A stretch of DNA of 64,000 nucleotides from Rickettsiales bacterium. Lineage in GTDB: Bacteria > Pseudomonadota > Alphaproteobacteria > Rs-D84. Positions within the stretch are counted from its first letter, which is position 1. Each line of letters starts with the position of its first letter. The position numbers and the translations under genes were made by a program. The DNA is taken from the NCBI GenBank assembly GCA_031266915.1, contig JAISAB010000002.1, forward strand, positions 12,738 to 76,737. The letters are read 5' to 3'. Positions 1 through 64,000 of this stretch are shown here, in pieces. The notes under the pieces were generated by a model that was not told where the DNA came from, made no database searches, and was given only the letters and a program-made list of their open reading frames with translations.

Positions 1-573
1 GACCTGTTTTTGCGCGACCCCGAAAAGACAACCGCCGTGCGCGAATCGCTGACCGCGCTGCTGCCGGATGGGTTTGTGGTCCGCGACTGGCGCGATTTGA
101 ACCGCGGATTTGTCGGCGCGCTGCAGGTCGAATCCAACGTGATGTTCCTGATTCTGATGCTGATAGTCATCGTCGCGGCGTTCAATATCGTCTCATCCCT
201 GGTCATGCTGGTCAAGGACAAGTCCAAAGACATCGCGGTGCTGCGCACGTTCGGCGTGTCGCGCCGTTCGATGATGAAAATCTTTATCCTGTCGGGGACC
301 AGTATCGGCGTTATCGGCGCTGCGCTGGGGACGGCGCTGGGCGTTTTGATTGCGACTTATATAGAGCCTATACGCCAGTTCTTTCAGTGGCTGACCGGCC
401 GCGATTTGTTTCCGGCCGAATTGTATTACCTGTCGGAATTGCCGTCCAAGCTGATTGCGTCGAATGTTATCGGCATAGCGCTGATTGCGGTGGCGCTGGC
501 GTTTCTGGCGACATTGTATCCGGCGTGGCGGGCCGCGGCCACCGACCCGGTAGAGGTGTTGAGGAACGAATAA
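1..573 (+). CDS. LolC/LolE-family lipoprotein-release permease (FtsX-like), C-terminal part; the gene begins upstream of the window
   Basis: C-terminal transmembrane region typical of FtsX/LolCE permeases (…LRTFGVSRRSMMKIF…), directly upstream of lolD. Confidence 0.75.
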   Translation, partial: DLFLRDPEKTTAVRESLTALLPDGFVVRDWRDLNRGFVGALQVESNVMFLILMLIVIVAAFNIVSSLVMLVKDKSKDIAVLRTFGVSRRSMMKIFILSGTSIGVIGAALGTALGVLIATYIEPIRQFFQWLTGRDLFPAELYYLSELPSKLIASNVIGIALIAVALAFLATLYPAWRAAATDPVEVLRNE

Positions 574-630
574 CATGATTAAATTAATTTAAAATAGTAA
601 GGTTTTTGGATAGCATAAACAGGAATAAAA

Positions 631-1344
631 ATGACAAACATACTGAAATCTTTATCCAAAGTGCAAAAGGGCGGCGACGTGGTCTTAAGCGTGCGCGACA
701 TCAAGAAAACGTTTATCGAGGGCGGCCAGCCTCTGCACATCCTGCGCGGCGGCGGGTTCGATTTGCGCCGCGGCGAAATCGTCGCGATGGTCGGCCCGTC
801 GGGATGCGGCAAATCGACATTGCTGCAATGTGTGGGATTGCTGGACCGGCCATCGTCGGGCAGCATTCTGGTGTCCGGCACTTCGGTTCAAAAAATGGAT
901 GACGAAATGCGCACCCTGACGCGCCGCCGCAAAATCGGATTCGTCTATCAGCGCCACAACCTGCTGTCGGATTTCACGGCGCTGGAAAACGTCGTTCTGC
1001 CTATGCTGGCCAACGGCGCGGACGAGGCCGCGGCCAATTCGCGCGCGAAAATGCTGCTGAAATCCGCGAACGTCCTGCACCGCGCGTCGCACCTGCCGGG
1101 CGAGATGTCCGGCGGCGAGCAGCAGCGCGTCGCCGTCGCGCGCGCCTTGGCGAACGACCCAGACATCCTGCTGGCGGATGAACCCACGGGCAGTCTGGAC
1201 CCTGCGCATGCCGCCGCGGTGTTCGACCTGCTGCTGGACTTGGTGCGCAAAAACAAAATGGCGATGTTGTTCGTGACGCATGACATGAATCTGGCCGCGC
1301 GTGCGGATAGGAGTGTCACAATCACGAACGGCATCGTGGGGTAA
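631..1344 (+). CDS. lolD: Lipoprotein-releasing system ATP-binding protein LolD (ABC ATPase)
   Basis: Walker A (GPSGCGKST), ABC signature (LSGGEQQRVAVARAL), Walker B (ILLADEPTGSLD); follows the lolC/E fragment. Confidence 0.85.
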   Translation: MTNILKSLSKVQKGGDVVLSVRDIKKTFIEGGQPLHILRGGGFDLRRGEIVAMVGPSGCGKSTLLQCVGLLDRPSSGSILVSGTSVQKMDDEMRTLTRRRKIGFVYQRHNLLSDFTALENVVLPMLANGADEAAANSRAKMLLKSANVLHRASHLPGEMSGGEQQRVAVARALANDPDILLADEPTGSLDPAHAAAVFDLLLDLVRKNKMAMLFVTHDMNLAARADRSVTITNGIVG

Positions 1345-1486
1345 AATTAAATATAACGACGCGTCTGACGGCTTTTGCGATGGCTCATGTAGGTTCACTA
1401 CACTTCGCCATCGCCAAAACCGCCATCCACATCATTCTATTTAATTTTACTAATATGAACAATAATAAACAATTAAGGAGAGAAAC

Positions 1487-2170
1487 ATGGAAAATAAAAA
1501 AACATCAAGATTCAGTTGGGGCAAATTCGCAGCGACGATATTCGTATTTTTGGCGCTGTTCGTCCTGGGACTGGCCGCTGGTCTGTTTTGGAACGCGGAC
1601 AAAACAAATGGCAAACGCCTTGAATTCAGCCAATACGAATGCGACAGTTTGTCGAGTCAGATAGTAAATGTTGCAAGAAACGATGGTTCCGACAGGGGAG
1701 AGGTATTGAAAGAACTGAACGATATTTATGCGAAAAACTGCGCTGGCCGCATCGTCGAAAAGCCAAAGCCAGCGTCGGAACCGGAAAAGACGGATGCCGA
1801 GGTCGTCAGAAATTGCGATGCGGTTGAAATGGCCATCAAGGGCAACCGTACGGATTCGGATAATCCGGAATATAGTGTTTCAGATACTTGGTATTATGTG
1901 TCCCGCGCGGAGTTTTACGCAACATTGGCAGCGCGCGGCTGTCAGGAAAATTCCGAGAAATATCGCGAACTGGCCCTGCGTGATATTGAAATTTCGCGCG
2001 CGTTGACGAATGACAAGTTTTATGACGACGGCAAAACTCTGGGATTGATAGAGGCTTATAAAAAACTGGATATGAAGCGCGATGCGGAAATGGTTATCGA
2101 CAAGGTGAAACAGCTGACCGACCCGGCGATTGACTTTATCCTGCAAGTTGAAAAAATCATCAACGAATAA
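1487..2170 (+). CDS. Hypothetical membrane-anchored protein (N-terminal transmembrane/signal anchor)
   Basis: Good Shine-Dalgarno (aaggagagaaacATG) and an N-terminal hydrophobic helix; intrinsic terminator immediately downstream. Confidence 0.55.
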   Translation: MENKKTSRFSWGKFAATIFVFLALFVLGLAAGLFWNADKTNGKRLEFSQYECDSLSSQIVNVARNDGSDRGEVLKELNDIYAKNCAGRIVEKPKPASEPEKTDAEVVRNCDAVEMAIKGNRTDSDNPEYSVSDTWYYVSRAEFYATLAARGCQENSEKYRELALRDIEISRALTNDKFYDDGKTLGLIEAYKKLDMKRDAEMVIDKVKQLTDPAIDFILQVEKIINE

Positions 2171-2175
2171 TCAAA

Positions 2176-2204
2176 AAAACGCCCCGAAACGGGGCGTTTT
2201 TCAA
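2176..2204 (+). terminator. Rho-independent terminator (aaacgccccgaaacggggcgttttt)
   Basis: Perfect GC hairpin followed by a T-run directly after the stop at 2170. Confidence 0.8.
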
Positions 2205-2316
2205 TTAACAGTTAATAAAGAATAGAGAATAAAGAATAAATAGCTCAACTAATAGGAATCTACCAAACTGTAATGTAAATACACAATATGTAATCATTTA
2301 ATAAAAATCCATTATT

Positions 2317-3618
2317 TTAATCCGATATTTTTTGCACTAATACACGAGCAAACCCACTTTTTCCGTTTGTATAAGGTTCATATCGTTTATCTTGAACGAT
2401 TTCATATCCGCGTTCCAATAATCCATCCAAAATAGGATTTGCCGATACGGCAAACGGCTTTTCATAATCGTTCGGAATATATCCATTATCAACCAACAAG
2501 GTTTCTGTATCATCATATTTTTTGTTTTTTTCTGGTATATCTGCCATTGGAATAATTTTTAAACATTTTGCTTTTGGACGATTCATGACGGGCAAGTTTG
2601 TGAACCAATGCCCCGCTGCTGTCATCAACTCTTTTTTCGGATTCAGATACCAACGAACCCGTCTATGCCCAGCCCAAACCTTTCCATTCATAAAATACGG
2701 AATGTATGCTGTATTTATTGTGTTTGTATAATTTGATATAATCAAAAACTTCTTACCGCTTTCAATTATTATTTTCCAATAATCTATTGCCCGCGAAAAT
2801 GGCGGGTTCGTGCAAACTATATCCGCTTCATCGTGCAAGATTCGCAAAGATTCTTTATCGTCAAAACTGCCAGTATAGTTGTCTGGTTCTGTTTTTATCT
2901 CTTGAAACCCGTCCTTGGTAAAAATATACCCTTTGCCTTTTGCATTGAATAAATCAAGACCGCCGCTGTAATGCGCACATATTAACTTTTTCAATCCAAG
3001 TTGCATAAAGTTCTGTATAAAATAAAGTGCAAACGCAGATGTATTATTGCCGTTTCGTGGAATGTCGCCGACCGCATCATCGCAATTACAGAAAACAACC
3101 TTATTTATCCAAATCTCTTTATCATACATTGCGATTTCTTTTTCTATGTCTTCATAGCGGGTATAAAACTCATCATTTTTGACTTTTCTTGCTTTTTGCA
3201 TCAGGTCTTTATGGGTTATATCTCTTTCTTTCAATGTTGGTGTTGTTTTCTTGATGATTTTCACAATGCGCTTTTTCGTATCGGGTTTCATAAAAACCTG
3301 TTTGATAAACAACTGGTGGGACTTTATAAAATCAACATATCCATCAAACAGTGCAGAATTATAAAAATAGATTTCACGCCGCGAATCTTCGCGTAATTGA
3401 GGAAAGTGATTTTTTATATCATTTTCCATTTTCTGCATATCCTTGACTTCGCAGGTAAACAAATACTGATAAACGTTATCTTTTGACCTGCCAGTCATGT
3501 TATTATATTCCGACAACCGCCGTTCAAGATTATCGGTCAATCCAATCTTGCATTTTCCTTGTTCTAACGATGCCTGAACAATATAGATATATTGTTTATT
3601 TTTCTTTTCCATGACCAT
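2317..3618 (-). CDS. Low-GC fusion protein: N-terminal GIY-YIG/T5orf172-like nuclease domain plus C-terminal amino-methyltransferase domain (motif IV 'IVCTNPPF'); putative DNA N6-adenine/N4-cytosine methyltransferase
   Basis: KQYIYIVQ…KIGLTDNLERRLSEY (GIY-YIG-like) then …DIVCTNPPFS. GC is about 33% against about 60% for neighbours. ORF tool start is 3822; ATG at 3618 (MVMEKKNKQ) chosen. Confidence 0.65.
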   Translation of the reverse strand: MVMEKKNKQYIYIVQASLEQGKCKIGLTDNLERRLSEYNNMTGRSKDNVYQYLFTCEVKDMQKMENDIKNHFPQLREDSRREIYFYNSALFDGYVDFIKSHQLFIKQVFMKPDTKKRIVKIIKKTTPTLKERDITHKDLMQKARKVKNDEFYTRYEDIEKEIAMYDKEIWINKVVFCNCDDAVGDIPRNGNNTSAFALYFIQNFMQLGLKKLICAHYSGGLDLFNAKGKGYIFTKDGFQEIKTEPDNYTGSFDDKESLRILHDEADIVCTNPPFSRAIDYWKIIIESGKKFLIISNYTNTINTAYIPYFMNGKVWAGHRRVRWYLNPKKELMTAAGHWFTNLPVMNRPKAKCLKIIPMADIPEKNKKYDDTETLLVDNGYIPNDYEKPFAVSANPILDGLLERGYEIVQDKRYEPYTNGKSGFARVLVQKISD

Positions 3619-3954
3619 TTTATCCCTGTTTCTACACTGATAGCAATTATATGATAAACGTTTTGACATTGCAAGGAATTGCATAACATCTGTGATAATC
3701 TGCTTGCGTAGCTGATTTCTTATGCCTTTAATATCAAAGGATGCAGAACAGATTTGAATTCTGTATGCAAATATGTCGTCAACAAGGCGAAGACAGAGGC
3801 AACTAGATAAATATCTCAACAATTACTGGAAAGGTACATTCTTGGTGGTTTAGCTATATTGATAAAAGAACGCCCTGCGCCGCCGCAGGGAAAATATATT
3901 ATTTATCAAGCACAACCGACAAGAATGTACCTTTTTGGCCCCAAAAGCCCAATA

Positions 3955-4052
3955 CTCGTCACCCCGGCGCAGGCCGGGGTCCATTGTGTTCAAACTATGA
4001 ACAATGCCCGTATGATGAATACATTGGATACCGGCCTGCGCCGGTATGACGC
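3955..4052. repeat. Pair of inverted GC hairpins (ccccggcgcaggccgggg … accggcctgcgccggt) flanking an AT palindrome
   Basis: Seen directly; lies between the low-GC methyltransferase gene and tRNA-Gly. The overlapping ORF 3859..4095 (…TPAQAGVH…) is just the hairpin translated. Confidence 0.5.
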
Positions 4053-4207
4053 CAAGAGAGAAGAATGTCGAAAAAGATACATTCCTATCACTTGAGTGAT
4101 CAATATAAAGCGGAATTTGCGGACATCACCGGGTGGCTTTTGCCGCGTTTAATAAAAACTTGATTTCAGCGGCGGTTAGTATATAATCCAAAGGCTTTTG
4201 AGAAAAC

Positions 4208-4250
4208 GCGGGTATAGTTCAAAGGCTAGAATGTCAGCCTTCCAAGCTGA
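4208..4250 (+). other. Truncated duplicate of the 5' half of tRNA-Gly (acceptor 5' strand, D-arm, anticodon stem-loop)
   Basis: 43 nt identical to 4341..4383 of the intact tRNA-Gly and then diverges; no T-arm. Confidence 0.7.
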
Positions 4251-4340
4251 CTACGAAGCTGCGGAGCAGCGAAGTGGGACGCGAGCATGCAAAGCATGCG
4301 CAGCGGTCAAAATGCAAGTTATCTTGCGAATGGGTGTTAT

Positions 4341-4415
4341 GCGGGTATAGTTCAAAGGCTAGAATGTCAGCCTTCCAAGCTGAAAATGCGGGTTCGAGTC
4401 CCGCTACCCGCACCA
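4341..4415 (+). tRNA. tRNA-Gly (anticodon TCC), CCA encoded
   Basis: Cloverleaf GCGGGTA/TACCCGC acceptor, anticodon loop CTTCCAA, T-loop GGTTCGAGTCC, 3' CCA. Confidence 0.85.
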
Positions 4416-4504
4416 AACAAACATCCACTTTAGTTACCCGAAAAAATCCCTTGTAGATGTTTCTACGCAAGGGGTCCGCCCGTCGTTACGGGTGTTTAGA
4501 GATT

Positions 4505-4591
4505 GGGCGTGCGCCGGAGTTGGAGAGCCGGGGCAGACTGTAAATCTGTTGGCTTATGCCTGAGCTGGTTCGAATCCAGCCACTCCCACCA
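4505..4591 (+). tRNA. tRNA-Tyr (anticodon GTA), type II with long variable arm; atypical C8 and one acceptor-stem mismatch
   Basis: Anticodon stem-loop GCAGA-CTGTAAA-TCTGT, variable arm about 14 nt, T-arm GCTGGTTCGAATCCAGC, CACTCCC-A-CCA end. The 5' strand GGGCGTG gives a C4·T69 mismatch. Confidence 0.55.
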
Positions 4592-4598
4592 AAAATAC

Positions 4599-4628
4599 AA
4601 CCGGTCTTGTGCCGGTTTTATTTTTGTG
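4599..4628 (+). terminator. Terminator after tRNA-Tyr (ccggtcttgtgccgg + T-run)
   Basis: Hairpin plus ttttattttt. Confidence 0.6.
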
Positions 4629-4685
4629 GCCTGGGATGGAGGAAGAACCGCTGGTTTGACAAGGAGTCCAAGAGCGAAGCGATTG

Positions 4686-4758
4686 GGAGTTTGCGAAGCA
4701 AACGATACGACTGCCCCGCAGTGGCAAAGCCACAAGGGAATCCAGCCACTCCCACCAA
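4686..4758 (+). repeat. Degenerate tRNA-Tyr-like copy: GGGAGTT 5' end and an exact duplicate of the tRNA-Tyr 3' end (gaatccagccactcccacca)
   Basis: 21-nt 3'-end identity to 4571..4591; the middle part is not tRNA-like; followed by a terminator hairpin at 4767..4790. Confidence 0.55.
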
Positions 4759-4766
4759 AATAGATT

Positions 4767-4790
4767 CCGCGTCCCCGTGACGCGGTTTTT
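4767..4790 (+). terminator. Terminator hairpin ccgcgtccccgtgacgcgg + ttttt
   Basis: Seen directly. Confidence 0.6.
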
Positions 4791-4851
4791 ATAAAAGAAA
4801 CTTCCACAGAATTATGTTATAATACAATTATAAATCTTGCGGGAATATAAG

Positions 4852-5394
4852 ATGAAAAAAATTGACTTTATTATAAGGGCCGCTGCTCCGGCGGACGCGC
4901 TGCCGACGATACGGATTGGCATCAAGGGCTGGCGGTACGCATACGGAAAAATTATCAGCGAGGGGCGTCTGCGCGAAAACGAGGCGCGAAAAATGTCGCC
5001 TGAGAACATCATGCGGGCGACCGAAGACATCGCTGGCGGCGTTGGCATTCGGCTGGTCGCAACCGACGCGAACGGCAAAGTATTGGGATTCAAATTTAAT
5101 CAGCCGGACGATGACGGCGAATGGCGCGGCGGCGGGACATATATTGACCCGGAATATGTCGGCATGGGAATCGGTCGTGCATTGTTTGTCGAATTTGCGC
5201 GCCGATTGCGCGCGATGGGCAAAGAAAAATTCTGGGTCAGCTGTATGACCGATAATAAATCCATGGATTTTTACAGGAAACTTGGCGGCAAAGTAATAAA
5301 AGAATATCCGTATGAAAAAATGGAAAACAAATCGCTTTCGGAATTGAAGTTCGAGGTCAAAGGTTTCTTCGATAGACATATAATGAAAAAATAA
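4852..5394 (+). CDS. GNAT-family N-acetyltransferase
   Basis: Acetyl-CoA-binding-like motif (VGMGIGRALFVEF) and size typical of GNAT enzymes; start taken at MKKIDF (ORF tool start 4837). Confidence 0.6.
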   Translation: MKKIDFIIRAAAPADALPTIRIGIKGWRYAYGKIISEGRLRENEARKMSPENIMRATEDIAGGVGIRLVATDANGKVLGFKFNQPDDDGEWRGGGTYIDPEYVGMGIGRALFVEFARRLRAMGKEKFWVSCMTDNKSMDFYRKLGGKVIKEYPYEKMENKSLSELKFEVKGFFDRHIMKK

Positions 5395-5424
5395 TTGCGT
5401 TGCCGTGACATGACAACCTAAATC

Positions 5425-5446
5425 AAACCCGCTGGGCGGCGGGTTT
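5425..5446. terminator. Bidirectional terminator hairpin (aaacccgc-tgggcg-gcgggttt) between convergent genes
   Basis: 8-bp stem with flanking A/T; serves both the GNAT gene (+) and the lipoprotein gene (-). Confidence 0.6.
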
Positions 5447-5447
5447 G

Positions 5448-7085
5448 TCACTCGTTCACTTCGACGCTGTCAATCAGCGTCCGGTCGATATGTTCCAGCG
5501 CCGCCGGCTGGAACTCGGTGGATTCTATAACATCGCTGTCATCTTCGGGCAGAATGACGACCGAATCCGCCGCTGGCGCCATCGGCGCGGTCGCCGCCAT
5601 GTTTGCGCCGAACGTCTTGGACGCGTACTTGCCGCGCAGACGTTCGGGAATCCGGATATATTTCATCGGATTGACGCCCGGACCCGTCAATTCCATTTCG
5701 TTCGCGCCGGAAATCTGGCCGGGCGCCGCGCTGTAAATCGGTATCAGAAAGTCCGTCCGCGGCGCGCGGACCAGCCGCGCCGCGCCGCCGCCAGTGATTT
5801 CAAGAATCTGCAAGGCGCGTTCGCTTTCGCCCGTCGGCCGTAATCGGAACAGGCCGTCCAATCCGTTATATCCGCCGGGGTCCAGCAGATAGGCCGCCGG
5901 CGCCCGGGATGAATGCAGCATGCCGATCGCCATGTTCGCGGCGTCGAATCCGAACGTGTCCAAACGCGACGGTTTGCGGCCCCAGACCTGTTCGTACAAT
6001 TTCGAAAAGTCCGCCGACTGCGGACCCAGCGCGGCGTACTTTGCCCCGACGAACGAAAAGTCGTTCAGCAATTCCGTGCCGTCCCACAGCGCCGTTCCAT
6101 AGAATCCGGCGTCGCGCGGCGCGACGTCGAAATAGCGCAGAAACGACGCGATGGCCTTGGTGTCGCCGGCGTTGCCCAGAAACAGGACGGCGTCGTACGG
6201 CACACCGCCCAATGTGTCGGATTTGCCCAGTTTGTCCAGCTGGGCGTTCAGGGACGATTTCTCGACCGCGGTCAGCGTTTCCCGGTTTAAAATATCAGCC
6301 AGGATTTCGCGCGCCTTGGTGTTCGCGGCCGTCCGCGCCCTATGCATAGAGGCCTTTTGCGCGGCGCGCTTGATGGAATCGGAATCGCCCTCGGCGTAAT
6401 AGAACACGCCCGCGACCGGCATGTCGTAGATGTTCGCGCTCTGCACGGCGGCGCCGGCCATTCGCGCGCCGGACGCGGTATCGGGCGCCATGACGATGAT
6501 TCCGCTGATATTGTCGGCGGTCATTTCTTTAACGATAATTTCGACGCTTTGCGACGGTATCAGGGCCATCGTCATAACGCCGTCGCCAATCGCGGACACG
6601 TCGGACGTAAACGACAAGACCGGCAGACTCTGGGGCTTCATATCGCGTAGCAGCGCCGCGTCTTCGGCAAAAACCGGGCCGATGACGATGTCCGGATTCG
6701 CCGCCAGGGCGCTTGTGATTACACCTTGTTTTTGCGATTTGTTTCCCGACAGGTCGTGAAATGTGACGGATATATTATCGTGCTTGCGTTGCAGAAACGC
6801 CATTTCGACGGACGCGTTTATGCCGTCGCCGACCGTCGCGTTCGGACCGGACAGCGGCAGCAGCACAGCGACGTTCTTCAAATCGGACGTCGGGGCGACT
6901 ACGTCCGTCGCATCGCCGCGCCCGTAAAGGCCGTATTCGGGGTAATAGAAATCACTTTGCATTTGGACGGGACGAGACGCCGGCGCTTCGCCGTATTCGC
7001 CGTGCCAGCCGGCCTGCGGCGCGCACGCGCCGACCAACATCGCAAGGCACAGGGCGCAAGGCGCGGACAGTTTTTTTATAAACAT
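5448..7085 (-). CDS. Periplasmic-binding-fold lipoprotein, LpoA/penicillin-binding-protein-activator-like (LivK-like fold)
   Basis: Lipobox LAMLVGAC; Leu/Ile/Val-binding-protein-like domain. Divergent from rsmI as in the E. coli yraM(lpoA)-yraL(rsmI) arrangement. Confidence 0.5.
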   Translation of the reverse strand: MFIKKLSAPCALCLAMLVGACAPQAGWHGEYGEAPASRPVQMQSDFYYPEYGLYGRGDATDVVAPTSDLKNVAVLLPLSGPNATVGDGINASVEMAFLQRKHDNISVTFHDLSGNKSQKQGVITSALAANPDIVIGPVFAEDAALLRDMKPQSLPVLSFTSDVSAIGDGVMTMALIPSQSVEIIVKEMTADNISGIIVMAPDTASGARMAGAAVQSANIYDMPVAGVFYYAEGDSDSIKRAAQKASMHRARTAANTKAREILADILNRETLTAVEKSSLNAQLDKLGKSDTLGGVPYDAVLFLGNAGDTKAIASFLRYFDVAPRDAGFYGTALWDGTELLNDFSFVGAKYAALGPQSADFSKLYEQVWGRKPSRLDTFGFDAANMAIGMLHSSRAPAAYLLDPGGYNGLDGLFRLRPTGESERALQILEITGGGAARLVRAPRTDFLIPIYSAAPGQISGANEMELTGPGVNPMKYIRIPERLRGKYASKTFGANMAATAPMAPAADSVVILPEDDSDVIESTEFQPAALEHIDRTLIDSVEVNE

Positions 7086-7143
7086 TGAAAAACCCATATT
7101 TTGTGCTAGTATCATAACACATAATAACAGAATGTAAAATAAA

Positions 7144-7989
7144 ATGAAACCGAATCACGAATCAAAAATCACAAATCACGACGAACGGCTGCCCGCCGGG
7201 CTGCATATCGTCGGAACGCCCATAGGAAATCTGTCGGATATGTCGCCGCGCGCAATCGATGTCCTGCGCCGCGCGGATTTAATTGCGTGCGAGGACACGC
7301 GTGTTTTCGGCAAGTTGGCCGCGCATTTCGACATAAAAACAAAAAAGGTGTCATTTCACGAGCATAACGAGCGCGCCGCGGTCGCAAACCTGACGGACAA
7401 AATTCAAAACGGCGCCGCCGTTGCCGTGGTCAGCGACGCGGGCATGCCCGGAATATCGGACCCGGGATTTCGCATTGCGCGCGAATGCCGCGCAGTGGGC
7501 CTGCCGGTGTTCGTGGTCCCAGGACCGGTGGCGGCGATTGCCGCGCTGGTGCTGTCGGGCTTTCCGACGGACCGGTTCACGTTCTGCGGATTCTTCGATG
7601 AAAAAAAAGCGCGCGACGACAACAGAATCCGCCACACAATTATTTACTACGAAAGTCCGAACCGCGTCATGGCGACCGTCGCGGCGCTGGCCCTGATTAT
7701 GCCCGAGCGACGCATAGCCATAGTGCGCGAAATCACAAAGATTCACGAAGAGACTATAATCGGCTATGCGGCGGAATTAATGCGCATAGAGCCGCCGCGC
7801 GGCGAAATCGTCATCGTAATCGAGCCTGCGCCGGAAACAAAGATGTCCGATGACGAAATATCCGAAATTGTAAATGATGTCGTCGCGGCGTCCACCAAGT
7901 CCGCGGCGGCAGATGTTGCCGCGCGCAGCGGGATTTCGAAAAAAGAAGCCTATAGGCGATTGATTAAAAAAGATGGGGGCACGCAATGA
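7144..7989 (+). CDS. rsmI: 16S rRNA (cytidine1402-2'-O)-methyltransferase RsmI
   Basis: LHIVGTPIGNLSDMSPRA…ACEDTR…VVSDAGMPGISDPG motifs; the N-terminal extension is encoded by a heptamer repeat. Confidence 0.85.
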   Translation: MKPNHESKITNHDERLPAGLHIVGTPIGNLSDMSPRAIDVLRRADLIACEDTRVFGKLAAHFDIKTKKVSFHEHNERAAVANLTDKIQNGAAVAVVSDAGMPGISDPGFRIARECRAVGLPVFVVPGPVAAIAALVLSGFPTDRFTFCGFFDEKKARDDNRIRHTIIYYESPNRVMATVAALALIMPERRIAIVREITKIHEETIIGYAAELMRIEPPRGEIVIVIEPAPETKMSDDEISEIVNDVVAASTKSAAADVAARSGISKKEAYRRLIKKDGGTQ

Positions 7990-8543
7990 TAAAATTTGTC
8001 GGCAGTTTTGAAAGGGTATCGCAATTGCCCAAAACGCAATTCCCCGAATACGCGTTTATCGGCCGCAGCAATGTCGGCAAGTCTTCACTGATTAACGCGA
8101 TTGCGGGCGCCGCAATTGCGCGCACGTCCAAGACGCCGGGCCGCACGCAGTCGCTGAATCTGTTTAATTTCGACGACCGGATTATAATTACGGACCTGCC
8201 CGGGTACGGATACGCCCGGGTTTCCAAGGCCGACCAGGTGCGCTGGCTGGACAGGTTGGGAGATTATCTGCTGAACCGCCGCCAGCTGGCAAGATTGTTC
8301 GTGCTGGTTGATTCGCGTGTCGGCGTCAAGGAATCCGATTTGGAACTGATGGATTTCTGCGACCGCAACGGAATTTCATACCAGGTCGTTCTGACAAAAA
8401 AAGATAAGAAAATCCGCGAAAAGAATCAGGATGTAATCCGCGCGGACAATCATCCGGCCATGATGGAAGAGGTAATCGAAACTTCGTCCGAAAAGAAATT
8501 CGGCGTCGACATAATGAGGGAGATACTCGGCCTATGCCGGTGA
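7986..8543 (+). CDS. engB: Ribosome biogenesis GTPase EngB/YihA
   Basis: G1 motif GRSNVGKSSLINA and G3 motif DLPGYG; overlaps the rsmI stop (coupled). Confidence 0.85.
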   Translation: MIKFVGSFERVSQLPKTQFPEYAFIGRSNVGKSSLINAIAGAAIARTSKTPGRTQSLNLFNFDDRIIITDLPGYGYARVSKADQVRWLDRLGDYLLNRRQLARLFVLVDSRVGVKESDLELMDFCDRNGISYQVVLTKKDKKIREKNQDVIRADNHPAMMEEVIETSSEKKFGVDIMREILGLCR

Positions 8544-11203
8544 AAAGCAACATCTTCTGCGCAAGCAATCCGGCAAGGCTGATTGACGCCTTGTGGGAAA
8601 TCATAAAGCAGGGCGGGTCGGACTTTTCCGACGACATTATATTCCTGCCGTCGCGGCGCGCTGCGCGCAGCGTTGAAAAAATGCTGGTTGAAAAATCCGG
8701 CGCCGCGGTATTGCTGCCTACGCTGGTGGCATTGGGCGAGGGTGCGGACGAAGACGACGATGACGTCGTCCATTCTGATGTTGTGTCGAATACCGAGCGC
8801 GTCGTCGTTCTGGCGAAACTGCTGAGCGCGGACGCGAACATACGGACGATTTCGAACGCGCTGCCGATTGCGCGCGATTTGACGCGTATGCAGGATTACC
8901 TGGAAAACGAGGGAATTGCCGCCGCCGCGATTGACTGGCCGGCGCTGGTCGATGAAAAGTACGCAGCGCATTTTCAGAAAAAGGCGGAATTTTTGAAATT
9001 ATCCGGCGCGTTCCTGTCTAACATATTTCCCAACAAAATCACCGAAACTCAAAAAAGAAACGCCGACATCCGCGCATGGATTAAATCCGAAATACTAAAT
9101 AATAAATCTAAAATCATTGTCTGCGGATCGACCGGCAGCGTACCGGCGACCGCCGACTTGATGGCCTATGTCGCGGGCATGTCCAACGGCTATATCATTC
9201 TGCCGGGCAAAATTAATTGCGGCCCCGGCGAATGGCCGATGGACGGCGGATTCAACGCGTGCAATCCGTACCATTGCGAAAAAATGTTCCTGGACCGGAT
9301 AAGCGTCGCGCCGTCTGACGTTCAAATTATCGATACAGGCCCGTCGAACATGGATTTCCTGAACGCTGCATTTTCAAATTCGGTTAACGGTTCACGGTTC
9401 ATGGTTTACGGCACGCAGTTGGTCGAATGCGCGCGCGAAAGCGAAGAGGCATGGTGCGTCGCCGAAATTGCTGCCCGCGCCGTGGCAGACAACAAAACCG
9501 TTCTGGTTATAACGCCCGACGCCGCCGGAAACCAGCGCATTGCCGCGGCGCTGAGCCATCGCGGCATAGCGGCCGACTTTTCGGGCGGAAAAAGCGGCGC
9601 CATGACGCTGGCGGGACGCGCGCTGTTGAATCTGTTCGACGATTGGATAGAGGATAAAAATTCGTCCGCATTCGACGGTTTGTATAAACGCAACGATTCC
9701 AATTTGTTCAAAACGTTGGTTGAGATTGTTGAAACAATGCCCGATGTTCTGTCGCCGCGGTTCCAATTCGATTCCGATGAATCGGCCGTCGTCTGGGACG
9801 CGCTGGAAAAGACGTCCGACGCATTGTCAAGGAACGGAATCGCGCTGACATTGTCCGACGCGCGCGCGGTGGTTGCGGACGCGCTGGCCGGCGCGACGGT
9901 CCGCCCGCCGATGAACGACGGCGCGGCCGTCTGCGTGCTGGGGACAATCGAATCCAGAATGCAAAGCGCCAATGTCGTCGTCCTGACCGGCTTGAACGAA
10001 GGGATGTTTCCCGCGCAAGGGTACGAGAATTCGTGGCTGCCGCGCACTATGGCGCAGAAAATCGGATTGCCGCCGGCGGACAGAAAGGTGTCGCTGATGG
10101 CACTGGACTTTATGAATCTGTCCTGCGGCGCGGAAGTTTACTGGCTGCGCAGCAAGACCGCCGGCGGCAGCCAGACCACCGAGAGCCGGTTTCTTTCAAG
10201 AATACAAGTCGCGACAAAGGTCGCAGATCGCAGAGCACAGAGCGAAGGTTTCGCCGCTTCGCGGCAGAGCGTAGAGCGCAGGTCGCAGGTGGAAGGTGTT
10301 GAACCACCTGCGCACTGCGCACTGCGACCTTCCACCTTGCTGCAAGCGGTGCGGGCCCGCGACGAGGTCGAATACAGGCCGCTGGATTATTCGCCGCCGC
10401 GCATTCCGGCCGACCGCAGCGACGTCTATGTGACCGAACTGGAATTGCTGATTCATAATCCTTATGCTTTCTATGCGCGGCATATATTGCGTCTGCGCCC
10501 GTTGGACGATTATTGGCAGGAACCCGATGCGCGCGACTTCGGCAATCTGGTGCACGGCGTGATAGAAGAATGTTCAAAGTTCAAAGTTCAGAGTTCAGAT
10601 GATTTGATAGAAATGATGGACAAACGCGCGAAGCAAATATTGCCGGCGGGCAGTGCCGTATATCATTTCTGGCACAAGCGCTTTGTCGAAATCGCTCCGG
10701 CTGTCGAGGCGCTGCTGCGGGAATCGCAGAGCCTGAACCGGCAGCAATCAGAAATCGACCTTTGTACGACCATCGCGGGTCGTCGCGTCCGTGCGCGCGC
10801 GGATATGGTTTATTACAAGCAATTTCCCGATTCTGCGGAACCGATTACCGTTGCGCTGGACATCAAAACGGGTGCAGTCCCGTCAAGAAGCCAGCTAGAG
10901 CAGGGCAATATGCCGCAATTGCCGCTGGAGGCGCATATGATTCAATCAGGCGGATTCGCCCAGGGGTCGGGGCCCCAGGTTCAAAGCCCGAATGTCGTCA
11001 TGCAGTTTCTGCAACTGAAAAACAATAACGTAAAGCTGATTGAATACGACGCGGACGCGACGCAAAAGATGATTGATGCCGCCGTCGACAAAGTATCACA
11101 GCTGTTCGGTCGATATTCGAATGATGGCGAGCCGTATGAATACTACGAAACGTCCGACCCAAAGTATAAGGTCTATGACGACCTGGCCCGCGTTGACGAT
11201 TAA
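8534..11203 (+). CDS. addB: AddB-like double-strand-break repair nuclease/inactive-helicase subunit, carrying an in-frame palindromic-element insertion
   Basis: N-terminal …IFLPSRRAARSVEKML… and C-terminal PD-(D/E)xK region (ADMVYYKQ…DIKTG), typical of alphaproteobacterial AddB. Confidence 0.6.
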   Translation: MPVKSNIFCASNPARLIDALWEIIKQGGSDFSDDIIFLPSRRAARSVEKMLVEKSGAAVLLPTLVALGEGADEDDDDVVHSDVVSNTERVVVLAKLLSADANIRTISNALPIARDLTRMQDYLENEGIAAAAIDWPALVDEKYAAHFQKKAEFLKLSGAFLSNIFPNKITETQKRNADIRAWIKSEILNNKSKIIVCGSTGSVPATADLMAYVAGMSNGYIILPGKINCGPGEWPMDGGFNACNPYHCEKMFLDRISVAPSDVQIIDTGPSNMDFLNAAFSNSVNGSRFMVYGTQLVECARESEEAWCVAEIAARAVADNKTVLVITPDAAGNQRIAAALSHRGIAADFSGGKSGAMTLAGRALLNLFDDWIEDKNSSAFDGLYKRNDSNLFKTLVEIVETMPDVLSPRFQFDSDESAVVWDALEKTSDALSRNGIALTLSDARAVVADALAGATVRPPMNDGAAVCVLGTIESRMQSANVVVLTGLNEGMFPAQGYENSWLPRTMAQKIGLPPADRKVSLMALDFMNLSCGAEVYWLRSKTAGGSQTTESRFLSRIQVATKVADRRAQSEGFAASRQSVERRSQVEGVEPPAHCALRPSTLLQAVRARDEVEYRPLDYSPPRIPADRSDVYVTELELLIHNPYAFYARHILRLRPLDDYWQEPDARDFGNLVHGVIEECSKFKVQSSDDLIEMMDKRAKQILPAGSAVYHFWHKRFVEIAPAVEALLRESQSLNRQQSEIDLCTTIAGRRVRARADMVYYKQFPDSAEPITVALDIKTGAVPSRSQLEQGNMPQLPLEAHMIQSGGFAQGSGPQVQSPNVVMQFLQLKNNNVKLIEYDADATQKMIDAAVDKVSQLFGRYSNDGEPYEYYETSDPKYKVYDDLARVDD
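10217..10340 (+). repeat. Palindromic element of about 125 bp (terminal inverted repeat AGGTCGCAG…CTGCGACCT) inserted in-frame in addB; RPE-like
   Basis: Near-identical copy at 47946..48079 inside xerC/D; open in several frames on both strands. Confidence 0.8.
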
Positions 11204-11312
11204 AAATCAAATTCTATGGACATCTGCTTGCATTAACTGCCGGTCATGTACCAGTATGTACACTCCCTATGGTTAATGCTGCGCATCTGCCTCATATAAT
11301 TTGATTTTTTAT
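11204..11312 (+). repeat. Post-stop-codon element family B (terminal inverted repeat AAAATCAAATTCTATGG…; core CATGTAC-N6-GTACAC; T-run); a partial second copy follows to about 11332
   Basis: Copies also after fadD, yebC, secB and the 37467 gene; flanking stems covary. Confidence 0.7.
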
Positions 11313-11329
11313 GGGCATCTGCTTGCGTT

Positions 11330-11437
11330 AAACACTAGTGTATAGTTAATAGTCATTAGTCAGTAGTCATTAGTGAATGTGTCGCGCCTTTGGCGCGATG
11401 ACTTTATTAACTATAGACTATTGACTGTGCACTATCG
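11330..11437. repeat. TAGTNNN-heptad long hairpin element with central GC hairpin (gtgtcgcgcctttggcgcgatgac)
   Basis: Arms tagtcat/tagtcag/tagtcat/tagtgaa and their reverse complements. Confidence 0.7.
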
Positions 11438-11695
11438 TTTACTTTCAATGCATTCTTCCCATTTTTTGTTGACGCACTTTTTTGTCCCAAGCAGACCCGT
11501 GGCCGTCAAGCATTGTACAATCATGCCGGATTCGCATACGTTGCTGGCGCATTTCCTGAACAATGCGTCGTCCAGATTTGGATAGCATGATTTCATGGCG
11601 CCAGTCGAAATTAGTTCGTTCGGCGCCGGGCTGTTCGTTTGCGGCGCGGCCCAGACGGCCGACGACGAAAATAAGAGAAAAATTAAAAATATCAT
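11432..11695 (-). CDS. Small secreted cysteine-rich protein (87 aa, signal peptide, 6 Cys)
   Basis: Signal peptide MIFLIFLLFSSSAVWA; preceded by the conserved structured leader. Confidence 0.5.
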   Translation of the reverse strand: MIFLIFLLFSSSAVWAAPQTNSPAPNELISTGAMKSCYPNLDDALFRKCASNVCESGMIVQCLTATGLLGTKKCVNKKWEECIESKR

Positions 11696-11872
11696 ATTTC
11701 AAACCTCGCTTTTCGTTCAGTTAAAAACCACCAAAATTTGGTGGTTGGAGGTTAAGAACTATAAATCAGTATAGCGTGCTTATTTTGCGGCAAGCCGCAT
11801 TATTCACAACCCTCCAACCTGATAAGTTGGAGGATTTTTTCGTCCCCGCGGACGCTGATTTCAGAGGTTCTT
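11696..11872 (-). promoter_or_regulatory. Conserved structured 5' leader (attenuator/riboswitch-like), subtype 1
   Basis: Gene-sense: hairpin CCTCCAAC/GGTTGGAGG; linker GAATAATGCGG; AACCTCCAACC; terminator CCACC-N-GGTGG-UUUUU; RBS; ATG. Confidence 0.65.
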
Positions 11873-12034
11873 AATCCTCGACGTCGGAACACCCGGCGTC
11901 ACCGGCAATGGTAGCATCTGTGAGATTTAAATCAATAAGATTTTTGTGTCAAGGCAAAAGGTAGAAGGCAGAAGTCAGAAGGTAAAAGGCAGAAGTAGGC
12001 AAGCTTGCCCCAAATCATAAATTTATTACTTCTG

Positions 12035-12095
12035 CTTTTAACTAATGGTTAGTGACAGTCCTGTGTGGTCGGCCAGGCGCGGCCTGGTTCATGAA
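12035..12095. repeat. Short repeat aactaatgg-tagtgaca-tcctgtgtggtcgg…gccaggcgcggc (second copy 12993..13060)
   Basis: Two copies seen in the window. Confidence 0.5.
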
Positions 12096-12129
12096 ACACT
12101 TCCGCTGATTAATTTTTCGCTATACTTTT

Positions 12130-12378
12130 CCTGAAAGCAATGCTACAATCCCTGTGTCGCGGAGAATTTCTGCGATGGGGTGTCACAGCCTTGCACATGC
12201 GTCGAGAGATGATTGGCGCGCTTTTGCGCCGATTTTTATATCACGGCGAAAAATAACTCCTGACCGGGTCAGGAGGGCTCGTGAATATATTGAATAAACG
12301 GCACAATTCATGTGATTGTTGTGAACCTCCTGACCGCCATTTACCGGCGGTTTTTCGTTCGAAAAAAAGGAGGTTAGG
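12130..12378 (+). promoter_or_regulatory. Conserved structured 5' leader (attenuator/riboswitch-like), subtype 2, upstream of a cysteine-rich secreted protein gene
   Basis: Hairpin CTCCTGACC/GGTCAGGAG; linker GAATATATTGAATAAACGG; AACCTCCTGACC; terminator GACCGCC-N-GGCGGTT-UUUUU; AAAAAAAGGAGG-ATG. Covaries with the other copies. Confidence 0.7.
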
Positions 12379-13002
12379 ATGAAGTTTAAAATATTAGTGC
12401 GCGCAACGGCATTTTTGATTGCGTTTGGATTCGCATTCGCATCGTCTGATTCATTTGCAGAGGAGCCTGTAGAAGAAGCCCCCGATTGTAGTGGTCAATC
12501 CTGGTGCACTTACTTTACTGGCGGTAGACGTTGTGGTGGTGAAGATTGCAATGTAGGTAGGTATGGTACTTGCGAGTGTGTGGAAATTGTTGCGCAATGC
12601 ATTTGCAACGCCGGATATGAAATTTTTGGCGACGGCGAAGATTGCACTTGCACCGCGAAATGCGCGAACACCTGCCAGTCCAGCGGCACCACGGCATGCG
12701 CCATCCAAAATGGCGCCGGCACCAAGCAGAATACAGGTGGAAACAACTGCACGGGCAACTGCACGTATGGAGCATGCACGGTATCGTCATGCAACAACGG
12801 GTACTATAAAAATGGAAATGTATGCACGGCATGTACGGCGCCCGACGGAATCACTTTGACTAATGGCAGCAATCCGGCTATCGGCATGAATATAAAAAGC
12901 AAGAACAACGGAGTGAATGGAAGAACCGATTGCTATATAGAAGGAAATTTCAACGATTCGACCGGGGCATTCGGCATCACTGGCACCAATTGCACTTATT
13001 AA
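12379..13002 (+). CDS. Secreted cysteine-rich protein (repetitive C-x-C / N-G-T-rich modules)
   Basis: Signal peptide MKFKILVRATAFLIAFGFAFA; more than 25 Cys; strong Shine-Dalgarno. Confidence 0.6.
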   Translation: MKFKILVRATAFLIAFGFAFASSDSFAEEPVEEAPDCSGQSWCTYFTGGRRCGGEDCNVGRYGTCECVEIVAQCICNAGYEIFGDGEDCTCTAKCANTCQSSGTTACAIQNGAGTKQNTGGNNCTGNCTYGACTVSSCNNGYYKNGNVCTACTAPDGITLTNGSNPAIGMNIKSKNNGVNGRTDCYIEGNFNDSTGAFGITGTNCTY

Positions 13003-13060
13003 CTAATGACTAGTGACAATCCTGTGTGGTCGGTCGGCTTGTCGGCCAGGCGCGGCTCCA
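12993..13060. repeat. Second copy of the short repeat seen at 12035..12095
   Basis: actaatgactagtgacaatcctgtgtggtcgg…gccaggcgcggc. Confidence 0.5.
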
Positions 13061-13769
13061 TATCGATTTCGCAATTTTTGATTAGTTTCTGCGCAGCTTT
13101 GTTCGCCAGGAAATAATCCAATCGCAGACCCTGATTCTTTTGCACAGTGTTGCCGCCGCGGTATCCGAACCAAGTGTATCCGACCTCGGTCGGGTGCAGA
13201 TGACGCCATACGTCCAGCCAGCCCGCGTCCAGCCATTTCTGCATGACCGCGCGCGCGGCCGGGGCCGATATGCTGCTGCCACGATAGGCAGTCGGATTCC
13301 ACACGTCGCGGTCTTCGATTGCGACGTTGAAATCGCCGGCCAGAATAACGGCCTCTTCGCTGTCGATGTAACGTTCGATATATTTGGTAAAATGGTTCAT
13401 CCATTCGATTTTGTACGGGAATTTCGGGGAATCAACCGCCTCGCCGTTCGGCATATAGGCATTGATAATGCGGACCCGTCCGTCGACGACGCATTCGATA
13501 AAGCGGGCATTGGCGTCCGGATAGTTCGGCAGGCCGAATGTCGCGTCTTCGATGGAATGCTTGGAAAAGACGGCGACGCCGTTATAGCTTTTCTGGCCGA
13601 ACACCTTGACGTTGTATCCGTATTCGTCGAACAAATTGTGCGGAAAATTGGCGGTTTCGCACTTCAGTTCCTGGACCAGAATTGTGTCGTATCCGCCGCG
13701 GCGCAGGATGTCGATAAAGCTTTCCGCGTGAGCGCGGATTGAATTTATGTTCAAAGTCAGTATTTTCAT
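12999..13769 (-). CDS. xthA: Exodeoxyribonuclease III (Xth, AP endonuclease)
   Basis: MKILTLNINSIRA…, …VQELK…, …LAGDFNV…, …DHTGLSLVI… motifs of the EEP/ExoIII family. Confidence 0.85.
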   Translation of the reverse strand: MKILTLNINSIRAHAESFIDILRRGGYDTILVQELKCETANFPHNLFDEYGYNVKVFGQKSYNGVAVFSKHSIEDATFGLPNYPDANARFIECVVDGRVRIINAYMPNGEAVDSPKFPYKIEWMNHFTKYIERYIDSEEAVILAGDFNVAIEDRDVWNPTAYRGSSISAPAARAVMQKWLDAGWLDVWRHLHPTEVGYTWFGYRGGNTVQKNQGLRLDYFLANKAAQKLIKNCEIDMEPRLADKPTDHTGLSLVIS

Positions 13770-13914
13770 AATATATAATTCCTAATTGCTAATCATGGAT
13801 TCCTGATTTATAATATCTGTTGTCCAATATAAAAACAATAACAAATTCCCACCATGAATAGACATGCACGGGAATAACCTTAAGGGACGCCCGCCTGGCG
13901 CGGGCGCGGAAAAA

Positions 13915-15495
13915 ATGAATATGTTTCAATTGCTGGAAAAGACGACCGGACAGTATCCGAATAATCTTTTCCTGGTGCGCGAGGGCGTGAATTACACGGA
14001 CTTTGTGGATTTGGTGAAAAAACGCGCCGCCGTTCTGGACGGCATGGGCGTCAAAAAGGGCGACGTTGTTGGCATTCTGGCCCATAATATCCCCCAATTC
14101 CCGACCACTTTGTTCGCGATTTGGTATCTGGGCGCGCAATGCCTGCTGCTGGATACTAATCTGACCCCGTTCGAATACAACAACATGGCTGAGCTGACCA
14201 GCTGCAAAATCGTGTTCGCAGAAAACTCGTTCTTTTTCAAGACGAACAAAATCAAGTTCGTGGACATAACCGCCCCGGACGGCGCGGCGAACCCCGATTT
14301 AAAGGCCGCAGCCGTCGAGGCGTCCGACATCGCGACCCTGTCGTTCACATCCGGTTCGACCGGCACGCCCAAGGTCGTTCCACTGACGCACTTTAACTTG
14401 GTTGAATGCGCAAATTCGCTGGAAGACATGAACCGATGGATTAACCCGGGCGATGTCTTGTACGGATTCCTGCCGATGTACCACGTGTTCGGATTCGCGG
14501 TCGAAATCCTGGCGACGCTGCATTACGGCGCCGGGGTCCTGCTGCAGCCGACTGTCAACCCCAAGGACATCATGGATGACTTCAAGACATTTCGTCCGCA
14601 TGTCATTCCGGCCGTTCCGCGTTTGTGGGAGGTATTCCGCAACAAAATTATCGACAATATCAAGTCCCAAAAGAAATGGTGGCTGGTTTCGTTCGTACTG
14701 AAATACGGGAAATCGATGAAAAAAATCGGCTTGGGCTTTCTGGTAAGAAAGGTCCAGGGTCAAATTCTTGGCGTTTTCGGCGGACGCGCGGCGTTGCTGA
14801 TTGCGGGCGGCGCCGCCACCAAGCCTGAGGTCGAAACATTCTACGAGCGCCTGGGGCTGACGTTTATCCAAGGCTATGGCCTGACAGAAACGGTAGGACC
14901 AATTTGCATTTCCAAACCGACAAAAAAACGCTATCCTTTCGCGTTCGGCGGGCCGATAACGAACAACGAATGCGACATCCGTGACAAGAACGACGACGGC
15001 GTCGGCGTGCTGTGGCTGCGCGGGCACCAGGTGTTCGGCGGATATCTGGACAACCCGGACGTGAACGCAGAAGTGTTCGACGAAAAGGGATTCTTCAACA
15101 CAGGCGACATGGTCAGCATGGACCCGAACGGAGAGCTGCATTTCGCCGGCCGCAAAAAGCAGGTCATCGTTCTGGATTCGGGCAAGAACGTTTATCCCGA
15201 CGAGCTGGAGGGATTGTACATAACCATTCCGGGCGTCAAGAATGTCGCCGTATTTGAGCACAAGGTCAAAAACAAAACCGTGTCCTATGCGGTCTTCAGC
15301 GTCGACGACAAGATGACGGTCAACGAGTTGGCGTCCGCCGTCGCGTCAGCCAACAAAAAGGTCGCCAGTTACAAGTGGGTCACGCACTTTGCCATGACGA
15401 CCGAAGACCTGCCGCTGACCAGCACGCAAAAGGTCCGCCATCATGTCGTGCGCGATAAGCTGGTTGCCGGCGATTATCCGACAAGAAAAGAGTAA
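13915..15495 (+). CDS. Long-chain fatty-acid-CoA ligase (AMP-binding family, FadD-like)
   Basis: AMP-binding motifs TSGSTGTPKVV, YGLTET, GDMVSMDPNGELHFAGRKK. Confidence 0.75.
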   Translation: MNMFQLLEKTTGQYPNNLFLVREGVNYTDFVDLVKKRAAVLDGMGVKKGDVVGILAHNIPQFPTTLFAIWYLGAQCLLLDTNLTPFEYNNMAELTSCKIVFAENSFFFKTNKIKFVDITAPDGAANPDLKAAAVEASDIATLSFTSGSTGTPKVVPLTHFNLVECANSLEDMNRWINPGDVLYGFLPMYHVFGFAVEILATLHYGAGVLLQPTVNPKDIMDDFKTFRPHVIPAVPRLWEVFRNKIIDNIKSQKKWWLVSFVLKYGKSMKKIGLGFLVRKVQGQILGVFGGRAALLIAGGAATKPEVETFYERLGLTFIQGYGLTETVGPICISKPTKKRYPFAFGGPITNNECDIRDKNDDGVGVLWLRGHQVFGGYLDNPDVNAEVFDEKGFFNTGDMVSMDPNGELHFAGRKKQVIVLDSGKNVYPDELEGLYITIPGVKNVAVFEHKVKNKTVSYAVFSVDDKMTVNELASAVASANKKVASYKWVTHFAMTTEDLPLTSTQKVRHHVVRDKLVAGDYPTRKE

Positions 15496-15600
15496 ACTTT
15501 ACTATCGGTTCGCGTTGCGGGTGTTTTCGAACATTCATGTACGTTTTGTACACTACATGGTCGAAAACACCCGCAGTCGGCACAATATATGAAAATGATT
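15496..15600 (+). repeat. Divergent member of post-stop element family B (stem cgggtgttttcgaac / gtcgaaaacacccg around CATGTAC-N6-GTACAC)
   Basis: Same conserved core with covarying flanking stem; a T-run follows. Confidence 0.6.
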
Positions 15601-15633
15601 TGGTTTTTTAAGATGTGTATATAAAATACTTTC

Positions 15634-15672
15634 CACAAAAAAACAAACCCGCAGCCTGATTTGGCCTGCGGG
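15634..15672 (-). terminator. Terminator for the minus-strand gene 15723..16520 (cccgcaggc…gcctgcggg + T-run on the minus strand)
   Basis: 7-bp GC stem with an A-run on the plus side. Confidence 0.6.
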
Positions 15673-15722
15673 CAATTCATTTTGATTCGTCGATTTTTAT
15701 GTTCGGAATGTGTCGGAAAACG

Positions 15723-16520
15723 CTATTTGAAACCCAAAGGGTATTCGTCCCTGTTGCTTATGGGGATACCGGGCAAATCAATATTCGGATAACCTTCTGA
15801 TTTTAACAAATCCGTAATTTCATTGCCTGCAAATAGTTTTACATCATCCATACCGTCGTGTTTTGGATAAAATCCATTCGCAACATTATACCCATGTATA
15901 CATTGCAGCCCGCCGACCCCGCGCAAACAAATGGATTTCTGTTCATAGAAAAAATCCTTGTTATGCGCGCCCGGTATATCTCGGATGGTTTTCCCATCAG
16001 TAGACAAATATGCCAAACCTATGGAATTAAGTTTGTGTTCGTGGGTTCCAGTTTTATATGTATTTTCTGAAACGCGCTGAATCTTTCGTATATTCGGTAT
16101 GGAGATGATTGTATTATCAAAGTATCCATCTTTTCTTAAATAAATATTTTGCATATTTTCCATAAAGTTTTTGGGCAGTCCGTCATCATTGTCTATTCGG
16201 AATGTCAGCATGCGTTTTGCCTTTATGTCATCCGGGACGGTCATTTTATCATCTGAAATAAAAACATTTCGCAAAAAGGGAAATTCAGTCTCCAAACCTT
16301 TGAATATCAACCTTGCGTCTTCCGGCATAGTGTCAGAATGGTATAAAAGCAGTATAAAATCTTTGTTCGTTTGTTGCAATAGGCTTGCCAATGTGACCGC
16401 ACGAAATAATTTCAAACGGTCTTGCAAATATGGATTTTTCCACAAATCAACATTCCCTGTTACCGGATGGCCTTTTAAAAAAGCATTCAAGACCGAATAT
16501 CTCACCATTCCAATAATCAT
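15723..16520 (-). CDS. Hypothetical protein, low GC (about 40%), possibly horizontally acquired
   Basis: Long intact ORF with its own terminator; no confidently recognised domain. Confidence 0.5.
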   Translation of the reverse strand: MIIGMVRYSVLNAFLKGHPVTGNVDLWKNPYLQDRLKLFRAVTLASLLQQTNKDFILLLYHSDTMPEDARLIFKGLETEFPFLRNVFISDDKMTVPDDIKAKRMLTFRIDNDDGLPKNFMENMQNIYLRKDGYFDNTIISIPNIRKIQRVSENTYKTGTHEHKLNSIGLAYLSTDGKTIRDIPGAHNKDFFYEQKSICLRGVGGLQCIHGYNVANGFYPKHDGMDDVKLFAGNEITDLLKSEGYPNIDLPGIPISNRDEYPLGFK

Positions 16521-16607
16521 TATTATTTCCCAATTTTTTTCAATTCTTTCGCATTTCGGCAGGCTATGATTGGTTTTCCGAATTCAAGCACCGGTTTTTC
16601 TATCAAA

Positions 16608-17330
16608 TTATTTTCCGGAATTTTGCTTTGCGCGTTTCCATATTTCAAAACGAATTGTCGGGAACGGGGTGTCGGTTTTTTCCAATTTATGTTCGGCTGG
16701 GATGCGTGGCAACAGCTCGGCTTCTTCCTTGGTTTCAACGACCGTGTGATCGGTTGCCTCGTAAATGCCCGGCTCCATGGCGCCCAATCCATATTCTATA
16801 TAGTAATACAATTCGAAATTCGGCGCGGACATAAGCCCTAACATCTTTTCATCCATAGGGACCTTGCCGATCGGGCAAGCGTCTTTCGGCAGAACGGTTT
16901 TAAAGATTGCGTCGACCCGCGGCGTCGTCATCAATTCCGTCCCGGTCTGGCCGGCGCGCAGCACGTTTTGGCACATCGCATGGCCGCCGGTTATGAATGC
17001 CTTGTCATAATTTTTGTAAAAGCGCAGCGCTTCGCCCAAAGGGTCGTAAAAGGCCCCGATACCGAATGTCAGATGGGGGCCACGACTGAACACATCTGGC
17101 ACGATACCGGTGTTGCATTTGTTTGACGCAACCGCGCACGGCCTGTTTCGCAGCGAAAACAACGGCATGTTTTGCGCGGTGGCGCCGTCGAAAATCACCG
17201 GATAACCAATGGTGTTTAGGTCAAACCATTTCAGCGCAAGCGAGGAGTCATACGGTTCGGTAACCAGACCGTTTTCGGCCGTCGTTATAATCAGATTTAC
17301 TTCGGGGAAGTTTGCATACTTGGCGTTCAT
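16608..17330 (-). CDS. Dihydrofolate-reductase-fold protein (RibD C-terminal / DHFR family)
   Basis: NLIITTAENGLV…PYDSSLALKWFDLNTIGYPVIFDGATAQNMP…LRNRPCAVASN parallels the DHFR motifs (I-A-x-x-x-NG-IG; LPW…DL…FK; VIMGRKT; RPLPGR-N-IVLS). ATG at 17330 chosen. Confidence 0.45.
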   Translation of the reverse strand: MNAKYANFPEVNLIITTAENGLVTEPYDSSLALKWFDLNTIGYPVIFDGATAQNMPLFSLRNRPCAVASNKCNTGIVPDVFSRGPHLTFGIGAFYDPLGEALRFYKNYDKAFITGGHAMCQNVLRAGQTGTELMTTPRVDAIFKTVLPKDACPIGKVPMDEKMLGLMSAPNFELYYYIEYGLGAMEPGIYEATDHTVVETKEEAELLPRIPAEHKLEKTDTPFPTIRFEIWKRAKQNSGK

Positions 17331-17390
17331 TGTAAAAACCTTTTTTTGTTTTTTTCGACCACATTGTATATGAAAATATTCGGATTTCAA

Positions 17391-18716
17391 CTATTTCCCC
17401 AAACACAGTTGCCCGAACGCCGCATCCGCGATTTCGTCCGCGCCGATGACGCCCAATATCCTGCCGACGGCGTCAGCCGCGGCGCGCGCGTGTTCTGCGA
17501 ATATATCGTAATCGGTAATCGGTAATCGGTAATCCGACAGGGCGGACCGCAATTCATCGGCGGCGGTTTCCAGCAGTCCGCGCGTTCGTTCATTCACGGC
17601 GATGTCGGATTCCGCGCCATCCAGCATCGCGTGCATTTTTTGCTTAATCGCGTCCAGCAGTTCAGGAATACCGTCGCCGGTAAGGGCGGAGGCATGAATG
17701 GATGATGGATGATGGATAATGGATGACGGGTCGATTAAATCGGATTTGTTGATAACAATAATCTCGTTATCTTTGGCCGCTTCATTCAACATTCCACACT
17801 CAACATTCAACACTTTTATAATCAAATCGGCGTTTTCGATTTCCGCATGCGCGCGCTGGATGCCGATGTTTTCAATCGCGTCGTTCGATTCGCGGATGCC
17901 GGCCGTGTCGGACAGATTGACCAGGTATCCGTCTATGTCCAGTTCCGCGTCGACCACGTCGCGCGTCGTTCCGGGAATGTCTGACACGATGGCGCGCGCA
18001 TGGCCGACCAGTCTGTTGAACAAAGACGATTTGCCGACGTTGGTTTCACCCGTAAAAACGATATTGAAACCGCCGCGGACGGCGCGCGCCGCCGCATAGC
18101 CCGATAACGCGCCGCGGATGTCCGCATGCAGTTTCTTTGTTTGCGCAAATAATTTCTCGCCGATGTTTTCCGGCAATTCGTCGGAGGCATAATCCAAAAT
18201 CGCGGCAGCGTACGCGGCGATTTCCACCATTTGGCTGCGCCATGATTCATAGACGGAACTATCGCCGCCCGTCATGGATTTCAGGGCAAGCATGCGCTGG
18301 CGGTCCGTGCGCGCATCCAGCAGCGCCGCCAGGCCATCGACCGCCGGCAAATCCATTTTATTGTTGTAAAAGGCGCGGCGGGAAAACTCGCCGGGCTGGG
18401 CTATGCGCATTCCATGTGTGCGCAGATGTTCGAATATTTTCTCGATAACGGCCGACGCCCCGTGGCAATGGATTTCGACGACGTCTTCGCCGGTGAACGA
18501 ATTCGGCGCGCGAAAATAAATCGCGATAATTTGGTCAATCAAAGCGCCGCTGTCGTCGCGCAGGTCGGTCAGATAGGCATGGCGCGGAATAATGGATGAT
18601 GGATAATGGATGATGGATGACGGGTTGATTTGGCCGCTGATGCGGATGACGGCGACGCCGGATTTTCCCAGGCCCGATGATAATGCAAAGATTGCGTCGC
18701 CGGTTTCTCGGTTCAT
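17391..18716 (-). CDS. mnmE: tRNA modification GTPase MnmE (TrmE), carrying three in-frame heptamer-repeat insertions
   Basis: G-domain GETNVGKSSLFN, DTAGIRE, NKSDL; C-terminal …CLGK. Confidence 0.85.
   Translation of the reverse strand: MNRETGDAIFALSSGLGKSGVAVIRISGQINPSSIIHYPSSIIPRHAYLTDLRDDSGALIDQIIAIYFRAPNSFTGEDVVEIHCHGASAVIEKIFEHLRTHGMRIAQPGEFSRRAFYNNKMDLPAVDGLAALLDARTDRQRMLALKSMTGGDSSVYESWRSQMVEIAAYAAAILDYASDELPENIGEKLFAQTKKLHADIRGALSGYAAARAVRGGFNIVFTGETNVGKSSLFNRLVGHARAIVSDIPGTTRDVVDAELDIDGYLVNLSDTAGIRESNDAIENIGIQRAHAEIENADLIIKVLNVECGMLNEAAKDNEIIVINKSDLIDPSSIIHHPSSIHASALTGDGIPELLDAIKQKMHAMLDGAESDIAVNERTRGLLETAADELRSALSDYRLPITDYDIFAEHARAAADAVGRILGVIGADEIADAAFGQLCLGK
17512..17535. repeat. 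GGTAATC heptamer tandem repeat (×4) inside the mnmE CDS
   Basis: Seen directly; encodes …DYRLPITDYD… without breaking the ORF. Confidence 0.7.
17696..17728. repeat. TGGATGA/TGGATAA heptamer tandem repeat inside the mnmE CDS (encodes PSSIIH-type repeats)
   Basis: Seen directly; related copies at 18592..18621 and 56727..56830. Confidence 0.7.
18592..18621. repeat. Second TGGATGA heptamer repeat tract inside mnmE
   Basis: aatggatgatggataatggatgatggatga. Confidence 0.7.
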
Positions 18717-18717
18717 A

Positions 18718-19302
18718 TCATTTCCCGCTTATTAATTTCAGCGCCATCGGGACCAGTTTCTCGACGCCGGAATCCGGATTGTCGCCGACCAGTTTCTGGG
18801 CGACCTCGACAATGTCCGCCCGTTTATATCCCAATGATTCCAGCGCTGACAACAAATCCGCCAATGCGGAATAATTCGAACCAGTTCCCGATACCTGATA
18901 CCCAGTACCCGTTTTTCCCTTTAATTCCAGAATAATCTTTTCCGCGACCTTTTTGCCTACGCCCGGCGCTGTATGGATTGTCTTGGCGTCGCCGGCGGCG
19001 ATGGCCGTCAGCAAAACGTCCGTTTTCAACGCGCCCAGGATGGCCATCGCGACCTTGGGGCCTACGCCGGACACGGTCGTCAATTGGTTGAATAATTCCT
19101 GGCTTGCCCGCGTCGCGAATCCGAACAGACGGATGGAATCGTCGCGTACAATCGTTTCAATCCACAATGTTGCTGCGGATTTCGGGTCGCCGATTGCCGA
19201 TTTGTCCGGCGTAAAGACCTTGTATCCCACACCGCCGGACGTCATAATAATCACATAATCGTTATCGATGTAGTCAACAATTCCTTGCAATTTGCCAATC
19301 AT
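18718..19302 (-). CDS. ruvA: Holliday junction branch-migration protein RuvA
   Basis: MIGKLQG…; HhH motifs (LTTVSGVGPKVA, IHTAPGVGKKVAEKI). Confidence 0.85.
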   Translation of the reverse strand: MIGKLQGIVDYIDNDYVIIMTSGGVGYKVFTPDKSAIGDPKSAATLWIETIVRDDSIRLFGFATRASQELFNQLTTVSGVGPKVAMAILGALKTDVLLTAIAAGDAKTIHTAPGVGKKVAEKIILELKGKTGTGYQVSGTGSNYSALADLLSALESLGYKRADIVEVAQKLVGDNPDSGVEKLVPMALKLISGK

Positions 19303-19371
19303 TTTGTATCCTTTTGGAAAATCATAGATTATAAATCGTCAGTCAGCAATAAAAAAACGGAGTCTTTTTAC

Positions 19372-20088
19372 ATGTCGGGACATTCAAAATGGCATAACAT
19401 TATGCATAAAAAGGGCGCCGCCGACGCGGCCCGCAGCGGCTTGTTCACCAAACTGGCGCGCGAAATCACCATGGCGGCCAAGCTGGGCGACAAGAACCCT
19501 GACAACAATCCGCGCCTGCGGCTGGCGATTTTAAACGCGCGCAAGAATTCCATGCCGAACGATAATATCAAGCGCGCGATTGACAAGGCCTCGGCTGGCG
19601 GCATGGACAATTATTCGGCCGTTCGGTACGAGGGGTACGGTCCGGGCTCGGTCCCTGTTATAGTCGAGGCGCTGACCGACAACCCGCGCCGCACCGTGCC
19701 GGAAATCCGCAGCATATTCAACAAGAACGGCGGCAGCATGGGCGAGGAAAATTCCGTATCGTTCCTGTTTACCCGCGCGGGCCAGATTTTCTATGCGCCG
19801 AATGCGGCGGCGAATCCCGACGACATGATGATGGCCGTGATGGAGGCCGGCGGCGACGATGTCGAATCGTCCGAAGACGGATATATCGTAACGACCAAGC
19901 CGGACGATTTCATGGCCGTTCAAAAGGCGCTGGCGGACAAGCTGGGCGACCCCGAGCGGGCCGAGCTGACCTGGATTCCGAACATGCCGGTCGATTTGGA
20001 CGACGAAACGTACGCGCGGCTGGAGAAACTGGTGGACTTGCTGTCTGATAACGACGATGTACAAAAGGTAATAACGGCAGCGGCGTAA
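19372..20088 (+). CDS. yebC: YebC/PmpR-family transcriptional regulator
   Basis: MSGHSKWHNIMHKKG… canonical N-terminus; start ATG at 19372. Confidence 0.85.
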   Translation: MSGHSKWHNIMHKKGAADAARSGLFTKLAREITMAAKLGDKNPDNNPRLRLAILNARKNSMPNDNIKRAIDKASAGGMDNYSAVRYEGYGPGSVPVIVEALTDNPRRTVPEIRSIFNKNGGSMGEENSVSFLFTRAGQIFYAPNAAANPDDMMMAVMEAGGDDVESSEDGYIVTTKPDDFMAVQKALADKLGDPERAELTWIPNMPVDLDDETYARLEKLVDLLSDNDDVQKVITAAA

Positions 20089-20210
20089 AATTAAATTCTA
20101 TGGATGTCTGCTTGCATTAACCGTCGGGTCGTGTACGTCTTTGTACACTCCCCTTTGGTTAATGCGGCGCATTCATCTCATATAAATTTAATTTTTTAAA
20201 ATATAAAAAA
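20088..20210 (+). repeat. Post-stop element family B copy (terminal inverted repeat AAATTAAATTCTATGG…CTCATATAAATTTAATTTTTT; stem gcattaacc/ggttaatgc; core CGTGTAC-N6-GTACAC)
   Basis: Seen directly; begins at the yebC stop. Confidence 0.7.
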
Positions 20211-20220
20211 AGGTGTATCA

Positions 20221-20628
20221 ATGAAAATAGTGCAAAAAATAACAGACAAACTGTTTACAGCCGGTGGAAGAATCATATTACCGCCAAGGCGGACCGACCC
20301 GAACAAGCCGACCGACACACAAGCCATGTACGAAGACCAATACGGCCGGGATATTACGGCGGCTTTGGATTCGCACCACAATCTGGACGCCGCGGGCGCT
20401 GTCGGCGAAGCTGTCAGGATATACACCGGCGGTTACAAATTGACGGACAAACGGCGCGATGTGTTTCCGTTCTATATCCTGTCGCCAAGCAGATTGAATT
20501 TTGGCAATCAGGATATTACGGACCGGGTCACGCAGAATTTTATAACTGAAAAATATGCCGAAGTAATTAACAGCGCCGCATATAGGTTTCGCGTAAGCCT
20601 TGGTCAGAATACCAGGGAAGGCCGATAG
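20221..20628 (+). CDS. Hypothetical protein (135 aa)
   Basis: Shine-Dalgarno aaggtg; intact ORF between yebC and ruvC; no recognised domain. Confidence 0.4.
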   Translation: MKIVQKITDKLFTAGGRIILPPRRTDPNKPTDTQAMYEDQYGRDITAALDSHHNLDAAGAVGEAVRIYTGGYKLTDKRRDVFPFYILSPSRLNFGNQDITDRVTQNFITEKYAEVINSAAYRFRVSLGQNTREGR

Positions 20629-20638
20629 GGGTTATGAT

Positions 20639-21124
20639 ATGACGCGCATTTTGGGGATTGACCCCGGGCTTTTGCACACGGGATGGTCTGTGATTGATTC
20701 GGCCGGCAACGCGCGGGCCTATGTCGCCAGCGGCGTGATTCTGCCGCCAAAGACCGAGGAGCTGGCCGTGCGCCTGGCATTTATTTTCCGCGAAGTGTCG
20801 AAATTGCTGGATATATGGAAACCTGACGAATGCTCGGTCGAAATCATATTTGTGAACAAGAATCCGAAAACGACGCTGGTTCTGGGCCAGGCGCGCGCGG
20901 CCGCGCTGATTGCCGTCGCGGACAAGGTTATCCCGGTTTTCGAGTACGAGCCGAACAAGATAAAAAAAGCGCTGAGCGGCGCGGGCCACGCCGACAAGGA
21001 ACAGATTTATAAAATGGTGAAGCTGCTGCTGCCGGTGGCCAATCCGAAAACGTCGGACGAAAGCGACGCGATTGCCATCGCGCTGGCGCATAGTAATATG
21101 AGCAGGGTAATAGTTAGTAAATAG
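20639..21124 (+). CDS. ruvC: Crossover junction endodeoxyribonuclease RuvC
   Basis: MTRILGIDPGLLHTGWSV…; catalytic D/E pattern; …AIAIALAH… C-terminal motif. Confidence 0.85.
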   Translation: MTRILGIDPGLLHTGWSVIDSAGNARAYVASGVILPPKTEELAVRLAFIFREVSKLLDIWKPDECSVEIIFVNKNPKTTLVLGQARAAALIAVADKVIPVFEYEPNKIKKALSGAGHADKEQIYKMVKLLLPVANPKTSDESDAIAIALAHSNMSRVIVSK

Positions 21125-21212
21125 TGATTAGTGCTTAGTTGATAGTGCATAGTTAATTAGTTCACTAATCACTATAAACTATTCACTATACACTACCAAC
21201 TATTTGTTTTTC
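21104..21212. repeat. TAGTNNN-heptad hairpin element between convergent ruvC and the 21211 gene
   Basis: tagtgat tagtgct tagttga tagtgca tagttaa … cactaat cactata aactatt cactata. Confidence 0.7.
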
Positions 21213-21609
21213 AGTTTCCGCACAGCGTGTGCGTGCCGGACGAATCGCGGACCTGGATGCATCCGTTTTGAAACCATATCTTTGCGCGTCCGGCCGGGGC
21301 CGCGGCCGATGGTTCCGATGTCTTGACGGTGTCGAAACGCGCGTCGTCGCCGGCCGCGACGGTGCCTGTATCCGTACCGACGGGAATCCGCGCGATACCT
21401 AATGTTCCACTTGTTATATTCGCCGCATTCGTCTGGTCCAAGTTCTGAACGTTACCGAGGCCGACCTGGGCCGCCGTCACGTTATGCGGATTGTCAGTTC
21501 GCGCGGTGTGCGCGTCGACATAGCTCTTGCCGGCAATTTCCGCCAATGCCGGCGTCGCGGCAAAAAAACATAATAAAAACATAATTCGTTTTTTCATATT
21601 CACAGCCAT
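21211..21609 (-). CDS. Secreted tail-fibre-like protein, short paralog (signal peptide + 'EIAGKSYVD…DNPHNVTAAQVGLGNVQN…' N-module + small Cys C-terminus)
   Basis: N-module about 80% nucleotide-identical to the start of the upstream gene 21600..22475; motifs recalled from phage tail-fibre N-terminal domains. Confidence 0.55.
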   Translation of the reverse strand: MAVNMKKRIMFLLCFFAATPALAEIAGKSYVDAHTARTDNPHNVTAAQVGLGNVQNLDQTNAANITSGTLGIARIPVGTDTGTVAAGDDARFDTVKTSEPSAAAPAGRAKIWFQNGCIQVRDSSGTHTLCGN

Positions 21610-22475
21610 ATGTCCGACAGCATATTTATCATGTCGCCGCCGGACAGGTAATAGACTTCGTCATTGCAGCTGTTGACGCAATTGGTATAGCTGTTGCCGC
21701 CAAGCTGGTTCCAGTTTGAATTTGTCGGGTAATACCATCGGGACGTGCGGCCGTATTTGTCCGTTGCGCGAATCCAGCAATATCTGCGGGCGTGGTATTC
21801 CATAGTCTGGTCAATCGCGACTTCTTCGATAACGCGTCCGGTGCCGCCGGGCCGCGTGGTCGACGAGCATGTCGCGACCAGGAAAAATTTCTGGCCCAGA
21901 TGCGCCGCCAGCGCCCCGGCGCACAAATTCGACGTGCAGCTTTTGCCGCAATACTCGCCCCGATACAAACTAACGCTTACCAAGGTCCCGTTCGGCCCCA
22001 TTACCAATCCGGCGGTTTCGCCCGCGACGCCGCACATCAGTCCCAGCTCGTGTTTGCTGACGTAATCGACCGGCTGTCCGGCGCCGTTTTCGCACAGGGC
22101 GGGGGTCGTCACGCCGCCGCTGCGAACATAAAGGCATCCGTTTTCATACCATACCTTATCGCGGCCGTCGGCGGGAAGGCGCCAGGGCTCGGCCAATTCG
22201 ACGGTGTCGAACCGTGCGTCGTCGCCGGCCAAGACAGTGTTTTCATTTGTTCCAATGGGAATTCGCGCGGCATCCAATATGCCGGCGGTTATGTTCGCCG
22301 CGTTCGTCTGGTCCAAATTCTGGACGTTTCCCAGACCGACTTGGGTCGCCGTCACGCTATGCGGATTATCCGTGCGCGCGGCGTGCGCGTCGATGTACGC
22401 GTTGCCGGCGACATCAGCCCTGGCGTTTGCAACGCATGCGATTATGCAAATAAGACCGGCGGCGATGGATTTCAT
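21600..22475 (-). CDS. Secreted tail-fibre-like protein with Cys-rich C-terminal domain (long paralog)
   Basis: Signal peptide MKSIAAGLICIIACVANARA; same N-module as 21211; ATG at 22475 chosen (ORF tool start 22505 is GTG). Confidence 0.6.
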   Translation of the reverse strand: MKSIAAGLICIIACVANARADVAGNAYIDAHAARTDNPHSVTATQVGLGNVQNLDQTNAANITAGILDAARIPIGTNENTVLAGDDARFDTVELAEPWRLPADGRDKVWYENGCLYVRSGGVTTPALCENGAGQPVDYVSKHELGLMCGVAGETAGLVMGPNGTLVSVSLYRGEYCGKSCTSNLCAGALAAHLGQKFFLVATCSSTTRPGGTGRVIEEVAIDQTMEYHARRYCWIRATDKYGRTSRWYYPTNSNWNQLGGNSYTNCVNSCNDEVYYLSGGDMINMLSDIWL

Positions 22476-22665
22476 TTTTAACCTGTTTGACACAAAGCCA
22501 CCCACAGCGAACGCAAGGGTGGTTGGAGGTTAAAGACTATAATTTTCAGAAAATAGCGGGCTTATTCGATATATTCGCCGCCCTCCAACCGATGGTTGGA
22601 GGTTTTTATCGTCCCCGCGGACGCTGAAAATTAAGAGGTCTTTACGCCCCGCCGCAGGCCTTTGC
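22476..22665 (-). promoter_or_regulatory. Conserved structured 5' leader, subtype 1 (as 11696..11872)
   Basis: Hairpin AACCTCCAACC-atc-GGTTGGAGG; linker CGAATATATCGAATAAGC; AACCTCCAACC; hairpin CCACCC-N-GGGTGG; shared distal module cgtccccgcggacgctga…agaggtc. Confidence 0.65.
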
Positions 22666-22719
22666 CGCCCGCGACAAATATAGTTTAGCAAAAACGAGAA
22701 TGTAAATCAATAGGTTCGT

Positions 22720-22835
22720 GAAACCGTGATACGTGACACGAAATACGTAATACGAAATTGGCACAATAATGATTATATCGCACGATTTACGTATCACGAG
22801 TCACGTATTTCGTATTACGGCCTGCCGGATTCCTT
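22720..22835. repeat. Inverted repeat built from CGTGATA/CGTAATA-type heptads (about 30-bp arms, about 40-bp spacer)
   Basis: cgtgatacgtgacacgaaatacgtaatacg … cgtatcacgagtcacgtatttcgtattacg. Confidence 0.6.
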
Positions 22836-22919
22836 TCCTGTGATTTTCCCCTGCGCGTTTTGATAAAATACCAGGGTCATGACTCAATGACTTCAAACGC
22901 ATAACCAAAAGGATTCATT

Positions 22920-23216
22920 ATGAAAGATATGCCAAAAGACCAAATGGAACGCATCATGCACAAGTTGTATCACAAACGCAACTTTCTGCTGCGCGCGTTC
23001 GTAATCAACCTGGTTCTGATAATAGCGGTGTGGGGACTGTCCATGACGGATTTCTATGCGAATATGGCGGGACACTTTATGCACTGTCCGGCGGCGCAGG
23101 CGGAAACGTATACCATGGATTTGCTGGGCGCGTGGAAAATCGCGGGCGTTCTGTTCTTCCTGGTGCCTGCGCTGGCCGCATGGTGGGAACTGCATGCATG
23201 CCGGAAACGCCAATAG
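22920..23216 (+). CDS. Small hypothetical membrane protein (2 transmembrane helices)
   Basis: Two hydrophobic helices; intact ORF with upstream AT-rich promoter region. Confidence 0.45.
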   Translation: MKDMPKDQMERIMHKLYHKRNFLLRAFVINLVLIIAVWGLSMTDFYANMAGHFMHCPAAQAETYTMDLLGAWKIAGVLFFLVPALAAWWELHACRKRQ

Positions 23217-23312
23217 TTATTAGTGCATAGTGATTAGTGCTTAGTTTATAGTACATAGTTAAAATTTACTAAACACTAAGCACTATAAACTATGCACTAC
23301 TCACTAATGACT
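23214..23312. repeat. TAGTNNN-heptad hairpin element (7 heptads per arm) between convergent genes
   Basis: tagttat tagtgca tagtgat tagtgct tagttta tagtaca tagttaa | tactaaa cactaag cactata aactatg cactact cactaat gactatt. Confidence 0.75.
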
Positions 23313-23637
23313 ATTTTCTTATCGTCACCTTTGCCACGGCGTCATAGCCGAAGTATTTGTTTATCTTTGCCGCGATGTCGTCTTTCATATAGGATAATTG
23401 CAGCGCGAACGCCGGATTCGCGGCGCGCACGGCGATATTGAATTTCTTGTCGCGGGTCTTGGTTATCGCGGCCAGCCGCGCAATCGACGCGATGTCGCCG
23501 CCCATGATTTCATCCCAGCGATTGCTCAAATCAGCGTCTGATGCGCGGACGCCGAACAGCCGCATCAATCCCCCGAACGTCGACGCGATGGTCTGGGGGC
23601 GGGCAGTGCGTTTGTTAAGATTAACAGGATTGGCCAT
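23311..23637 (-). CDS. DUF721/DciA-like protein (putative helicase-loader family)
   Basis: …RWDEIMGGDIASIARLAAI…FNIAVRAANPAFALQLSYMKDDIAAKINKYFG…VKVTIRK fits the DUF721 pattern. Confidence 0.5.
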   Translation of the reverse strand: MANPVNLNKRTARPQTIASTFGGLMRLFGVRASDADLSNRWDEIMGGDIASIARLAAITKTRDKKFNIAVRAANPAFALQLSYMKDDIAAKINKYFGYDAVAKVTIRK

Positions 23638-23645
23638 TGTTGAAC

Positions 23646-23740
23646 CATTAGTTTATAGTGATTAGTGCTTAGTTTATAGTGCATAGTTAAATAGCTTACT
23701 AATCACTAAGCACTATTCACTATACACTACAAACTAGTGT
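23646..23740. repeat. TAGTNNN-heptad hairpin element between dciA-like gene and mltA
   Basis: tagtttatagtgattagtgcttagtttatagtgcatagtt … aatcactaagcactattcactatacactacaaactag. Confidence 0.7.
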
Positions 23741-24832
23741 CTAGTAAGGTTTCACATACACGTATTCTTTGGGCATCAGGATGTACATCTCGCCCTGGGA
23801 ATGCTGGCCTTGGGCGTATTTGTACGCGTCGTCGCCCTTGCCGAAGAATATGTCCGCGCGTATCCAGCCGCGGATGGCGCTGCCGGTGTCTTGGGCAATC
23901 ATCAGCCGGCGGAACTTGCGCCCGTCGGATAGGTTCGTGTTGACATATACGGGCAGCCCCAGCGTATACAGCGAATCGTCCATCGCGATGCTGCGGATTT
24001 TCGACAGCGGCGTGCCGATTTTGCCAATCACGTCCGGCGGCACCGACACATAGAAATACACATAGCGCGGATTGTTGTAAATAACCTCGCGCGCAAGCGC
24101 CGGGTTCTGGCGTAGATGCTGCCATACGGCCTCGGACGAATATCCGTTTGCCGGGCGGATGTTTTTCGCCTTCAGCTGTTCCCCAATCGATTTGAACGGC
24201 ATGTCGTTCACGGCCGCGAAGTTCAATTTGACCAGGGTGCCGTCTTCCAGCTGCAGCATGCCGCTGCCTTGGATTTGGATGTTCTGAACATCGACAATGT
24301 TCGCCCAGTACAGAACTTTGCCGATTTGGTTGTTCACGATTGTCTTCTTGTCCACGCCTTTGTACGCTCGCCCGTCAGTCGGAATGCCCATCAGGGGTTC
24401 GTTATACTGTGTGCTTTTGCTTTTCGAGGCAGGGATAATCGGCGAATAATATCCTGTGTATGTTCCTTTGTCTTTGCCGGCATCGTCATGGATTTTATAC
24501 GGCTGGAAGTGCGATTCGAACCAAGCGCGCACGGTCGCGGTGTCCGCGGACGCCGCGGGCAGCATTTTGCACTTTTCTTCGAACAGCGCCGCGTCAGGCA
24601 CGACCCGGCCGACATATTGGATGCGGGCCTTGCAGCTGTTGCGGAACGACTGCAGGGCGTATCGGACGTCATCCTCGCGCCAGCCGGGCAGCTGCGAGTA
24701 CGAAACCGCGCGCAGATTGGACGGCACGGTCGACCGGTTGCCTGTATGATGTGTCGGGCTCGGCGCAGGCCCGCTTAAATCGCAAGATGCCAAAAACAGG
24801 CATAGCACGCCAAGTATCGATATTTTTTTCAT
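23741..24832 (-). CDS. mltA: Membrane-bound lytic murein transglycosylase A (MltA-like lipoprotein)
   Basis: Lipobox LFLASC; MltA/3D-domain motifs (…QDTGSAIRG…); size about 360 aa. Confidence 0.7.
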   Translation of the reverse strand: MKKISILGVLCLFLASCDLSGPAPSPTHHTGNRSTVPSNLRAVSYSQLPGWREDDVRYALQSFRNSCKARIQYVGRVVPDAALFEEKCKMLPAASADTATVRAWFESHFQPYKIHDDAGKDKGTYTGYYSPIIPASKSKSTQYNEPLMGIPTDGRAYKGVDKKTIVNNQIGKVLYWANIVDVQNIQIQGSGMLQLEDGTLVKLNFAAVNDMPFKSIGEQLKAKNIRPANGYSSEAVWQHLRQNPALAREVIYNNPRYVYFYVSVPPDVIGKIGTPLSKIRSIAMDDSLYTLGLPVYVNTNLSDGRKFRRLMIAQDTGSAIRGWIRADIFFGKGDDAYKYAQGQHSQGEMYILMPKEYVYVKPY

Positions 24833-24899
24833 AAATTTTAATCCTTGCTTGAAAAATATTGTGTTTGTACTATAATATCATAAAACAGGAGTAAAAATA

Positions 24900-25331
24900 A
24901 TGCCAAAATTTAACATCATTCAGCAATTCTTGAGAGACATCTCGTTCGAGAGCCCGAATGTTCCGGAATTGTTCTTCAAACAAGACAACGGCAACGCCAA
25001 GCTGGAAATCAGCATCGACGTTCAAATCAAGGGCGCCGAGAACAATCTGTTCATGGTCGATTTGATTACCAAGGTTCATTCCAAGCTGGAGGCGGACGGC
25101 AAAACGATTTTCCTGATTGAATCCAGCTATGCGGGCCTGGTTCAGATGGAAGAGGAAAAGGACGAGGAAGTCAAAAAGCGCACCTTGCTGATTGATATTC
25201 CGAAGATGCTGTTTCCATCCGTGCGTGCGCTGGTCGCCAGACTGACGTCCGAATCTGGATTTCCGACGTTCGCGATGCAGCCGGTTGATTTCCAGGCGCT
25301 GTATGAAGAAAAGCAGAAGCAGGGACAATAA
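24900..25331 (+). CDS. secB: Protein-export chaperone SecB
   Basis: MPKFNIIQQFLRDISFESPN… typical SecB N-terminus and acidic C-terminal tail. Confidence 0.85.
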   Translation: MPKFNIIQQFLRDISFESPNVPELFFKQDNGNAKLEISIDVQIKGAENNLFMVDLITKVHSKLEADGKTIFLIESSYAGLVQMEEEKDEEVKKRTLLIDIPKMLFPSVRALVARLTSESGFPTFAMQPVDFQALYEEKQKQGQ

Positions 25332-25437
25332 ATCAAATTCTGCGGGTTCTTGTCGCGTTTGCTGATTCTCATGTACGTTATGTACACTTCGAATCATCAA
25401 ACACTTCCAATAACCTCGCATAATTTGATTTCTTAAA
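25329..25437 (+). repeat. Post-stop element family B copy after secB (core TCATGTAC-GTTATG-TACACT; stem gtttgctgattc/gaatcatcaaac)
   Basis: Seen directly. Confidence 0.65.
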
Positions 25438-25462
25438 AAAACCGGCGAAAGCCGGTTTTTTA
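25434..25462. terminator. Bidirectional Rho-independent terminator (aaaaaaaccggcgaaagccggtttttt)
   Basis: Perfect hairpin flanked by A- and T-runs. Confidence 0.8.
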
Positions 25463-25554
25463 AATAGCAAATATCAAATAGCAATTTGGTGCAGAATTGG
25501 GCTATAACACCATAAACGGCACCCCATTTGCTATTTGATATTTGCTAATTGCTA

Positions 25555-25720
25555 TTTTTCTTCTGGACACGGGCGTCACAAAGGCGCACAATGCCATCAC
25601 AGGACCGCTAATCCAAACCATCCTTGGATTGTACATAGTTCCCGTTTTCAAAAATCCCGCATTTCCGCCGTCTCTTATTTCCCATTTATTGCCTAATCTA
25701 AACCATGGTTTTTATATCAT
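25555..25720 (+). promoter_or_regulatory. 165-bp duplicated promoter/5'-UTR block (second copy 63805..63965) containing TTATTGCCTAATCTAAACCATGGTTTTTATATC (-35/-10-like)
   Basis: About 90% identical to 63805..63965; the TTGCCT-N17-TATAT motif is also at 44290 and 44395; upstream of a secreted tail-fibre-like gene. Confidence 0.55.
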
Positions 25721-25743
25721 TCTTGGCAATGGGGAAAAGAGAG

Positions 25744-26385
25744 ATGAACAGAATAATTTCCAAGTTATCACGTGTGTTATTATGTGTGGCGCTTATCGCG
25801 TTATTTGCACCCATGTCGGCCCGGGCCGAAATCGCGTCTAAGTCCTATGTAGATAGTCTGGCGATGCCGAACGGTGACGATTACTTGCAAAAAGCCGGCG
25901 GCACGATGACCGGTGAAATCGCGATGGGCGGAAATAAAATAGCAGGTTTGGGCGCGCCGACGGACGGCGACGATGCGACGACCAAGGACTATGTTGATAA
26001 TCTGGCCGCGGCCGGCGGAGGGACCATCGGCGGCGGTTCCGTCCCATCGTGGGCCGCGCTGAACGGCGAAGACTGGGCGGACAGCGGCTGGGGCGTCAAA
26101 TGGGTTGTCGATAACGGAACATATATGGTTGACGGCGTCGGCACATGCCTGTCGACAGATAGCAGAAGCGGCATCCTACCCAGCACATTCGGTTACGGCC
26201 CGAACTGCTGGTGCAGGGTCGAAGGAATAAACAATACGCGCGTTTTGGGCGCCTGGGTGTTCAAGCATACTGAAAGCGGCGGCTATGAAGATTGTTATGC
26301 GACCTGCGCGTCAAGATGCGCCAATTGCGTACGCGTAGGCTCGTCCGATGGATGCAGCCGCGCCGCGTTGTTCACTGCGCCATGA
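25744..26385 (+). CDS. Secreted tail-fibre-like protein ('EIASKSYVD…GGTMTGEI…KDYVDN' N-terminus) with Cys-rich C-terminus
   Basis: Signal peptide MNRIISKLSRVLLCVALIALFAPMSARA; motifs recalled from phage tail-fibre/collar N-termini; C-terminal CWC…CYATCASRCANC. Confidence 0.55.
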   Translation: MNRIISKLSRVLLCVALIALFAPMSARAEIASKSYVDSLAMPNGDDYLQKAGGTMTGEIAMGGNKIAGLGAPTDGDDATTKDYVDNLAAAGGGTIGGGSVPSWAALNGEDWADSGWGVKWVVDNGTYMVDGVGTCLSTDSRSGILPSTFGYGPNCWCRVEGINNTRVLGAWVFKHTESGGYEDCYATCASRCANCVRVGSSDGCSRAALFTAP

Positions 26386-26389
26386 TAAT

Positions 26390-26605
26390 AAATAATAAAG
26401 AATAGATAATAAAGAATAAAAATATGTTCGGTCTAATTTCCCCTCCTATGGAGGGGTGGCGCGCGGATGCGCGACGGGGTGGTTAGAGGTTTCGAGATTA
26501 AATTTTGATTATCCAACCACCTCCCGGTCTTCGACCGTACTCCTCCAAAGGAGGAGAACTTAGACCGAACATATTTTTATTCTTTATTATTTATTCATTA
26601 AAAAG
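26390..26605. mobile_element. MITE-like non-coding element with terminal inverted repeats of about 30 bp (ataataaagaataaaaatatgttcggtctaa … ttagaccgaacatatttttattctttattat) enclosing several GC hairpins
   Basis: Terminal inverted repeats seen directly; a solo repeat-like sequence (aataaagaatagagaataaagaataaa) occurs at 2213..2245 next to the low-GC island. Confidence 0.55.
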
Positions 26606-26698
26606 GGCAAATATGATTCGCCCCTACATCACCTGGGTCGCGGGGTCAAGCCCCGCGATGACAAAGCAAGGAGTGACAGCCACTGGATGACAGCTTGA

Positions 26699-26822
26699 GA
26701 AATAGTCTATAGTCGATAGTCATTAGTCTATAGTGATTAGTATTTAGTTGATAATGCATAGTTGACTAGTTTACTGAACACTAACGACTATTGACTATAG
26801 ACTAATGATTATTGACTACACC
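26699..26822. repeat. TAGTNNN-heptad hairpin element
   Basis: tagtctatagtcgatagtcattagtctatagtgattagtatttagttgataatgcatagttgactagtt … and reverse-complement arm. Confidence 0.7.
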
Positions 26823-26863
26823 GTGTGGTTTTGTGATATGATGTTCCAACGGGGGGCGTCTGT

Positions 26864-28048
26864 ATGGCCAAAGACAAATATATTTCTATGAAAAAGTCCG
26901 TAAACGGATTCTCGTTCGCGAATCTGGGACTGTTCACCGGATTCGGAAACGGAATTTACAACGCCGTCTATTCGCTGGTTCTGCTGGAGATTTTCAAGAA
27001 TTCCGCGACGGTCGGAATCTATGTGTCAATCTATTCGGTGTTCTGCATGCTGGTCGCGCTGTTCGCGAACGAGCTTCTGCGCTATTTTTCCAAGGCCAAG
27101 CTGTTCTATTTCGCGATGATGGCGATGGCGGCGGGATATTTCATGATGGGATTTTCAATCAAGCCGGGAACGTTCATCTCGCTGGATTACGCGACGGGCG
27201 TCGCAATTGTGCTGGTGTCGGTGCTGCTGCCGCTGTTTATGGCGGATTTCTCGCGTAATGTCGGAATGGCGAAACTGAACGCGCGGTATCATCTGTGGCT
27301 GAATGCGGGCGCGCTGCTGGCGCCGATGGTTGCGATGTTCGTCGCCGGGCAGTTCGGAAACCGCAGCGCGTTTTTCGCATCGGCCATGGTGTATATGCTG
27401 GGATTCTGGTTCTTCAAGTATTTTAAAATCGTCCAGGAAGACAAAAAAGCGCGCAAGCCCAATCCGCGCCGCACGCTGAAATCGCTATGGCGCAACACGG
27501 CGTCGTTCTTTGTCCGCCGCGACCTGATGCGCGCGTATGTCGTGAATTTCGGGCATTACGCGCTGGCCAATATGCGGTATCTGTACGTGCCCATCATGAT
27601 GATTGAAAACGGTTTCAGCAAGGATACCCTGGGTCTGGTCCTGACAATCGGCATTATTCCCTATTTGATTCTGTCCGAGCCCATGGGCCGCCTGGCGCGT
27701 CGATTCGGAACCAAGCTGTGGATGTCTATTGGATTCCTGACGTTCGCGGGATTTTCCGTATGGGCCACGTTTGCGGGCGGGTGGACGCTGCCGCTTATCT
27801 TTATATTATGGCAAATATCGGGCGCGCTGATGGAGCCGGTGCACGATTTGATGTTCTTTAACGCCGCGAAAAAGGCCGAGCAGTCCAAATATTACGGCGT
27901 GTTCCGCACGTCCCAGAATCTGCCCAGCGTCGTCGCGCCGATGGTGGGCGCCGGCTTTATAACGTTTTTCGGCGGAACGTGGGCGGTATGGCTGGTGACG
28001 GCGGCCATCGGCGTTTTGTCGACATGGGTGCTGCTTTCTAAAAAATAG
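26864..28048 (+). CDS. MFS-family transporter
   Basis: 12 predicted transmembrane segments; MFS-like loop motifs. Confidence 0.75.
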   Translation: MAKDKYISMKKSVNGFSFANLGLFTGFGNGIYNAVYSLVLLEIFKNSATVGIYVSIYSVFCMLVALFANELLRYFSKAKLFYFAMMAMAAGYFMMGFSIKPGTFISLDYATGVAIVLVSVLLPLFMADFSRNVGMAKLNARYHLWLNAGALLAPMVAMFVAGQFGNRSAFFASAMVYMLGFWFFKYFKIVQEDKKARKPNPRRTLKSLWRNTASFFVRRDLMRAYVVNFGHYALANMRYLYVPIMMIENGFSKDTLGLVLTIGIIPYLILSEPMGRLARRFGTKLWMSIGFLTFAGFSVWATFAGGWTLPLIFILWQISGALMEPVHDLMFFNAAKKAEQSKYYGVFRTSQNLPSVVAPMVGAGFITFFGGTWAVWLVTAAIGVLSTWVLLSKK

Positions 28049-28049
28049 C

Positions 28050-28185
28050 GGATAGCATATAGCGGTAGTTGATAACCATTAGTGATTAGTGCATAGTGTT
28101 TAATTATTAGTAAACTAGTTAACTATTCACTATAAACTAATCACTATTAACTACTGACTAATGACTATTGACTAACAGTTGTTTT
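28050..28185. repeat. TAGTNNN-heptad hairpin element between MFS gene and recA
   Basis: …cattagtgattagtgcatagtgtttaattattagtaaactagttaactattcactataaactaatcactattaactactgactaatgactattgacta. Confidence 0.7.
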
Positions 28186-28223
28186 CTCTGTACCATTTGT
28201 CTTAAGAAAAAAGAGGAAAGGTT

Positions 28224-29309
28224 ATGGCAAAAAAAGAAGTCGCAAAGGCGCCGTCGGCGCCCGCGAAAAATCCCGCGCTGGAATCCGCTTTGGCGCAAAT
28301 TCAAAAACAATTCGGCAAGGACGCCATCATGAAAATGGGCGACGGCTCGCAGCAGAATATTGAGGCCATATCATCCGGCTCGCTGGGGCTGGACATCGCG
28401 CTGGGAATCGGCGGATACCCAAAGGGACGCATTGTCGAGATATACGGCCCGGAAAGTTCGGGCAAGACGACGCTGGCGCTGCATGCCGTGGCCGAGGCGC
28501 AGAAAAAAGGCGGAACATGCGCCTATATTGACGCCGAAAACGCGCTGGACCCGTCGTATGCCAAGAAACTGGGCGTGGACGTCGCGAACCTGATTATATC
28601 CCAGCCGTCCAGCGGCGAAGAGGCGCTGGAGATTGCTAACACCCTGATTTCCAGCGGCGCCGTCGACGTGGTCGTCGTGGATTCGGTCGCGGCCTTGATT
28701 CCCAAGGCCGAGCTGGAGGGTAACATCGGCGACACATTCATGGGCACGACGGCGCGCCTGATGTCGCAGTCTTTGAAAAAGCTGTCGGGCTCGGTGTCGC
28801 GTAGCAACACGCTGATGATTTTCATCAACCAAATCCGTATGAAAATCGGCGTCATGTTCGGTAATCCTGAAACTACGTCGGGCGGCAACGCGCTGAAATT
28901 CTACGCCTCGGTCCGCCTGGATATTCGCCGCATCGGCGCGATTAAGGACAAAGAGAGCGTGGTCGGAAACGAAACGCGCGTCAAGGTCGTCAAGAACAAG
29001 GTCGCGCCGCCTTTCCGCATCGTGGATTTCAAAATCATGTATGGCGAAGGCATTTCCCGCCTCAGCGAAATCATGGACATGGGCATCAAGTATGACCTGA
29101 TTGAAAAAGCCGGAAGCTTTTATTCGTACAACAACGAGCGCATGGGCCAGGGCGAGGCCAACGCCCGCCAGTGGTTGAAGGACAGGCCGGAAGTTCAGAA
29201 CGAATTGCTGAATAAAATTATGGCTAAATCGACCGGAATCGCCGAAGAAATGACGACCGGCCCGATTGCCGGCGAAGATGAAGACACGGACGCACCAGTC
29301 GGCGAATAG
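28224..29309 (+). CDS. recA: Recombinase RecA
   Basis: [20 protein letters not shown]2 loop, …acidic C-terminal tail. Confidence 0.95.
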
Positions 29310-29336
29310 GGTAGCGCAATGGATTAAAGCAAGAGG

Positions 29337-30239
29337 ATGGGTATGAATTTTCCAAGATTCTGGGCGTTGACCAAGATTCTGTTTCAGTCGCATGTGTTCA
29401 ATTGGTTTTGGCGCCCGCGCGCGCGCCGCAGCGAAGTCAGAACGCGCGTTCTGTCCAGCGTCGCGCCGGGTTATTTCAAGCGATATTTGCACGCGGCCGC
29501 CGCGGTTCGCGAAGAAGAAGTCATCCGGGACGACCGGCGCGACAAAATATTCACCATCTGGCAGCAGGGCGAGCAAGCCGCCCCCGAATTGGTCAAGGCG
29601 TGCTTTCGCGCTATCCGCAAAAATTGCAAACAGGAATTGGTCGTCTTGGACGACAATAATCTATTCGACTATATCGATTTGCCGAAAATCATCGTCGACA
29701 AATACAAAAAAGGCCGAATCCGGCGCGCGCACTTCGCGGATATTTGCCGCGTGGAATTGCTGTACCGCTACGGCGGATATTGGATGGACGCGACCGACTT
29801 TGCGGTCGGCCCGATTCCAAAATCCATCGAAGACCTGGATTTCTTCGTCTATCTGGTGGGGGACCATGTCGGACAGAAATACATGTATATGCAGAACTGC
29901 TTTATCCGCGCGCGCCGTGGCGCGTATCTGCTGGCCGCGTGGCGCGCCATGATTTTGGAATACTGGATTCACGAACCGAAAAGCTTTGATTACTTCATGC
30001 ACCAGATGCTGTTCCAAACGCTGGTGGAGAACGACCCGCGCGCCAAAAAATATTTCGCCGAAATGCCGCACGTCGACCAGTATCTGACGCACATCTTGTG
30101 GCATGCTTATAAATACAGGCCGTTCGACCGGAAAAAGTTCGAGGAGTTAACAGCCGGTGTGTTTTTTCAAAAGATTAGCTATAATGATGCGGTCAAACGC
30201 GGAACTTATGCCGACGCCATGACGCAAATGTACAAATAA
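29337..30239 (+). CDS. Glycosyltransferase with DxD sugar-binding region (GT32/Och1-like)
   Basis: …DICRVELLYRYGGYWMDATD… typical of the Gly_transf_sug / GT32 DxD motif. Confidence 0.55.
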   Translation: MGMNFPRFWALTKILFQSHVFNWFWRPRARRSEVRTRVLSSVAPGYFKRYLHAAAAVREEEVIRDDRRDKIFTIWQQGEQAAPELVKACFRAIRKNCKQELVVLDDNNLFDYIDLPKIIVDKYKKGRIRRAHFADICRVELLYRYGGYWMDATDFAVGPIPKSIEDLDFFVYLVGDHVGQKYMYMQNCFIRARRGAYLLAAWRAMILEYWIHEPKSFDYFMHQMLFQTLVENDPRAKKYFAEMPHVDQYLTHILWHAYKYRPFDRKKFEELTAGVFFQKISYNDAVKRGTYADAMTQMYK

Positions 30240-30252
30240 CTGGGGGTGCGCT

Positions 30253-31260
30253 ATGCCGGCAATATCGGTCGTGATACCTGTATATAATGTTGAAAAATAC
30301 CTGCGGCGCTGTTTGGACAGCGTCGCGGGTCAGACTTTCTCGGACTGGGAGGCGATTTGCGTCAACGACGGCAGCCCTGACAACAGCGCCGCGATACTGG
30401 CCGAATACGCCGCACGCGACAAGCGGTTCAAAGTCATCACCAAGGAAAACGGCGGCCTGTCCGACGCGCGCAATGTCGGCACGGACGCCGCGACCGGCGA
30501 CTATCTGATTTATTTGGATTCGGACGATTTTATTCATCCCCAGACGATGGAATTTTCCTATGCGCTGGCGCAGCGCGACGGTTCCGACATCGTATCCTGG
30601 TACAAGGATAAGTTCTTTCGCCCGCAGTTGCTGATATGGTACAAGCTGGGGTTCGACATCGATTCCATGATGCCGCGCCGAATCAAAAAAAGGTACAAGC
30701 TGGAAAAAATCAGGACATGCGTCACGGACGATGTCTTCGCGCATACGACCGAGCGTCCGAACAGCAGCATCAAATGGCCCATCAAGCATTTTTACGTATG
30801 GCGCCATTTAATCCGCCGCGAATTCATCAAAGGAATAAAATTCATCAAGGGAATCACTTTCGAGGATTTTCCCTGGTGGTCCGAGGTCATGCTGCACCAT
30901 CCGCGCGTCACGATTACCAAGCTGCCGTTCCTTTATTACTTTCCGAACCTTAATTCCATCGACATGGCGTCCAACGAGGTCAAGAAAGTGCGCAACTGGA
31001 TAATCGGTTTGGAATCGTCTTACAATATGTACAGGGCACGGGCGACCGATTATGAAAAGATCGCATGGGAACGCGAAGTCATGTGGCCGGTCATCGTCTA
31101 TCAGATTTTTCGCAAGGTAAGATATATCAAAAAGTCGGCGGATGCCGAATTTATCAAAGAGACGTTGCTGCGTTTCAAAGAAATGGGCATGTTCGACAAT
31201 CCACAGACCTGGCGGGCAAAAATATATCAGCGCAGAATTTTGAAGTATATCAATCAATAG
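30253..31260 (+). CDS. Family 2 glycosyltransferase
   Basis: ISVVIPVYNVEKYLRRCLDSV…NDGSPD…YLDSDD GT2 motifs. Confidence 0.8.
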   Translation: MPAISVVIPVYNVEKYLRRCLDSVAGQTFSDWEAICVNDGSPDNSAAILAEYAARDKRFKVITKENGGLSDARNVGTDAATGDYLIYLDSDDFIHPQTMEFSYALAQRDGSDIVSWYKDKFFRPQLLIWYKLGFDIDSMMPRRIKKRYKLEKIRTCVTDDVFAHTTERPNSSIKWPIKHFYVWRHLIRREFIKGIKFIKGITFEDFPWWSEVMLHHPRVTITKLPFLYYFPNLNSIDMASNEVKKVRNWIIGLESSYNMYRARATDYEKIAWEREVMWPVIVYQIFRKVRYIKKSADAEFIKETLLRFKEMGMFDNPQTWRAKIYQRRILKYINQ

Positions 31261-31352
31261 TCATTAGTGAGTAGTGCATAGTTTATAGTGATTAGTGAAT
31301 TAGTTAACTATGCACTATAAACTAAGCACTAATCACTATGCACTAACTATTA
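31256..31352. repeat. TAGTNNN-heptad hairpin element between convergent glycosyltransferase genes
   Basis: tagtcattagtgagtagtgcatagtttatagtgattagtgaattagtt | aactatgcactataaactaagcactaatcactatgcactaacta. Confidence 0.7.
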
Positions 31353-32210
31353 AATATTGTATTCCCGGAATCGCGATGGGATTTTTGTGACCAGTTTGAT
31401 GCCAAACATAAACGGCTTGTTCCATGCATATGGCGGTCGGAATACCGTCTGCATCGCGCGCGCCAATTTGATATAGGACGCGCGGCGGCGCTTTTTCCGT
31501 GTGATGATAAAAATCGTTTCGGCGCGGCGCGCCAGATGTTTCCGCCAATTCGGATTCCGGTCGCCGATTTTGTTTCGAAGCATCTCGTAATCAACACTGC
31601 CGAAATGCAACAGGTGCAGATTTTTATCAATATGGAAATTGTGTCTTTTGACGCTGTGAAATCCGCTGCCCCAGCGCAGCGGTTTCGCCAAGACCACAGG
31701 CTTGGTATAGCGCGTCGACAGCAGGGCGTATTCGCGCTGCGCCAGGAATGGCTCGTTCGCGTCCAATGGATATTCGCGATTCAAATCCTGACCGACGTCC
31801 AGGCCCAGGCCTGAAACAGAGGTTTTAATGTCCGCGTCCGACAAATATTGTTTCAGCGTCTTGCCAACCGCCGGGTTGACGACCAGGAATTCGTCGCAAT
31901 CGCATCCGATAACCAAGTCATATCCCTGGGCAAACAATTCCGTGGCCCGTTTTGACAGCAATCTGATGCGGTGTTTGTCGCCGGCCCGGCGGGACAGCCC
32001 GTCGATATGTTCCATCTTGGTTATATGGGCGTTTCGGGCGCCGCCTGGGATTTTCTGGTCCAGACCGTCAAGGTAGATGTACAGATTTTCTTCGCCCAAT
32101 TGTTCGCCGTAATAGGCAATCCAACGGTTCAGAAAGAACTCGTCATTTCGCGCCATAGTTATCGCGGCGATTCTATTCCCGCGCCGACGGGAATCCTTTG
32201 TATTTGACAT
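31350..32210 (-). CDS. Putative glycosyltransferase (GT2-like fold)
   Basis: Within the glycosyltransferase cluster; IAAITMARNDEFFLNRWIAYY…YLDGLD resembles GT2-type N-terminal motifs (weak). Confidence 0.45.
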   Translation of the reverse strand: MSNTKDSRRRGNRIAAITMARNDEFFLNRWIAYYGEQLGEENLYIYLDGLDQKIPGGARNAHITKMEHIDGLSRRAGDKHRIRLLSKRATELFAQGYDLVIGCDCDEFLVVNPAVGKTLKQYLSDADIKTSVSGLGLDVGQDLNREYPLDANEPFLAQREYALLSTRYTKPVVLAKPLRWGSGFHSVKRHNFHIDKNLHLLHFGSVDYEMLRNKIGDRNPNWRKHLARRAETIFIITRKKRRRASYIKLARAMQTVFRPPYAWNKPFMFGIKLVTKIPSRFREYNI

Positions 32211-32212
32211 TT

Positions 32213-33085
32213 TTAAAATCCCCCAGAAGTTGATTTATACAACGCGTAGCGAATGTTTCGGAATAATATCTTGAACGGATTGCGCGTCAGCAGTTTCGAC
32301 ACGTATTCGCGGCCATACTGTCGTTCGGCATTTTGAATCACTGCGCTGCGAACATGCGCGGGCGCGCGATTCAGCACGTACAATATCTGCCGCCCCAGCG
32401 CACCGTTGTGGCGGGTTAGCGCCAGCTTTTTCATAAAGGGAAAACCGCGGTGGAACAGCCGCGCGACCCGGTTGTAAATCCCGCGGTTTTTTATCGTGTA
32501 CGCGCATCCCCACGGAATGTTCCTTTTAATAAGATTGCGGGTAAAGCCTTGTTCGTAAAGACGGGTTATGGCGCCTTTTTCATTATGACGCGCCACGCCG
32601 CGCATAAATGTGCCAAACCAATCCGCGGCGAAGACGCTTGGGGACATGCCGATAAACCAGGACTGGATATGCGGATGTTTGGGATTCGGATTGCAAGTGG
32701 CGCCGGTCGCGTCCCAACGGGACGATTCCATCCGTTCGACAAGCGGCCCCAACGGGCGCAGCGGCGCGTACACCGAATCGTTAACCATATAGACCCAGTC
32801 ATAACCGGATAAATCAAGATTCTCGGACGCCCAGATATAGGCGCGCTTGTAACTGCCGAAATCATATTCTTTGTGACGATTGGCGCCGGCGTGCAGCACG
32901 AACGGCGCGACCTTATTTAATTCGTCGGCCGCGACGTCGTTGTCCATATACAGGACGACGTCGCCCAATTCATTCAGCGCTGACAGATAAACCAGCAGGG
33001 AATCGTCGACAATTCCATGATTCTGGTCCTTCGGGTCGAATGCCGCGAATAAAAACAGGCGTTTTGGCGTCATTTTTTTGTACAT
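32213..33085 (-). CDS. Putative polysaccharide-biosynthesis glycosyltransferase (rhamnan-synthesis RgpF-like)
   Basis: Cluster context and weak remembered similarity; no search was run. Confidence 0.4.
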   Translation of the reverse strand: MYKKMTPKRLFLFAAFDPKDQNHGIVDDSLLVYLSALNELGDVVLYMDNDVAADELNKVAPFVLHAGANRHKEYDFGSYKRAYIWASENLDLSGYDWVYMVNDSVYAPLRPLGPLVERMESSRWDATGATCNPNPKHPHIQSWFIGMSPSVFAADWFGTFMRGVARHNEKGAITRLYEQGFTRNLIKRNIPWGCAYTIKNRGIYNRVARLFHRGFPFMKKLALTRHNGALGRQILYVLNRAPAHVRSAVIQNAERQYGREYVSKLLTRNPFKILFRNIRYALYKSTSGGF

Positions 33086-33147
33086 CTTTTCTTGGAACGT
33101 ATATATAATATACCTGTTTGATTATCAATTTGCAACAGGCAGGTACA

Positions 33148-34353
33148 ATGTCGTATAAAATCTATGCGCCGGACGGTTTCGGAAAATACTTCGAAAGAAA
33201 GACCAGAAAACAAATCATCAAGTCGGGACTGCCGATTGAAAACGTGGCCGGTGGAGTTATCGCCGTGGACCAACAGACGCGTGCGTACGGCGTGTTTACC
33301 AAAGATTTCAAATTCGTGAAGTCGTCGCTGCAGAAACGCAACCAAGACGGCCAGTTTATTCCGAAAATCGCCCGACAAAAGGATATTCCGTTCATCGACG
33401 CGGATGCGCTGTATTTGGGAAATGTTTATCCGCAGTTCGGACACTTTCTGCTGGAACATATGAACAGGGCCTGGGGCCTGCTTGACGACAGGTACGGGAA
33501 CGCAAAGGTCGTCCTGGTCCGAAATAAAAAATGCGATGTGCCGGAATGGATGTACGCCCTGGTGGAAATGATTGGCGTCCGCCGCGACGACATTATCGTC
33601 CTGGACCGGACCACACGGTTCCGCAGCGTTATTGTCCCGGCCCAGGGCTTTAACATTCCCGTGTATTCGTCCCGGGAATATCAGACCGCATTCGACAAGA
33701 TGGCCGCCCGTGCGTCCGCGCCGGACGTCGTTCACGAGAAGATCTATTTGTCGCGCGCGGCGCTGAGTCCAAGGCGCATACATGGCGAAGAAAAAATCCA
33801 AAGAATATTTGAAAAGAACGGCTTTTACATCGCATATCCCGAAAAGATGCCGCTGAGGGAACAAGTGTCGCTGATGAAGAATTGCAAAGTGCTGGCCGGT
33901 TTGGCAGGGACTGCGCTGCATCTGGCGCTGTTTATGCCCGCCGGCGGCCGGGTCATTCAAATAAAAAGAAACCGTCGGAATAAATGCAATGCGCCGATAC
34001 AATATCTGATAAATAAAAACAAGAATATCGATTCGGTATTCATATGGGCATCGCTGGAAAAATACAAAACCGACCACGGAACGCTGGGCTTGCAGATTGT
34101 CGGCGTCACCAGATACATGCGCGAATTCTTTCGCGATTTCGGTTTTGAGTGCAGCCAGGAAGACCTGTGCCCTGACGTCGCCGAATGGAATCGATACAAA
34201 GACGCGCTGGCCGCATATAAAAAGGAAAAGGGCGGCATGCTGGCGAACGATGTCAAACGACTGGCGATCAAATTGTCGGCCTGCGCGGTTCCAGGCCGGA
34301 TGCGGCGCGGGCGCTTTCGCAAATGGATGAAAAGGAGATTAAAGGTGGAATAA
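33148..34353 (+). CDS. GT61/DUF563-like glycosyltransferase
   Basis: …KVLAGLAGTALHLALFMPAGGRVIQI… matches the characteristic DUF563 C-terminal motif; ATG at 33148 (MSYKIY). Confidence 0.5.
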   Translation: MSYKIYAPDGFGKYFERKTRKQIIKSGLPIENVAGGVIAVDQQTRAYGVFTKDFKFVKSSLQKRNQDGQFIPKIARQKDIPFIDADALYLGNVYPQFGHFLLEHMNRAWGLLDDRYGNAKVVLVRNKKCDVPEWMYALVEMIGVRRDDIIVLDRTTRFRSVIVPAQGFNIPVYSSREYQTAFDKMAARASAPDVVHEKIYLSRAALSPRRIHGEEKIQRIFEKNGFYIAYPEKMPLREQVSLMKNCKVLAGLAGTALHLALFMPAGGRVIQIKRNRRNKCNAPIQYLINKNKNIDSVFIWASLEKYKTDHGTLGLQIVGVTRYMREFFRDFGFECSQEDLCPDVAEWNRYKDALAAYKKEKGGMLANDVKRLAIKLSACAVPGRMRRGRFRKWMKRRLKVE

Positions 34354-34426
34354 AGAATGGTTTCGTTCGAAAATCAAAACATGCGGGAACAAAAGCTCTG
34401 CGGATTGTTGTTTTGAATTCTCGTCA

Positions 34427-34858
34427 TTATTCGCATTCGTTTTTTATGCAAGGAATGTCATTATAAACCGCAGTTGCCTGTTCCTTGTTTAATTTTCGAA
34501 CAATTATGCATTCCATTGCATTGTCACCAGTGTAAAGCCTTTGAGTCGGAGCATAAGGATTTTCAGCTTTGAAATAAATCCAACTATCGTTTGTGTTCCA
34601 AAGCGCGGAGACTTTGGAGTAATCTTCTTCATATTTTATCGTGCCATTATCGTTCGTAGCCTGTGTCATTGTCACGGTATATCCGGCACCCGCGCCAACC
34701 AAAACGGATGAATCAAAAATCAAAATATCCAACTCTTGTGAAAAATTTTCATTTTTACATAACAGGCTTATGCCGGATATTGGCAATCGGGCTGGATTGT
34801 CATTCGCAGCGCAAGACGCCAGCAAGCCGATTAATACGGTGCTTATAAGTTTCTTCAT
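34427..34858 (-). CDS. Hypothetical lipoprotein (low GC)
   Basis: Lipobox LLASCA; about 40% GC. Confidence 0.5.
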   Translation of the reverse strand: MKKLISTVLIGLLASCAANDNPARLPISGISLLCKNENFSQELDILIFDSSVLVGAGAGYTVTMTQATNDNGTIKYEEDYSKVSALWNTNDSWIYFKAENPYAPTQRLYTGDNAMECIIVRKLNKEQATAVYNDIPCIKNECE

Positions 34859-34876
34859 ATTGTTTGCACGTTTTTC

Positions 34877-36709
<1,833 letters not shown>

Positions 36710-36918
36710 TTTTTTACCTTTGTTATTGCGGGATGTTCCGCCTTTGCGAAACGAACGCATCCGATTTTTTCACAATCCCAAGATTATACTATAAAATCGC
36801 GATTTCAACAAATAATACGGCCATTTTGCAGAAAAATCGCGAGCGGCCAAAGTTACTGTTGACAAAATATAATATTTGTGTTATTATTACGATTGTAAGA
36901 GCCTAAGGAAAAACGATA

Positions 36919-37239
36919 ATGTTTACTGAGAAATATGAACTTTTTGACGAACGCGCCGTTAATGTCGGAATCCCCTGTAACCGCTATTCGTGCATTTACG
37001 CGCCGCGCGCGACGGCCATCGCCGGCGTTGCGGCCGATATTATTTTCTGCGGCGACGCGACCAAGCTTGACATAGCATGCCAAGACGTTCGCCGCGGCCG
37101 GTGGGTTTTCAAAGACGGCGTCATACGCAGCCGAACGGACAAGGCGTTCGAATATATCCCAGAAACAGACCCAAACAGCCAGATTGCGAATGTTTTGGTC
37201 GAGGCGGGGGCGCTGTTGAAAGAGATTAGGGGAAGATAA
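36919..37239 (+). CDS. Hypothetical protein (106 aa)
   Basis: Shine-Dalgarno aaggaaaaacgataATG; followed by a strong terminator. Confidence 0.45.
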   Translation: MFTEKYELFDERAVNVGIPCNRYSCIYAPRATAIAGVAADIIFCGDATKLDIACQDVRRGRWVFKDGVIRSRTDKAFEYIPETDPNSQIANVLVEAGALLKEIRGR

Positions 37240-37249
37240 GCCTTTGTTG

Positions 37250-37276
37250 AAAACCGCCCGCCCGGGCGGTTTTTTC
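37250..37276 (+). terminator. Rho-independent terminator (aaaaccgcccgcccgggcggttttttc)
   Basis: GC hairpin plus T-run. Confidence 0.75.
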
Positions 37277-37280
37277 GTAA

Positions 37281-37306
37281 ATCGTGACTCGTGATTCGTG
37301 AATCGC
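37281..37306. repeat. TCGTGAC/TCGTGAT/TCGTGAA heptamer tract (reverse complement of the CGAATCA repeat found in ftsK and rsmI)
   Basis: atcgtgactcgtgattcgtgaatcg. Confidence 0.6.
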
Positions 37307-37319
37307 AAGATGGCATATA

Positions 37320-37370
37320 AAACAGTAGTGAGTAGTGAACTAGTTAACTATGCACTAATCACTACTGATT
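37320..37370. repeat. Short TAGTNNN-heptad hairpin element
   Basis: agtagtgagtagtgaactagttaactatgcactaatcactactg. Confidence 0.6.
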
Positions 37371-37466
37371 GTTTCATATTCGCCATCCTTTGGATATTTG
37401 TTTTGAAACGATTCCCATAGGGCGTGCGGCGGAATTTTGATACGATATTCAAAAAGGTGTGCGCCA

Positions 37467-37889
37467 ATGAATTTATTAATCGCGGCGGTATTGTCGATTC
37501 TGCTGGCGGGCGCGTCGCATGCGGCAAATGATGCGCTGGTCGATACATTGTTCGAAGGGCCCTATACCGATTTATCATACGGCGATTATTCGACGATGTC
37601 CCAGCGCGTGCGCGTCTGCCGCCGCGTGGCGGACGTTGGCACGGACGCCGATTATGTTCTGCAGTGTTTGAAACGTCCGGAGCTGACCGAAATCGCTGAA
37701 CGCGAAGATGGCGAAAGGCTGTTCTTTGCGGCCGGGGATATAATCGCCGCCGCAGCGTCAGACGACCGGTATGTTTTTGTAAACGTCGTGTCGGACGCAG
37801 GCAAAACATGTTACCGCATTATTCGCGAAATAGACGAGGCGCGCGATGGGTATTATGCGGTGGAGGTGTGCGAACGAAATGAAAATTAA
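37467..37889 (+). CDS. Hypothetical secreted protein (signal peptide MNLLIAAVLSILLAGASHA)
   Basis: Shine-Dalgarno aaggtg 7 nt upstream of ATG at 37467 (ORF tool start 37437 is TTG). Confidence 0.5.
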   Translation: MNLLIAAVLSILLAGASHAANDALVDTLFEGPYTDLSYGDYSTMSQRVRVCRRVADVGTDADYVLQCLKRPELTEIAEREDGERLFFAAGDIIAAAASDDRYVFVNVVSDAGKTCYRIIREIDEARDGYYAVEVCERNEN

Positions 37890-37990
37890 TTTCTATGGGC
37901 GCCTGCTGGTTGTTGGCTTGCTCATGTACCTGTTTGTACACTACGCTCGCCAACAACTGCGCATTCGCCTCATATAAATTAATTTTTGCC
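37887..37990 (+). repeat. Post-stop element family B copy (terminal inverted repeat AAATTAATTTCTATGG…CCTCATATAAATTAATTTTT; stem gttgttggc/gccaacaac; core TCATGTAC-CTGTTT-GTACACT)
   Basis: Seen directly. Confidence 0.7.
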
Positions 37991-38082
37991 CAACGGACAG
38001 GAATGTTGTTTTTCGCGGTTTACCACTACCCTGTCTTCACGCTTCGCGTGAATCCACCCCTTCGCCAAGCGAAGGGGATTTA

Positions 38083-39360
38083 TTAATGTTTCCCGCCGAT
38101 TTTTATGCGGCCGCCCATAAGCGGCTGCAATTTTTTCGGAACGTTGACGCTGCCGTCGGCGTTCTGGTGGTTTTCAATCACCGCAGCCAAAGAGCGCGGC
38201 AGAGCCATGGCCGTATTGTTCAATGTCGCGACGAATTTGACCTCGTTGGTGCCGTTTTCGCGATAGCGCGTGTTTGTGCGGCGCGCCTGGAATTCACCGA
38301 TGGATGAACAGCTGCCCAGTTCCACGTATTTATCCTGGCCGGGCATGAAGGCTTCGATGTCATGCTGTTTGACTTTGTTAAAGCCCATGTCGCCCGTCGA
38401 AATGGCCAGCGTGCGGTACGGCATTTCCAAATCTTCCATAATTTCTTCCAAGATTGCGCGCAGCAAATCATGCATTTCGTCGCTTTGCTCGGGCTTGCAA
38501 AAAATAAACTGCTCGACTTTGTGGAATTGATGCACGCGAATCAATCCGCGCGTGTCGCGGCCGGCAGCGCCGGCCTCTTTGCGGAAACAGGGCGACCAGC
38601 CGGCATACTTTACGGGCAAATCGTTGTCGGATAAAATCTCGCCGTTGTGCAAAGAGTTCAATACGATTTCGCCCGTTCCGGACAGACATCGGTCCGTATC
38701 TTCCAGCATAAAGACGTCATTATTCATGACAGATAAATCAGCGCCCATAAAATGCCCGGCGTTAAAGACAGATTCGGGCTTGGTAATGGACGGCACCTGG
38801 ATGTACGTAAATCCGCGCGAAATCAATTTCTGCAAGACAAATGTTTGGATTGCCAAATCAAGCTCTGCGACTTCGCCCATCAGGCAATAGGTTCGCGAAC
38901 CGCAAACTTCGGCAATCTTTTCAGGCGACCACCACTTGTTCATATCCAAAATATCCCAGTGGGCAAGCGGAGTGAAACCAAAATCGCGAACTTTGCCCGC
39001 GCGCTTTATTTCCGTATTGGCGCTTTCGTCGCCGATTGGCGAATCGGCCGACGGGATTTGCGGAACGCGGTGCAGCAGGTCGTTCAATTGTGCCTCTTTA
39101 TCCGCCAATTCGGCCATGTCCGCGGCGATTTCGTCGCCGATAGCCTTGGATTGCGCAATCAGCGCGGCCTTGTCGGCGGCGGTCGGGATTTGTTTTGAGA
39201 TTTTATTTTTTTCCGCCGTTTTGGTTTGCGTTATTGTTTTCAATTCGCGGATGCGCGCATCCAGCGCGATAATGGCGTCCGTGTGGTCCGCGAATCCCTT
39301 GACCCGGCAGGCGTTCTTGACGACATCCGGGTTTTCGCGGATAAATTTTATGTCCAGCAT
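38083..39360 (-). CDS. serS: Serine-tRNA ligase SerS
   Basis: N-terminal coiled coil MLDIKFIREN…; class II motifs (…TGEI…, …GWSPCFRKEAGAAGRDTRGL…). Confidence 0.9.
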   Translation of the reverse strand: MLDIKFIRENPDVVKNACRVKGFADHTDAIIALDARIRELKTITQTKTAEKNKISKQIPTAADKAALIAQSKAIGDEIAADMAELADKEAQLNDLLHRVPQIPSADSPIGDESANTEIKRAGKVRDFGFTPLAHWDILDMNKWWSPEKIAEVCGSRTYCLMGEVAELDLAIQTFVLQKLISRGFTYIQVPSITKPESVFNAGHFMGADLSVMNNDVFMLEDTDRCLSGTGEIVLNSLHNGEILSDNDLPVKYAGWSPCFRKEAGAAGRDTRGLIRVHQFHKVEQFIFCKPEQSDEMHDLLRAILEEIMEDLEMPYRTLAISTGDMGFNKVKQHDIEAFMPGQDKYVELGSCSSIGEFQARRTNTRYRENGTNEVKFVATLNNTAMALPRSLAAVIENHQNADGSVNVPKKLQPLMGGRIKIGGKH

Positions 39361-39589
39361 GTTTGTACCTATTTTTGATTTCTGATTTAGTTTGGCTAAA
39401 TCATAAATTATATAATTGATTATAATGATGGCGCGCGTCAGCGCAATAGAAATTACATCCCCGACGGGGACGAGAATTTAGAGCACAGATAACAGCTAGC
39501 AGAGCACATATTTTTCATGATGCTTGGATTATAAACGATTCCCTTGATGAAATCAAGGATTGAAACACCTTATATTGCGCGACGTGCAA

Positions 39590-39883
39590 TCATAAGCCCC
39601 TTAGCATGCTGTGAGAGCGAACATGCGCCACCAGCGTCCGCAATTCCGCATAGATTATCTTATTTTTAACAAGATGGTCGCGAGTCCAATTTTGAGCCGC
39701 CCGTCTGTCTTTCGTTTCCATTTCTCGCTTTACGCGCAAAAGGTGCCCGACTTCAATCGCCTTGCGTTCGCCGTTCGGTATGATGTCGTTCAGTTCAACG
39801 AAATCATAATGCGCGGCCACCGCGTTCGGATAAAAAGACGGCGGATAATCAAATATGGACAATTCGGTTCTTAGCATAGGCAT
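39590..39883 (-). CDS. Hypothetical protein (97 aa)
   Basis: Intact ORF upstream of serS; no recognised domain. Confidence 0.35.
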   Translation of the reverse strand: MPMLRTELSIFDYPPSFYPNAVAAHYDFVELNDIIPNGERKAIEVGHLLRVKREMETKDRRAAQNWTRDHLVKNKIIYAELRTLVAHVRSHSMLRGL

Positions 39884-39898
39884 TTTGCACTCCTTTGA

Positions 39899-40438
39899 TT
39901 AGGCCGCGACAACCTTTTTGTCGTCGGTTTCCATTTCGTCCCGGAACAAGGCCGGCTGGGACTGGGCGCGCTCGAAGCTTTTGACGAACAAAAAATCGCT
40001 GAGCCTGTTCAGATACTGGATAACCGGCGCCAGGTTCATCCCGTATCTTTCAATTTCGGGCAGGGCGCGCTCGCCCTCCATCAATTCGACGACGCGCCGT
40101 TCCGCGCGGCGGCAAATCGCGCGCGCCAGCGACACGTATCCGCGCGGATTGACAAAGAACGGCGGAATGGAATTGTTGTGCGTGGTGATGTAATCCTCCA
40201 GCTGCCAAATCTGCTGGGCGACGCGGCGCTCGTCCACGTTCTTGTAATAGAAATAGCCCATCAGTTCGGACAGGAATGTCTGGACGTTGTCGAATTTGTC
40301 GTCGGCCAGACCCAGCGCGCAGGACAGCTCGTCCAGTTCGCCCTGAATCGTGATGACAGGATGAGTCTTGCTGGCAATCCTGTTCGGATTCAGCTGGGTC
40401 ATTCCCGTATCTCCGCCTTTTGTTGTAATCAGTGCCAT
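39899..40438 (-). CDS. ATP:cob(I)alamin adenosyltransferase, PduO type
   Basis: ITTKGGDTGMTQL… N-terminal signature of the PduO/MMAB family; adjacent to the B12-dependent RNR. Confidence 0.75.
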   Translation of the reverse strand: MALITTKGGDTGMTQLNPNRIASKTHPVITIQGELDELSCALGLADDKFDNVQTFLSELMGYFYYKNVDERRVAQQIWQLEDYITTHNNSIPPFFVNPRGYVSLARAICRRAERRVVELMEGERALPEIERYGMNLAPVIQYLNRLSDFLFVKSFERAQSQPALFRDEMETDDKKVVAA

Positions 40439-40482
40439 TTCAAAAATCCTCCGGATTTTTTAATTTATAAGTTATAAAGGAT

Positions 40483-40833
40483 AAGTTATAACTTTTTAAC
40501 CTTTTTTATAATCGATGTCAGAATCTTTTCCAATTCTACGCAATCCTTGTAAATATCATCAAACTGTTTCTTTGTAATAAAACCAGACTTTTGCAACAGC
40601 CGCAGCCAAAACAGTGTTTAGGAACATTCGCGCTGCGATATTTCAAGCTTTGCAACAAAATCCCTGTCGCTTGATGCATGCACCGCTTCCGCCGCATTCG
40701 CACCAATGCTTGTGCCTGAGCGAAAAATCTGTTTCGAAATAATGAACTCTTTTTTATTATTAAGATATTTAAAGAGTTTTATTATTCTTAAGGCGAAATC
40801 TTCGCTTTTTTGCAAAATCAGACTCTCGGCCAT
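40483..40833 (-). pseudogene. Four-helix-bundle ('23S rRNA intervening sequence') protein interrupted by an in-frame TAA
   Basis: …GTSIGANAAEA…KLEISQRECS*TLFWLRLLQKSGFITKKQFDDIYKDCVELEKIL… continuous in one frame across the stop at 40615..40617; low-GC region. Confidence 0.55.
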
Positions 40834-40881
40834 ATTATAACTTATCCCTTATAACTTATAATTGGTTTGACAGCTTCGCTG

Positions 40882-42747
40882 TCAAACCAATTCGCATCCG
40901 CCGGCGGCGCAGGCCGCCTCGGCGCCAAAGTTAACGAAATTCTTTTCCTCGTGAATTCTTTCCAAGTGCAGGTCGCGGACCCGGTTCGCGAATTCCCTGT
41001 ACACGTCTTCGTTCGTGTCTTCGAACGGCGCCTGGACATAGGACGAATCGGAATAAGGCAGCAGCGAGATTCCCGTATAGCTGCCGCGGTTGTTCCACAT
41101 CCATTCGCGCACCTCGTCCCATTCGTGGTTCTTGACGTTGCAGGTGCAGGACACGTTGTTGTAATTCTCGCCCTTGACGTGGCCGGGCACGACCCAGTTT
41201 TCAAAGATATACTTCACGCGTTCCAGAAATTCGACGGCCGTTTCATTGCGGCGCGTCACCGCGCCTTCAGGCGCGCGGATGACCAGCGACACGACGGCGT
41301 TCTTGTTGGGGTTCATTTCTTCGTCCTCGACCAAATCGGGAAAATTTTCGACCATATAGGCGTATAAGGGTTCCATCTTGTTCACGCGCAGGCGGCGGAT
41401 ATAATGCTTGGCGTGCCACGGGTGAATTCCGCTGGATGTTCCCAAGACCAAGCTGCCCGTGCCGTCAGGCTTTACAGTCGTCAGCCTGTCAGCCGTCTTG
41501 ATGCCGATTTTATCGGCAATGTGTTTGTTCGCGTCCTTGACATGGCCGGCCGCTTCCTTGAAATTCAAGGCGGATAAATCCGGGTGTGACGCGATGCCCG
41601 TCAGCGATACGCCAATCAGCGCCATATCATCAGCCCTTTCTTTCCACCGCGGGTCGATATACTTAAAGTCCGTATACGCGGCCTGCAGCGTGCCCAAGAC
41701 CGATGCATAGTACGCGCGTTCGTTGAAATCTTCCTGGGATTCGACGCTGCCCAGATTGACGGACGTCAGATTGCAGAAACCGTTCGACGGCATGGAAATC
41801 TCGCAGCAGGGATTGACCAACCAGTCGTTCGCGTTCGACAATACCACGCCCGGTTCGCCGCAGCCCGATGCCTGGCACTGGGCGAAGATTCTGTCGAAGT
41901 CTTCGCGCGTCATGTCTTCGCGGTCGAATTGCACGGAATTGTTGGACAGGCCGCGCTGGGGGTTTGTTTCCCACCAGTTGCCTTCCTTGGCATGCAGCAT
42001 AAGCTCGTCGTCCTTGTCGAACAGGCAAATCATAGCGCTGCGGCGCACGCCGCCGGCCAGGACGGCCTCGGATATAAAGCAGCAGATGTCATAGCAGTCC
42101 AGCGATGTCAGTTTCTTTTCGCCGTCCGCGATTTTCCGGTCCATCAGCTTTTTCAAATTATCCAGGCTTTGGCGCAGCGGCTCTGGTCCCGGCGCGGCGC
42201 ACATCGACGATTTAATCAGCGCGCCCTTTGGGCGAATAGCCGACAAGTCGAATTCAATATCATCGCCCGTTTCAAAATAAGCCTTGAACAATGCGCGCGT
42301 GCAGTCCGCCCAGCCCTCGATGGAATCATCCGGCTTGAACACGGTTTTCCTGCCGCTGCGCGCAACCATTTCCGGCAGTTTTTCCACAAAATTCCGGCGG
42401 ACGGAAAAACCGACGCCCGTGCCGCATAATAATAAATAGAACAGGTCCGAAAAGGCCTCGACCTTGTCGATTCCAATCGCGCTGCAGTTATACATGCGCG
42501 CGTTGTTGCGGAATATGCCGTCACCGCCGAACTGCATCGAGCGCATGGACGGCAATATCTTTTTTTCCAGCACCAGCTGATAGGCGCGTTCAATCTTGTC
42601 GGCGACTTGGGGGAATTTCGCCATGTGCATGTCCTTGTTGCGCTGGATGGTCTCTTCCCAAGTCTCGCGGCGCTTTTTGTCCGGCATGTATTTGGAGTAC
42701 TTCATATAATAGGTCAAATCGGATAAAAGTTTAAGGGTCTCGTTCAT
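40882..42747 (-). CDS. nrdJ: Adenosylcobalamin-dependent ribonucleotide reductase, class II (NrdJ-like, monomeric type)
   Basis: 621 aa; RNR active-site features (…NPCCEI…), C-terminal Cys pair; neighbours the PduO adenosyltransferase. Confidence 0.7.
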   Translation of the reverse strand: MNETLKLLSDLTYYMKYSKYMPDKKRRETWEETIQRNKDMHMAKFPQVADKIERAYQLVLEKKILPSMRSMQFGGDGIFRNNARMYNCSAIGIDKVEAFSDLFYLLLCGTGVGFSVRRNFVEKLPEMVARSGRKTVFKPDDSIEGWADCTRALFKAYFETGDDIEFDLSAIRPKGALIKSSMCAAPGPEPLRQSLDNLKKLMDRKIADGEKKLTSLDCYDICCFISEAVLAGGVRRSAMICLFDKDDELMLHAKEGNWWETNPQRGLSNNSVQFDREDMTREDFDRIFAQCQASGCGEPGVVLSNANDWLVNPCCEISMPSNGFCNLTSVNLGSVESQEDFNERAYYASVLGTLQAAYTDFKYIDPRWKERADDMALIGVSLTGIASHPDLSALNFKEAAGHVKDANKHIADKIGIKTADRLTTVKPDGTGSLVLGTSSGIHPWHAKHYIRRLRVNKMEPLYAYMVENFPDLVEDEEMNPNKNAVVSLVIRAPEGAVTRRNETAVEFLERVKYIFENWVVPGHVKGENYNNVSCTCNVKNHEWDEVREWMWNNRGSYTGISLLPYSDSSYVQAPFEDTNEDVYREFANRVRDLHLERIHEEKNFVNFGAEAACAAGGCELV

Positions 42748-42956
42748 TACATTCCTTTTTACGTCTGGTCAGCACTTGAATCACGCAACCTTGCAAATCA
42801 CATTACAATTCGCCGCTAATAACGCGGCTCATCAAATGTTCATATGCTCGGTTTCGTTCATATCACAGTTACTTTGTTGTTATTCCTGTTTTTTTGCGTC
42901 CCTCCCCCCATAAATACGCAAAAATCAACAGGTAGTATTAATTTAGCTGGTTTTAA

Positions 42957-42972
42957 CACAATATATAGTATT
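42957..42972. promoter_or_regulatory. Candidate NrdR box (ACACAATATATAGTAT, 13/16 to consensus ACACTATATATAGTGT) upstream of nrdJ
   Basis: Single palindrome-like site about 210 bp upstream of the RNR start; no clear second box. Confidence 0.3.
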
Positions 42973-43255
42973 TCGAGTCGAAATGGTTAAAAAAAATTTG
43001 ATAAAAACGATAATTTGGGCTTGACTTAAAAATATGCCCGTTTTCCGCACGATTCATAAGGGGACGAAGCAGCGGACTTTTGCACAAAAAACCGGTTTGT
43101 ATTAATAATTTTGGGAATCGGAAGACAATTGATTTAGAATCGGTTCCGAATCCGTTGCGAATCATGGCGGACAGGGCGGTTTTTAAAAATGACTTTTATC
43201 GGCGGATTTTATATGGTATGCTGCCCCAATCAAAACTAAGATGGAGAACTATAGT

Positions 43256-44167
43256 ATGTATGACGTTATTATTTTGGGCTCGGGACCGGCCGGATTGACG
43301 GCGGCGCTGTATTGCGCCCGCGCAGGAAAGCGGACGCTGGTCCTGGGCGGCGACAAGCTGGGCGGCCAGACGGCCGGCATCGCCATATTGGAAAATTACC
43401 CGGGCTGGGCCGGCAGTGGGCTGGAACTGTCCAAATTCATAAAGAACCAGGCGACTAGCTTCGGCGCTGAGATTATTCTCGCCAGCGCGAAATCTGTTAC
43501 GGCGAATCAGAAACAGGGAATCGGATTTACGGTCGTTGCCGACAACGCGGCGGAATATGAATCGCGGGCCGTCATCGCGTCGACCGGCGCGTCGCCGCGC
43601 AAGTTGGAAATCGCCGGCGCGCGCGAATTGTTCGGCCGTGGCGTATCCTATTGCGCGACGTGCGATGGATTCTTTTACAACGGCAAGAGCGTACTGGTCA
43701 TCGGCGGCGGGAATTCCGCGCTGAACGACGCGCTGTATCTGGCGGATTTGGCCGAAACGGTAAAGATTGTTTATCGCAAGGATTCCTTTGCCCGCGCCGA
43801 ACAGGTTATGGTCGACCGCGTCAATGAAAGGTCCAACATCGAATGTCTGTTCAACACGGAACTGGCAAGCCTGGCGCTTAAACCGGACAGCGCGGATGGC
43901 GAATTGATTGCGACCACGACAAGCGGCGATACGATTGCATGCGACGGCGTGTTTGTCGCCATCGGGCACGAGGCCAATACGGATTATCTGCCCGAAGACA
44001 TCAAGCGCGACGACATGGGGCGTCTGGCGCAAAGCGAATTGCCGCCGGGCCTGTTTGTTGCCGGCGACGTGCAAAGCGACCTGAAGATGCAGATTGCAAC
44101 TGCGGTCGGCACTGGCTGTTCGGCCGCGATGGACGCGATTGCGTTTATTAACACCAGTAGTGAATAG
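43256..44167 (+). CDS. trxB: Thioredoxin-disulfide reductase TrxB
   Basis: MYDVIILGSGPAGLTAALYCARAG…CATCDGF…GGGNSALNDALYL; ATG at 43256 with GGAGA Shine-Dalgarno. Confidence 0.9.
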   Translation: MYDVIILGSGPAGLTAALYCARAGKRTLVLGGDKLGGQTAGIAILENYPGWAGSGLELSKFIKNQATSFGAEIILASAKSVTANQKQGIGFTVVADNAAEYESRAVIASTGASPRKLEIAGARELFGRGVSYCATCDGFFYNGKSVLVIGGGNSALNDALYLADLAETVKIVYRKDSFARAEQVMVDRVNERSNIECLFNTELASLALKPDSADGELIATTTSGDTIACDGVFVAIGHEANTDYLPEDIKRDDMGRLAQSELPPGLFVAGDVQSDLKMQIATAVGTGCSAAMDAIAFINTSSE

Positions 44168-44262
44168 TCATTAGTCAGTAGTCTATAGTCAATTAGTTAA
44201 TAAAGTCGTCGGCTCCGCCGACACATTCACTAGTGACTATTGACTAATGACTATTCACTAGC
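44160..44262. repeat. TAGTNNN-heptad hairpin element with central GC hairpin (gtcgtcggctccgccgacac)
   Basis: agtgaatagtcattagtcagtagtctatagtcaattagtt … cactagtgactattgactaatgactattcactag. Confidence 0.7.
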
Positions 44263-44509
44263 GTTTTAATAGTTGACTTTTTTCACGATAAATACTATTG
44301 TCAGCGTGACGGATTGCCTAATCTAAACCAGCGTTTTTGCGACGCTTTTTTTATGTTTTTTATTCATTGGTTTTCTCGGCTTTTTTCATTTCTTTTATTG
44401 CCTAATCCAAACGCTGGTTTTGATTAGCAGTCTGGGGGTTGCCATAAAGGCGCGGGTTTCCCAGTGTTTTTTGCCTTTTAAACAGGTTGCGAAAATCGGG
44501 GTTCCGATT

Positions 44510-45229
44510 ATGGCGATATTGCTGTGTTTATTCGCGTTCGGCCCGGCGCATGCCTATGATAGAGACTGTAACGACGAATATGAAAATTACTGTGGATTTG
44601 TGCTTCAAATTGGAAGAAGAGATACGGTAACTTGTTCTGGGGAGTATTATATGGGCGAATATATCGGAGACGTTACATGCGGTTGTAGTGATCCCGAAAA
44701 AGAACTTTCACGTGAAGCTGGCGGTTGTGTTTGTATGTCGGGATATTATGGTCTGGGCGGTAACGAAGCCTGCAATAAATGTCCGGACAACGGTCTTGCG
44801 GACAGCGGTGGGGATAACAAAGGTGGCTTGCTCAATGGTAGTATAGAAGATTGCTATAAAATCATGAATAATGTTTCTGATTCGTCGGCTCATGCCACGC
44901 TAAGGCAAATGTGTTTTTATAAAGACGGTTCGTACAGCGACTGCACGATGACATCGATTGTTAGGTGCGAGGCGGGATATTACCGCGTTAACGCGTCAGA
45001 TTTATCGTGTGTCGCGGTCGGCGTGAATTATTACAGCGTTTCGCCTTTTTCCCGCCAGTTGTGCGAGTCTTATACCAATCCGTCAGGCGGCGCGTCCTAT
45101 GGTCAGACAAGCGGTTACGGTACCGACGCAGACGCCAAAACCGATTGCAAAATCCCGGGAACCGAGGTCTTTACCGACACCACCGGCAGTTGGAATTACG
45201 ACTACGGCGGATGCCCGTGGAGCAATTAA
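44510..45229 (+). CDS. Secreted cysteine-rich protein (signal peptide MAILLCLFAFGPAHA; more than 25 Cys)
   Basis: Cys-rich repeats (CGC, CVC, CNKC…); upstream TTGCCTAATC(T/C)AAAC motifs. Confidence 0.55.
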   Translation: MAILLCLFAFGPAHAYDRDCNDEYENYCGFVLQIGRRDTVTCSGEYYMGEYIGDVTCGCSDPEKELSREAGGCVCMSGYYGLGGNEACNKCPDNGLADSGGDNKGGLLNGSIEDCYKIMNNVSDSSAHATLRQMCFYKDGSYSDCTMTSIVRCEAGYYRVNASDLSCVAVGVNYYSVSPFSRQLCESYTNPSGGASYGQTSGYGTDADAKTDCKIPGTEVFTDTTGSWNYDYGGCPWSN

Positions 45230-45276
45230 TGGTACTGGGTGCTGGCGAGAGAGAATAAACCGAAAATGAAACAACG

Positions 45277-47001
45277 ATGAAATACACATTGAAAAACAAC
45301 CTGATAAAGATGGCGGTCTGGTCGAAATCGGCTGCATTGACAGCATTAATGTTCATGGCGGCATGCGACGGGACGGAGCCGATTGAACCGGTCAATCCGA
45401 CGCCGGAACCAGGACCGGAACCGAAAACGGAAAAGGTTCAAATAAATCTGAATGCCTTGTCCGATTTCGAATCGAATCTGAAAACTCCGCGACGCGACGG
45501 CAAGACCTATGACGCGTTTGTTTTGCAAGACATCGCCGCGGATTCGGTTGGTCTGGCGAAAACCTTGGCCGACTGGAAATCGATGAACGACACCGTGCCG
45601 AATTTAAAAACGGATTGGAAAGGTAAGGGAATTTACGTTCCAAAAAAGAAAACCGTTTACGCGTTCGGCGATTATGTTGCGGCTGGAATGCCAAAGATTA
45701 TCGCGAACCCTGAAAACGGCGTTATGCCGTCTGCGGCCAGCGCGGCCGATTCGACGGAATACAGCAAGCTGGGGCTGACGCTTGAAGTCCGCCGGGAAAA
45801 AGCGTCGAACGACGCTGAAACTGTCGAGGATTTAGCGAACTTGGTCAACGCTGCGCAGGTCGCAACGGAGCCGGTCGTTATCAACGTGACGGACGTTCTA
45901 GAGGTCGGCAACGGCAATGCCGGGAAGCTGGAAGCCGCTTTGGCGCAGATAGTTGCAAGCCCAAACATAAGCGTCGGGGGAAAGATAGAGATTGCGCCTA
46001 CAAGTGATTCGGTCGCGGTAACGAATGCCTTTATTGGGAATCTGGCTGCGACGAATGGTCGGATAGTCGGCGGCGGCGCGAACGCGTTGTTTATAAATGA
46101 TGTCAAAGATTCGGAAACCCTGCGCACAGTTCTGGCCGATGGCGCGCGGGTCAGAACGGACGTGTCCGTGAACTTCGCGAATACGGATATTGCGATTCCG
46201 AATCAAATAATCTATAACGCAAATGCGCAATTAATGGGCGCCGCGACAAAATCCGCCGCGGTCGCGCCGACATTCGCCCAGGGCGTCAGGGGACTGCCGT
46301 CGCGCAATGGGTGGCGGAATAAGAACTATCGCCTGCGGACTGAATCCAGCATCGACCTGTATAATAACGAGGAGGAAATACTGTCGCGCATATCGCAGCC
46401 GTCCGTTCGCGGCACGGTCGATTATCCGAATCCTGACATCTGGTGCGATAACGACCCGGTTTATCGAAACATATTTCTGGACAAGACACGGGTGTATTCT
46501 GATTCAGTCGGTTTGGCGATTAACCAGCGCGTCAAAGGCTCGCACGGTCAGACCAAGATACGCACGGTCAGCATGTCGTCGGCTATGTCGTATGACATCG
46601 CGCATTATTACGAAGATGCGAACATGGTGACAAAATCGCCGGGCGGCATAGAGCGGCTGCAGGTTATTCTGCTGCATATTAACAGCGCGAGATTGCCGCT
46701 GAATAATCCTGTATTGGCCGAGCATGCGGACTTGCACGTTTTTCCGTATACGATTGACGCGATGAAGTATTGCTTTGTGGTGCCAGATAATGTCGTTTTG
46801 GAAAAAGGGGATGGATTTGAAGTTATGTTTGAGAACGACAGAAAGGTGATGAAGCTGATAGAGGGCGCCGGCGTTATCACAATATCGAACCGCAAGGTGA
46901 ATGATGCGGGCGCGGGCATTCTGGGTCAGAGAAAGAGTTTCTTTTGGATAACGTCCGAAGAGTACGCCCAGTACGTCGCCGATGGAAAACGGGCAAGATA
47001 A
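45277..47001 (+). CDS. Large hypothetical lipoprotein (574 aa)
   Basis: Lipobox LMFMAAC; Pro/Glu-rich linker then a long soluble domain; no recognised family. Confidence 0.55.
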   Translation: MKYTLKNNLIKMAVWSKSAALTALMFMAACDGTEPIEPVNPTPEPGPEPKTEKVQINLNALSDFESNLKTPRRDGKTYDAFVLQDIAADSVGLAKTLADWKSMNDTVPNLKTDWKGKGIYVPKKKTVYAFGDYVAAGMPKIIANPENGVMPSAASAADSTEYSKLGLTLEVRREKASNDAETVEDLANLVNAAQVATEPVVINVTDVLEVGNGNAGKLEAALAQIVASPNISVGGKIEIAPTSDSVAVTNAFIGNLAATNGRIVGGGANALFINDVKDSETLRTVLADGARVRTDVSVNFANTDIAIPNQIIYNANAQLMGAATKSAAVAPTFAQGVRGLPSRNGWRNKNYRLRTESSIDLYNNEEEILSRISQPSVRGTVDYPNPDIWCDNDPVYRNIFLDKTRVYSDSVGLAINQRVKGSHGQTKIRTVSMSSAMSYDIAHYYEDANMVTKSPGGIERLQVILLHINSARLPLNNPVLAEHADLHVFPYTIDAMKYCFVVPDNVVLEKGDGFEVMFENDRKVMKLIEGAGVITISNRKVNDAGAGILGQRKSFFWITSEEYAQYVADGKRAR

Positions 47002-47003
47002 AT

Positions 47004-47122
47004 AATAGTCAATAGTCTATAGTCGTTAGTTATTAGTGAAGGTGTCGCGCAACCTGTCCACCGAAGCCTTGGCGAAGGTGGAAGCGCGACGACTTTATTA
47101 ACTATTGACTAATAACTATTTC
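47004..47122. repeat. TAGTNNN-heptad hairpin element with extended central GC hairpin (gtgtcgcgc…ccaccgaagccttggcgaaggtgg…gcgcgacgac)
   Basis: The central hairpin is related to that of 11330..11437. Confidence 0.7.
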
Positions 47123-47619
47123 TTGTAATATGTCTGCAGCGTCTTGTACGCGTCGGCCAGCTTGGCAAAGGCGTCGGCCGATGCGTCCTTTTTATTTCGG
47201 GCGGTATCAGGATGCAGCTGTTTGGCCAGCGCGCGGTACCGGGCCGCGATTTCGCGCGCGTTGGCGCTGATGGGCAGTTCCAAAACCTTTAGCGCAGATA
47301 CGATTTTCGACGGCAAGGATTTCGGTTTCGGCGACAGGTCGAACATCGCGCGGCCCGCGATAAAGCTGTGGATAAACTGCTCGTATTCTTTGGCGTCTTT
47401 GTTGGCGGCGTCCTTGTCCCTCAGCTGCGTGCCGAATGTTTGTTTTTCCCAATCGGCCTCGATTTCATCGGCGCTCATGTCCGCATAGAAATTCCAATTC
47501 CTGTTGTATTCCGCCGCGTGTTCGGGGCAGAAATACCAATAGTCTTTCAAATCGCGGGATTTCGGCGCTCGGCAGGTTCCGGCTTTGCCGCATCCGGCAT
47601 GGTCGCATTTCTTAATCAT
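47116..47619 (-). CDS. J-domain protein with N-terminal Cys-rich region (DnaJ-like co-chaperone)
   Basis: C-terminal J-domain with the HPD motif (…LAKQLHPDTARNKKDA…); N-terminal CDHAGCGK…C. Confidence 0.65.
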   Translation of the reverse strand: MIKKCDHAGCGKAGTCRAPKSRDLKDYWYFCPEHAAEYNRNWNFYADMSADEIEADWEKQTFGTQLRDKDAANKDAKEYEQFIHSFIAGRAMFDLSPKPKSLPSKIVSALKVLELPISANAREIAARYRALAKQLHPDTARNKKDASADAFAKLADAYKTLQTYYKK

Positions 47620-47659
47620 AAAAAATTACTCCGTAATTTTTTTAGTTATAATTTATAAC

Positions 47660-48631
47660 TTATAACTTCCTCCGCGCCAGCGGATGGTGCTGTTCGACGG
47701 TGTCCCGCAGTTTCTGGGGCAGGACGTGCGTGTATATCTGCGTGGTGGAAATATCCTCGTGCCCCAGCATGGTCTGAATCGCGCGCAGGTTCGCGCCGCC
47801 CGCCAGCAGATGCGACGCGAACGAATGCCGCAGGACGTGCGGGCTGACGCGATTCGGGTCGATTCCGGCCAGGACCGTGCACTTTTTCAATATCTTGAAA
47901 AATCCGTCGCGGGTTATGTGACCCGTCTTGCTGTTTGATGGAAAAACATATTTTGAGGTCGCAGAGCGCAGAGCACAGAGCGCAGGTTTCGCCGCTTCGC
48001 GGCAGAGCGAAGAGCGCAGGTCGCAGGTAGAAGGTGTTGATAATGACGAACCACCTTCGCTCTGCGTTCTGCGACCTTCCACCTGTTGCGCATCCATCCA
48101 CTTGCCCAGCGCGCGCTGGGCGGATTCGTGCATCGGGACCAGACGTTCCTTGGCGCCCTTGCCGTGAATCAGCAACTTGTCGCCCAAGACGGCGGTAACG
48201 GGCAGCTCGCACAGCTCGGACACGCGCAAACCCGACGCGTACAGCAATTCCAGCATGGCCCGCAGGCGCAGTGAATTTTTAATATCGCCGGCGCTGGATA
48301 TTAGCAGCTCGATTTCGTCGACCGACAGGAATTTCGGCAACGTTTTCTGGCGCTTGGGCAATTCCAAGCCAATCGACGGATTGGCATGGATGATTTTTTC
48401 CAACATCAGGAATTTGTAAAATCCGCGCAGAGAGCTGGCCTTGCGCGCAACCGACGACGCGCGGCAGGGCAGGGACGACAGATACGACTGCAGCGCCTCG
48501 GCGGTCGTGGCCGTCAAATCGCCCAGATGATTCTGCGCGTGCGACAGGTCGCTGCCATAGCTTTCCAGCGTTTTTCTGCTGCGGCCTTTTTCGGCCGACA
48601 GGGCCTCTAAAAATATCTCGATACAATTCAT
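47660..48631 (-). CDS. XerC/XerD-family tyrosine recombinase carrying an in-frame palindromic-element insertion
   Basis: …HVLRHSFASHLLAGGANLRAIQTMLGHEDISTTQIYTHV… catalytic R-H-R-Y box; start at MNCIEIF (ATG 48631). Confidence 0.8.
   Translation of the reverse strand: MNCIEIFLEALSAEKGRSRKTLESYGSDLSHAQNHLGDLTATTAEALQSYLSSLPCRASSVARKASSLRGFYKFLMLEKIIHANPSIGLELPKRQKTLPKFLSVDEIELLISSAGDIKNSLRLRAMLELLYASGLRVSELCELPVTAVLGDKLLIHGKGAKERLVPMHESAQRALGKWMDAQQVEGRRTQSEGGSSLSTPSTCDLRSSLCREAAKPALCALRSATSKYVFPSNSKTGHITRDGFFKILKKCTVLAGIDPNRVSPHVLRHSFASHLLAGGANLRAIQTMLGHEDISTTQIYTHVLPQKLRDTVEQHHPLARRKL
47946..48079 (+). repeat. Second copy of the palindromic element of about 130 bp (terminal inverted repeat AGGTCGCAG…CTGCGACCT), in-frame in xerC/D in the opposite orientation relative to the host gene
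   Basis: About 85-90% identical to 10217..10340; adds about 45 aa (…QQVEGRRTQSEGGSSLSTPSTCDLRSSLCREAAKPALCALRSATS…). Confidence 0.8.
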
Positions 48632-48775
48632 CGGAACAATACGATTTCGGTTGTATTCTGCGTCGGCGCGAACGAGACAATCATCAGCACCACAACGATG
48701 GCGACGACCGTCCAAACGATAATTTTGTTGCGCGTCGTGTTTTTCTTCTTCAGTGGCATATCGGATTCCTTTTGC

Positions 48776-49837
48776 TCAGGCCGTGTCGAAACTGGCGATG
48801 AATGCGCCGGATGCGGCGATTATAATCAGCGGCGGCGCGACGACCGCCAGCAACGCCGGCAGCGCGCCCGTCGCGCCCAGCGCGTTGAACATGTTCGTCA
48901 GAAAATACAGCGCAAAGCAGGTGACGATTCCGGCGCCGAACTTGACGCCAAAGCTATAGTTGCGGCGCTGGCGGGTCTGCGAAAATGCGACGCCCAGCGC
49001 CGTCATCGCAATCATGGTCAGCGGCATGAACAGCAATGTCCAGAACTGGACCATGTGGGTGCGGACGGACGCGCCTATTTTGCCCATCTTTTCGATAAAG
49101 GACGGCAGACGCCAGAATGAAATCTGGCTGGGCTGCAGATAGCGGTCCAAAACCGTCTTGGGATTCAGCAGCGTGTCGGCATGCCACGGCGCGGTCCTTT
49201 GGTGGCTTTTTGCATTCCAGACCGTCGCCCGTTTTGCGTCCAGACCATTGTCTGATAGTGTGATTTCTGTGGATTCCACGCGCTCGCTTAATTTAAAGTC
49301 GGCGGTCTGGACGAACACGGTCGCGTTTTTGAACAACAGCGCGTCACCGTCGCCGGCGACATTTTCGGACTTCATCGTGATATAGCCGTTTTCCGATGAT
49401 TCGCGCAGCCAAATCGCGTCGTCGATCAGATGCAGGCTGTCCGCGCTGATATTCTTCGACGACAGGCCGACCGAATACGGATTTACGACCGTCGTCGTCA
49501 GCAATCCGATTATTAACGCCCCAATCAGAAAGGGCTTGGATGCCTGGTACGGCGACAGTCCCGCACCTGACACGATGATGTTTTCGGTAGATTTGGTCAG
49601 CTTGTAAGACGCGAACAGCGTTCCCATGAACACCGCCAGCGGCAGAAATAGCGGAATGTATTCCATCAGGCGGACCCAGGCCTCCGAAACAGCGGCGCCG
49701 GCCGTCGGGTTTGATGGCAATCTTTCGACGAAGGTGATGGCCAGGATAATGCCGCACACCACCAGCAGGACCGTACCGAGACTCTCGAGCCATCGGACCA
49801 TCAAAAATCGGGTTAAAATTCTGGGTCGTAAAAACAT
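48776..49837 (-). CDS. LPS export permease LptF/LptG family (YjgP/YjgQ)
   Basis: 6 transmembrane segments with a large periplasmic loop; start at MFLRPRILTRF (ATG 49837). Confidence 0.65.
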   Translation of the reverse strand: MFLRPRILTRFLMVRWLESLGTVLLVVCGIILAITFVERLPSNPTAGAAVSEAWVRLMEYIPLFLPLAVFMGTLFASYKLTKSTENIIVSGAGLSPYQASKPFLIGALIIGLLTTTVVNPYSVGLSSKNISADSLHLIDDAIWLRESSENGYITMKSENVAGDGDALLFKNATVFVQTADFKLSERVESTEITLSDNGLDAKRATVWNAKSHQRTAPWHADTLLNPKTVLDRYLQPSQISFWRLPSFIEKMGKIGASVRTHMVQFWTLLFMPLTMIAMTALGVAFSQTRQRRNYSFGVKFGAGIVTCFALYFLTNMFNALGATGALPALLAVVAPPLIIIAASGAFIASFDTA

Positions 49838-49939
49838 AAATTCGCGCGTTCGTACGGATAACCGTGGCAGTATAGCCTGTTCGATTGACAATTGCAAAAT
49901 TAAAATGAATACTGTCTGGTAAACAATAGGAAGACCGAA

Positions 49940-50410
49940 ATGGATAAAAAGCCGATTTCTCGCGCGGGTTTCGACGCCCTGGTAAAAGAACTGAAGCAAC
50001 TGCAGGAAACCGACAGGCCCGAAATCCTGAAGGTTGTCCAATGGGCGCGCTCGCTGGGTGATTTGTCCGAAAACGCGGATTACAGCGCGGCCAAGGAAAA
50101 ACAGCGCACCATCGACAAGCGCATCCGCTTTATCGAAGAGACGGTCTTGGCCGCCGCCGTGGTCGACATCGACGGCCTGTCCGGCGACCGCGTAGTTTTC
50201 GGCGCGCGCGTCGTCGCCCAGGACCAGGACGGCAACGTCATGCAGTGCCGCATACTGTCCGATATAGAATCCGACGGCAAGCAGGTAATTTCATGCACGT
50301 CGCCGGTGGGCCGCAGCATGATTGGCAAGTGCGTCGGCGACACCTGCGTCGTGCGCCTGCCGGGCGGCGAAAAGGAATACGATATTCTGGAAATAAAATT
50401 CAAGGAATGA
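49940..50410 (+). CDS. greA: Transcription elongation factor GreA
   Basis: N-terminal coiled coil and C-terminal FKBP-like domain motifs (…SENADYSAAKE…). Confidence 0.9.
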   Translation: MDKKPISRAGFDALVKELKQLQETDRPEILKVVQWARSLGDLSENADYSAAKEKQRTIDKRIRFIEETVLAAAVVDIDGLSGDRVVFGARVVAQDQDGNVMQCRILSDIESDGKQVISCTSPVGRSMIGKCVGDTCVVRLPGGEKEYDILEIKFKE

Positions 50411-50465
50411 CTAAAGATTTCTGATTTTTTTAATCCCAAATCAGAAATCATAAATCAGAAATAAC

Positions 50466-52208
50466 ATGTCAATTCGCATACTGCCTGATTCACTAATCGA
50501 TCAAATCGCCGCCGGCGAAGTGGTCGAGCGTCCCGCCAGCGTCGTCAAAGAACTGGTCGAAAACGCGCTGGATGCCGGCGCGGATGCGATTATCGTCGAC
50601 GCGGTCGACGGCGGGCGCACGCTGCTCAGCGTCATCGACAACGGATGCGGGATGTCGCGCGACGATTTGGAAAAAAGCATTACCCGGCACGCGACGTCGA
50701 AACTGCCCGACAACGATTTGATGAACATCAATTACATGGGATTCCGCGGCGAGGCGCTGCCGTCCATCGCGTCCGTGTCCGACATGACCATCGATACGCG
50801 AAGCATGACAGAATCACACGGCTGGCAGATGGATTGCGCCACTGGCCAGATAAAGCCGTCAGCGTGGGAGGCCGGCACGCGCATCCGCGTCGCGAATCTG
50901 TTTGCTAAAACGCCGGCCCGATTGAAATTCCTGCGGACCGACCGTGCCGAGATGATGTCCGTGACCGAGGTCGTAAAGCGCCTGGCGATGGCGCGCCCGG
51001 ACGTTGGATTCACGCTGAACAATCGCTGGCGTTTTCCAAAGGGCCAGAGTCTGGCCGAGCGCATTATCTCCGTCATGGGCGAAGAAGTTCGCGGCCGGAT
51101 GCTGGCGGTCGGCGACGCGTCAAATTCCGCCGGCACGCTGTCGCTGCGCGGATTTATTTCCGAACCGACGCTGCGCCGCGCGTCGTCAGTCGACCAGTAT
51201 CTGTTCGTCAACGGCCGGCCGGTCAAGGACAAGGTTTTGGTCGGCGCGCTGCGCGCCGCATATATGGATGTCATGCATGCGCGCGAATTTCCGCTGTGCG
51301 CGCTGTATCTGGAACTGGACCCGCGCAGCGTCGACGTGAACGTGTCGCCCGCCAAGACCGAGGTTCATTTTCTGGAACCGTCGCGCGTGCGCGGCTTTAT
51401 CATCCGAACATTGCGCGAAGTCCTGGCCAAAACAATGTTCGATTCTTTTTCAGAATCCGTGTCGGACGGCGGCGCGCCCTTTGTTCCCGCGCCGCACCAA
51501 GCGTCCTTTATGATGGGATTCAGTGACGTCGGCACTGTGGTGCGCAGCCGCCCGGCGGCATTTTTCGATACACAAATCCCTGTCAGTTTTGACGGATTCA
51601 GACCAGAAACGCCGGCCGTCGTCGACGAAGATACCGTCCATACCCGGCCGCTGGGGCGCGTCATTGGTCAATACAGCAAAAAATATATCGTTGCCGAAAG
51701 CGAACAGGGATTCGTAATCGTAGACCAGCACGCGGCGCACGAAAGAATCGTCTACGAAACCCTGCGCATGCATGCTATCAAGGTCCAGCCACTGTTAGCG
51801 CCGATTGTAATCAATATGAAGCCCGAGCAGGTCGACGCCGTTCTGACCGTCCGGGACGAGATGAAAAACTGCGGTCTGGCAATCGACCAATTCGGCGCGG
51901 ACAGCATCGCGATATTCGAAAAGCCCGCCGACTGGGATTTGAACTGGCAGACATTGCTGTCCGATATTGCGGACGAGGTGACGGCCCACGGGCATTCGTC
52001 CCAGCTGCATGAAAAACTGCACCTGAAGCTGGCGAATCACGCCTGCCACCATTCCGTACGCGCCGGCCAGCGACTGGATTACGCGCAGATGGACGCGCTG
52101 CTGCGCGATATTGAAAACACCGAGCGCGCCGGCCAATGCAACCACGGCCGCCCGGTATATAAGATTATAAAACAGCGAGAGCTGGATGGCTGGTTCGAGC
52201 GTATTTAA
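50466..52208 (+). CDS. mutL: DNA mismatch repair protein MutL
   Basis: MSIRILPDSLIDQIAAGEVVERPASVVKELVENALDAGA… GHKL ATPase N-terminus; C-terminal dimerisation domain. Confidence 0.9.
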   Translation: MSIRILPDSLIDQIAAGEVVERPASVVKELVENALDAGADAIIVDAVDGGRTLLSVIDNGCGMSRDDLEKSITRHATSKLPDNDLMNINYMGFRGEALPSIASVSDMTIDTRSMTESHGWQMDCATGQIKPSAWEAGTRIRVANLFAKTPARLKFLRTDRAEMMSVTEVVKRLAMARPDVGFTLNNRWRFPKGQSLAERIISVMGEEVRGRMLAVGDASNSAGTLSLRGFISEPTLRRASSVDQYLFVNGRPVKDKVLVGALRAAYMDVMHAREFPLCALYLELDPRSVDVNVSPAKTEVHFLEPSRVRGFIIRTLREVLAKTMFDSFSESVSDGGAPFVPAPHQASFMMGFSDVGTVVRSRPAAFFDTQIPVSFDGFRPETPAVVDEDTVHTRPLGRVIGQYSKKYIVAESEQGFVIVDQHAAHERIVYETLRMHAIKVQPLLAPIVINMKPEQVDAVLTVRDEMKNCGLAIDQFGADSIAIFEKPADWDLNWQTLLSDIADEVTAHGHSSQLHEKLHLKLANHACHHSVRAGQRLDYAQMDALLRDIENTERAGQCNHGRPVYKIIKQRELDGWFERI

Positions 52209-52777
52209 TATGGGCAATCAGATGTATATGTAAAGCTGCCGGTGGAATCTGAACCAGCGGTGCCAGCCGGTATATAGCAGCTGTTGACCGATGTCGCACC
52301 TGTACCGGACGTTGTGCCGCCGCCCGAGCATGGTTCGCAAATGGAACCGGACAAATAAAATCCCTTGTTGCATGTAATAGAACAATTTCCCGCCGACTTG
52401 GTGCACGAAGTATTACACTCGTTTGTGCCGCTGCATGCTTGATAACGCTTGGATGCGCCATTTGTTGGCTGTGTGCAACCGGTTGTGCTGTATGTCTGGT
52501 CACATTCGCAGATGTTTGGGTCGCAGGTTTCCCAATATGAGTTTTTGCATACATAACCGTCAATTTTTGTTCCGTTCTGTTGGTTTTTATTACATGTTTT
52601 GCCATTGCATTCCGAAACGACAGAGCAATCCATGTTTGCGCACGCGTAGCATTGACCGTTGTTTGCCAAAAGAAAGTACCCGTGGCCGCTTTCGGGAACA
52701 GATGCCGCTGCGCAGGGCCCCGTGTTGGCAAAGATGCATAAAGCCGTGTATAAAAATATAAATCCTGATTTCTTCAT
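52205..52777 (-). CDS. Secreted cysteine-rich protein (signal peptide; C-x-C/T-rich repeats)
   Basis: MKKSGFIFLYTALCIFANTGPCAAA signal peptide; more than 25 Cys; preceded by the conserved leader. Confidence 0.6.
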   Translation of the reverse strand: MKKSGFIFLYTALCIFANTGPCAAASVPESGHGYFLLANNGQCYACANMDCSVVSECNGKTCNKNQQNGTKIDGYVCKNSYWETCDPNICECDQTYSTTGCTQPTNGASKRYQACSGTNECNTSCTKSAGNCSITCNKGFYLSGSICEPCSGGGTTSGTGATSVNSCYIPAGTAGSDSTGSFTYTSDCPY

Positions 52778-53050
52778 TCCAAACCTCCTTTTTTAGCGAA
52801 TGAAAAAACCGCCGGGAAAAAGGCGGTCGGGAGGTTTACGACAATCCAATGAATTGTGCCGCTTATTCAATATATTCGCGAGCCCTCCCAACCAAGTCGG
52901 GAGATATTTTTCGCCGCAATAACAAAAATGGCGCGAAAGCGCGCCGATTTGTCAACAGCGCATTGGAAAGAGGTCGTAACACCCCGTCGCGGAAACTCTC
53001 CGCGGCACTTGAATCATACCAATAGTGAAATGTTTTTACAAGTGGTATAA
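52778..53050 (-). promoter_or_regulatory. Conserved structured 5' leader, subtype 2 (as 12130..12378)
   Basis: Gene-sense: CTCCCGAC/GTTGGGAG hairpin; GAATATATTGAATAAGCGG; AAACCTCCCGACC; terminator GACCGCC-N-GGCGGTT-UUUUUU; CATTCGCTAAAAAAGGAGG-ATG; distal module ccccgtcgcggaaactctccgcggcac. Confidence 0.7.
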
Positions 53051-53123
53051 TTACTAAAAAAAGGAATACGGATGAAAATTGCGACTATCTGAATCATAGG
53101 GGCCCGCCGCGCATTGGTATGCG

Positions 53124-53672
53124 TCATGGCGCGAAAGCCGATAGCAGCGCGGACACGAAAGCGGAACTGCTGGCGTCAGTTGAAGATACGCACTCATTCG
53201 CACACTTCGTTGCGCAATTGGCACCCCCGCTAAGTGACCCGTAATAAACCCAGCCGGCATAGTTTACATTATCGGAAATTCTTTTCAAACGGCACCAGCA
53301 GTACCATTCGGGGTAATTTAACTCCGTACCGCTGTGATTTCTGACGATATTGCAGCTCGCAATACCGGAACCGGCGGCAGAGGTAAGGCTGCATACGCTC
53401 TGAATAAGGTAGCCTCTGACCGCATTATTCGGAGTATGAGAAGATTGATAAACAGTGTATCCTTTGTATTCAAGTTCCAAGCCGGCATAGTTGCTGCCGG
53501 AATTATACTGCGTGTAGATGCCGTCCGCATAGTCTTCTGCCGGGTTCGCGTTTCCGGCATCGCCGCCGATTTCAAACTTCCCAGTTTCATCCTCTAAGGC
53601 TAAAACGGCAAAAGCGCCGCGCATTGCAGATACAAGCGCCCATGCGAATACGGCCAGGGTTAATTTTTTCAT
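53124..53672 (-). CDS. Hypothetical secreted protein with several Cys (signal peptide MKKLTLAVFAWALVSA)
   Basis: ATG at 53672 chosen (signal peptide); preceded by the conserved leader. Confidence 0.55.
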   Translation of the reverse strand: MKKLTLAVFAWALVSAMRGAFAVLALEDETGKFEIGGDAGNANPAEDYADGIYTQYNSGSNYAGLELEYKGYTVYQSSHTPNNAVRGYLIQSVCSLTSAAGSGIASCNIVRNHSGTELNYPEWYCWCRLKRISDNVNYAGWVYYGSLSGGANCATKCANECVSSTDASSSAFVSALLSAFAP

Positions 53673-53900
53673 CCAAACCTCCTTTTTTTTTGCGAATGAA
53701 AAAACCACCAGAAATTGGTGGTTGGAGGTTAGCGACTATCATTGCAAATAGCGGCGGTATTCGATATATTCCCGCGCCCTCCAACCGAAACGATTGGAGA
53801 CACAAAAAACATGCACGACAACGCTTCGTGCCAGCGTGCAATGAAGGAGGTCGCTAAACCCCGTCGCGGAAACTCTCCGCGGCACAAAGATTATGCACCG
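53673..53900 (-). promoter_or_regulatory. Conserved structured 5' leader, subtype 2: candidate attenuator/riboswitch
   Basis: Gene-sense: CTCCAA/TTGGAG hairpin; GGTTGGAGG…linker GAATATATCGAATACCGCC…AACCTCCAACC; terminator CCACC-AATTTCT-GGTGG-UUUUUU; CATTCGCAAAAAAAAAGGAGG-ATG. Confidence 0.7.
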
Positions 53901-53985
53901 CTGCCATCCGCAATGCAAGATGTATTTTGCGCTGGACGCGCATGCCTTTTTCTACTACGATTTCCCCATAAATAAGGAGAAAAAT

Positions 53986-54297
53986 ATGAATACAGAAGTA
54001 ATTGAAGTCGTCGGCAACGCCGCCGCAGCGCCAAAGAACGATACCTGGGCGCTGGTGGTATATTGTCTGGTTATCTTCGCCATCGTCTATTTCTTGATGA
54101 TACGCCCGAACCGCCGCCGCATGGCTGAATACCAGAAAATGCTGGATTCCCTGAAGGTGGGCAACCGCGTCATGGCCGCCGGCATTTACGGCACCATCAA
54201 AAAGATAAACGAAAAATCCGTCGAACTGGAAGTTTCCAAGGGCGTCGTCATCGAAGTGAACAAAAACGCCGTGGCGGGAATCGAAGGACAGAAATAA
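53986..54297 (+). CDS. yajC: Preprotein translocase subunit YajC
   Basis: Single transmembrane segment plus …MIRPNRRRMAEYQKMLDSLKVGNRVMAAGIYGTI…; Shine-Dalgarno aaggagaaaaatATG. Confidence 0.8.
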   Translation: MNTEVIEVVGNAAAAPKNDTWALVVYCLVIFAIVYFLMIRPNRRRMAEYQKMLDSLKVGNRVMAAGIYGTIKKINEKSVELEVSKGVVIEVNKNAVAGIEGQK

Positions 54298-55850
54298 TGT
54301 TTAAAAAACTGGCGATAATATTCGTTGCGGTGTTCGGCGTGCTGCTGGCCGTGCCGACCATCGCGCCGCAGGCGGCGAAATATTTCCCGTCCTGGATTGG
54401 ACCGGTCAACCTGGGTCTGGATTTGAAGGGCGGCGCGCAGCTGCTGCTGGAGGTCGACACCGAAGTCATGTTCCACGAAAAGGCCGCGCAATTGTACGAG
54501 GGCGCGCGCTCCGCGCTGATTAACCGCGAAAAGGGCGTCATCCGCTTTTCGGATTTGCGCAATGCGGGCGGCAAAGTGTCTTTGACAATCCGCGACGAAT
54601 CCGACGTGTCCCGCGCCAAGGGCCGCTTGAAAAGCGAGCTTGGCGACGGCGTCGACATAGATTCGTCTGGCGCGGCGATAACGATTTCCTATTCCGACAA
54701 ACAGAAATCTGAGATGGTTCGTGACGCGCTGTCGCGCAGCATCGAGATTGTGCGCCGCCGCATCGATGCGCTGGGCACCAAAGAGCCGTCCATCCAGACC
54801 CAGGGCGGAAAATATATTCTGGTGCAGCTGCCGGGCGTCGACAATCCCGAACGTATCAAGGAACTTATCGGCCAGACCGCGAAGATGAGCTTTCATCTGG
54901 TGAACGAAAGCGTGACGGTGGAGCAAATCGCGTCGGGCCGCGCGCCGACTGGCACGGAATATCTGCCGTCGCAGGACGCGCCTTGGCAGATGATCCCGGT
55001 CTATTCGCGCGTCGAGGTCTCGGGCGATTCGCTGAAGGATTCCCAGGCGGATTTCGACCAAAGCAATATGCCGGTCGTCACGACCGTCTTTGATTCGACG
55101 GGCGCACGCAAGTTCGCCAAGCTGACGACCGAGCACGTGAACGAAAGATTTGCAATCGTTTTGGACGGCAAAGTCCTGAGCGCACCGACAATCCGCGAGC
55201 CAATTCCCGGCGGCCGCGGCCAGATTTCTGGCGGATTCTCGCTGCAGGGCGCGAAAGATTTGGCAGTATTATTGCGCTCGGGCGCGCTGCCTGCGCCATT
55301 GTCGGTTATCGAAGAACGCACCGTCGGCGCGGGCCTGGGCGCGGACAGCATCGCCGCGGGCAAGCTGGGCTCGGCGGTCGCGGTGCTGCTGATTATGCTG
55401 TTCATGCTTTATTACTATCGCGGATTCGGAATGGTCGCCAATATCGTATTGCTGGTCAACGTCGCCATGATTATCGGCGTGACGGCGCTGCTGGGCGGAA
55501 CGCTGACGCTGCCCGGAATCGCGGGAATCGCGCTGACGCTGGCGATGGCGGTGGACGCCAATATCCTGCCGTTCGAGCGAATGCGCGACGAAGTCCGCGG
55601 AGGTGTGCCGACCCTAAAGGCTGTGGAATACGGTTTCCATCGGTCGACAAAGACCGTGATGGACGGAAATCTGACCAATCTGATTTGTTCGCTGATTCTG
55701 TTCCAATTTGGCGCGGGGCCGATTCGCGGATTCGCGGTGACCTTGTCGGTCGGCGTTATCACGACGCTGTTCACGTGTCTGGTGCTGTCCAAGGTCATCA
55801 TCGAATGGCACATGGACGGCAAGAACAAGAAAATCGGATTTATTAAATAA
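54297..55850 (+). CDS. secD: Protein translocase subunit SecD
   Basis: …GLDLKGGAQLLLEVD… and C-terminal transmembrane bundle typical of SecD. Confidence 0.9.
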   Translation: MFKKLAIIFVAVFGVLLAVPTIAPQAAKYFPSWIGPVNLGLDLKGGAQLLLEVDTEVMFHEKAAQLYEGARSALINREKGVIRFSDLRNAGGKVSLTIRDESDVSRAKGRLKSELGDGVDIDSSGAAITISYSDKQKSEMVRDALSRSIEIVRRRIDALGTKEPSIQTQGGKYILVQLPGVDNPERIKELIGQTAKMSFHLVNESVTVEQIASGRAPTGTEYLPSQDAPWQMIPVYSRVEVSGDSLKDSQADFDQSNMPVVTTVFDSTGARKFAKLTTEHVNERFAIVLDGKVLSAPTIREPIPGGRGQISGGFSLQGAKDLAVLLRSGALPAPLSVIEERTVGAGLGADSIAAGKLGSAVAVLLIMLFMLYYYRGFGMVANIVLLVNVAMIIGVTALLGGTLTLPGIAGIALTLAMAVDANILPFERMRDEVRGGVPTLKAVEYGFHRSTKTVMDGNLTNLICSLILFQFGAGPIRGFAVTLSVGVITTLFTCLVLSKVIIEWHMDGKNKKIGFIK

Positions 55851-55861
55851 GGAAAAATGTC

Positions 55862-56728
55862 ATGCAATTGAAATTTATGAAGTACAGAAAGCTGTCGTAC
55901 TGGGTTTCCGGCATTTTGGTGGCGCTTAGCGTTCTGTCACTGGCGACGCGCGGATTGAATTACGGCATCGATTTCGCGGGCGGCATTTCGATGGAGGTCA
56001 CGCCAATCTCGGCCGACTACACAATCGACAAGATGCGCCACGACTTGGCCGAATTTGGCCCAGAACTGCAATCGGTGGACAACAACAAATCCATCTTGGT
56101 GCGCGTCGGCCTGCCCAAGGGCGCCACGGACGAGCAGCAGAACCAGCGCGTCCGCGAAATTAAAGAAATCTTGGGCGAAAAAGTTCAATACTCCCAGGTT
56201 CAAATCGTCGGTCCGAAAATCGGCGGCGAACTGGTCCGCGGCGGCATATGGGCGATTCTGATTTCATTCATACTGATGTCGGTTTATATCTGGATTCGAT
56301 ACAAGGGCGGATATGCGGTGGGCTCGTTCGTGTCGCTGGTGCTGGACTTTGTTTTGATGTTCGGATTCTTCTCGGTCGCGGGACTGGAATTCAACCAGAC
56401 GTCCATCGCGGTCATCTTGATGGGTATCGGATATTCCATCAACGACAAGGTCGTGAATTATGACCGCATCGACGAGAACATCAGAAGATACCACAAGATG
56501 CCGATGACGGATTTAATCGACCTGTCGGTGAACGAGATGATGCGCCGGACAATCATGACCTCTGTTTCCACCATCCTGGCCATGATAGGGCTGTACTTGT
56601 TCGGCGGCGGCATGCTGCGGGATTTCTCGGTCGCGATGACGTTCGCGGTCGTTATGGGCACGCTGACAAGCATCTATATATCCAACGTCGTGCTGTATCA
56701 CTTTAACCTGCGCGAGACGGACTATTAA
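55862..56728 (+). CDS. secF: Protein translocase subunit SecF
   Basis: …GIDFAGGISMEV… SecF signature and 6 transmembrane segments. Confidence 0.9.
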   Translation: MQLKFMKYRKLSYWVSGILVALSVLSLATRGLNYGIDFAGGISMEVTPISADYTIDKMRHDLAEFGPELQSVDNNKSILVRVGLPKGATDEQQNQRVREIKEILGEKVQYSQVQIVGPKIGGELVRGGIWAILISFILMSVYIWIRYKGGYAVGSFVSLVLDFVLMFGFFSVAGLEFNQTSIAVILMGIGYSINDKVVNYDRIDENIRRYHKMPMTDLIDLSVNEMMRRTIMTSVSTILAMIGLYLFGGGMLRDFSVAMTFAVVMGTLTSIYISNVVLYHFNLRETDY

Positions 56729-56745
56729 TGGATGAGGGATAAGGG

Positions 56746-58284
56746 ATGATGGGATTTAAAAAAATATTCGACATAAAGATATTATTTGCGTTGATGTCTT
56801 TTCTGCCATCATCCATCATTTATCATCCATTGTTCGCAACCGATTTGTTCCATGAAGATGAAACCGTCCAGGCTGGGCTGAATGTGTTCGCGGTCTCGGA
56901 TGTCTTCGCCGATATATATCAAAAGCTGGACGGGATGTCCTGGGGCGGCAAGACCATCAACGTCGCCATCGAATCGGTGGAAAACATTCACCCTGACGCG
57001 CATATTGCCGCAACGGACGAGCGCGTCGTCCTGGTCTGGCGCGATTCGATTGTCTCGAATTATCCGCGGCCCGCGGCCGGCGACTGGCAGGGATTCGGCC
57101 AGATTACGACCGCGCTGATTGTGAAACTGCGCCAGCTGATTCCCGAATTCGGTCGCGCGTCGGAAAGCGCCATGTACCAAACGGTGGTCGACAGCCTGAT
57201 GCGCGGCGTGGATGAAAACGGCCGGTATATCTATTCGCGCGCGGCCGAAATCGACGAAGATGGTCGGATTCTGACCAGCGCCGGGTTGCAGGGTGGACGC
57301 GACAACCGCGGCAATTTCCGCGTGACCGGCATTTACAAGGATTCACCCGCGGACGTCGGTGGCGTCAAAGCCGGCGATTTGATTACGAAAATGAACGGCG
57401 CGCGCGTCGCGGATATGTCAGAAGCGGATGTGGCGTCCGTGCTGTCGGGCTTTAATTCCGGCACTTTGAAACTGACGGTTCTGGCCCCCGGCGGCGAAAA
57501 GCAGGTAGTTCTACGCCGTGCGACAATCGTTCTGGCGGATGCGGACATCGTTCATCGCGCCGATGCCGACAGCGGCGCGGGATTGCTGGAAATCGTCGTG
57601 CACAAGGTATCGAACGCCTCGGTTTCCATCGTCAACGAAGCCTTGGCAAAATATCCCGATGTGACGGGAATCGTTCTGGACCTGCGCGGCGCGATTGGCG
57701 ACGACGAGCGTGCGGCCGCGAAACTATCCGGCCTGTTTATCGGTCAGGTTCCGGTCATGCGCATTGTCGAGACGGCCCGCGCCGAGGTCGAAATCGTCCC
57801 GGGCGCCGGCAAAGTCGCCGACGCGCCGATTGTCGTTCTAATATCTAACACGACGCGCGGCACGGCCGAGGCCATCGCCGCCGCGTTTTATGAAAACAAT
57901 CGCGGCGTCTTGGTCGGAACGCCGACCGCCGGCAGCGCGCGCATCGCGACAAAAATCGATTTGGAAAACGGCGGCGCGCTGGAATTGCTGAACAAGTCCG
58001 TCAAAACCGGCCGCGGCAGCATAATCGACGGCCGCGGAATTTTCCCACTGGTATGCCTGTCCAATATCCGTTCGAACGAACAGCAGGGCGCCTTTTTCCT
58101 GAACGTGCTGAACGGCGATTTCAAGGCCCAGGACTTTAACGGAAATATGAATCTGACGCCGGACGCCATCCGCAAGGGATGCCCGACCATCACCAGCGGC
58201 GCGGACGAGGATGCGCTGTCCGCCGCCGTTTCGGTTCAGATACTGACGGATAGGAAGATTTATAATAAGCTTATAAGTGAATGA
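56746..58284 (+). CDS. Carboxy-terminal-processing (S41) peptidase with PDZ domain; the N-terminus contains TGGATGA-type heptamer repeats
   Basis: PDZ (…GVKAGDLITKMNGARV…) and S41 motifs (…GIVLDLRGA…, …VLISNTTRGTAEAIAAAF…). Confidence 0.7.
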   Translation: MMGFKKIFDIKILFALMSFLPSSIIYHPLFATDLFHEDETVQAGLNVFAVSDVFADIYQKLDGMSWGGKTINVAIESVENIHPDAHIAATDERVVLVWRDSIVSNYPRPAAGDWQGFGQITTALIVKLRQLIPEFGRASESAMYQTVVDSLMRGVDENGRYIYSRAAEIDEDGRILTSAGLQGGRDNRGNFRVTGIYKDSPADVGGVKAGDLITKMNGARVADMSEADVASVLSGFNSGTLKLTVLAPGGEKQVVLRRATIVLADADIVHRADADSGAGLLEIVVHKVSNASVSIVNEALAKYPDVTGIVLDLRGAIGDDERAAAKLSGLFIGQVPVMRIVETARAEVEIVPGAGKVADAPIVVLISNTTRGTAEAIAAAFYENNRGVLVGTPTAGSARIATKIDLENGGALELLNKSVKTGRGSIIDGRGIFPLVCLSNIRSNEQQGAFFLNVLNGDFKAQDFNGNMNLTPDAIRKGCPTITSGADEDALSAAVSVQILTDRKIYNKLISE

Positions 58285-58408
58285 AATTCCCCTTTCCTGT
58301 GGAAAGGGGTGGACGCGAAGCGGACGGGTATGGGTAAAAATATTAATTTAACCACTACTCCGCCGTCCGAAAACGGACGGCACCCCTTCGCCAGCGAAGG
58401 GGATTACA

Positions 58409-59095
58409 ATGTTTCTGCGAAGCGACAACACTTTGAAATGGAATTGGATTGCGGTCGGCTTTGCCGCGACCGCGGCGCTGTGCCTGGGCGGGATTTTCTG
58501 GCTGGACAAGTCGGTCTATCTGTTTATGCGCGGTTTTGATTGGGTGGGCTTGCGCGTTTTGGACGACGTTTTTTCGACCAAGGCTTGGCTGGTTTTCGGC
58601 GCGGTATGGACTGGTATTTTCTTTATTAAAAACCTGGTAAAATCAGATAAAAAATCAGAAAAACAAAAGTTCAGCTTTAAAAGATTTTTGACGAATTTTA
58701 TAGCGAAATCGAAAAGCAATCCGGGCTTTTTAATTTTGTGCAGCGTCGTTGCCGCCAGTCTGGTTGGCGGCGCGTTAAAGGTGCTGATTGGCCGCGCCCG
58801 GCCGATTTTTTTCGATGCCCTGGGACAGACAGGATTCTATCCGCTTAATTTCGACTGGGCGTTCAATTCAATGCCGTCTGGGCACGCGGCCGCCAGCTTT
58901 GCGGGCCTGGTCATGATGGGGATGTTGTTTCCAAAAATCAAACCTGCGACATGGACGATTGCGATTATCATAGGCGCGTCGCGCGTATGCTATGGCGCGC
59001 ACTGGCCGACGGATGTGATTCTGGGCGCTTTTATCGGGATGGTGGCCGCCGATATTATAAAATGCAAATATAACGACGAATCTGCTGGCGTTTGA
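58409..59095 (+). CDS. PAP2-family phosphatase (membrane)
   Basis: KVLIGRARP…PSGH…SRVCYGAHWPTDV acid-phosphatase signature. Confidence 0.7.
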   Translation: MFLRSDNTLKWNWIAVGFAATAALCLGGIFWLDKSVYLFMRGFDWVGLRVLDDVFSTKAWLVFGAVWTGIFFIKNLVKSDKKSEKQKFSFKRFLTNFIAKSKSNPGFLILCSVVAASLVGGALKVLIGRARPIFFDALGQTGFYPLNFDWAFNSMPSGHAAASFAGLVMMGMLFPKIKPATWTIAIIIGASRVCYGAHWPTDVILGAFIGMVAADIIKCKYNDESAGV

Positions 59096-59099
59096 ACCA

Positions 59100-59360
59100 A
59101 TGGAAGTAATGCCAATGGATAAAATCATAGACAATTTGCATACGACCCCGATGGGGCAGGCGCGCGTGCGCCGCAATATCGGCATTGCGAATGACGCGGA
59201 TGTTATCGATTGGGCAAGGTCCGTGATTGCGGCGGCGCCGGAATCGGCGATTGTCCGGCGGGGCAAGAACTGGTATATCGCGCATGACAAATGCATTCTG
59301 ACCGTCAACGCCCGCAGCCACACATTAATAACCGCGCATAAGGAAAAGGAATCAAAATGA
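59100..59360 (+). CDS. Small hypothetical protein (86 aa)
   Basis: Intact ORF; no confident domain. Confidence 0.35.
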   Translation: MEVMPMDKIIDNLHTTPMGQARVRRNIGIANDADVIDWARSVIAAAPESAIVRRGKNWYIAHDKCILTVNARSHTLITAHKEKESK

Positions 59361-59932
59361 AAAACGCGATAATCATACACGGTATACTAGAGACGCGTGA
59401 AGAATTGTTTGATTCGCCCGTCAGTGCGTCCAATTTTTCTTGGCTGCCGGGGGTTCAAAGACAGTTGGTTCAACGTGGGATTTTGACACAGACCCCCGAA
59501 ATGCCCACGCCGTATATGCCTGATGTTGATTTTGATGGATGGGTTGCGGTTTTCGAACAATTTAACATAGGCAGGGACACATTATTGATAGGACATTCAG
59601 CCGGCGGCGGATTCCTGTTGAAATATTTGTCTTTGAATCCGCAAATTAATCCGGGCCGCTTGATATTGGTCGCGCCGTGGCTGGATATAGATGCCGAGCA
59701 TCCGACATTTTTTCAGAATTTTGACTTGGATATAGATTTGCCGAAACGTATAAACAGAATAGATGTTCTCTATTCGACAGACGATATGAATATAATTATC
59801 AAGTCAATTGATAAAATAAAAAAAGTTTATGGCAATCGGATAAATTATCATGAATTTTCCGACAGAGGTCATTTTGATGAAATTGATACAGGCAAAGATT
59901 TTCCGGAATTGCTGGATGTCATAAATCAATAG
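59357..59932 (+). CDS. Alpha/beta-hydrolase-fold serine hydrolase (RBBP9/YdeN-like), low GC
   Basis: GHSAGG nucleophile elbow; about 190 aa; about 40% GC. Confidence 0.55.
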   Translation: MKNAIIIHGILETREELFDSPVSASNFSWLPGVQRQLVQRGILTQTPEMPTPYMPDVDFDGWVAVFEQFNIGRDTLLIGHSAGGGFLLKYLSLNPQINPGRLILVAPWLDIDAEHPTFFQNFDLDIDLPKRINRIDVLYSTDDMNIIIKSIDKIKKVYGNRINYHEFSDRGHFDEIDTGKDFPELLDVINQ

Positions 59933-60240
59933 TCATTAGTCTATAGTGTTTAGTTGATAGTGCATAGTACCCCTGCTTTCGCAGGGGTGACGAGTCTTGA
60001 GTTTTTGGGACCAAAAAGATACATTCCTGTCAATTGAGCATAAATCCCCCACCGGCGCCAACCAACAATCTCCCTGAATTTTCATCGGCAACAAGTTGCC
60101 GGAAAATTCTCCCCCTCTTTAAACAAGAGGGGCAGGTGTCTGATGCAACTAATCACTATATATACTATGCACTACTCACTATCGACTACTTACTACAGAC
60201 TAATGACTATAGACTACTGACTAACCACTGACACTAACGC
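59928..60240. repeat. Composite element: TAGTNNN-heptad arms (59930..59972 and 60148..60240) flanking about 180 bp of GC hairpins
   Basis: Internal hairpins cccctgctttcgcagggg, cggcaacaagttgccg, ccccctctttaaacaagagggg; MITE-like architecture. Confidence 0.6.
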
Positions 60241-60275
60241 TTACACTGTCCGCTTTTTTATGATAAAATGCGCCC

Positions 60276-62504
60276 ATGGCCGATAATTCGAAATTCTTGC
60301 CGGAACGCGTTTCCGGCGCGTTAAAAAGTCTGGGCGTCCGCGCGGCGGGGGCTGCTTTGTCGCTGTTGGGCGTTTGGCTTGTCTTTGCGCTGGTGTTCGG
60401 CGACCCATATCTGAACGGATTCGCCGCCGCCGGCGGATTTGGAAAACAAAGCCTGGTCGGCAATATCGTCGGATTTATCCGCTACGGCATCGGCTTTGTG
60501 CCGGCATTGTTTCTGTTCCTGTGCCTGGCGCGGACTGGTTTATCGTTTATGCTGAACCGGCCGGCAGAACGCGCGCCGGAATATAATTTATTGCGCGGCT
60601 TTATCGCGGTGTGCGCGGGCGCGGCCGGATTGGGCGCGATGGCGCCATCAGGCACCCTGGGCGGACTGGCGGGCAGCATTGTTGCGAATGACATAGGCGG
60701 AATACTGGGCGGCTGGACAGTCCTGGCGGGGATTCTGTTCTTCGGCGTTTTTGTGCTGATAGCGTGCCGGCTGCTGAATATAAAGCTGAGCGATTTGCGC
60801 GGCATTATCCGCGCAATCTTCAGGTCCGTCGTCTGGCTGCTGTCCGTGTTCCATCTAATCAAGCCGACCGCTGCGCCGAACCAAGACGACGAGGAATACG
60901 AGTACGACGCCGCCACCGACGCTGTGCCCGCAAAAAAAAGCAAAAGGCAAAAGGCCGAGGTTCCGGCAACAAAGCAACCACCGCGTCGGCGAATCACGAG
61001 TCACGAATCACGAGTCACGAACGAATACGAATTGCCGCCGCCGGAATTCCTGGAAAAATCCGTGATGGGCAAGACTTCGATTACGCCGGATCTAAAGCGC
61101 AACGCCGGCGCCCTGGAAACACATTTCGAGGAGTTCGGCGTATACGGACGCGTGATGGGAATCAAGCCGGGTCCCATCGTCACGCTGTATGAATTCCAGC
61201 CCGATTCCGGCGTCCGCATCGCCAAGGTCACCGATACCGTCAAGGACATGACGCGCGCGATGGCGACCGAAAACATCCGTATTGCACATATTCCGCGCAC
61301 CAACTATATCGGCGTTGAGATGGTGAATTTGAACCGCCAGACCCTGCGTTTCCAGTCACTGATAACCAATCCGTCGTTCATGAATTCCAAGTATCGGATA
61401 CCGCTGGCGCTGGGGGTGGACATCGGCGGAAATTCCATGTACTTTGATTTGGCCAGAATGCCGCACGTGCTGATTGCGGGACGCACGGGCTCGGGCAAGT
61501 CCGTGTTCGTGCAATCTATTATAATGTCCGTGCTGTATCACTTTACGCCGGACCGGTGCAAGCTGATGATTGTCGACCCAAAGGGCGTCGATTTTACGCT
61601 GTGGGACAACATACCGCATCTGGTAACGCCCGTTCTGACCGATCCGGCGTCTTCGGTGAACGCGCTGAAGTGGTCCGTGCGCGAAATGGAAGAGCGGTAT
61701 AAAAAACTGAAAGACCTGGGCGTCCAGAATATCGAGGGATACAACGACGCCGTCGCGAAGCTGCGCGCCGCCGGAAAACCGGTCACCAAGCAGATTGCCG
61801 TCGGCACCGACGAAGAGACCGGCGGCTTGATATTCGAGAACCAGGAAATCGATTTATCGGACATGCCGTATCTGGTCATTATTATCGACGAGGTCGCGGA
61901 CCTGATGTCCGTCGCGCGAAAAGAGGTCGAGGCCTGCGTCCAGCGCCTGGCGCAAAAGGCGCGCGCCGCCGGAATCCACCTGGTCGCGGCGACCCAGCGT
62001 CCGGACACGACCGTCATCACCGGCGTCATCAAGGCCAATTTCCCGACGCGCATATCGTTCCAGGCGCGCAGCAACATCGACAGCATGACCACATTGGGCG
62101 AGAAGGGCGCCGAGCAATTGCTGGCGTTCGGCGACATGCTGTTCAGCGAGGCCGGGCGCGTCCCCGTCCGCATCCACGGGTCGCTGATTGAAAATTCCGA
62201 AATCAACAAGGTGGCCGATTTCCTGCGCGCCCAGGGCGAGCCGACGTATGCCGCCGGCGTGACCGACGGAGACGGCGACGACGGATTCGCGGGCGGCGGC
62301 ATGCCGATGTCCAAGGGCGACAAGGATTCCGATTTGTACGAGCAGGCCAAGCAATACGTCGTGCGCGACAAAAAGCCGACGATTTCCTATATCCAGCGCC
62401 GGCTGGGCGTGGGCTATAACAAGGCCGCGGGCTTTATGGAACGCATGGAGGCCGAGGGCGTCGTCAGCCCGCCCGACGCCAACAACAAAAGGCAGATATT
62501 GTAA
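60276..62504 (+). CDS. ftsK: DNA translocase FtsK (with an in-frame CGAATCA/CGAGTCA heptamer tract in the linker)
   Basis: N-terminal transmembrane segments, Walker A GRTGSGKSV, DEVADLM, and a C-terminal winged-helix gamma domain. Confidence 0.9.
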   Translation: MADNSKFLPERVSGALKSLGVRAAGAALSLLGVWLVFALVFGDPYLNGFAAAGGFGKQSLVGNIVGFIRYGIGFVPALFLFLCLARTGLSFMLNRPAERAPEYNLLRGFIAVCAGAAGLGAMAPSGTLGGLAGSIVANDIGGILGGWTVLAGILFFGVFVLIACRLLNIKLSDLRGIIRAIFRSVVWLLSVFHLIKPTAAPNQDDEEYEYDAATDAVPAKKSKRQKAEVPATKQPPRRRITSHESRVTNEYELPPPEFLEKSVMGKTSITPDLKRNAGALETHFEEFGVYGRVMGIKPGPIVTLYEFQPDSGVRIAKVTDTVKDMTRAMATENIRIAHIPRTNYIGVEMVNLNRQTLRFQSLITNPSFMNSKYRIPLALGVDIGGNSMYFDLARMPHVLIAGRTGSGKSVFVQSIIMSVLYHFTPDRCKLMIVDPKGVDFTLWDNIPHLVTPVLTDPASSVNALKWSVREMEERYKKLKDLGVQNIEGYNDAVAKLRAAGKPVTKQIAVGTDEETGGLIFENQEIDLSDMPYLVIIIDEVADLMSVARKEVEACVQRLAQKARAAGIHLVAATQRPDTTVITGVIKANFPTRISFQARSNIDSMTTLGEKGAEQLLAFGDMLFSEAGRVPVRIHGSLIENSEINKVADFLRAQGEPTYAAGVTDGDGDDGFAGGGMPMSKGDKDSDLYEQAKQYVVRDKKPTISYIQRRLGVGYNKAAGFMERMEAEGVVSPPDANNKRQIL
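60990..61027. repeat. CGAATCA/CGAGTCA heptamer tandem tract inside the ftsK linker
   Basis: gaatcacgagtcacgaatcacgagtcacgaacgaatacg encodes …RRITSHESRVTNEYE…; related tracts at 7150..7185 and 37281..37306. Confidence 0.7.
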
Positions 62505-62540
62505 AATTGGATTTTTATTGCTGAAAATAGCGAGGATAAA

Positions 62541-63725
62541 GTGAAAAAGCGCAAAAAGCTGTTATGGAAATCGTATATTAAACAAACAGTACTGACATTG
62601 ACCATAACGGTTGCCAGCAGCTGGTTGATTTTCAAAGCAATCGATTCTTTTACGGTCGGCAATCCAAAGCAATCGGCGCAGTCGTCGCGGTCTGCCGCCG
62701 AAACCCGGGCAGATTCCCTGCAGATGGTGCTTAAAAGCTTATCGCCGGAAAAATTATCAAAGATAAAAGCATTGTATGAAGATACCTATGCATTTTCGGA
62801 GCCTGATGCAAAACTGGGCAGTTCGGAAAATCCCGGCGCAGAATCAAATCGCGGCCCAACGTTGAGCGTATCGGATTGGCCCATATTCAATGAATTAAAA
62901 AAAATTGATATAGGAATCGAATGGAGAAAAATGGGCTATGTCGCCATAAACAACGATACCGTTTATATTCAAGACAGAGACACGTTGGCGCTTGGCATAG
63001 AATATGGGTGCGCATACAATAATGTGCCGCAGATAGACATACATTATTTTAAATACGACGGGGATATAGAAGCGCTGAAAAAAATCGCCGAGCAACACAA
63101 TTCCTATGAATTTCGTACGGAAATCGTCTGTCACGAGATTCGTCACGCCGATAATTTCAGACATATCATAAGGGTCCCGAAAGAGCAAAGGACGCGCGCG
63201 GTTGCGGCGGCCGATGAATTGTTTGCGACAATCGCCGGCAACCTGAGCGATTATGCCGAGATGGGTCCCGAATCAAAAGGCTGGAATAAATCGTTTCGCC
63301 AAAAAATAAGCGTATGGGATGTGGATTATAAGCTTCCGGAAAATTCCCGGCCAATCATAGATTCTGCGATAACTTCGGCTTTGGATGCGCTGGAAGGTCA
63401 ACACTCTTACAGAAAACGTTTTATAGACAGGGAAGGATATGAATACCACCATTTGATTGAAGAGCGTTACGGAGCAAAAATCAGGACCGCCGCAGATGCC
63501 GTATTCATGATGCGACACGGATTAAAAATAAATGGCAAATTGACCGATATATTCAGCCTGGCGTCTGAAAAGGTGCGCAGGCGCGCGAATGATTTTATAA
63601 ATTCCAATGACGACGATATGAGGCTTGTCATCGGATTGCACGACAACAATGTAAAGTTCTTTAATCCGCCCGTATTTATATTGTCGAACCTTTTTAAACC
63701 GGCACATACTGAAACCAAAAATTAA
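62541..63725 (+). CDS. Hypothetical membrane-anchored protein with HExxH motif (putative zinc metallopeptidase-like), low GC
   Basis: N-terminal transmembrane helix; …IVCHEIRHADN…; about 43% GC. Confidence 0.45.
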   Translation: MKKRKKLLWKSYIKQTVLTLTITVASSWLIFKAIDSFTVGNPKQSAQSSRSAAETRADSLQMVLKSLSPEKLSKIKALYEDTYAFSEPDAKLGSSENPGAESNRGPTLSVSDWPIFNELKKIDIGIEWRKMGYVAINNDTVYIQDRDTLALGIEYGCAYNNVPQIDIHYFKYDGDIEALKKIAEQHNSYEFRTEIVCHEIRHADNFRHIIRVPKEQRTRAVAAADELFATIAGNLSDYAEMGPESKGWNKSFRQKISVWDVDYKLPENSRPIIDSAITSALDALEGQHSYRKRFIDREGYEYHHLIEERYGAKIRTAADAVFMMRHGLKINGKLTDIFSLASEKVRRRANDFINSNDDDMRLVIGLHDNNVKFFNPPVFILSNLFKPAHTETKN

Positions 63726-63800
63726 TAGTCAATAGTGCATAGTGCTTAGTAAGCGGTTTAACTATGCACGACTTGCTATTCGTCCATATCACTAACCAGT
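63726..63800. repeat. TAGTNNN-heptad element after the stop of the 62541 gene
   Basis: taatagtcaatagtgcatagtgcttagtaag…aactatgcac. Confidence 0.6.
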
Positions 63801-63804
63801 ATTT

Positions 63805-63965
63805 ATTTTTTTGCTGGACACGGGCGCCACAAAGGCGCACAATGCGCTTACGGGACCGCTAATCCAAACCATCCTTGGATTGTACATAGTTGCTATTCTT
63901 AAAAATCCCGCATTTCCGCCATATCTTATTTCCCATTTATTGCCTAATCTAAACAATGGTTTTTA
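63805..63965 (+). promoter_or_regulatory. Second copy of the 165-bp promoter/5'-UTR block (see 25555..25720)
   Basis: ctggacacgggcgccacaaaggcgcacaatg…ttattgcctaatctaaacaatggtttttatg; the downstream gene lies beyond the window. Confidence 0.55.
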
Positions 63966-64000
63966 TGTTTTTTCTGAGAATCACAAAACGCTATTGCAGA

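Follow-up and report, generated by a model that had tools for sequence, protein, structure and literature searches.

The window, by which we mean the whole 64-kb stretch of DNA analysed here, contains five copies of a repeated leader element, named c1 (window position 11696), c2 (12130), c3 (22476), c4 (52778) and c5 (53673). In every copy a -10 box is followed by a 5' hairpin (H1), a structured core, an intrinsic terminator, an SD sequence and an ORF that usually carries a signal peptide. The parts are arranged in the order H1, Pa (with b1 in its loop), a1, H2, H3, a C4-like domain, terminator, SD and ORF. The C4-like domain comprises the closing stem B:C, hairpin H4, Px, which exposes a', and the junction strand b'. 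Two helices join distant parts in cis, P2 being formed by a1 and a', and P1 by b1 and b'. The features of c3 are given below; the cassette, the -35 box, H2 and the Px/J stretch were delimited by reading the sequence.

22473-22710, minus strand: whole cassette with a promoter-like site, the leader running to the ATG at 22473-22475
22705-22710, minus strand: -35 box TTGATT
22682-22690, minus strand: extended -10 TGCTAAACT, promoter-like site
22517-22679, minus strand: covariance-model match, 162.9 bits, E = 9e-38
22653-22673, minus strand: H1, 5'-terminal hairpin CGCGGGC-GGCAAAG-GCCUGCG, beyond the limits set by the initial annotation
22635-22650, minus strand: Pa, 4-bp hairpin GGGG-CGUAAAGA-CCUC, its 8-nt loop holding the P1 5' strand UAAAGAC (equivalent to b1)
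22624-22633, minus strand: P2 5' strand UAAUUUUCAG (equivalent to a1), partner 22540-22549
22610-22623, minus strand: H2, short form CGUCC-GCG-GGGACG, annotated initially as cgtccccgcggacg
22594-22602, minus strand: segment A CCUCCAACC, 5' arm of H3, identical in sequence to C, putative decoy
22582-22590, minus strand: segment B GGUUGGAGG, 3' arm of H3, complementary to A and to C
22556-22581, minus strand: H4, stem GCGGC/GCCCGC, conserved loop GAAUAUAUCGAAUAA, hairpin 1 of the C4-like domain
22538-22555, minus strand: Px/J and P2 3' strand, UAUUUU, CUGAAAAUUA (a'), UA
22531-22537, minus strand: P1 3' strand GUCUUUA (b'), placed by P1 covariation
22521-22529, minus strand: segment C CCUCCAACC, pairing with B as closing stem, its 3' end being the first bases of the terminator stem
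22490-22522, minus strand: terminator-like hairpin CCACCC..GGGUGG then CUUUGUGU, read by eye
21600-22475, minus strand: downstream ORF, 291 aa, signal-peptide-like N terminus (from the translation)

The U tract of the c3 terminator is weak and the hairpin was not called by a simple scanner. Px of c3 can form around a' by pairing of CUAU (22553-22556) with AUAG (22537-22540); the C of CUAU is shared with the 3' arm of H4 and the G of AUAG is the first base of b'. The downstream ORF of c3 has no Pfam family. The other four copies carry the same parts at the following positions.

11693-11916, minus strand: c1 cassette, covariance-model match 11739-11904, 106.1 bits
11855-11916, minus strand: c1 5' parts, -10 11908-11916, H1 11880-11900, Pa/b1 11864-11879, a1 11855-11861
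11774-11854, minus strand: c1 middle, H2 11841-11854, A 11826-11833, B 11811-11818, H4 11774-11810 (hairpin inserted in loop)
11693-11769, minus strand: c1 3' parts, a' 11763-11769, b' 11748-11759, C 11743-11751, terminator 11723-11746, ATG 11693-11695
11432-11695, minus strand: c1 downstream ORF, 87 aa, Cys-rich, signal peptide
12141-12381, plus strand: c2 cassette, subtype B, covariance-model match 12152-12339, 76.3 bits
12141-12199, plus strand: c2 5' parts, -10 12141-12149, H1 12156-12176, Pa/b1 12177-12192, a1 12194-12199
12200-12248, plus strand: c2 long H2, terminator-like tip 12211-12234 and U run
12257-12329, plus strand: c2 core, A 12257-12264, B 12268-12275, H4 12276-12304, a' 12309-12314, b' 12318-12329
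12326-12381, plus strand: c2 3' parts, C 12326-12334, terminator 12332-12355, SD 12368-12373, ATG from 12379
12379-13002, plus strand: c2 downstream ORF, 207 aa, 21 Cys, signal peptide
52775-53021, minus strand: c4 cassette, subtype B, covariance-model match 52821-53010, 87.6 bits
52961-53021, minus strand: c4 5' parts, -10 53013-53021, H1 52986-53006, Pa/b1 52970-52985, a1 52961-52967
52912-52960, minus strand: c4 long H2, tip 52930-52945 and U run
52831-52903, minus strand: c4 core, A 52896-52903, B 52885-52892, H4 52856-52884, a' 52845-52851, b' 52831-52842
52775-52834, minus strand: c4 3' parts, C 52826-52834, terminator 52803-52828, SD 52784-52789, ATG 52775-52777
52205-52777, minus strand: c4 downstream ORF, 190 aa, 21 Cys, signal peptide
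53670-53897, minus strand: c5 cassette, subtype A core with terminator-like H2, covariance-model match 53716-53887, 89 bits
53839-53897, minus strand: c5 5' parts, -10 53890-53897, H1 53863-53883, Pa/b1 53847-53862, a1 53839-53844
53751-53838, minus strand: c5 core, H2 53813-53838 and U run, A 53792-53799, B 53779-53786, H4 53751-53778
53699-53744, minus strand: c5 3' parts, a' 53739-53744, b' 53725-53736, C 53720-53728, terminator 53699-53723
53670-53683, minus strand: c5 start region, SD 53678-53683, ATG 53670-53672
53124-53672, minus strand: c5 downstream ORF, 182 aa, signal peptide, C-terminal CWC..W motif

The resemblance among the five window copies is far beyond chance. One covariance model, built from other genomes, fits c1-c5 along their entire length with 76-163 bits (E-values of the full-length matches 1e-16 to 9e-38), and nhmmer detected exactly five copies in the window (E = 1e-53 to 1e-71). 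Judged by their sequences, the five repeats are one family of folded 5' leader RNAs of ~165 nt, counted from the start of transcription to the terminator, situated before genes for exported proteins. The covariance model matched 115 + 27 times, the five window copies included, across the window, viral contigs and loci drawn from Alphaproteobacteria MAGs of gut and rumen. Apart from the window copies, the family counts about 140 copies in such MAGs (Ca. Enterousia, order Rs-D84) and ~65 in metagenomes. This large, strongly covarying RNA family has no match in Rfam 15: no model reached its gathering score on the leader copies, the whole-window scan returned two tRNAs only, and permissive scans around the window copies and homologues gave nothing above threshold. 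No description of the family was found in the papers searched on Enterousia, on Rs-D84 and on structured RNAs of microbiomes.

The predicted fold was examined in the main alignment, which was fitted to the covariance model and is made of related sequences, so that its counts are not independent events. In the consensus structure 94.8% of cells were paired, compared with 37-44% when the partners were slid; double changes were found in 44 of 49 pairs, and the covariation score was 0.638 against 0.06-0.08 for slid partners. In a plain MAFFT alignment P1 had no broken pair in 60 sequences and 15-29 double changes per pair, and among 113 sequences each of its variable pairs was unpaired in 0-1 with 28-62 double changes. 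All ten pairs of P2 had double changes, and in an alignment-free test the P2 duplex energy was -9.6 kcal/mol for cognate and -3.7 kcal/mol for non-cognate strands (p = 2e-62). The local hairpins behaved likewise, with double changes in 8/8 pairs of H1 (94.6% of cells paired, family-wide) and in 5/5 pairs of H2 (97.4% paired). Pa pair 40:53 was GC in 74, GU in 19, AU in 18 and unpaired in 1, A40 occurring with U53 in 18 of 19 cases (p = 1e-9), while Px pair 285:305 was UA in 65, AU in 45 and unpaired in none. The linker length tracks the length of P2 (rho = 0.55), and the sequences of P1 and P2 vary from locus to locus while those of the other helices are constant. Since G-U pairs are frequent, the structure belongs to the sense-strand RNA, and since distal segments base-pair with proximal ones, the whole ~165 nt would constitute a single fold.

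A lower part of P1, in which GGGG pairs with CCUC of segment C, was predicted by RNAalifold and by the covariance model and was rejected, because the variants GGAAU/AUUCC, GGAG/CUCC and CAGG/CCUG preserve the pairing of Pa and not that of lower P1; GGGG more likely pairs locally as Pa, as these variants suggest. The conserved loop of H4 is GAAUA-N4-GAAUAA. Many copies were found by a pattern that fixed GGAGGG, GAAUA and AACCUCC; by-catch copies, free of this bias, have variable loops of the form GAWAUA..RAAUAA. A hairpin inserted into the loop is tolerated (c1 and locus L013).

The initial annotation had divided the copies into two leader groups with different distal modules, c1 and c3 on one side and c2, c4 and c5 on the other. 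The strings that it quoted are real and lie where it placed them. Thus cgtccccgcggacg is common to c1 (11841-11854) and c3 (22610-22623) and corresponds, in the minus-strand sense, to hairpin H2. The string ccccgtcgcggaaactctccgcggcac, assigned to c2, c4 and c5, is H1 followed by GGGG; it is identical in c4 and c5, and the version in c2 is similar, not identical. The GGCGCGC hairpins ascribed to the same three copies are present in c2 and c4, while c5 has GCACG..CGUGC followed by a U run. What had been taken for a separate distal module, agaggt(t)ctt, turned out to be the reverse complement of the P1 5' strand plus CCUCU, and the difference that it marks is compensatory change in P1. The range given for the element was too short, H1 and the -10 box of c1 and c3 extending to 11916 and 22690, respectively; because c1 and c3 also carry H1, this hairpin is common to all five copies and not a peculiarity of one group. 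Compared with ~114 homologues, the pairings of c1 with c3 and of c2 with c4 hold, and the core of c5 sits with c1 and c3 instead. By the subtype-defining features of these homologues, c1, c3 and c5 share CCUCCAACC and CUAU..AUAG, whereas c2 and c4 share CCUCCUGAC or CCUCCCGAC, CAAU..AUUG and a long H2; c5 is mixed, having H1 and a terminator-like H2 tip as in c2 and c4.

Two subtypes do exist. Subtype A has a short H2, CCUCCAACC as A/C and a U-A pair in Px, while in subtype B a GC hairpin and U run lengthen H2, A/C is CCUCCUGAC and Px has an A-U pair. The features are associated non-randomly, the type of H3/C with H2 length (66:1 versus 4:38, Fisher p = 1e-23) and with the Px pair (p = 4e-20). 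H2 is the sole truly variable module, and its long form is the same base stem extended; the two subtypes are, by their predicted folds, structural variants of one RNA. The proposal that the elements are leaders of the downstream genes with a conserved proximal terminator and SD is supported, and the distal parts, which might have been unrelated promoter DNA, are RNA. A joint spread of genes with a leader subtype of their own is not borne out, as the three largest downstream protein clusters stand behind both subtypes.

Segment B has two mutually exclusive partners. The mean number of pairs kept is 9.98 of 11 for B:C and 9.08 of 11 for A:B, the duplex energies are -20.7 and -14.5 kcal/mol, respectively, and B:C is the stronger in 98% of copies. 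The 9-bp core of B:C occurs in several haplotypes, and in metagenome copies chosen by the sole criterion of U at B98, the opposite base C151 was A 45 times, G 14 times, C 5 times and U once. A -10 box of sigma-70 type lies at a fixed distance (exact TATAAT in 51 of 113), and a hairpin with U run is present upstream of the SD in 105 of 114 family members. In the window copies a GC-rich hairpin with a U run, weak in c3, lies on the sense strand upstream of the SD; terminators were called by the scanner in c2 (12332-12352), c4 (52828-52807) and c5 (53723-53703), and that of c1 was read by eye. Segment C overlaps the 5' base of the terminator stem by only 2-4 nt (2 nt in c3). In a nested-only energy model the fold with P1 and terminator was the minimum in 108 of 111 copies, and forcing B:C cost 12 kcal/mol for the full leader and 7.7 kcal/mol for the truncated one, since the model must then break P1 and P2. 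B:C would be able to compete only as part of a pseudoknot in which P1 and P2 are kept.

The part order of the leader family is that of the c4 RNA of phages P1 and P7 (immI; RF01695 C4 and RF03163 c4-a1b1, clan CL00128), as read on P7, whose immI sequence and Rfam alignments were used for the comparison of anatomy. In P7, the -10 box precedes a 7-bp hairpin at the 5' end and then a 4-bp hairpin whose 8-nt loop carries b1; a1 comes immediately after. Next are a spacer, itself holding a hairpin and U run, and a domain closed by a long stem; inside this domain are hairpins 1 and 2, the second of which displays a' in its loop, and b' occupies the junction. In the phage system RNase P releases a trans-acting RNA of ~77 nt from the precursor. 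All five window copies have H1, then Pa (GGGG-N8-CCYC), then the P2 5' strand, as in c4-a1b1. As in the C4 domain, B:C encloses H4 and Px around the P2 3' strand, with the P1 3' strand between Px and C. Like phage c4, the leader RNA lies upstream of its gene in the same transcript. The family is thereby tied to the classic c4 immunity RNA of phages P1 and P7.

Scores of the Rfam models were low. Full-length, sub-threshold matches of c4-a1b1 on H1 and Pa were obtained in c2 (17.2 bits, 12143-12196) and c5 (16.8 bits, 53843-53894), which are paralogues with near-identical H1, against a gathering score of 46.7 bits and 55.5 bits for P7 itself. At E up to 10 this model gave no match in copies c4 or c1, and c3 was covered by the whole-window scan at gathering score only. 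RF01695 C4 (gathering score 45 bits; P7 scores 69.6) was without a match everywhere it was applied: to the whole window at gathering score, to the surroundings of c1/c2, of c4/c5 and of loci L058 and L166 at E up to 10, and to the seven antirepressor-linked loci at E up to 0.01.

The leaders of the gut clade differ from phage c4 in several respects. H4, the counterpart of hairpin 1, has the conserved 15-nt loop GAAUA..GAAUAA where c4 has a tetraloop. The gut clade is without a2/b2, the second copy of the targets that in c4 overlaps the ribosome-binding site of the gene. It has instead a decoy that repeats one strand of the closing stem, and an intrinsic terminator that overlaps this stem, and its leaders are chromosomal, multi-copy and placed before exported-protein genes rather than before ant. 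When a'b' was paired with the downstream 120 nt, the energy was -9.5 kcal/mol for cognate and -9.3 kcal/mol for non-cognate sequences (p = 0.28), and the a1 10-mer of c3 has no second occurrence anywhere in the window; second a2/b2 targets in the gut clade were ruled out by these two results.

Divergent relatives share the H4 loop and B:C and precede ANT/KilAC, Rha, Bro-N, AntA, KilA-N and ORF6N genes, so that a phage-antirepressor control context, absent for the window genes, is present for these relatives. They reveal an unrecognised C4-like subfamily before phage antirepressor genes. They were parsed by eye because covariance model R1 does not detect them. In L166, L173, L205, L206 and L209, and approximately in L207 (read by eye), b2/a2 is found at the RBS just upstream of the ATG. 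In these antirepressor-linked relatives the next hairpin shares hardly any bases with C, and decoy A is slight or missing, which suggests that B:C may serve there as a constitutive structural stem.

The gut-clade leaders also resemble three-hairpin attenuators (trp-type, T-box and riboswitch platforms), in which likewise one strand (here B) has two exclusive partners and one partner (here C) is shared with an intrinsic terminator just before the SD. Unlike trp-type attenuators, the family is without a conserved leader-peptide ORF; the sole recurring candidate, running from UUG in the H4 loop to UAG in Px, was rejected, its start codon lying in the variable N4. No T-box or riboswitch family was found at gathering score over the window, nor at E up to 10 in three stretches.

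As a2/b2 is missing while C is shared with the terminator base and a decoy A is present, transcription attenuation is the most likely mechanism in our model of the leader. The family and its helices, the promoter, the terminator and the two partners of B are shown by the sequences, and from them we infer an on/off logic. Pairing of A with B as hairpin H3, together with the terminator, would switch the gene off; formation of B:C, i.e. of the C4-like fold, would withhold the terminator base and let RNA polymerase read into the gene. Decoy A, having the same sequence as C, would capture B as H3. With a little better than even confidence, we read the five copies as a structured leader-RNA family with the anatomy of c4 and a1/b1, whose members are likely transcription attenuators and whose subtypes are variants of one RNA.

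Different inputs to the leader may be considered. An RNA-binding protein might recognise the H4 loop and stabilise either B:C or the A:B/terminator fold, as in the RAT/BglG, PyrR, HutP and TRAP leaders. The most conserved unpaired bases are indeed the direct repeat of this terminal loop, subtype B repeats GGAAUA in its long H2 as a third half-site, and two folds need outside input to switch; yet the loop accepts a hairpin between the half-sites, and its conservation fits an RNA structural module equally well, so we regard such a protein as unlikely. We hold to be unlikely in the same degree a C4-type antisense feedback, in which the terminated or processed leader (~200 nt) would act in trans, its a'/b' binding nascent a1/b1 of the same locus and giving each gene a private address. 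The architecture matches that of c4 with a1/b1, the address helices P1 and P2 are the locus-specific ones, the antirepressor-linked relatives have real a2/b2 targets, and a default fold that terminates should let short leader RNAs accumulate. Against it stand the missing second target in the gut clade and the single a1 of c3; moreover, cis pairing alone explains the covariation, and variable helices are also expected from neutral compensatory drift.

Multi-copy c-di-GMP-I/GEMM riboswitches occur many times per genome, with their own promoters, before genes for surface or secreted proteins, and are followed by a terminator. The leader family shares this multi-copy layout, with own promoter, envelope/secreted genes and terminator. 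It differs from them in having no structural or sequence match and in its architecture, which is that of an antisense/target pair and not of a known aptamer. A small-molecule or ion riboswitch, the pseudoknotted multi-helix junction being the aptamer and the ligand selecting B:C or A:B, would account for the large, highly conserved, pseudoknotted core, for the terminator that overlaps one core strand, and for the many copies per genome. We consider it quite improbable, as the fold corresponds to that of an antisense RNA system and to no aptamer, the genes downstream offer no metabolic hint, and most of the conserved unpaired bases sit in a terminal loop and not in the junction.

Very doubtful is a non-switching 5' UTR whose fold would serve only to stabilise or mark the mRNA, or be left over from a phage module, with a leaky terminator and a likeness due to duplication of gene cassettes. 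The nested model ranks P1/terminator as by far the stablest fold and the downstream genes are fast-evolving paralogue families, as such a UTR would have it; but the decoy A has the same sequence as C, conservation of B:C exceeds that of A:B and includes compensatory changes in samples not selected for them, and a strong terminator before ~90% of the genes is hard to explain without control of read-through. The model of the initial annotation, in which an invariant expression platform would be combined with exchangeable aptamers or promoters upstream of it, could draw on the short and long forms of H2 and on the H1 sequences that differ between copies, and is hardly tenable because P1 and P2 join the upstream segments to the downstream ones, a single model covers every copy over its full length and the long H2 is an extended short-H2 stem.

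If transcription attenuation is true, one RNA design would control many exported-protein genes in these organisms. The scaffold seen before antirepressor genes is reused on the bacterial chromosome, in multiple copies, before exported or surface-protein genes of uncultured gut bacteria. It is conceivable, and in our estimate rather unlikely, that a phage C4-type module was domesticated in Rs-D84/Ca. Enterousia as a genome-wide control of exported genes, with a constant switch, a private a/b address and feedback by the short terminated leader RNA on its own locus only. Such a module might serve dozens of genes per genome, the known basis being five in the 64-kb window, and would amount to a set of orthogonal, self-addressed RNA attenuators in reduced genomes. 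The genomes of the host gut bacteria are reported to be smaller than ~1 Mb (PMC12306168). Variable P1/P2 address helices on a constant switch are also of interest for the design of orthogonal RNA regulators.

The proteins encoded downstream of the leaders in the window are predicted to be exported and are mostly Cys-rich, and their genes lie among housekeeping genes. Pfam and NCBIfam were searched with 87 downstream proteins of the family, and only ~20 had any family; the function of the genes therefore gives no clue to the signal. On inspection by eye, members of the largest cluster of downstream proteins show the CWC..W motif of the c5 protein as well.

The initial annotation had assigned five leader copies to two subtypes with different distal modules, and the strings that it quoted were present at all five named places when the sequence was read. 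The sense strand of each copy is the strand of the following gene. The copies, by starting position, are:

11696, minus strand: c1, subtype A (short H2)
12130, plus strand: c2, subtype B (long H2 with a terminator-like tip)
22476, minus strand: c3, subtype A
52778, minus strand: c4, subtype B
53673, minus strand: c5, subtype A core, H2 terminator-like, H1 shared with c4

An nhmmer profile of the five detected these copies and no more in the 64 kb (E 1e-53 to 1e-71), nothing else falling below E 0.4. From 5' to 3', the leader consists of hairpin H1, Pa, the 5' strands of P1 and P2, H2, H3 (arms A and B), H4, Px, the 3' strands of P2 and P1, segment C and a terminator. On the sense strand, the quoted cgtccccgcggacg corresponds to H2, a small hairpin; agaggt(t)ctt supplies one side (5') of the long-range helix P1; and ccccgtcgcggaaactctccgcggcac is the 5'-terminal hairpin H1 followed by GGGG. 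The copies at 11696 and 22476 also carry H1 and a -10 box, just beyond the limits first drawn (to 11916 and 22690, respectively).

Rfam 15 contained no family for the leader regions. A degenerate core pattern scanned against one genome per species matched at least 119 stretches, and 80 of 80 records among the matches listed were uncultured gut or rumen MAGs labelled Candidatus Enterousia, Alphaproteobacteria, Rickettsiales or similar. The order Rs-D84 includes Candidatus Enterousia, and its genomes are smaller than about 1 Mb (PMC12306168). Since proteins of two such MAG loci were 72-77% identical to window proteins, the window comes from a relative. Window copy c3 and 20 copies from other genomes (21 in all) were used to build a covariance model. 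It matched all five window copies at full length (162.9, 106.1, 89.0, 87.6 and 76.3 bits) and, across the window and the loci that had been fetched, IMG/VR contigs included, gave 115 + 27 copies. The leader RNA family is real, with strong support, and appears to be undescribed so far; we are highly confident of the family and of its helices.

The copies are embedded in a recurrent cassette. In 62 of 113 copies, a TATAAT-like -10 box (exact TATAAT in 51) precedes the variable P1 part at a constant spacing of 40-41 nt, so that the transcript is expected to start at H1. A hairpin with a U run follows the core in 105 of 114 copies, the terminators of c2, c4 and c5 were called by a terminator scanner, and a Shine-Dalgarno sequence and ATG follow the terminator. 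Signal-peptide-like N termini were found in 89 of 104 downstream ORFs, many of which are Cys-rich. Only about 20 of 87 downstream proteins had a Pfam match, namely XRE-type HTH, Listeria-Bacteroides repeat proteins, outer-membrane barrels and an MsbA-like exporter. A leader variant in which H2 is small or missing precedes XRE-type HTH proteins of 60-90 aa, not exported proteins (loci L002, L005, L025, L026, L029, L030, L061, L064, L078, L087, L090, L091 and L094); in the loci read (e.g. L005, L026, L094), its H3 is weakened, with A = CUCCACAACC.

The main structure test used the model-fitted alignment of 115 copies, in which 94.8% of cells were paired versus 37-44% with slid partners, both sides had changed in 44 of 49 pairs, and the covariation score was 0.638 versus 0.06-0.08. 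On a plain MAFFT alignment of 60 sequences, P1 showed 0 broken pairs and 15-29 double changes at four positions. The P2 strands, compared alignment-free, gave -9.6 kcal/mol for cognate versus -3.7 kcal/mol for non-cognate pairs (p = 2e-62). Because G-U pairs are frequent, the structure was assigned to the sense-strand RNA. Pa is a covarying local hairpin (GGGG-N8-CCYC) with the P1 5' strand as its loop; its pair 40:53 is GC in 74 copies, GU in 19, AU in 18 and unpaired in 1, and 18 of the 19 A residues have U as their partner (p = 1e-9). Px (CUAU..AUAG) flanks the P2 3' strand and also covaries, one pair being U-A in 65 copies, A-U in 45 and unpaired in 0. The Px-P2 linker lengthens with P2 (rho = 0.55, p = 4e-10), which is the geometry expected of a loop crossing the P2 groove. 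We infer that Pa/P1 and Px/P2 are loop-mediated, pseudoknot-type contacts rather than plain nested helices.

Segment B (NNNNGGAGG), the 3' arm of H3, is complementary both to its 5' arm A and to C (CCUCCNNNN), which has the same sequence as A and sits between P1 and the terminator. Pairing is kept at 9.98 of 11 positions for B:C versus 9.08 of 11 for A:B, with duplex energies of -20.7 versus -14.5 kcal/mol; B:C is the stronger in 98% of copies, and its 9-bp core is nearly always paired, across several haplotypes. Compensatory B:C changes (GGAGU with ACUCC, GAUU with AAUC) occurred in by-catch copies, outside the pattern selection. A metagenome scan was selective only for the U that ends B and left its partner in segment C free; among 65 family-like metagenome matches, the partner base was A 45 times, G 14 times, C 5 times and U once.

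At its 3' end, segment C supplies the lowest base pairs of the terminator stem. For termination, as is well established, the hairpin has to extend almost to the U tract, and withholding these bottom pairs should therefore permit read-through. In the OFF state A:B and the terminator would be formed, while in the ON state B:C would hold back the bottom pairs and transcription would read through; we place moderate confidence in this attenuator logic. Against it stands an energetic caveat: when only nested pairs were modelled, the P1/terminator fold had the lowest energy in 108 of 111 copies and forced B:C cost 8-12 kcal/mol, in a model that can form B:C only by breaking P1 and P2. The balance between A:B and B:C may be set by a protein on the H4 loop, by the leader RNA itself acting in trans on a1/b1 (the P2 and P1 5' strands), by a small ligand, or by folding kinetics alone.

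On the antisense strand, H3 and the A-rich linker resemble an intrinsic terminator (hairpin, then T run), and judging from this likeness the leader could also halt transcription from the opposite direction. These sites in the window are:

11811-11833, plus strand: antisense terminator-like site
22582-22602, plus strand: antisense terminator-like site
12257-12275, minus strand: antisense terminator-like site

The subtypes noticed initially do exist and are non-random in the 114 parsed copies: of 67 copies with a GGUU-type H3, 66 have short H2, and of 42 with a GUCA-type H3, 38 have long H2 (p = 1e-23), H3 type predicts the Px pair (p = 4e-20), and 11 copies are intermediate (GGUU/CAAU/short). 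Their reading as alternative modules was not borne out, as both are variants of one fold; nor do they partition the downstream genes, the three largest downstream protein clusters being found behind both subtypes. The observation held in part, and so did its interpretation. Both subtypes coexist in one genome, the window itself being an example. Long H2 has the same base stem (GCGUC..GACG), lengthened by arms rich in A and in U. In 37 of 40 subtype B copies a U run comes after the GC-rich tip; the tip hence resembles an intrinsic terminator, a second terminator-like signal inside the leader, which may act as a pause site, in early termination or only as structure. In the window this signal lies at:

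12211-12234, plus strand: H2 tip with U run
52930-52945, minus strand: H2 tip with U run
53813-53831, minus strand: H2 tip with U run

In permissive Rfam scans, c4-a1b1 (RF03163) gave weak full-length matches on H1 and Pa (c2 17.2 and c5 16.8 bits; gathering score 46.7). The phage P7 immI region (locus L204) was fetched, and its parts, read directly from the sequence, map one-to-one on the window leader:

-10 box
Hairpin GUCGUAG..CUGCGAC: H1
4-bp hairpin CGGG-UUUAGCAG-CCUG, b1 in its 8-nt loop: Pa with the P1 5' strand in its loop
a1 (GAUUGUG), directly 3' of the b1 hairpin: P2 5' strand
Spacer with CCGCA..UGCGG and U run (about 969-996), between a1 and c4: H2
C4 closing stem: B:C
C4 hairpin 1: H4
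C4 hairpin 2, a' in its loop: Px with the P2 3' strand in its loop
b' in the C4 junction: P1 3' strand
b2 and a2, overlapping the icd RBS

By this mapping, P1 is b1:b' and P2 is a1:a', both in cis. The family failed the membership tests for the Rfam C4 families, and their defining second target (a2/b2) is not in the gut clade: a'b' against the downstream 120 nt gave -9.5 kcal/mol for cognate versus -9.3 for non-cognate pairs (p = 0.28), and the 10-nt a1 of c3 had no second occurrence in the window.

Twelve contigs (seven metagenome, five IMG/VR, one IMG/VR element being the same as a metagenome one) carry divergent relatives with the H4 loop and a covarying B:C, e.g. GCUGGGAGU with GCUCCCAGC and CUCAGGAGU with GCUCCUGAG. 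In 10 of the 12 (L166, L173, L139, L186 and L180 from metagenomes; L205-L209 from IMG/VR) the element precedes an ANT/KilAC, Rha, Bro-N, AntA, KilA-N or ORF6N gene; no Pfam family was matched by the ORFs behind the other two (L148 and L179). These antirepressor-linked elements have b1/a1 and a C4-like domain with a GAAUA..GAAUA loop, the decoy A is slight or missing, and b2 and a2 copies lie just 5' of the ATG in L166, L173 and L205-L209, whose downstream sequence was read. Rfam C4-clan models did not match the metagenome examples, which were the ones scanned. The relatives are a bridge between the window family and the P7 C4 system. The family is expected to work like C4-type immunity RNAs, from which it probably descends, and the leader is best described as a C4/a1b1-like RNA that acts as a cis attenuator. 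Decoy A, the C-overlapping terminator, the spread over the chromosome in many copies and the cargo of exported-protein genes seem to be new in the gut clade. Since subtype B has a spacer hairpin with a U run in common with P7 and the antirepressor-linked clade, it may be the older form and subtype A may have lost the H2 tip.

A sub-threshold sRNA-Xcc1 (RF02221) match at 52818-52892 on the minus strand (27.2 bits, gathering score 53, full length 1-87) spans exactly the B-to-C domain of c4. The metagenome contig L139 also carries a CRISPR direct repeat at 6863-6890 (Rfam CRISPR-DR4, 36.5 bits). Other features in the window are:

11951-12042, between the divergent c1/c2 promoters: two tandem 21-nt AG-rich repeats (AAGGCAAAAGGTAGAAGGCAG) and a 16-nt inverted repeat (GTAAAAGGCAGAAGTA / TACTTCTGCTTTTAAC)
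22725-22819, directly upstream of the c3 promoter: large imperfect palindrome of ATACGTNANACGAA units, with 22-nt arms, 86% complementary, 36 nt apart
2317-3822, minus strand: ORF with an EcoRI-like adenine methyltransferase domain and a T5orf172/MUG113 domain
4341-4412 and 4505-4588, plus strand: tRNA genes, the second with a long variable arm

Follow-up and report, generated by a model that had tools for sequence, protein, structure and literature searches.

At positions 23214-23313 of the window, i.e., the complete 64-kb stretch of DNA analyzed here, the space between the convergent ORF 22920-23216 (+) and dciA 23311-23637 (-) is filled by an inverted repeat consisting of seven TAGT heptads, a 7-nt loop region and seven ACTA heptads. 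This repeat (E3) belongs to a family of ~100-base hairpin repeats built of 7-base TAGTNNN units and located in gaps after gene ends, which was confirmed in this study. Such a family had been proposed in the original prediction with at least 13 copies. The described structure is present at all sites named therein, and the count is lowered to 12 loci comprising 23 arms, since the presumed copies at 59928 and 60148 belong to a single element whose two arms are separated by a 187-nt insert.

Composition and periodicity of the TAGT-heptad family

At each locus, TAGTNNN heptads come first and are followed by NNNACTA heptads. The heptads are tandem and degenerate as predicted, with arms of 3-9 units (2-3 in the short element E8) instead of the 4-8 assumed originally. 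Elements are 39-294 nt in length, are bounded by AATAGT...ACTATT with inverted arms, show a GC content of 0.26-0.43, and possess neither G-runs nor coding capacity (TAG in all frames). The individual loci are as follows:

E1, 11336..11434: subfamily B; left arm of six TAGT heptads (11336-11379), centre with the conserved module GAATGTGTCGCGCC-TTTG-GGCGCGATGACTTTATTA (homologous to the centres of E10 and E9), right arm of ACTA heptads (11410-11434, one degenerate); 132 nt past the stop of gene 8534-11203; dG -46.2, z -8.2
E2, 21111..21202: subfamily A; between convergent ruvC (+) and ORF 21211-21609 (-); ruvC stop is the TAG at 21122-21124, within the third heptad; ~90% identical to E4; z -4.4
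E3, 23214..23313: context as described above; TAGs of the terminal heptads are the stop codons of both ORF 22920-23216 and dciA; ~93% identical to the reverse complement of E7; dG -40.5, z -7.1
E4, 23649..23736: separates the two minus-strand genes mltA and dciA, with the mltA stop (TAG) at 23741-23743 and the dciA start codon at 23635-23637; z -6.5
E5, 26703..26818: TAGTC-type heptads; 45 nt upstream of an MFS gene and downstream of another inverted-repeat element (26383-26601); dG -45.5, z -7.8
E6, 28066..28174: follows the stop of the MFS gene (28048) and precedes the start of recA (28224); palindromic centre AAACTAGTTAACTA, eight heptads in the right arm; z -5.5
E7, 31258..31349: the E3 element in opposite orientation, flanked by convergent GT2 30253-31260 (+) and ORF 31350-32210 (-); GT2 stop is the first TAG of E7, stop of ORF 31350-32210 lies directly beyond the last ACTA; dG -40.4, z -7.7
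E8, 37326..37364: short copy; 25-nt centre TAGTGAAYTAGTTAACTATGCACTA, common to E8 and E7; canonical terminator and CGTGANT heptad array (37255-37309) just before it; z -4.3
E9, 44158..44260: subfamily B; centre module reversed; second heptad supplies the TAG stop of the thioredoxin-reductase-like gene 43241-44167; sole copy with specifically complementary arms (1/300 null arms as stable); dG -53.6, z -11.3
E10, 47006..47118: subfamily B; extended GC-rich centre; flanked by two convergent genes, ORF 45277-47001 (+) and the DnaJ-domain gene 47116-47619 (-), which takes its stop from the TAG of the last ACTA heptad; dG -45.6, z -6.3
E11, 59930..60223: upstream of ftsK; left arm 59930-59971, nested insert of 187 nt (59972-60158) related to 3918-4096, right arm 60159-60223 with nine heptads; hydrolase gene 59357-59932 is terminated by the first TAG of the left arm
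E12, 63726..63795: four TAGT heptads directly past the stop of ORF 62541-63725; degenerate right arm with ACTA at 63761 and 63791; weak fold, z -2.15

Chains of at least three TAGT motifs at 7-nt spacing begin at 11336, 21115, 23214, 23649, 26703, 28066, 31258, 44158, 47006, 59930 and 63726, and an ACTA chain follows every one of them; the short element at 37326-37364 is additional to these. Not a single TAGT-heptad chain occurred in 200 dinucleotide-preserving shuffles of the window, and the heptad periodicity claimed previously is thus clearly set apart from a shuffled background. Distances between TAGT motifs peak at 7, 14, 21 and 28 nt, the intergenic autocorrelation of the window shows peaks at lags 7, 14 and 21, and 100 pairs of TAGT or ACTA motifs 7 nt apart were counted within elements, compared to 0.09 in composition-matched shuffles. 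Moreover, 43 tandem arrays of period 7 were detected in the window versus 0-2 at periods 5, 6, 8 and 9. Among the 99 regular heptads, positions 1-4 are fixed (TAGT) and positions 5-7 are variable, resulting in the consensus TAGT[G/C/t][A/t/c][A/T].

The arm order, TAGT followed by ACTA, is invariant in the window (11/11 elements). All 12 loci found in other phyla likewise have TAGT first, as do 13 loci of viral contigs (none in reverse order), and most of these are also flush with ORF ends. This strict TAG-outward order in several phyla and viral contigs may represent a general design.

Furthermore, approximately 20 period-7 arrays with units other than TAGT were found in the window, 12 of them inside genes. 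Loops of MnmE and of an S41 peptidase include peptides specified by arrays of ATGGATG units, and the same MnmE loop contains different heptads in the window and in the relative L122. These non-TAGT arrays point to a general heptad-generating process that is not explained by a simple mobile-element model. Such arrays, as well as the use of heptad TAGs as stop codons, the invariant arm order and the near-identical duplicates, had not been recognized in the original prediction.

Gene ends, stop codons and predicted folding

Nine of the 12 elements abut a gene 3' end, with gaps ranging from -14 to +17 nt. As had been anticipated for most copies, the flanking genes are arranged convergently in four cases and in tandem in four or five; divergent arrangements are absent. 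The elements occupy the full interval between two stop codons, or between a stop and a start codon. TAG occurs in all three frames on both strands, so that no ORF can cross an element; the predicted absence from coding sequences is accurate and, for this reason, partly forced. In seven cases, the TAG of a terminal heptad is the gene's own stop codon, and TAG stops are enriched among abutting genes (8/12 vs. 5/43 other genes; Fisher p = 3.5e-4). In the window as well as in L122, the first two heptads code for the tail of RuvC. The elements determine where the neighbouring genes actually stop and hence the C-termini of their products.

The seven convergent junctions with a gap in the window are occupied by TAGT elements (four), canonical terminators (two) and neither of these (one); canonical GC-rich terminators are thus used alongside the elements. 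E4 is located within an apparent MltA-DciA operon. In relatives, mltA and dciA abut. A strong terminator at this position would be harmful.

Regarding secondary structure, 10 of the 11 folded elements yielded free energies of -18 to -54 kcal/mol with z-scores of -4.3 to -11.3, which no shuffle equals. The proposed imperfect hairpins are consequently supported for these ten, and the copy at 63726, with its degenerate right arm, folds weakly (z -2.15). When right arms were exchanged for random draws from the heptads of the family, E9 alone exceeded this null significantly in stability. With this exception, the arms are no more complementary than random family heptads, and nothing here indicates selection on a particular RNA stem. 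Matched arms forming a conserved stem were accordingly dropped as an explanation. The stem is a by-product of inverted arrays drawing on one heptad vocabulary. Comparison of G-U with A-C mismatches revealed no consistent strand bias of folding.

T-rich sequence is often present past the last ACTA, e.g., ACTATTTTCTT and ACTATTTGTTTTT. Elements were not flagged in a scan for consensus terminators, and most copies lack a GC-rich stem followed by a U-tract. Stems of subfamily A are AT-rich, GC stems being confined to the centres of subfamily B (E1, E9 and E10), where that of E9 points in the wrong direction. Heptad arrays flank a GC-rich terminator stem in subfamily B and also in elements from candidate phyla.

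Homology of the copies and comparison with relatives and known repeats

When E3 is aligned with reverse-complemented E7, almost all of the ~95 element positions match, and the similarity stops abruptly at the element ends. E2 and E4 are likewise near-identical over ~95 nt (about 90%) with sharp ends. One 20-mer is present four times and one 25-mer three times among the elements, and subfamily B copies have a conserved centre in common, in either orientation. Runs of three and four consecutive variable trinucleotides are shared between arms in seven and three cases, respectively, compared to 0.30 and 0.01 expected from 2000 permutations. Near-identical distant copies and shared heptad order argue for a dispersed MITE/REPIN-like family and not only for local slippage. 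In accordance with MITEs, the elements feature terminal inverted repeats, small size, lack of coding sequence and multiple homologous copies. Concerning assembly, short-read assemblies are broken by the elements, as a Logan contig ends inside E7.

The termini of E3/E7 and E2/E4 showed no direct repeat representing a target-site duplication; a duplicated TA, however, would go unnoticed within the terminal heptads, since TA is part of every heptad. Pfam scans of ~50 ORFs in the 64-kb window revealed no transposase, RAYT, parent insertion sequence or other mobilizing candidate. The window also encodes a XerC/D-like recombinase (47660-48715) and an intact MutL. BLAST searches of E9 and E3 against plasmids and phages yielded nothing meaningful, and a metagenome scan with a family 20-mer retrieved only three unrelated contigs, all originating from other organisms. 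Rfam contains no family matching any element, two tRNAs being the only matches in the window.

The relatives L123, L125, L126 and L127 have short gaps and no period-7 arrays, and the TAGT elements appear as insertions in comparison with them. Canonical terminators (A-tract, GC stem, T-tract), fitted exactly from stop to stop, were found in L123, L127, L122 and L126. At three junctions where relatives carry such terminators, namely GT2/ORF287, the 3' end of ORF 22920 and the 3' end of ruvC, TAGT hairpins are present in the window. The slot is thus equivalent, and the terminators of relatives provide circumstantial support for the bidirectional terminator or 3'-end hairpin proposed originally, whereas the mostly absent GC stem and clean U-tract and the position of E4 within an apparent operon speak against it. 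In L122, the heptad core is TAGC instead of TAGT, and nine period-7 arrays compare with 0-1 at other periods. TAGC hairpins of L122 are located at three junctions that are also occupied in the window, an overlap that is not significant at the given element density (hypergeometric p = 0.28). Concerted TAGT-to-TAGC evolution at inherited sites was dropped in view of this value and because the window is no closer to L122 than to the array-free L126.

Bacterial heptamer repeats, on record from cyanobacteria as early as 1990 and also numerous in Xanthomonas and Beggiatoaceae, are still unexplained as regards origin and function. TAGT-heptad hairpins are a variant not previously described among these poorly understood bacterial repeats, and a literature search retrieved no paper dealing with them. 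The short tandemly repeated repetitive (STRR) heptanucleotides of cyanobacteria were reportedly described by Mazel and co-workers in 1990. STRR units are near-exact, e.g., CCCCAGT, and dispersed in non-coding DNA; they are not known to have a function. Both STRR and TAGT elements form lineage-specific heptanucleotide arrays dispersed in non-coding DNA, but STRR units are near-exact and of other sequence, and the host of the TAGT family is an uncultured alphaproteobacterium.

Heptanucleotides of Calothrix are mentioned in a study on the GGGAATC/(GGGANTN)n repeats of Xanthomonas, ~90% of which are intergenic with an average distance of 28 nt from the upstream ORF end (Rehm et al. 2015, PMC4692102). 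The Xanthomonas heptamers include 70-75 convergent inverted pairs per genome with the potential to form stem-loops, are rare between divergent genes, differ in unit number between relatives and have no assigned function (PMC4692102). They resemble TAGT elements in their tandem 7-nt units with conserved and free positions, their intergenic location near the upstream ORF end and their rarity between divergent genes. In contrast, almost every array is paired in the TAGT family, the stop-bearing core is used by flanking genes and near-identical distant copies exist. Moreover, its TAGT core includes no G-tracts and G-quadruplexes are impossible, so that G4 formation cannot be the common denominator of heptamer repeats.

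TAACTGA heptamers show a patchy distribution in marine Beggiatoaceae, cyanobacteria and Bacteroidetes (MacGregor 2015, PMC4679880). They consist of exact direct units (one inverted case in 170 sets), are mostly located just upstream of start codons, provide stops in all three frames in the forward orientation and in some cases overlap the stop codon of the upstream ORF (PMC4679880). Arrays at gene boundaries, three-frame stops, stop overlap and patchy distribution are common to both families, and some arrays abut start codons without a ribosome-binding site, as does E4 at dciA. TAGT units differ in being degenerate, always arranged in inverted pairs and anchored at stop codons.

REP units are imperfect palindromes of 20-40 nt headed by a conserved GTAG, and RAYTs are Y1 transposases. 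REPs and REPINs are mobilized by RAYT transposases, and prokaryotic MITEs include the terminator-like SPRITE (PMC3116915, PMC10969869). Short, non-coding, hairpin-forming homologous copies in both orientations, an extragenic location especially at gene 3' ends, nested repeats (here E11) and lineage-specific families are shared with the TAGT elements. However, the REPs and MITEs described so far do not have arms that consist of tandem heptads alone, and no target-site duplication and no parent IS were seen in the window. The REP/BIME-like character suggested originally is consequently appropriate as an analogy, based on homologous copies and sharp ends; REP membership is not supported, as the elements contain no GTAG-headed palindrome unit, their arms being tandem TAGTNNN units, and no RAYT is encoded in the window.

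HutP recognizes three XAG triplets with 4-nt spacers on both sides of the stem of the Bacillus hut terminator (PMC2425495). The TAGT elements similarly carry UAG triplets with 4-nt spacing (period 7) by a terminator stem, at least three in each 5' arm (3-9 units). The hut system differs in comprising two direct three-triplet sites at one locus in Firmicutes, as opposed to inverted pairs of 3-9 units at many loci of an alphaproteobacterium, in which the 3' arm reads ACUA without a UAG array and no HutP homologue is present among the window proteins. The omega repressor of plasmid pSM19035, a ribbon-helix-helix protein, recognizes 7-bp WATCACW units that follow one another in direct or inverted orientation. 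Finally, Rickettsia palindromic elements (RPE) are in-frame gene insertions adding a peptide, whereas TAGT elements cannot be read through, unlike the peptide-encoding ATGGATG arrays in MnmE and the S41 peptidase.

Putative origin and role of the elements

With moderate confidence, the elements are interpreted as a lineage-specific, non-coding, palindromic dispersed repeat, MITE- or REPIN-like, which was copied into gene-end gaps and plays a transcript-end role. The family would have spread through whole-element copying into the narrow spaces that follow genes, and changes in heptad number within arms probably add length variation. Three consecutive heptads supply TAG in all frames on both strands, and insertion would hence be tolerated: at, or a few codons inside, a gene 3' end it is expected to do no harm, since the inserted sequence provides the stop that ends the reading frame. 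When transcribed, an element would form a long hairpin beginning right at the stop codon, in place of the bidirectional intrinsic terminator of relatives. The most likely role would be that of a combined translation stop and transcript-end hairpin acting in both directions, and the hairpin may cause termination and/or protect against 3' exonucleases. Terminator or stabilizer activity is inferred here, as is the mechanism of copying. Stops in every frame on both strands plus a hairpin, placed in the slot of the relatives' bidirectional terminators, would provide a simple functional reading of the family.

Growth of local simple-sequence repeats by a lineage-specific mutational process, e.g., polymerase slippage in a 7-nt register where selection is weak, with TAGT hairpins as its commonest product and the stop TAG seeding outward extension, is considered an unlikely alternative origin. 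The specificity for period 7 (43 vs. 0-2 arrays in the window, 9 vs. 0-1 in L122), the ~20 arrays with other cores, arrays in variable protein loops such as that of MnmE with its differing heptads in the window and L122, the variable arm length (3-9 units) and the many arrays beginning exactly at a stop codon are consistent with it, and stop-codon seeding would explain the TAG-outward order between convergent genes. Among long repeat units, heptamers were also reported to be the commonest in many bacteria, a 7-nt polymerase footprint being the proposed cause (Mrazek 2007, as cited in PMC4679880 and PMC4692102). However, local growth can produce neither complete near-identical copies that lie far apart and in either orientation nor a shared heptad order; the near-identical distant copies indicate that slippage is not the full story. 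Combined with random decay, it would not hold four positions invariant while three vary freely. Moreover, a full second arm is present at tandem-gene sites lacking a stop codon as seed, and the window carries an intact mutL.

The fixed 4-nt core and freely varying 3-nt spacer (99 heptads), the strict arm order and arms that are not specifically matched, as expected if units rather than the stem matter, would also be compatible with the binding array suggested originally, here for an oligomeric protein reading (T/U)AG(T/U) every 7 nt, HutP-like on RNA or omega-like on DNA. On RNA, HutP-like melting of the terminator stem, which is flanked by arrays in subfamily B and candidate-phyla elements in a manner resembling the XAG triplets of hut (PMC2425495), would turn the hairpins into regulated terminators. 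Such an array is nevertheless regarded as improbable: Pfam analysis of window proteins revealed no HutP, ribbon-helix-helix or other candidate, HutP sites are direct repeats on one strand whereas the second arm here is inverted and without UAG, elements behind a dozen unrelated housekeeping genes within 64 kb are a poor fit to specific regulation, and the TAGC core of L122 would require a joint change of all sites and the protein. Even less credence is given to ordinary AT-rich repetitive host terminators, shaped by selection for gene-end hairpins and involving neither mobility nor a special protein. The occupation of the slot by canonical terminators in relatives, the stable predicted hairpins and the T-rich sequence past the last ACTA agree with them, but selection for a stem needs no 7-nt period, no invariant TAGT and no near-identical distant copies. 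Furthermore, the arms are not specifically complementary, and the genome also uses canonical GC-rich terminators.

Beyond the dispersed-repeat interpretation favored above, a broader and rather speculative possibility is that TAG-core heptad hairpins constitute a widespread, previously undescribed, self-copying gene-end cassette, combining a three-frame, two-direction translation stop with terminator replacement, whose arms are kept in the 7-nt register by a dedicated activity. This activity may be an oligomeric (U/T)AG(U/T) binder at period 7 or a heptad-adding enzyme. If true, it could account for the STRR, GGGAATC and TAACTGA heptamer families as well as for the period-7 arrays in variable protein loops.

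The TAGT-heptad hairpin family and its copies

A chain search of the window (at least three TAGT units at 7-nt spacing) returned 11 chains, each followed by an ACTA chain, in agreement with the original observation of TAGTNNN heptads preceding a reverse-complement arm. One short element was found in addition:

37326: short TAGT element, additional to the 11 chains

In E3 (23214-23313), the left arm reads TAGTtat TAGTgca TAGTgat TAGTgct TAGTtta TAGTaca TAGTtaa and, after a short loop, the right arm reads ACTAaac ACTAagc ACTAtaa ACTAtgc ACTActc ACTAatg ACTA. The heptad periodicity is significant against the AT-rich background, since 200 shuffles that preserved the dinucleotide composition of the window produced no such chain. 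TAGT-TAGT spacings were almost exclusively 7, 14, 21 and 28, and the autocorrelation of all intergenic DNA peaked at lags 7, 14 and 21. A composition artefact was excluded because internal shuffling of each element left 0.09 core pairs 7 nt apart compared to 100 observed. The feature is real and robust, and its elements represent 12.6% of the window's intergenic DNA. All positions proposed for at least 13 copies hold the structure, but 59928 and 60148 mark the left and right arms of a single element (E11), which a nested insert of 187 nt has split. The number of loci in the window is therefore 12 (E1-E12, numbered by position), and the last locus (E12, 63726) is degenerate. The nested repeat copy inside E11 is related to 3918-4096.

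The consensus of 99 regular units is TAGT followed by G, C or T (rarely A), then A, T or C, then A or T. Long imperfect hairpins, as predicted, were obtained for 10 of 11 elements tested (-18 to -54 kcal/mol, z -4.3 to -11.3), with no consistent strand bias in folding energy. Real elements, E9 excepted, were not more stable than those whose right arm was replaced by random heptads from other copies. Therefore, the stem is a by-product of two inverted arrays sharing one vocabulary and not of specifically matched arms. Two subfamilies were distinguished: in subfamily A the heptads are TAGTG-rich and the palindromic centre is short (TAGTTAACTA), and in subfamily B TAGTC-rich heptads flank the conserved centre TAGTGAA(T/G)GTGTCG...CGACGACTTTATTAACTA, which contains a GC-rich stem and was found in both orientations (E1, E10, E9). 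Heptads of the TATAGT/CATAGT type resemble -10 promoter boxes (e.g., 23652-23680, 28069-28097 and, on the minus strand, 21199-21171); within 20000-39999, 41 promoter-like matches were counted versus 21.8 expected from shuffling (approximately twofold), several of them within TAGT elements.

A 20-mer (ATAGTGATTAGTGCTTAGTT) is present four times and a 25-mer three times in the window. When the variable trinucleotides were permuted among all arms (2000 permutations), common runs of three (7 observed, 0.30 expected) and of four (3 observed, 0.01 expected) were never reached. E3 and the reverse complement of E7 are nearly identical over the element of approximately 95 nt, with sharp boundaries (AATAGT at one end, GACTATT at the other) beyond which the likeness is lost. 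The pair E2/E4 follows the same pattern. Arms within one element are unlike each other and identical arm pairs recur at separate loci, so the copies are homologous, and copying of entire elements, in either orientation, has taken place. No target-site duplication was visible at the element ends in the E3/E7 and E2/E4 alignments, in which a TA duplication would be hidden. The family may have spread through a specific mobilising enzyme.

Gene ends, stop codons and terminator positions

The window is chromosomal (ruvA, ruvC, dciA, mltA, secB, recA, ftsK, mutL, secDF and others). Nine of the 12 elements, rather than every copy as previously claimed, adjoin a gene 3' end (gap -14 to +17 nt). The original observation that most lie between convergent or tandem gene ends was borne out: four elements occupy the gap at convergent junctions, four or five are located at tandem junctions, closer to the stop than to the following start, and none of the 12 separates divergent genes. 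Three consecutive heptads present TAG in all three frames, as does the ACTA arm on the opposite strand, and consequently no open reading frame can traverse an element; that none lies inside a coding sequence is true, but partly automatic. Moreover, TAG terminates 8 of 12 element-adjoining genes versus 5 of 43 others (Fisher p = 3.5e-4), and in seven cases the stop codon is located within the terminal heptads. Hence, the elements supply stop codons of adjoining genes. In E2, the first two heptads code for VIVSK, the C-terminal residues of RuvC.

Five syntenic loci from related uncultured alphaproteobacteria were compared. No period-7 arrays were observed in four of them (L123, L125, L126, L127; intergenic gaps 0-90 nt). 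The search for a similar family in relatives succeeded at the fifth, L122 (GCA_031555055.1), which carries the same hairpin type built from TAGC heptads:

L122, ruvC end: TAGC hairpin
L122, mltA-dciA gap: TAGC hairpin
L122, GT2-convergent neighbour gap: TAGC hairpin

Inheritance of common element sites is not claimed, because, at this density of elements, the positional overlap with L122 does not reach significance (p = 0.28) and the window is not closer to L122 than to array-free L126.

The convergent genes around E7 are:

30253-31260, plus strand: GT2
31350-32210, minus strand: ORF287

In L123 and L127, this pair is separated by a classical bidirectional terminator spanning exactly stop to stop (e.g., taa aaatgccccaaatggggcatt tta). 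Likewise, the 3' end of the ORF 22920 homologue in L122 and L123 features aaaaaaaccgg...ccggtttttt where the window has E3, and the ruvC end in L126 features an A-tract, palindrome and T-tract where it has E2. E7, E3 and E2 stand in the slots of the relatives' terminators. Seven convergent junctions with a gap in the window comprise four TAGT elements, two canonical terminators and one with neither. The genes mltA and dciA adjoin in relatives; in the window, E4, a hairpin of approximately 100 nt, separates the mltA stop from the dciA start, which is preceded by no Shine-Dalgarno sequence. Folding of E4 would bring both codons together. The proposed bidirectional terminator role is consistent with the slots at three junctions, but E4 is a counter-example to a simple terminator.

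Distribution, related systems and interpretation

A scan for five TAGT heptads, with one genome per species, retrieved matches from many phyla; those listed were mostly plain direct repeats. Among them, TAGT-then-ACTA hairpins were found at at least 12 loci and the reverse order at none. Hosts of these hairpins include Paceibacterota, Saccharibacteria, Planctomycetes, Oscillospiraceae, Nitrospirae and cyanobacteria, and the arms of several listed hairpins flank a canonical terminator. In viral contigs, a TAGT arm of four heptads followed by a loop and an ACTA arm of four heptads occurred at 13 loci, some from related contigs, and never in reverse order. The TAGT-first order is invariant. Elements elsewhere directly adjoined the ends of long open frames, i.e., putative genes, in 10 of 13 and 14 of 15 cases.

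Three metagenome contigs of other organisms (GC 45-63%; L128 1191-1622 and 6898-6988, L129 2316-2411, L130 12339-12495) share an exact 20-mer with the window family; their arrays, at period 7 only, include TAGT hairpins, GGGAACA arrays and TAGCC arrays. A short-read Logan contig of a separate data set (L121, SRR14710922, 1290-1317) encoding an identical GT2 protein stops inside E7, which suggests that TAGT repeats break assemblies.

No Rfam family matched the elements, and no paper describing TAGT-heptad hairpins was found. The closest known system is the Xanthomonas (GGGANTN)n heptamer repeats, with approximately 186 per genome, ~90% intergenic, a mean distance of 28 nt from the upstream ORF and 70-75 convergent inverted pairs (PMC4692102). 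TAACTGA repeats of Beggiatoaceae, cyanobacteria and Bacteroidetes, which are exact, direct and upstream of start codons, are alike in three-frame stops and gene-boundary position (PMC4679880). REP/REPIN and MITE families are likewise dispersed hairpin elements, and to this extent the proposed REP/BIME-like nature stands, but none of their hallmarks (GTAG-headed unit, RAYT, target-site duplication, parent insertion sequence) was seen in the window. The TAGT-heptad hairpins are rated as a variant of the already known but unexplained heptamer repeats, which thereby gain a testable functional logic independent of G-quadruplexes.

On the best-supported interpretation, the family is a non-coding, palindromic dispersed repeat whose arms are heptad arrays. 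Such a repeat would spread by copying. Gene ends would tolerate it, and may even benefit from it, since the element closes every reading frame that enters it from either direction and would then form a hairpin at the position of a bidirectional terminator; it may act as a terminator or stabiliser. Plain selected terminators are retained as an alternative, as are local slippage arrays seeded at stop codons. Slippage probably contributes to the varying array lengths and to the arrays with other cores, but cannot explain why identical copies occur at distant loci. A third alternative, binding arrays for a protein that reads every 7 nt, is conceivable by analogy with the plasmid omega repressor, which binds 7-bp units. 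HutP, which binds UAG-N4 repeats adjoining a terminator stem (PMC2425495), offers another analogy.

Other period-7 arrays and repeats in the window

A strict test (four consecutive units with at least four invariant columns) identified 43 arrays at period 7, compared to 0, 1, 0 and 2 at periods 5, 6, 8 and 9. TAGT or ACTA arms account for 23; cores of the remainder include CGAATCA, CGTGANT, AAATAGC, AATAAAG, TTATAAC and ATGGATG. Several non-TAGT arrays start directly after the T-tract of a canonical terminator (GC stem and T-tract):

2195-2243: array core AATAAAG
25440-25559: AAATAGC/ATTTGCT (hairpin)
37255-37309: CGTGANT
40440-40494: TAAGTTA

Twelve period-7 arrays lie inside genes. ATGGATG heptads, lying in frame, encode PSSIIH(H/Y)P in two MnmE variable loops and an S41 peptidase N-terminus, similar in this respect to Rickettsia palindromic elements:

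17695-17732, minus strand: mnmE
18586-18626, minus strand: mnmE
56806-56831: S41 peptidase

The same MnmE loop in L122 contains a different array (AGGTTTG, L122 1548-1657). These in-gene arrays indicate that a general heptad-forming process exists in both genomes, besides element copying.

CGAATCA/CGAGTCA/CGTGANT arrays (7150-7182, 22725-22809, 37271-37309, 60988-61024) carry GANTC, which alphaproteobacterial CcrM methylates, at 7-nt intervals, with pairs at 7152, 37286/37293 and 60991-61005; one lies at a methyltransferase gene 5' end, one in the FtsK linker, and one forms a hairpin between divergent genes. Another heptad-armed element (26383-26601) is an inverted repeat whose two arms of 62 nt (90% complementary) enclose a 150-nt GC-rich centre, the outer parts being AATAAAG/CTTTATT heptads that recur at 2210-2243. 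At 50429-50467, AAATCAG AAATCAT AAATCAG AAATAAC runs straight into the mutL ATG without a Shine-Dalgarno sequence, similar to the Beggiatoaceae TAACTGA repeats upstream of start codons.

A 163-nt repeat (25553-25715 and 63804-63966, 91% identical; partial at 44313-44338 and 44394-44424) spans the upstream region and first codons of a hypothetical gene (25705-26385) and of a gene starting near the window end, and a fragment precedes ORF 44420-45229; all three sites lie shortly downstream of heptad hairpins. Furthermore, a low-GC island (36.5% GC over 2001-4000) encodes a 501-aa protein with EcoRI-like adenine methylase and T5orf172 domains (2317-3822) and adjoins tRNA-Gly and tRNA-Tyr. Second copies of the first 43 nt of tRNA-Gly (4208-4250 versus 4341-4383) and of the last 23 nt of tRNA-Tyr (4572-4594 versus 4738-4760) lie close by, an arrangement seen where mobile islands integrate.

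Follow-up and report, generated by a model that had tools for sequence, protein, structure and literature searches.

Given that the DNA upstream of a secreted-protein gene at position 25744 recurs near the end of the 64,000-nucleotide stretch analyzed here (the window), we wondered whether this duplicated block is a shared promoter or operator for a set of secreted proteins, as a preliminary description had proposed, or whether it belongs to a different kind of regulatory element. The window comes from the chromosome of a small alphaproteobacterium and carries recA, secB, mltA, ruvA, and several glycosyltransferase genes. Alignment bore out the reported recurrence at about 90% identity: 25553 to 25730 is a direct repeat of 63804 to 63981, with 88% identity over 178 nt (repeat family D7). 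The homology between these two copies (A and B) begins just 5′ of a promoter-like site, and the flanks further upstream are unrelated. Logan contig L001 ends within copy B, as a repeat would lead one to expect. The gene of copy B lies beyond the window end; from locus-tag arithmetic alone, it is probably the paralogue P0010 (LBJ73_00870).

Within the block, the 15-mer TTGCCTAATCYAAAC has four exact occurrences in the window (25689, 44314, 44398, and 63940) versus 0.27 expected by chance, and its core, CTAATCYAAAC, forms three same-strand pairs (25608/25693, 44318/44402, and 63859/63944) with spacings of 85, 84, and 85 bp. The middle pair marks a diverged third copy (C, at 44273 to 44430), which lies in a region, 44250 to 44470, that aligns colinearly with the block; the motifs noted earlier 5′ of the gene at 44510 belong to the same system. 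Every window copy thus has two boxes, Box 1 and Box 2, and the preliminary description had overlooked Box 1 of each pair. The features of the three copies and their genes are as follows.

25553 to 25730, forward strand: copy A cassette (promoter and leader), repeated at 63804 to 63981 and also present 5′ of paralogues in the sister-strain loci L151 and L152.
25564 to 25592, forward strand: sigma-70-type promoter of copy A, TGGACA-N17-CACAAT, the sole promoter-like site in 25380 to 25800 by consensus scan.
25605 to 25636, forward strand: Box 1 of copy A, CCGCTAATCCAAAC-CATC-CTTGGATTGTACAT, with the left arm intact and the right arm decayed.
25637 to 25689, forward strand: segment between the boxes of copy A, which takes the "F" orientation in a gapless alignment to the oriented family segments.
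25690 to 25721, forward strand: Box 2 of copy A, TGCCTAATCTAAAC-CATG-GTTTTTATATCATT, previously read as a "−35/−10" and as a "AAACCATGGTTT operator."
25744 to 26385, forward strand: gene for a secreted, Cys-rich protein with a tail-fibre motif (213 aa), identical to LBJ73_00690 of a MAG labelled "Rickettsiales bacterium."
44273 to 44301, forward strand: promoter of copy C, TTGACT-N17-TATTGT, by consensus scan.
44315 to 44353, forward strand: Box 1 of copy C, TGCCTAATCTAAAC-CAGC-..., with a local terminator stem (44330 to 44346) and then T7 in place of the right arm.
44399 to 44430, forward strand: Box 2 of copy C, TGCCTAATCCAAAC-GCTG-GTTTTGATTAGCAG, a near-complete palindrome with a centre reverse-complementary to that of Box 1.
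44510 to 45229, forward strand: gene for the Cys-rich secreted protein behind copy C, in a frame open from 44420.
63804 to 63981, forward strand: copy B cassette, with its promoter at 63815 to 63843, Box 1 at 63856 to 63887, and Box 2 at 63941 to 63972.

The reading that we favor on comparative sequence grounds, with a probability of roughly 0.6, is that the duplicated block constitutes an entire 5′ cassette and belongs, as a divergent member, to a family of compact DNA-inversion switches in gut Alphaproteobacteria. To place the window copies among their relatives, the two-box pattern CTAATCYAAAC-N70-78-CTAATCYAAAC was run against 185,579 species genomes. Of the 29 stretches that it returned, about 21 are true cassettes, located in roughly 17 Alphaproteobacteria MAGs, several of them labelled as animal-gut (deer rectum, wild mice, Candidatus Enterousia). 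The same scan of metagenomes returned mostly eukaryote-like tandem repeats and only two new true cassettes (L050 and L112). The family numbers about 26 homologous cassettes, a count that, like all counts across loci given here, includes phylogenetically related, non-independent members. The genes 3′ of the cassettes encode signal-peptide proteins, either Cys-rich or Thr/Pro-rich, or a GT1 glycosyltransferase; no cassette was found upstream of the many-contig glycosyltransferase orthologue P0034. A literature search turned up neither a bacterial occurrence of the box sequence nor a description of the box or the family. The proposed switch family is previously undescribed; inversion switching as such is known.

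The canonical order of elements is a sigma-70 promoter, about 28 nt, Box 1, a segment of 53 to 55 bp, Box 2, and the gene. In about 20 homologous cassettes, the promoter 28 nt or so 5′ of Box 1 is a strong TTGCAA-N17-TATAAT. Canonical Box 1 is a 32-bp palindrome, TGCCTAATCCAAAC-NNNN-GTTTGGATTAGGCA, and canonical Box 2 has the same left arm, the reverse-complement centre, and an often degenerate right arm. The inverted repeats (inner or outer, 22 nt) match at 19 to 22 of 22 positions in 14 distinct cassettes, or 16 if L002/L027 and the strand duplicates of L006 are included. Throughout the family, the left arms of both boxes are far better conserved than the right arms, and in six cassettes, window copy C among them, the Box 1 right arm is swapped for a local terminator. 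This asymmetry and the terminator replacement suggest additional constraints at the RNA or coding level, or locked states. Three variant loci (L025, L006, and L029) instead carry a sigma-70 promoter between the boxes; it faces the gene in L025 and faces away from it in L006 and L029, toward the 3′ ends of ppdK and dnaN.

We infer inversion from comparative and design evidence rather than from reads. The box centres covary: Box 1 and Box 2 carry centres that are reverse complements of each other (CACC/GGTG, GGAG/CTCC, GGAC/GTCC, CAGC/GCTG, and GGCC/GGCC), and the central dinucleotide of Box 1 equals that of the Box 2 reverse complement in 28 of 28 distinct cassettes (shuffled mean, 8.2; p ≤ 1e-5). 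Mismatches between the centres occur in 11 cassettes and are restricted to the outer centre positions. A second line of evidence comes from the segments between the boxes. For the 26 cassettes whose promoter lies outside, reverse-complementing eight of the segments gives a gapless alignment of them all, with a shared layout consisting of a T6-7 run, about 8 nt, and AAAAT-CCCGG-ATTT-CCGSS-ATTTTT. When the eight reversed segments were scored with a position weight matrix (PWM) built from the other orientation group only, seven reached 23 to 38 bits in reversed form versus −19 to +4 bits as they stand, and the same seven gave z values of 4.3 to 7 against their own shuffles. Both orientations, F and R, are seen when loci or species are compared and also inside a single genome: in the tandem pair of L007, and in L009 versus L004, L018, and L019 of one MAG. 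Since the promoter and the gene are fixed across loci, it would be the segment itself that is inverted.

The two orientations also differ in their predicted expression signals, with a terminator in one orientation only and an in-frame SD and ATG only in the other. The F orientation places the T-run immediately 3′ of the Box 1 hairpin, and a hairpin with at least five U residues in the next 8 nt was detected by script in 13 of 17 F cassettes (14 of 17 with copy C, which passes the consensus scan only). None of the eight R cassettes has such a structure, and flipping the segment in silico creates one in seven of them. Conversely, the segment contains an SD sequence and an ATG in 7 of 24 cases in the R orientation and in 0 of 24 in the F orientation, with the ATGs located at +45 to +48 from Box 1. 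The R-orientation open reading frame encodes M-(R/Q)-x-K-S-G-I/T-F...K-K, where the A-run supplies the Lys-Lys codons and the central motif, AAATCCGGGATTTTT, reads K-S-G-I-F on the R-reading strand. Two other readings of the central motif were dropped: a sigma-54 or ECF promoter, with which the spacing is inconsistent, and a second live promoter, since its −35/−10 positions are systematically degenerate and its core encodes K-S-G-I-F on the other strand.

This coding potential bears on seven loci whose genes lack an SD and start of their own, one of which (L007b) is actually in the R orientation and six of which (L008, L009, L014, L015, L019a, and L112) are in F. In all seven, the R orientation provides an ATG or GTG in frame through Box 2, which is then read as L-P-N-P-N-G-G-L, and the resulting frame yields a complete, normal signal peptide or else leads into the conserved N-terminus of the glycosyltransferase; more than 100 glycosyltransferase homologues begin with M-K-R-K-T-I-A-I-C-L-R-D-M-Q. 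At loci in the F state, the SD-ATG-ORF arrangement is intact on the reverse strand, which suggests that both states are in use. The F orientation itself has an NTG just 5′ of Box 2 that is an in-frame possible start codon, with no SD.

Under the mechanism that we propose, a site-specific recombinase would invert the DNA lying between the two box centres. With the segment in F, the U-run behind the Box 1 hairpin would form an intrinsic terminator, while in the R orientation the segment would supply the SD, the ATG, and N-terminal codons, in frame through Box 2 (LPNPNGGL) into the start-less genes. At genes already equipped with an SD and ATG, those of the segment would form only a short uORF. 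The variants with a promoter between the boxes would follow the classical invertible-promoter layout. We see about an even chance that these cassettes, at about 85 bp from centre to centre, are the smallest programmed inversion modules yet seen and are flipped by a recombinase at many surface-protein and glycosyltransferase loci. On this same evenly balanced reading, a single segment would use its two strands for different ends: one would supply the U-tract tail of a terminator, and the other an SD and start codon together with the Lys-rich N-terminus of a signal peptide, translated across the recombination site.

How do these cassettes compare with described systems? The closest is cwpV of Clostridioides difficile, which is controlled by the tyrosine recombinase RecV and has its promoter outside and upstream of the invertible region (PMC2784873). 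In the OFF state of cwpV, a stem-loop with a poly-U tract at the junction between left repeat and segment ends transcription 60 to 70 nt after the start; the system comprises 195 bp between imperfect 21-bp repeats, without coding sequence, in front of a surface-protein gene (PMC2784873). The cassettes likewise combine an outside promoter, a predicted OFF-state terminator at the left-repeat junction, and a surface-protein gene, with copy A lacking the one-orientation terminator found in the family. Unlike cwpV, they have only 53 to 55 bp between 32-bp palindromic boxes, their ON orientation also contributes the SD and start codon along with N-terminal codons, and they form a multi-locus family in Alphaproteobacteria. 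Another point of comparison is the invertible promoters, such as fimS of E. coli and the polysaccharide promoters of Bacteroides fragilis, which are flipped by Mpi. L025, L006, and L029 resemble these in having a sigma-70 promoter between the boxes and adjacent surface-protein genes, and their lack of a linked recombinase matches what is seen with global invertases. The cassette segment is far shorter than those of known invertible promoters, and, unlike in these systems, most cassettes keep the promoter outside the segment (for general background on invertible promoters, see PMC11602134).

The boxes themselves resemble the crossover sites of the Hin/Gin/Cin serine invertases (hix and gix). 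The gix core recognized by Gin is CTGTAAACCGAGGTTTTGGA, with AAASSWWSSTTT as the key 12 bp (PMC5175349); the box core, AAAC-NNNN-GTTT followed by GGAT, is similar, and Box 2 of copy A (AAACCATGGTTT) fits the AAASSWWSSTTT pattern exactly. AAAC-NNNN-GTTT is present in all boxes, and the WW of AAASSWWSSTTT is A/T-only in a minority of them. Only the central dinucleotide is strictly matched between boxes, as the 2-bp staggered cut of a serine recombinase would require. Unlike Hin/Gin/Cin sites, the cassettes often have a central WW that is not A/T, and neither an enhancer nor a serine recombinase gene was found; the motif scan for the latter was negative at every cassette-bearing locus (the window and about 26 loci, up to 8 kb each). 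The cassette spacing is also far too short for the classical Fis/enhancer invertasome. The only tyrosine recombinase found in the motif scans is a XerD-like gene in the window (47660 to 48715, reverse strand), and Pfam annotation of 20 further window ORFs revealed no recombinase. Finally, gene-altering or "partial intergenic" programmed inversions of the shufflon type are known (PMC9881135; PMC10028968), and the cassettes share with them a change in the 5′ coding end of a gene. Those inversions are long and usually swap coding modules, whereas here one orientation would be coding and the other a terminator within about 85 bp.

Several observations limit the inversion reading, among them the negative recombinase scans, the in-frame NTG of the F orientation, and the decayed boxes of copies A and B. 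No population-level flip was seen: L006, the only repeatedly sampled locus, has a single orientation in 12 independent assemblies, a uniformity that fits a strongly biased or locked switch. Synapsis of sites 53 to 55 bp apart would demand extreme bending; for Cre, the reported minimum is about 82 bp between sites. Moreover, neither the poorer conservation of the right arms nor the replacement of the Box 1 right arm by a terminator is predicted for a symmetric recombination site.

These right-arm patterns lend some weight to an RNA-only leader switch without any DNA rearrangement, which we nonetheless consider unlikely. Here, both boxes would be transcribed and the Box 1 right arm would have two possible partners: its own left arm, giving a hairpin or terminator, and the left arm of Box 2, identical in sequence, giving a 22-bp long-range helix. 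The outcome would be set by a protein or small RNA that binds UGCCUAAUCCAAAC. The nearly invariant left arms on the sense strand beside decaying right arms, the prevalence of terminator-like Box 1 structures, and the strong SD-sequestering hairpin of copy A (below) are all in line with such a switch, as is the variable Y position, at which, in five informative cases, the right arm of Box 1 is a better complement to the left arm of Box 2 than to its own left arm. However, the model leaves unexplained why the inter-box segment occurs in both orientations and why promoters between the boxes can face away from the gene. Box 2 could not serve as an antiterminator either, because it is transcribed after the terminator decision, and there is no match to an Rfam family: in a search of the window and 10 canonical loci, only tRNAs reach the gathering score, and the hits within the block at E ≤ 10 are noise. 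Effects at the RNA level may still coexist with inversion.

A rather smaller chance goes to the boxes acting as paired operators, at which a dimeric transcription factor would loop the DNA over eight helical turns and repress the upstream promoter. Palindromes of 32 bp at a strictly constant spacing of 84 to 85 bp are what such looping would use, and the quasi-palindromic, A/T-tract-rich central motif could favor bending, but looping gives no reason for the centres to covary as reverse complements, and it explains neither the inverted segments nor the in-frame SD and ATG in one orientation. Less probable still is the model of the preliminary description, in which TTGCCT-N17-TTATAT within Box 2 is a promoter and a common regulator of the secreted-protein genes binds AAACCATGGTTT as its operator. 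Although the motif is strongly over-represented, always 5′ of secreted-protein genes, and contains a palindromic AAAC-N4-GTTT, the supposed promoter (25689 to 25718) fails the promoter scan of 25380 to 25800, which finds only the TGGACA-N17-CACAAT site upstream; its "−35" reads ATGCC, GTGCC, CCGCC, or TCGCC in homologues, with no conserved −10-like sequence following. AAACCATGGTTT is the core of Box 2, whose four central nucleotides covary with those of Box 1 as reverse complements, a pattern that a simple operator would not predict; in seven loci, Box 2 is apparently coding. What survives is a common 5′ regulatory cassette for the secreted set, so that the earlier reading is wrong in detail and right in spirit. 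Least likely of all, and in our view highly improbable, is that the boxes are the terminal inverted repeats of a MITE-like miniature mobile element spread upstream of genes. Such an element would be multi-copy, have inverted repeats, and break assemblies, as the cassettes do; against this, position and polarity are constant between the promoter and the surface-protein gene, the element adds in-frame coding sequence, and no single boxes or cassette copies in other contexts were found.

If the inversion reading is true, the cassettes would provide phase variation of surface proteins and glycans in uncultured gut Alphaproteobacteria, a compact case of one DNA segment that acts through both of its strands, as terminator or translation start, and an extreme test of recombinase synapsis, with sites only about 55 bp apart. 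It also has a practical side: gene callers would mis-annotate cassette genes, whose start codons are missing from OFF-state sequence, and the boxes interrupt assemblies.

We then return to the window copies, all three of which are in the F orientation by segment alignment and PWM. Copy C is in the terminator orientation, with a terminator-like hairpin and T7 at 44330 to 44353 (consensus scan), and its outer inverted repeat matches at 18 of 22 positions. Copies A and B keep both left arms, the match between box centres (CAT), and the central motif, and they lack the right arms of both boxes (10 to 11 of 22 inverted-repeat matches) and the U-run. In copy A, Box 1 keeps a 7-bp hairpin (AATCCAA/TTGGATT), with 5 of 14 positions palindromic and an inner inverted-repeat match to Box 2 of 10/22. 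Its segment has the central motif, AAAAATCCCGCATTTCCGCC, at 25650 to 25669 and scores 28.6 bits as is versus −5.5 bits reversed; the T-run beside Box 1 is absent, and no terminator is predicted in this copy. The gene behind it (25744) carries its own SD and ATG, which are involved in a further predicted structure.

25669 to 25746, forward strand: predicted RNA hairpin in which the SD (25731 to 25743) and the AUG (25744) are paired with 25669 to 25692.

This hairpin has a dG of −27.2 kcal/mol (z = −4.0), equalled by 0 of 200 shuffles, and its 5′ strand falls inside the right end of the inter-box segment. In L151, both differences within the 5′ strand are C-to-U changes opposite G, so that pairing is retained as wobble, and the same is true of one of the two differences in L152. 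The probability that the SD-AUG region of copy A is unpaired is 0.08 as is and 0.63 after the in-silico flip. General sequestration of the SD in the OFF orientation was seen in only 4 of 13 loci, copy A included. In copies A and B, the SD and AUG would thus be sequestered by a hairpin whose 5′ strand is the former invertible segment. According to these predictions, copy A would be a translationally controlled, fixed leader or else a switch variant working through SD sequestration. Copies A and B are probably a fixed promoter and leader, and they may be fixed derivatives of the switch, that is, decayed members of the family.

The preliminary description had also raised the possibility that the block is simply part of a larger duplication including coding sequence. 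Between copies A and B, the homology ends about 20 nt past Box 2, whereas in the sister-strain paralogues L151 and L152 the same block upstream of the gene extends into signal-peptide codons. The contigs of L151 and L152 start within about 40 nt of the upstream edge of the block, and their first 110 nt or so are identical, as is typical of repeats. Since the block is shared by paralogues and runs into their signal-peptide codons, it is a 5′-end feature of a family of paralogous genes and, on these alignments, is far better conserved (88 to 95% at the nucleotide level) than the proteins (47 to 64% at the amino acid level). What looked like a "promoter duplication" in the window is then the conserved 5′ portion common to a family of variable surface proteins.

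The 25744 protein itself is as described before, with a signal peptide followed by EIASKSYVD, a GGTMTGEI...KDYVD module, and a Cys-rich C-terminus. Exact-protein look-ups for it, its 226-aa variant, P0005, P0010, and the 44510 protein gave no record; it has no Pfam or NCBIfam matches, and its AlphaFold model (pLDDT 46) is too low for reliance. Its PHROG matches are confined to residues 46 to 92, with E values of 4e-4 or worse, and those to tail fibres are weak (E about 4e-4) and cover the GGTMTGEI...KDYVD module (residues 55 to 92); no tail-fibre homology beyond this short collar motif was found with PHROG. The module, GGTM.GEI...K.YVD, is optional within the family and its only phage-tail-fibre-like part. 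Five paralogues lie in the same MAG and more in JGI and Logan metagenome assemblies, and the Cys-rich C-terminal domain is conserved in eight paralogues. The 44510 protein, in turn, ends in a C-terminal motif, (F/Y)(S/T)D.(T/S)G.(F/Y)..C.(Y/W), that is common to cassette-downstream proteins in other genomes.

At their extreme C-termini, otherwise unlike Cys-rich secreted proteins encoded behind the proposed inversion cassettes share the motif (F/Y)(S/T)D.(T/S)G.(F/Y)...C.(Y/W), carried at L002, L003, L004, L006, L011, L014, L018, L019, L024, L029 and L050 (loci from other genomes or metagenomes) and by the window protein 44510-45229(+). The motif has no match in Pfam and possibly serves in sorting or anchoring these proteins. 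We also observed two more secreted proteins with a tail-fibre motif (NPH.VTAAQVGLGNV.NLDQTNA), which match PHROG tail families (best E 6e-9) and are connected by a 220-nt internal duplication (21325-21544 versus 22200-22419, 78%):

21211-21609 (-), secreted protein with tail-fibre motif, window
21600-22505 (-), secreted protein with tail-fibre motif, window
2849-3250 (-), L029 orthologue, downstream of a canonical cassette

The cassette preceding the L029 orthologue is in the R orientation, the proposed ON state, whereas the window operon 21211-22505(-) has no cassette boxes. The same cassette as in the target-gene family is carried by P0011, a paralogue of the target gene (25744-26385(+)) in the sister strain locus L152 (2806-4720), where phage capsid-like genes (PF05396, PF19821) lie about 2 kb downstream. 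Given this proximity, some members of the family may be associated with a prophage or gene transfer agent (GTA).

Directly 3′ of the target-gene stop codon lies an inverted repeat with 62-nt arms (26396-26457 and 26539-26600; 90% complementary), which encloses one copy of a GGTGGTT.GAGGTT motif. A second repeat family, GGTGGTTGGAGGTTA, has five matches in the window versus 0.05 expected:

11740, 22518, 22591, 26478 and 53717 (+ strand coordinates), GGTGGTTGGAGGTTA repeat sites
gene at 53708 (-), hairpin-preceded repeat directly 5′ of its RBS
directly 5′ of the first tail-fibre-like operon, 22505 (-), hairpin-preceded repeat

Read on the gene strand, the repeat consists of TAACCTCCAACCACC, a loop and GGTGGTT, followed by a T-run, and at the latter two loci it is preceded by a CCTCCAACC/GGTTGGAGG hairpin. 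The family, for which Rfam returned no match, may represent leaders or attenuators.

Palindromic arrays of 7-bp units flank genes in most intergenic regions of the window, with TAGTNNN units on one side and NNNACTA on the opposite side (repeat families D1-D5, D12 and D15); further heptamer types are AAATAGC, GCGCAGA and GGATGAT. Heptamer palindromes lie, for example, at:

21109-21216, 23205-23327, 26697-26839, 28064-28188, 31252-31359 and 44156-44281, intergenic heptamer arrays
47660-48715 (-), XerD-like tyrosine recombinase gene containing a heptamer palindrome at 47956-48040

The arrays look like bidirectional terminators made of heptamers, or like REP-like elements. The palindrome within the recombinase gene (85 bp, 95% identical to 10218-10302) is in frame and lengthens the encoded protein by about 37 residues; this protein continues to score as a tyrosine recombinase, yet falls under the XerD equivalog cutoff. 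Elsewhere in the window, an EcoRI-like adenine methyltransferase fused to a T5orf172/GIY-YIG-like domain (2317-3822(-)) adjoins tRNA-Gly and tRNA-Tyr.
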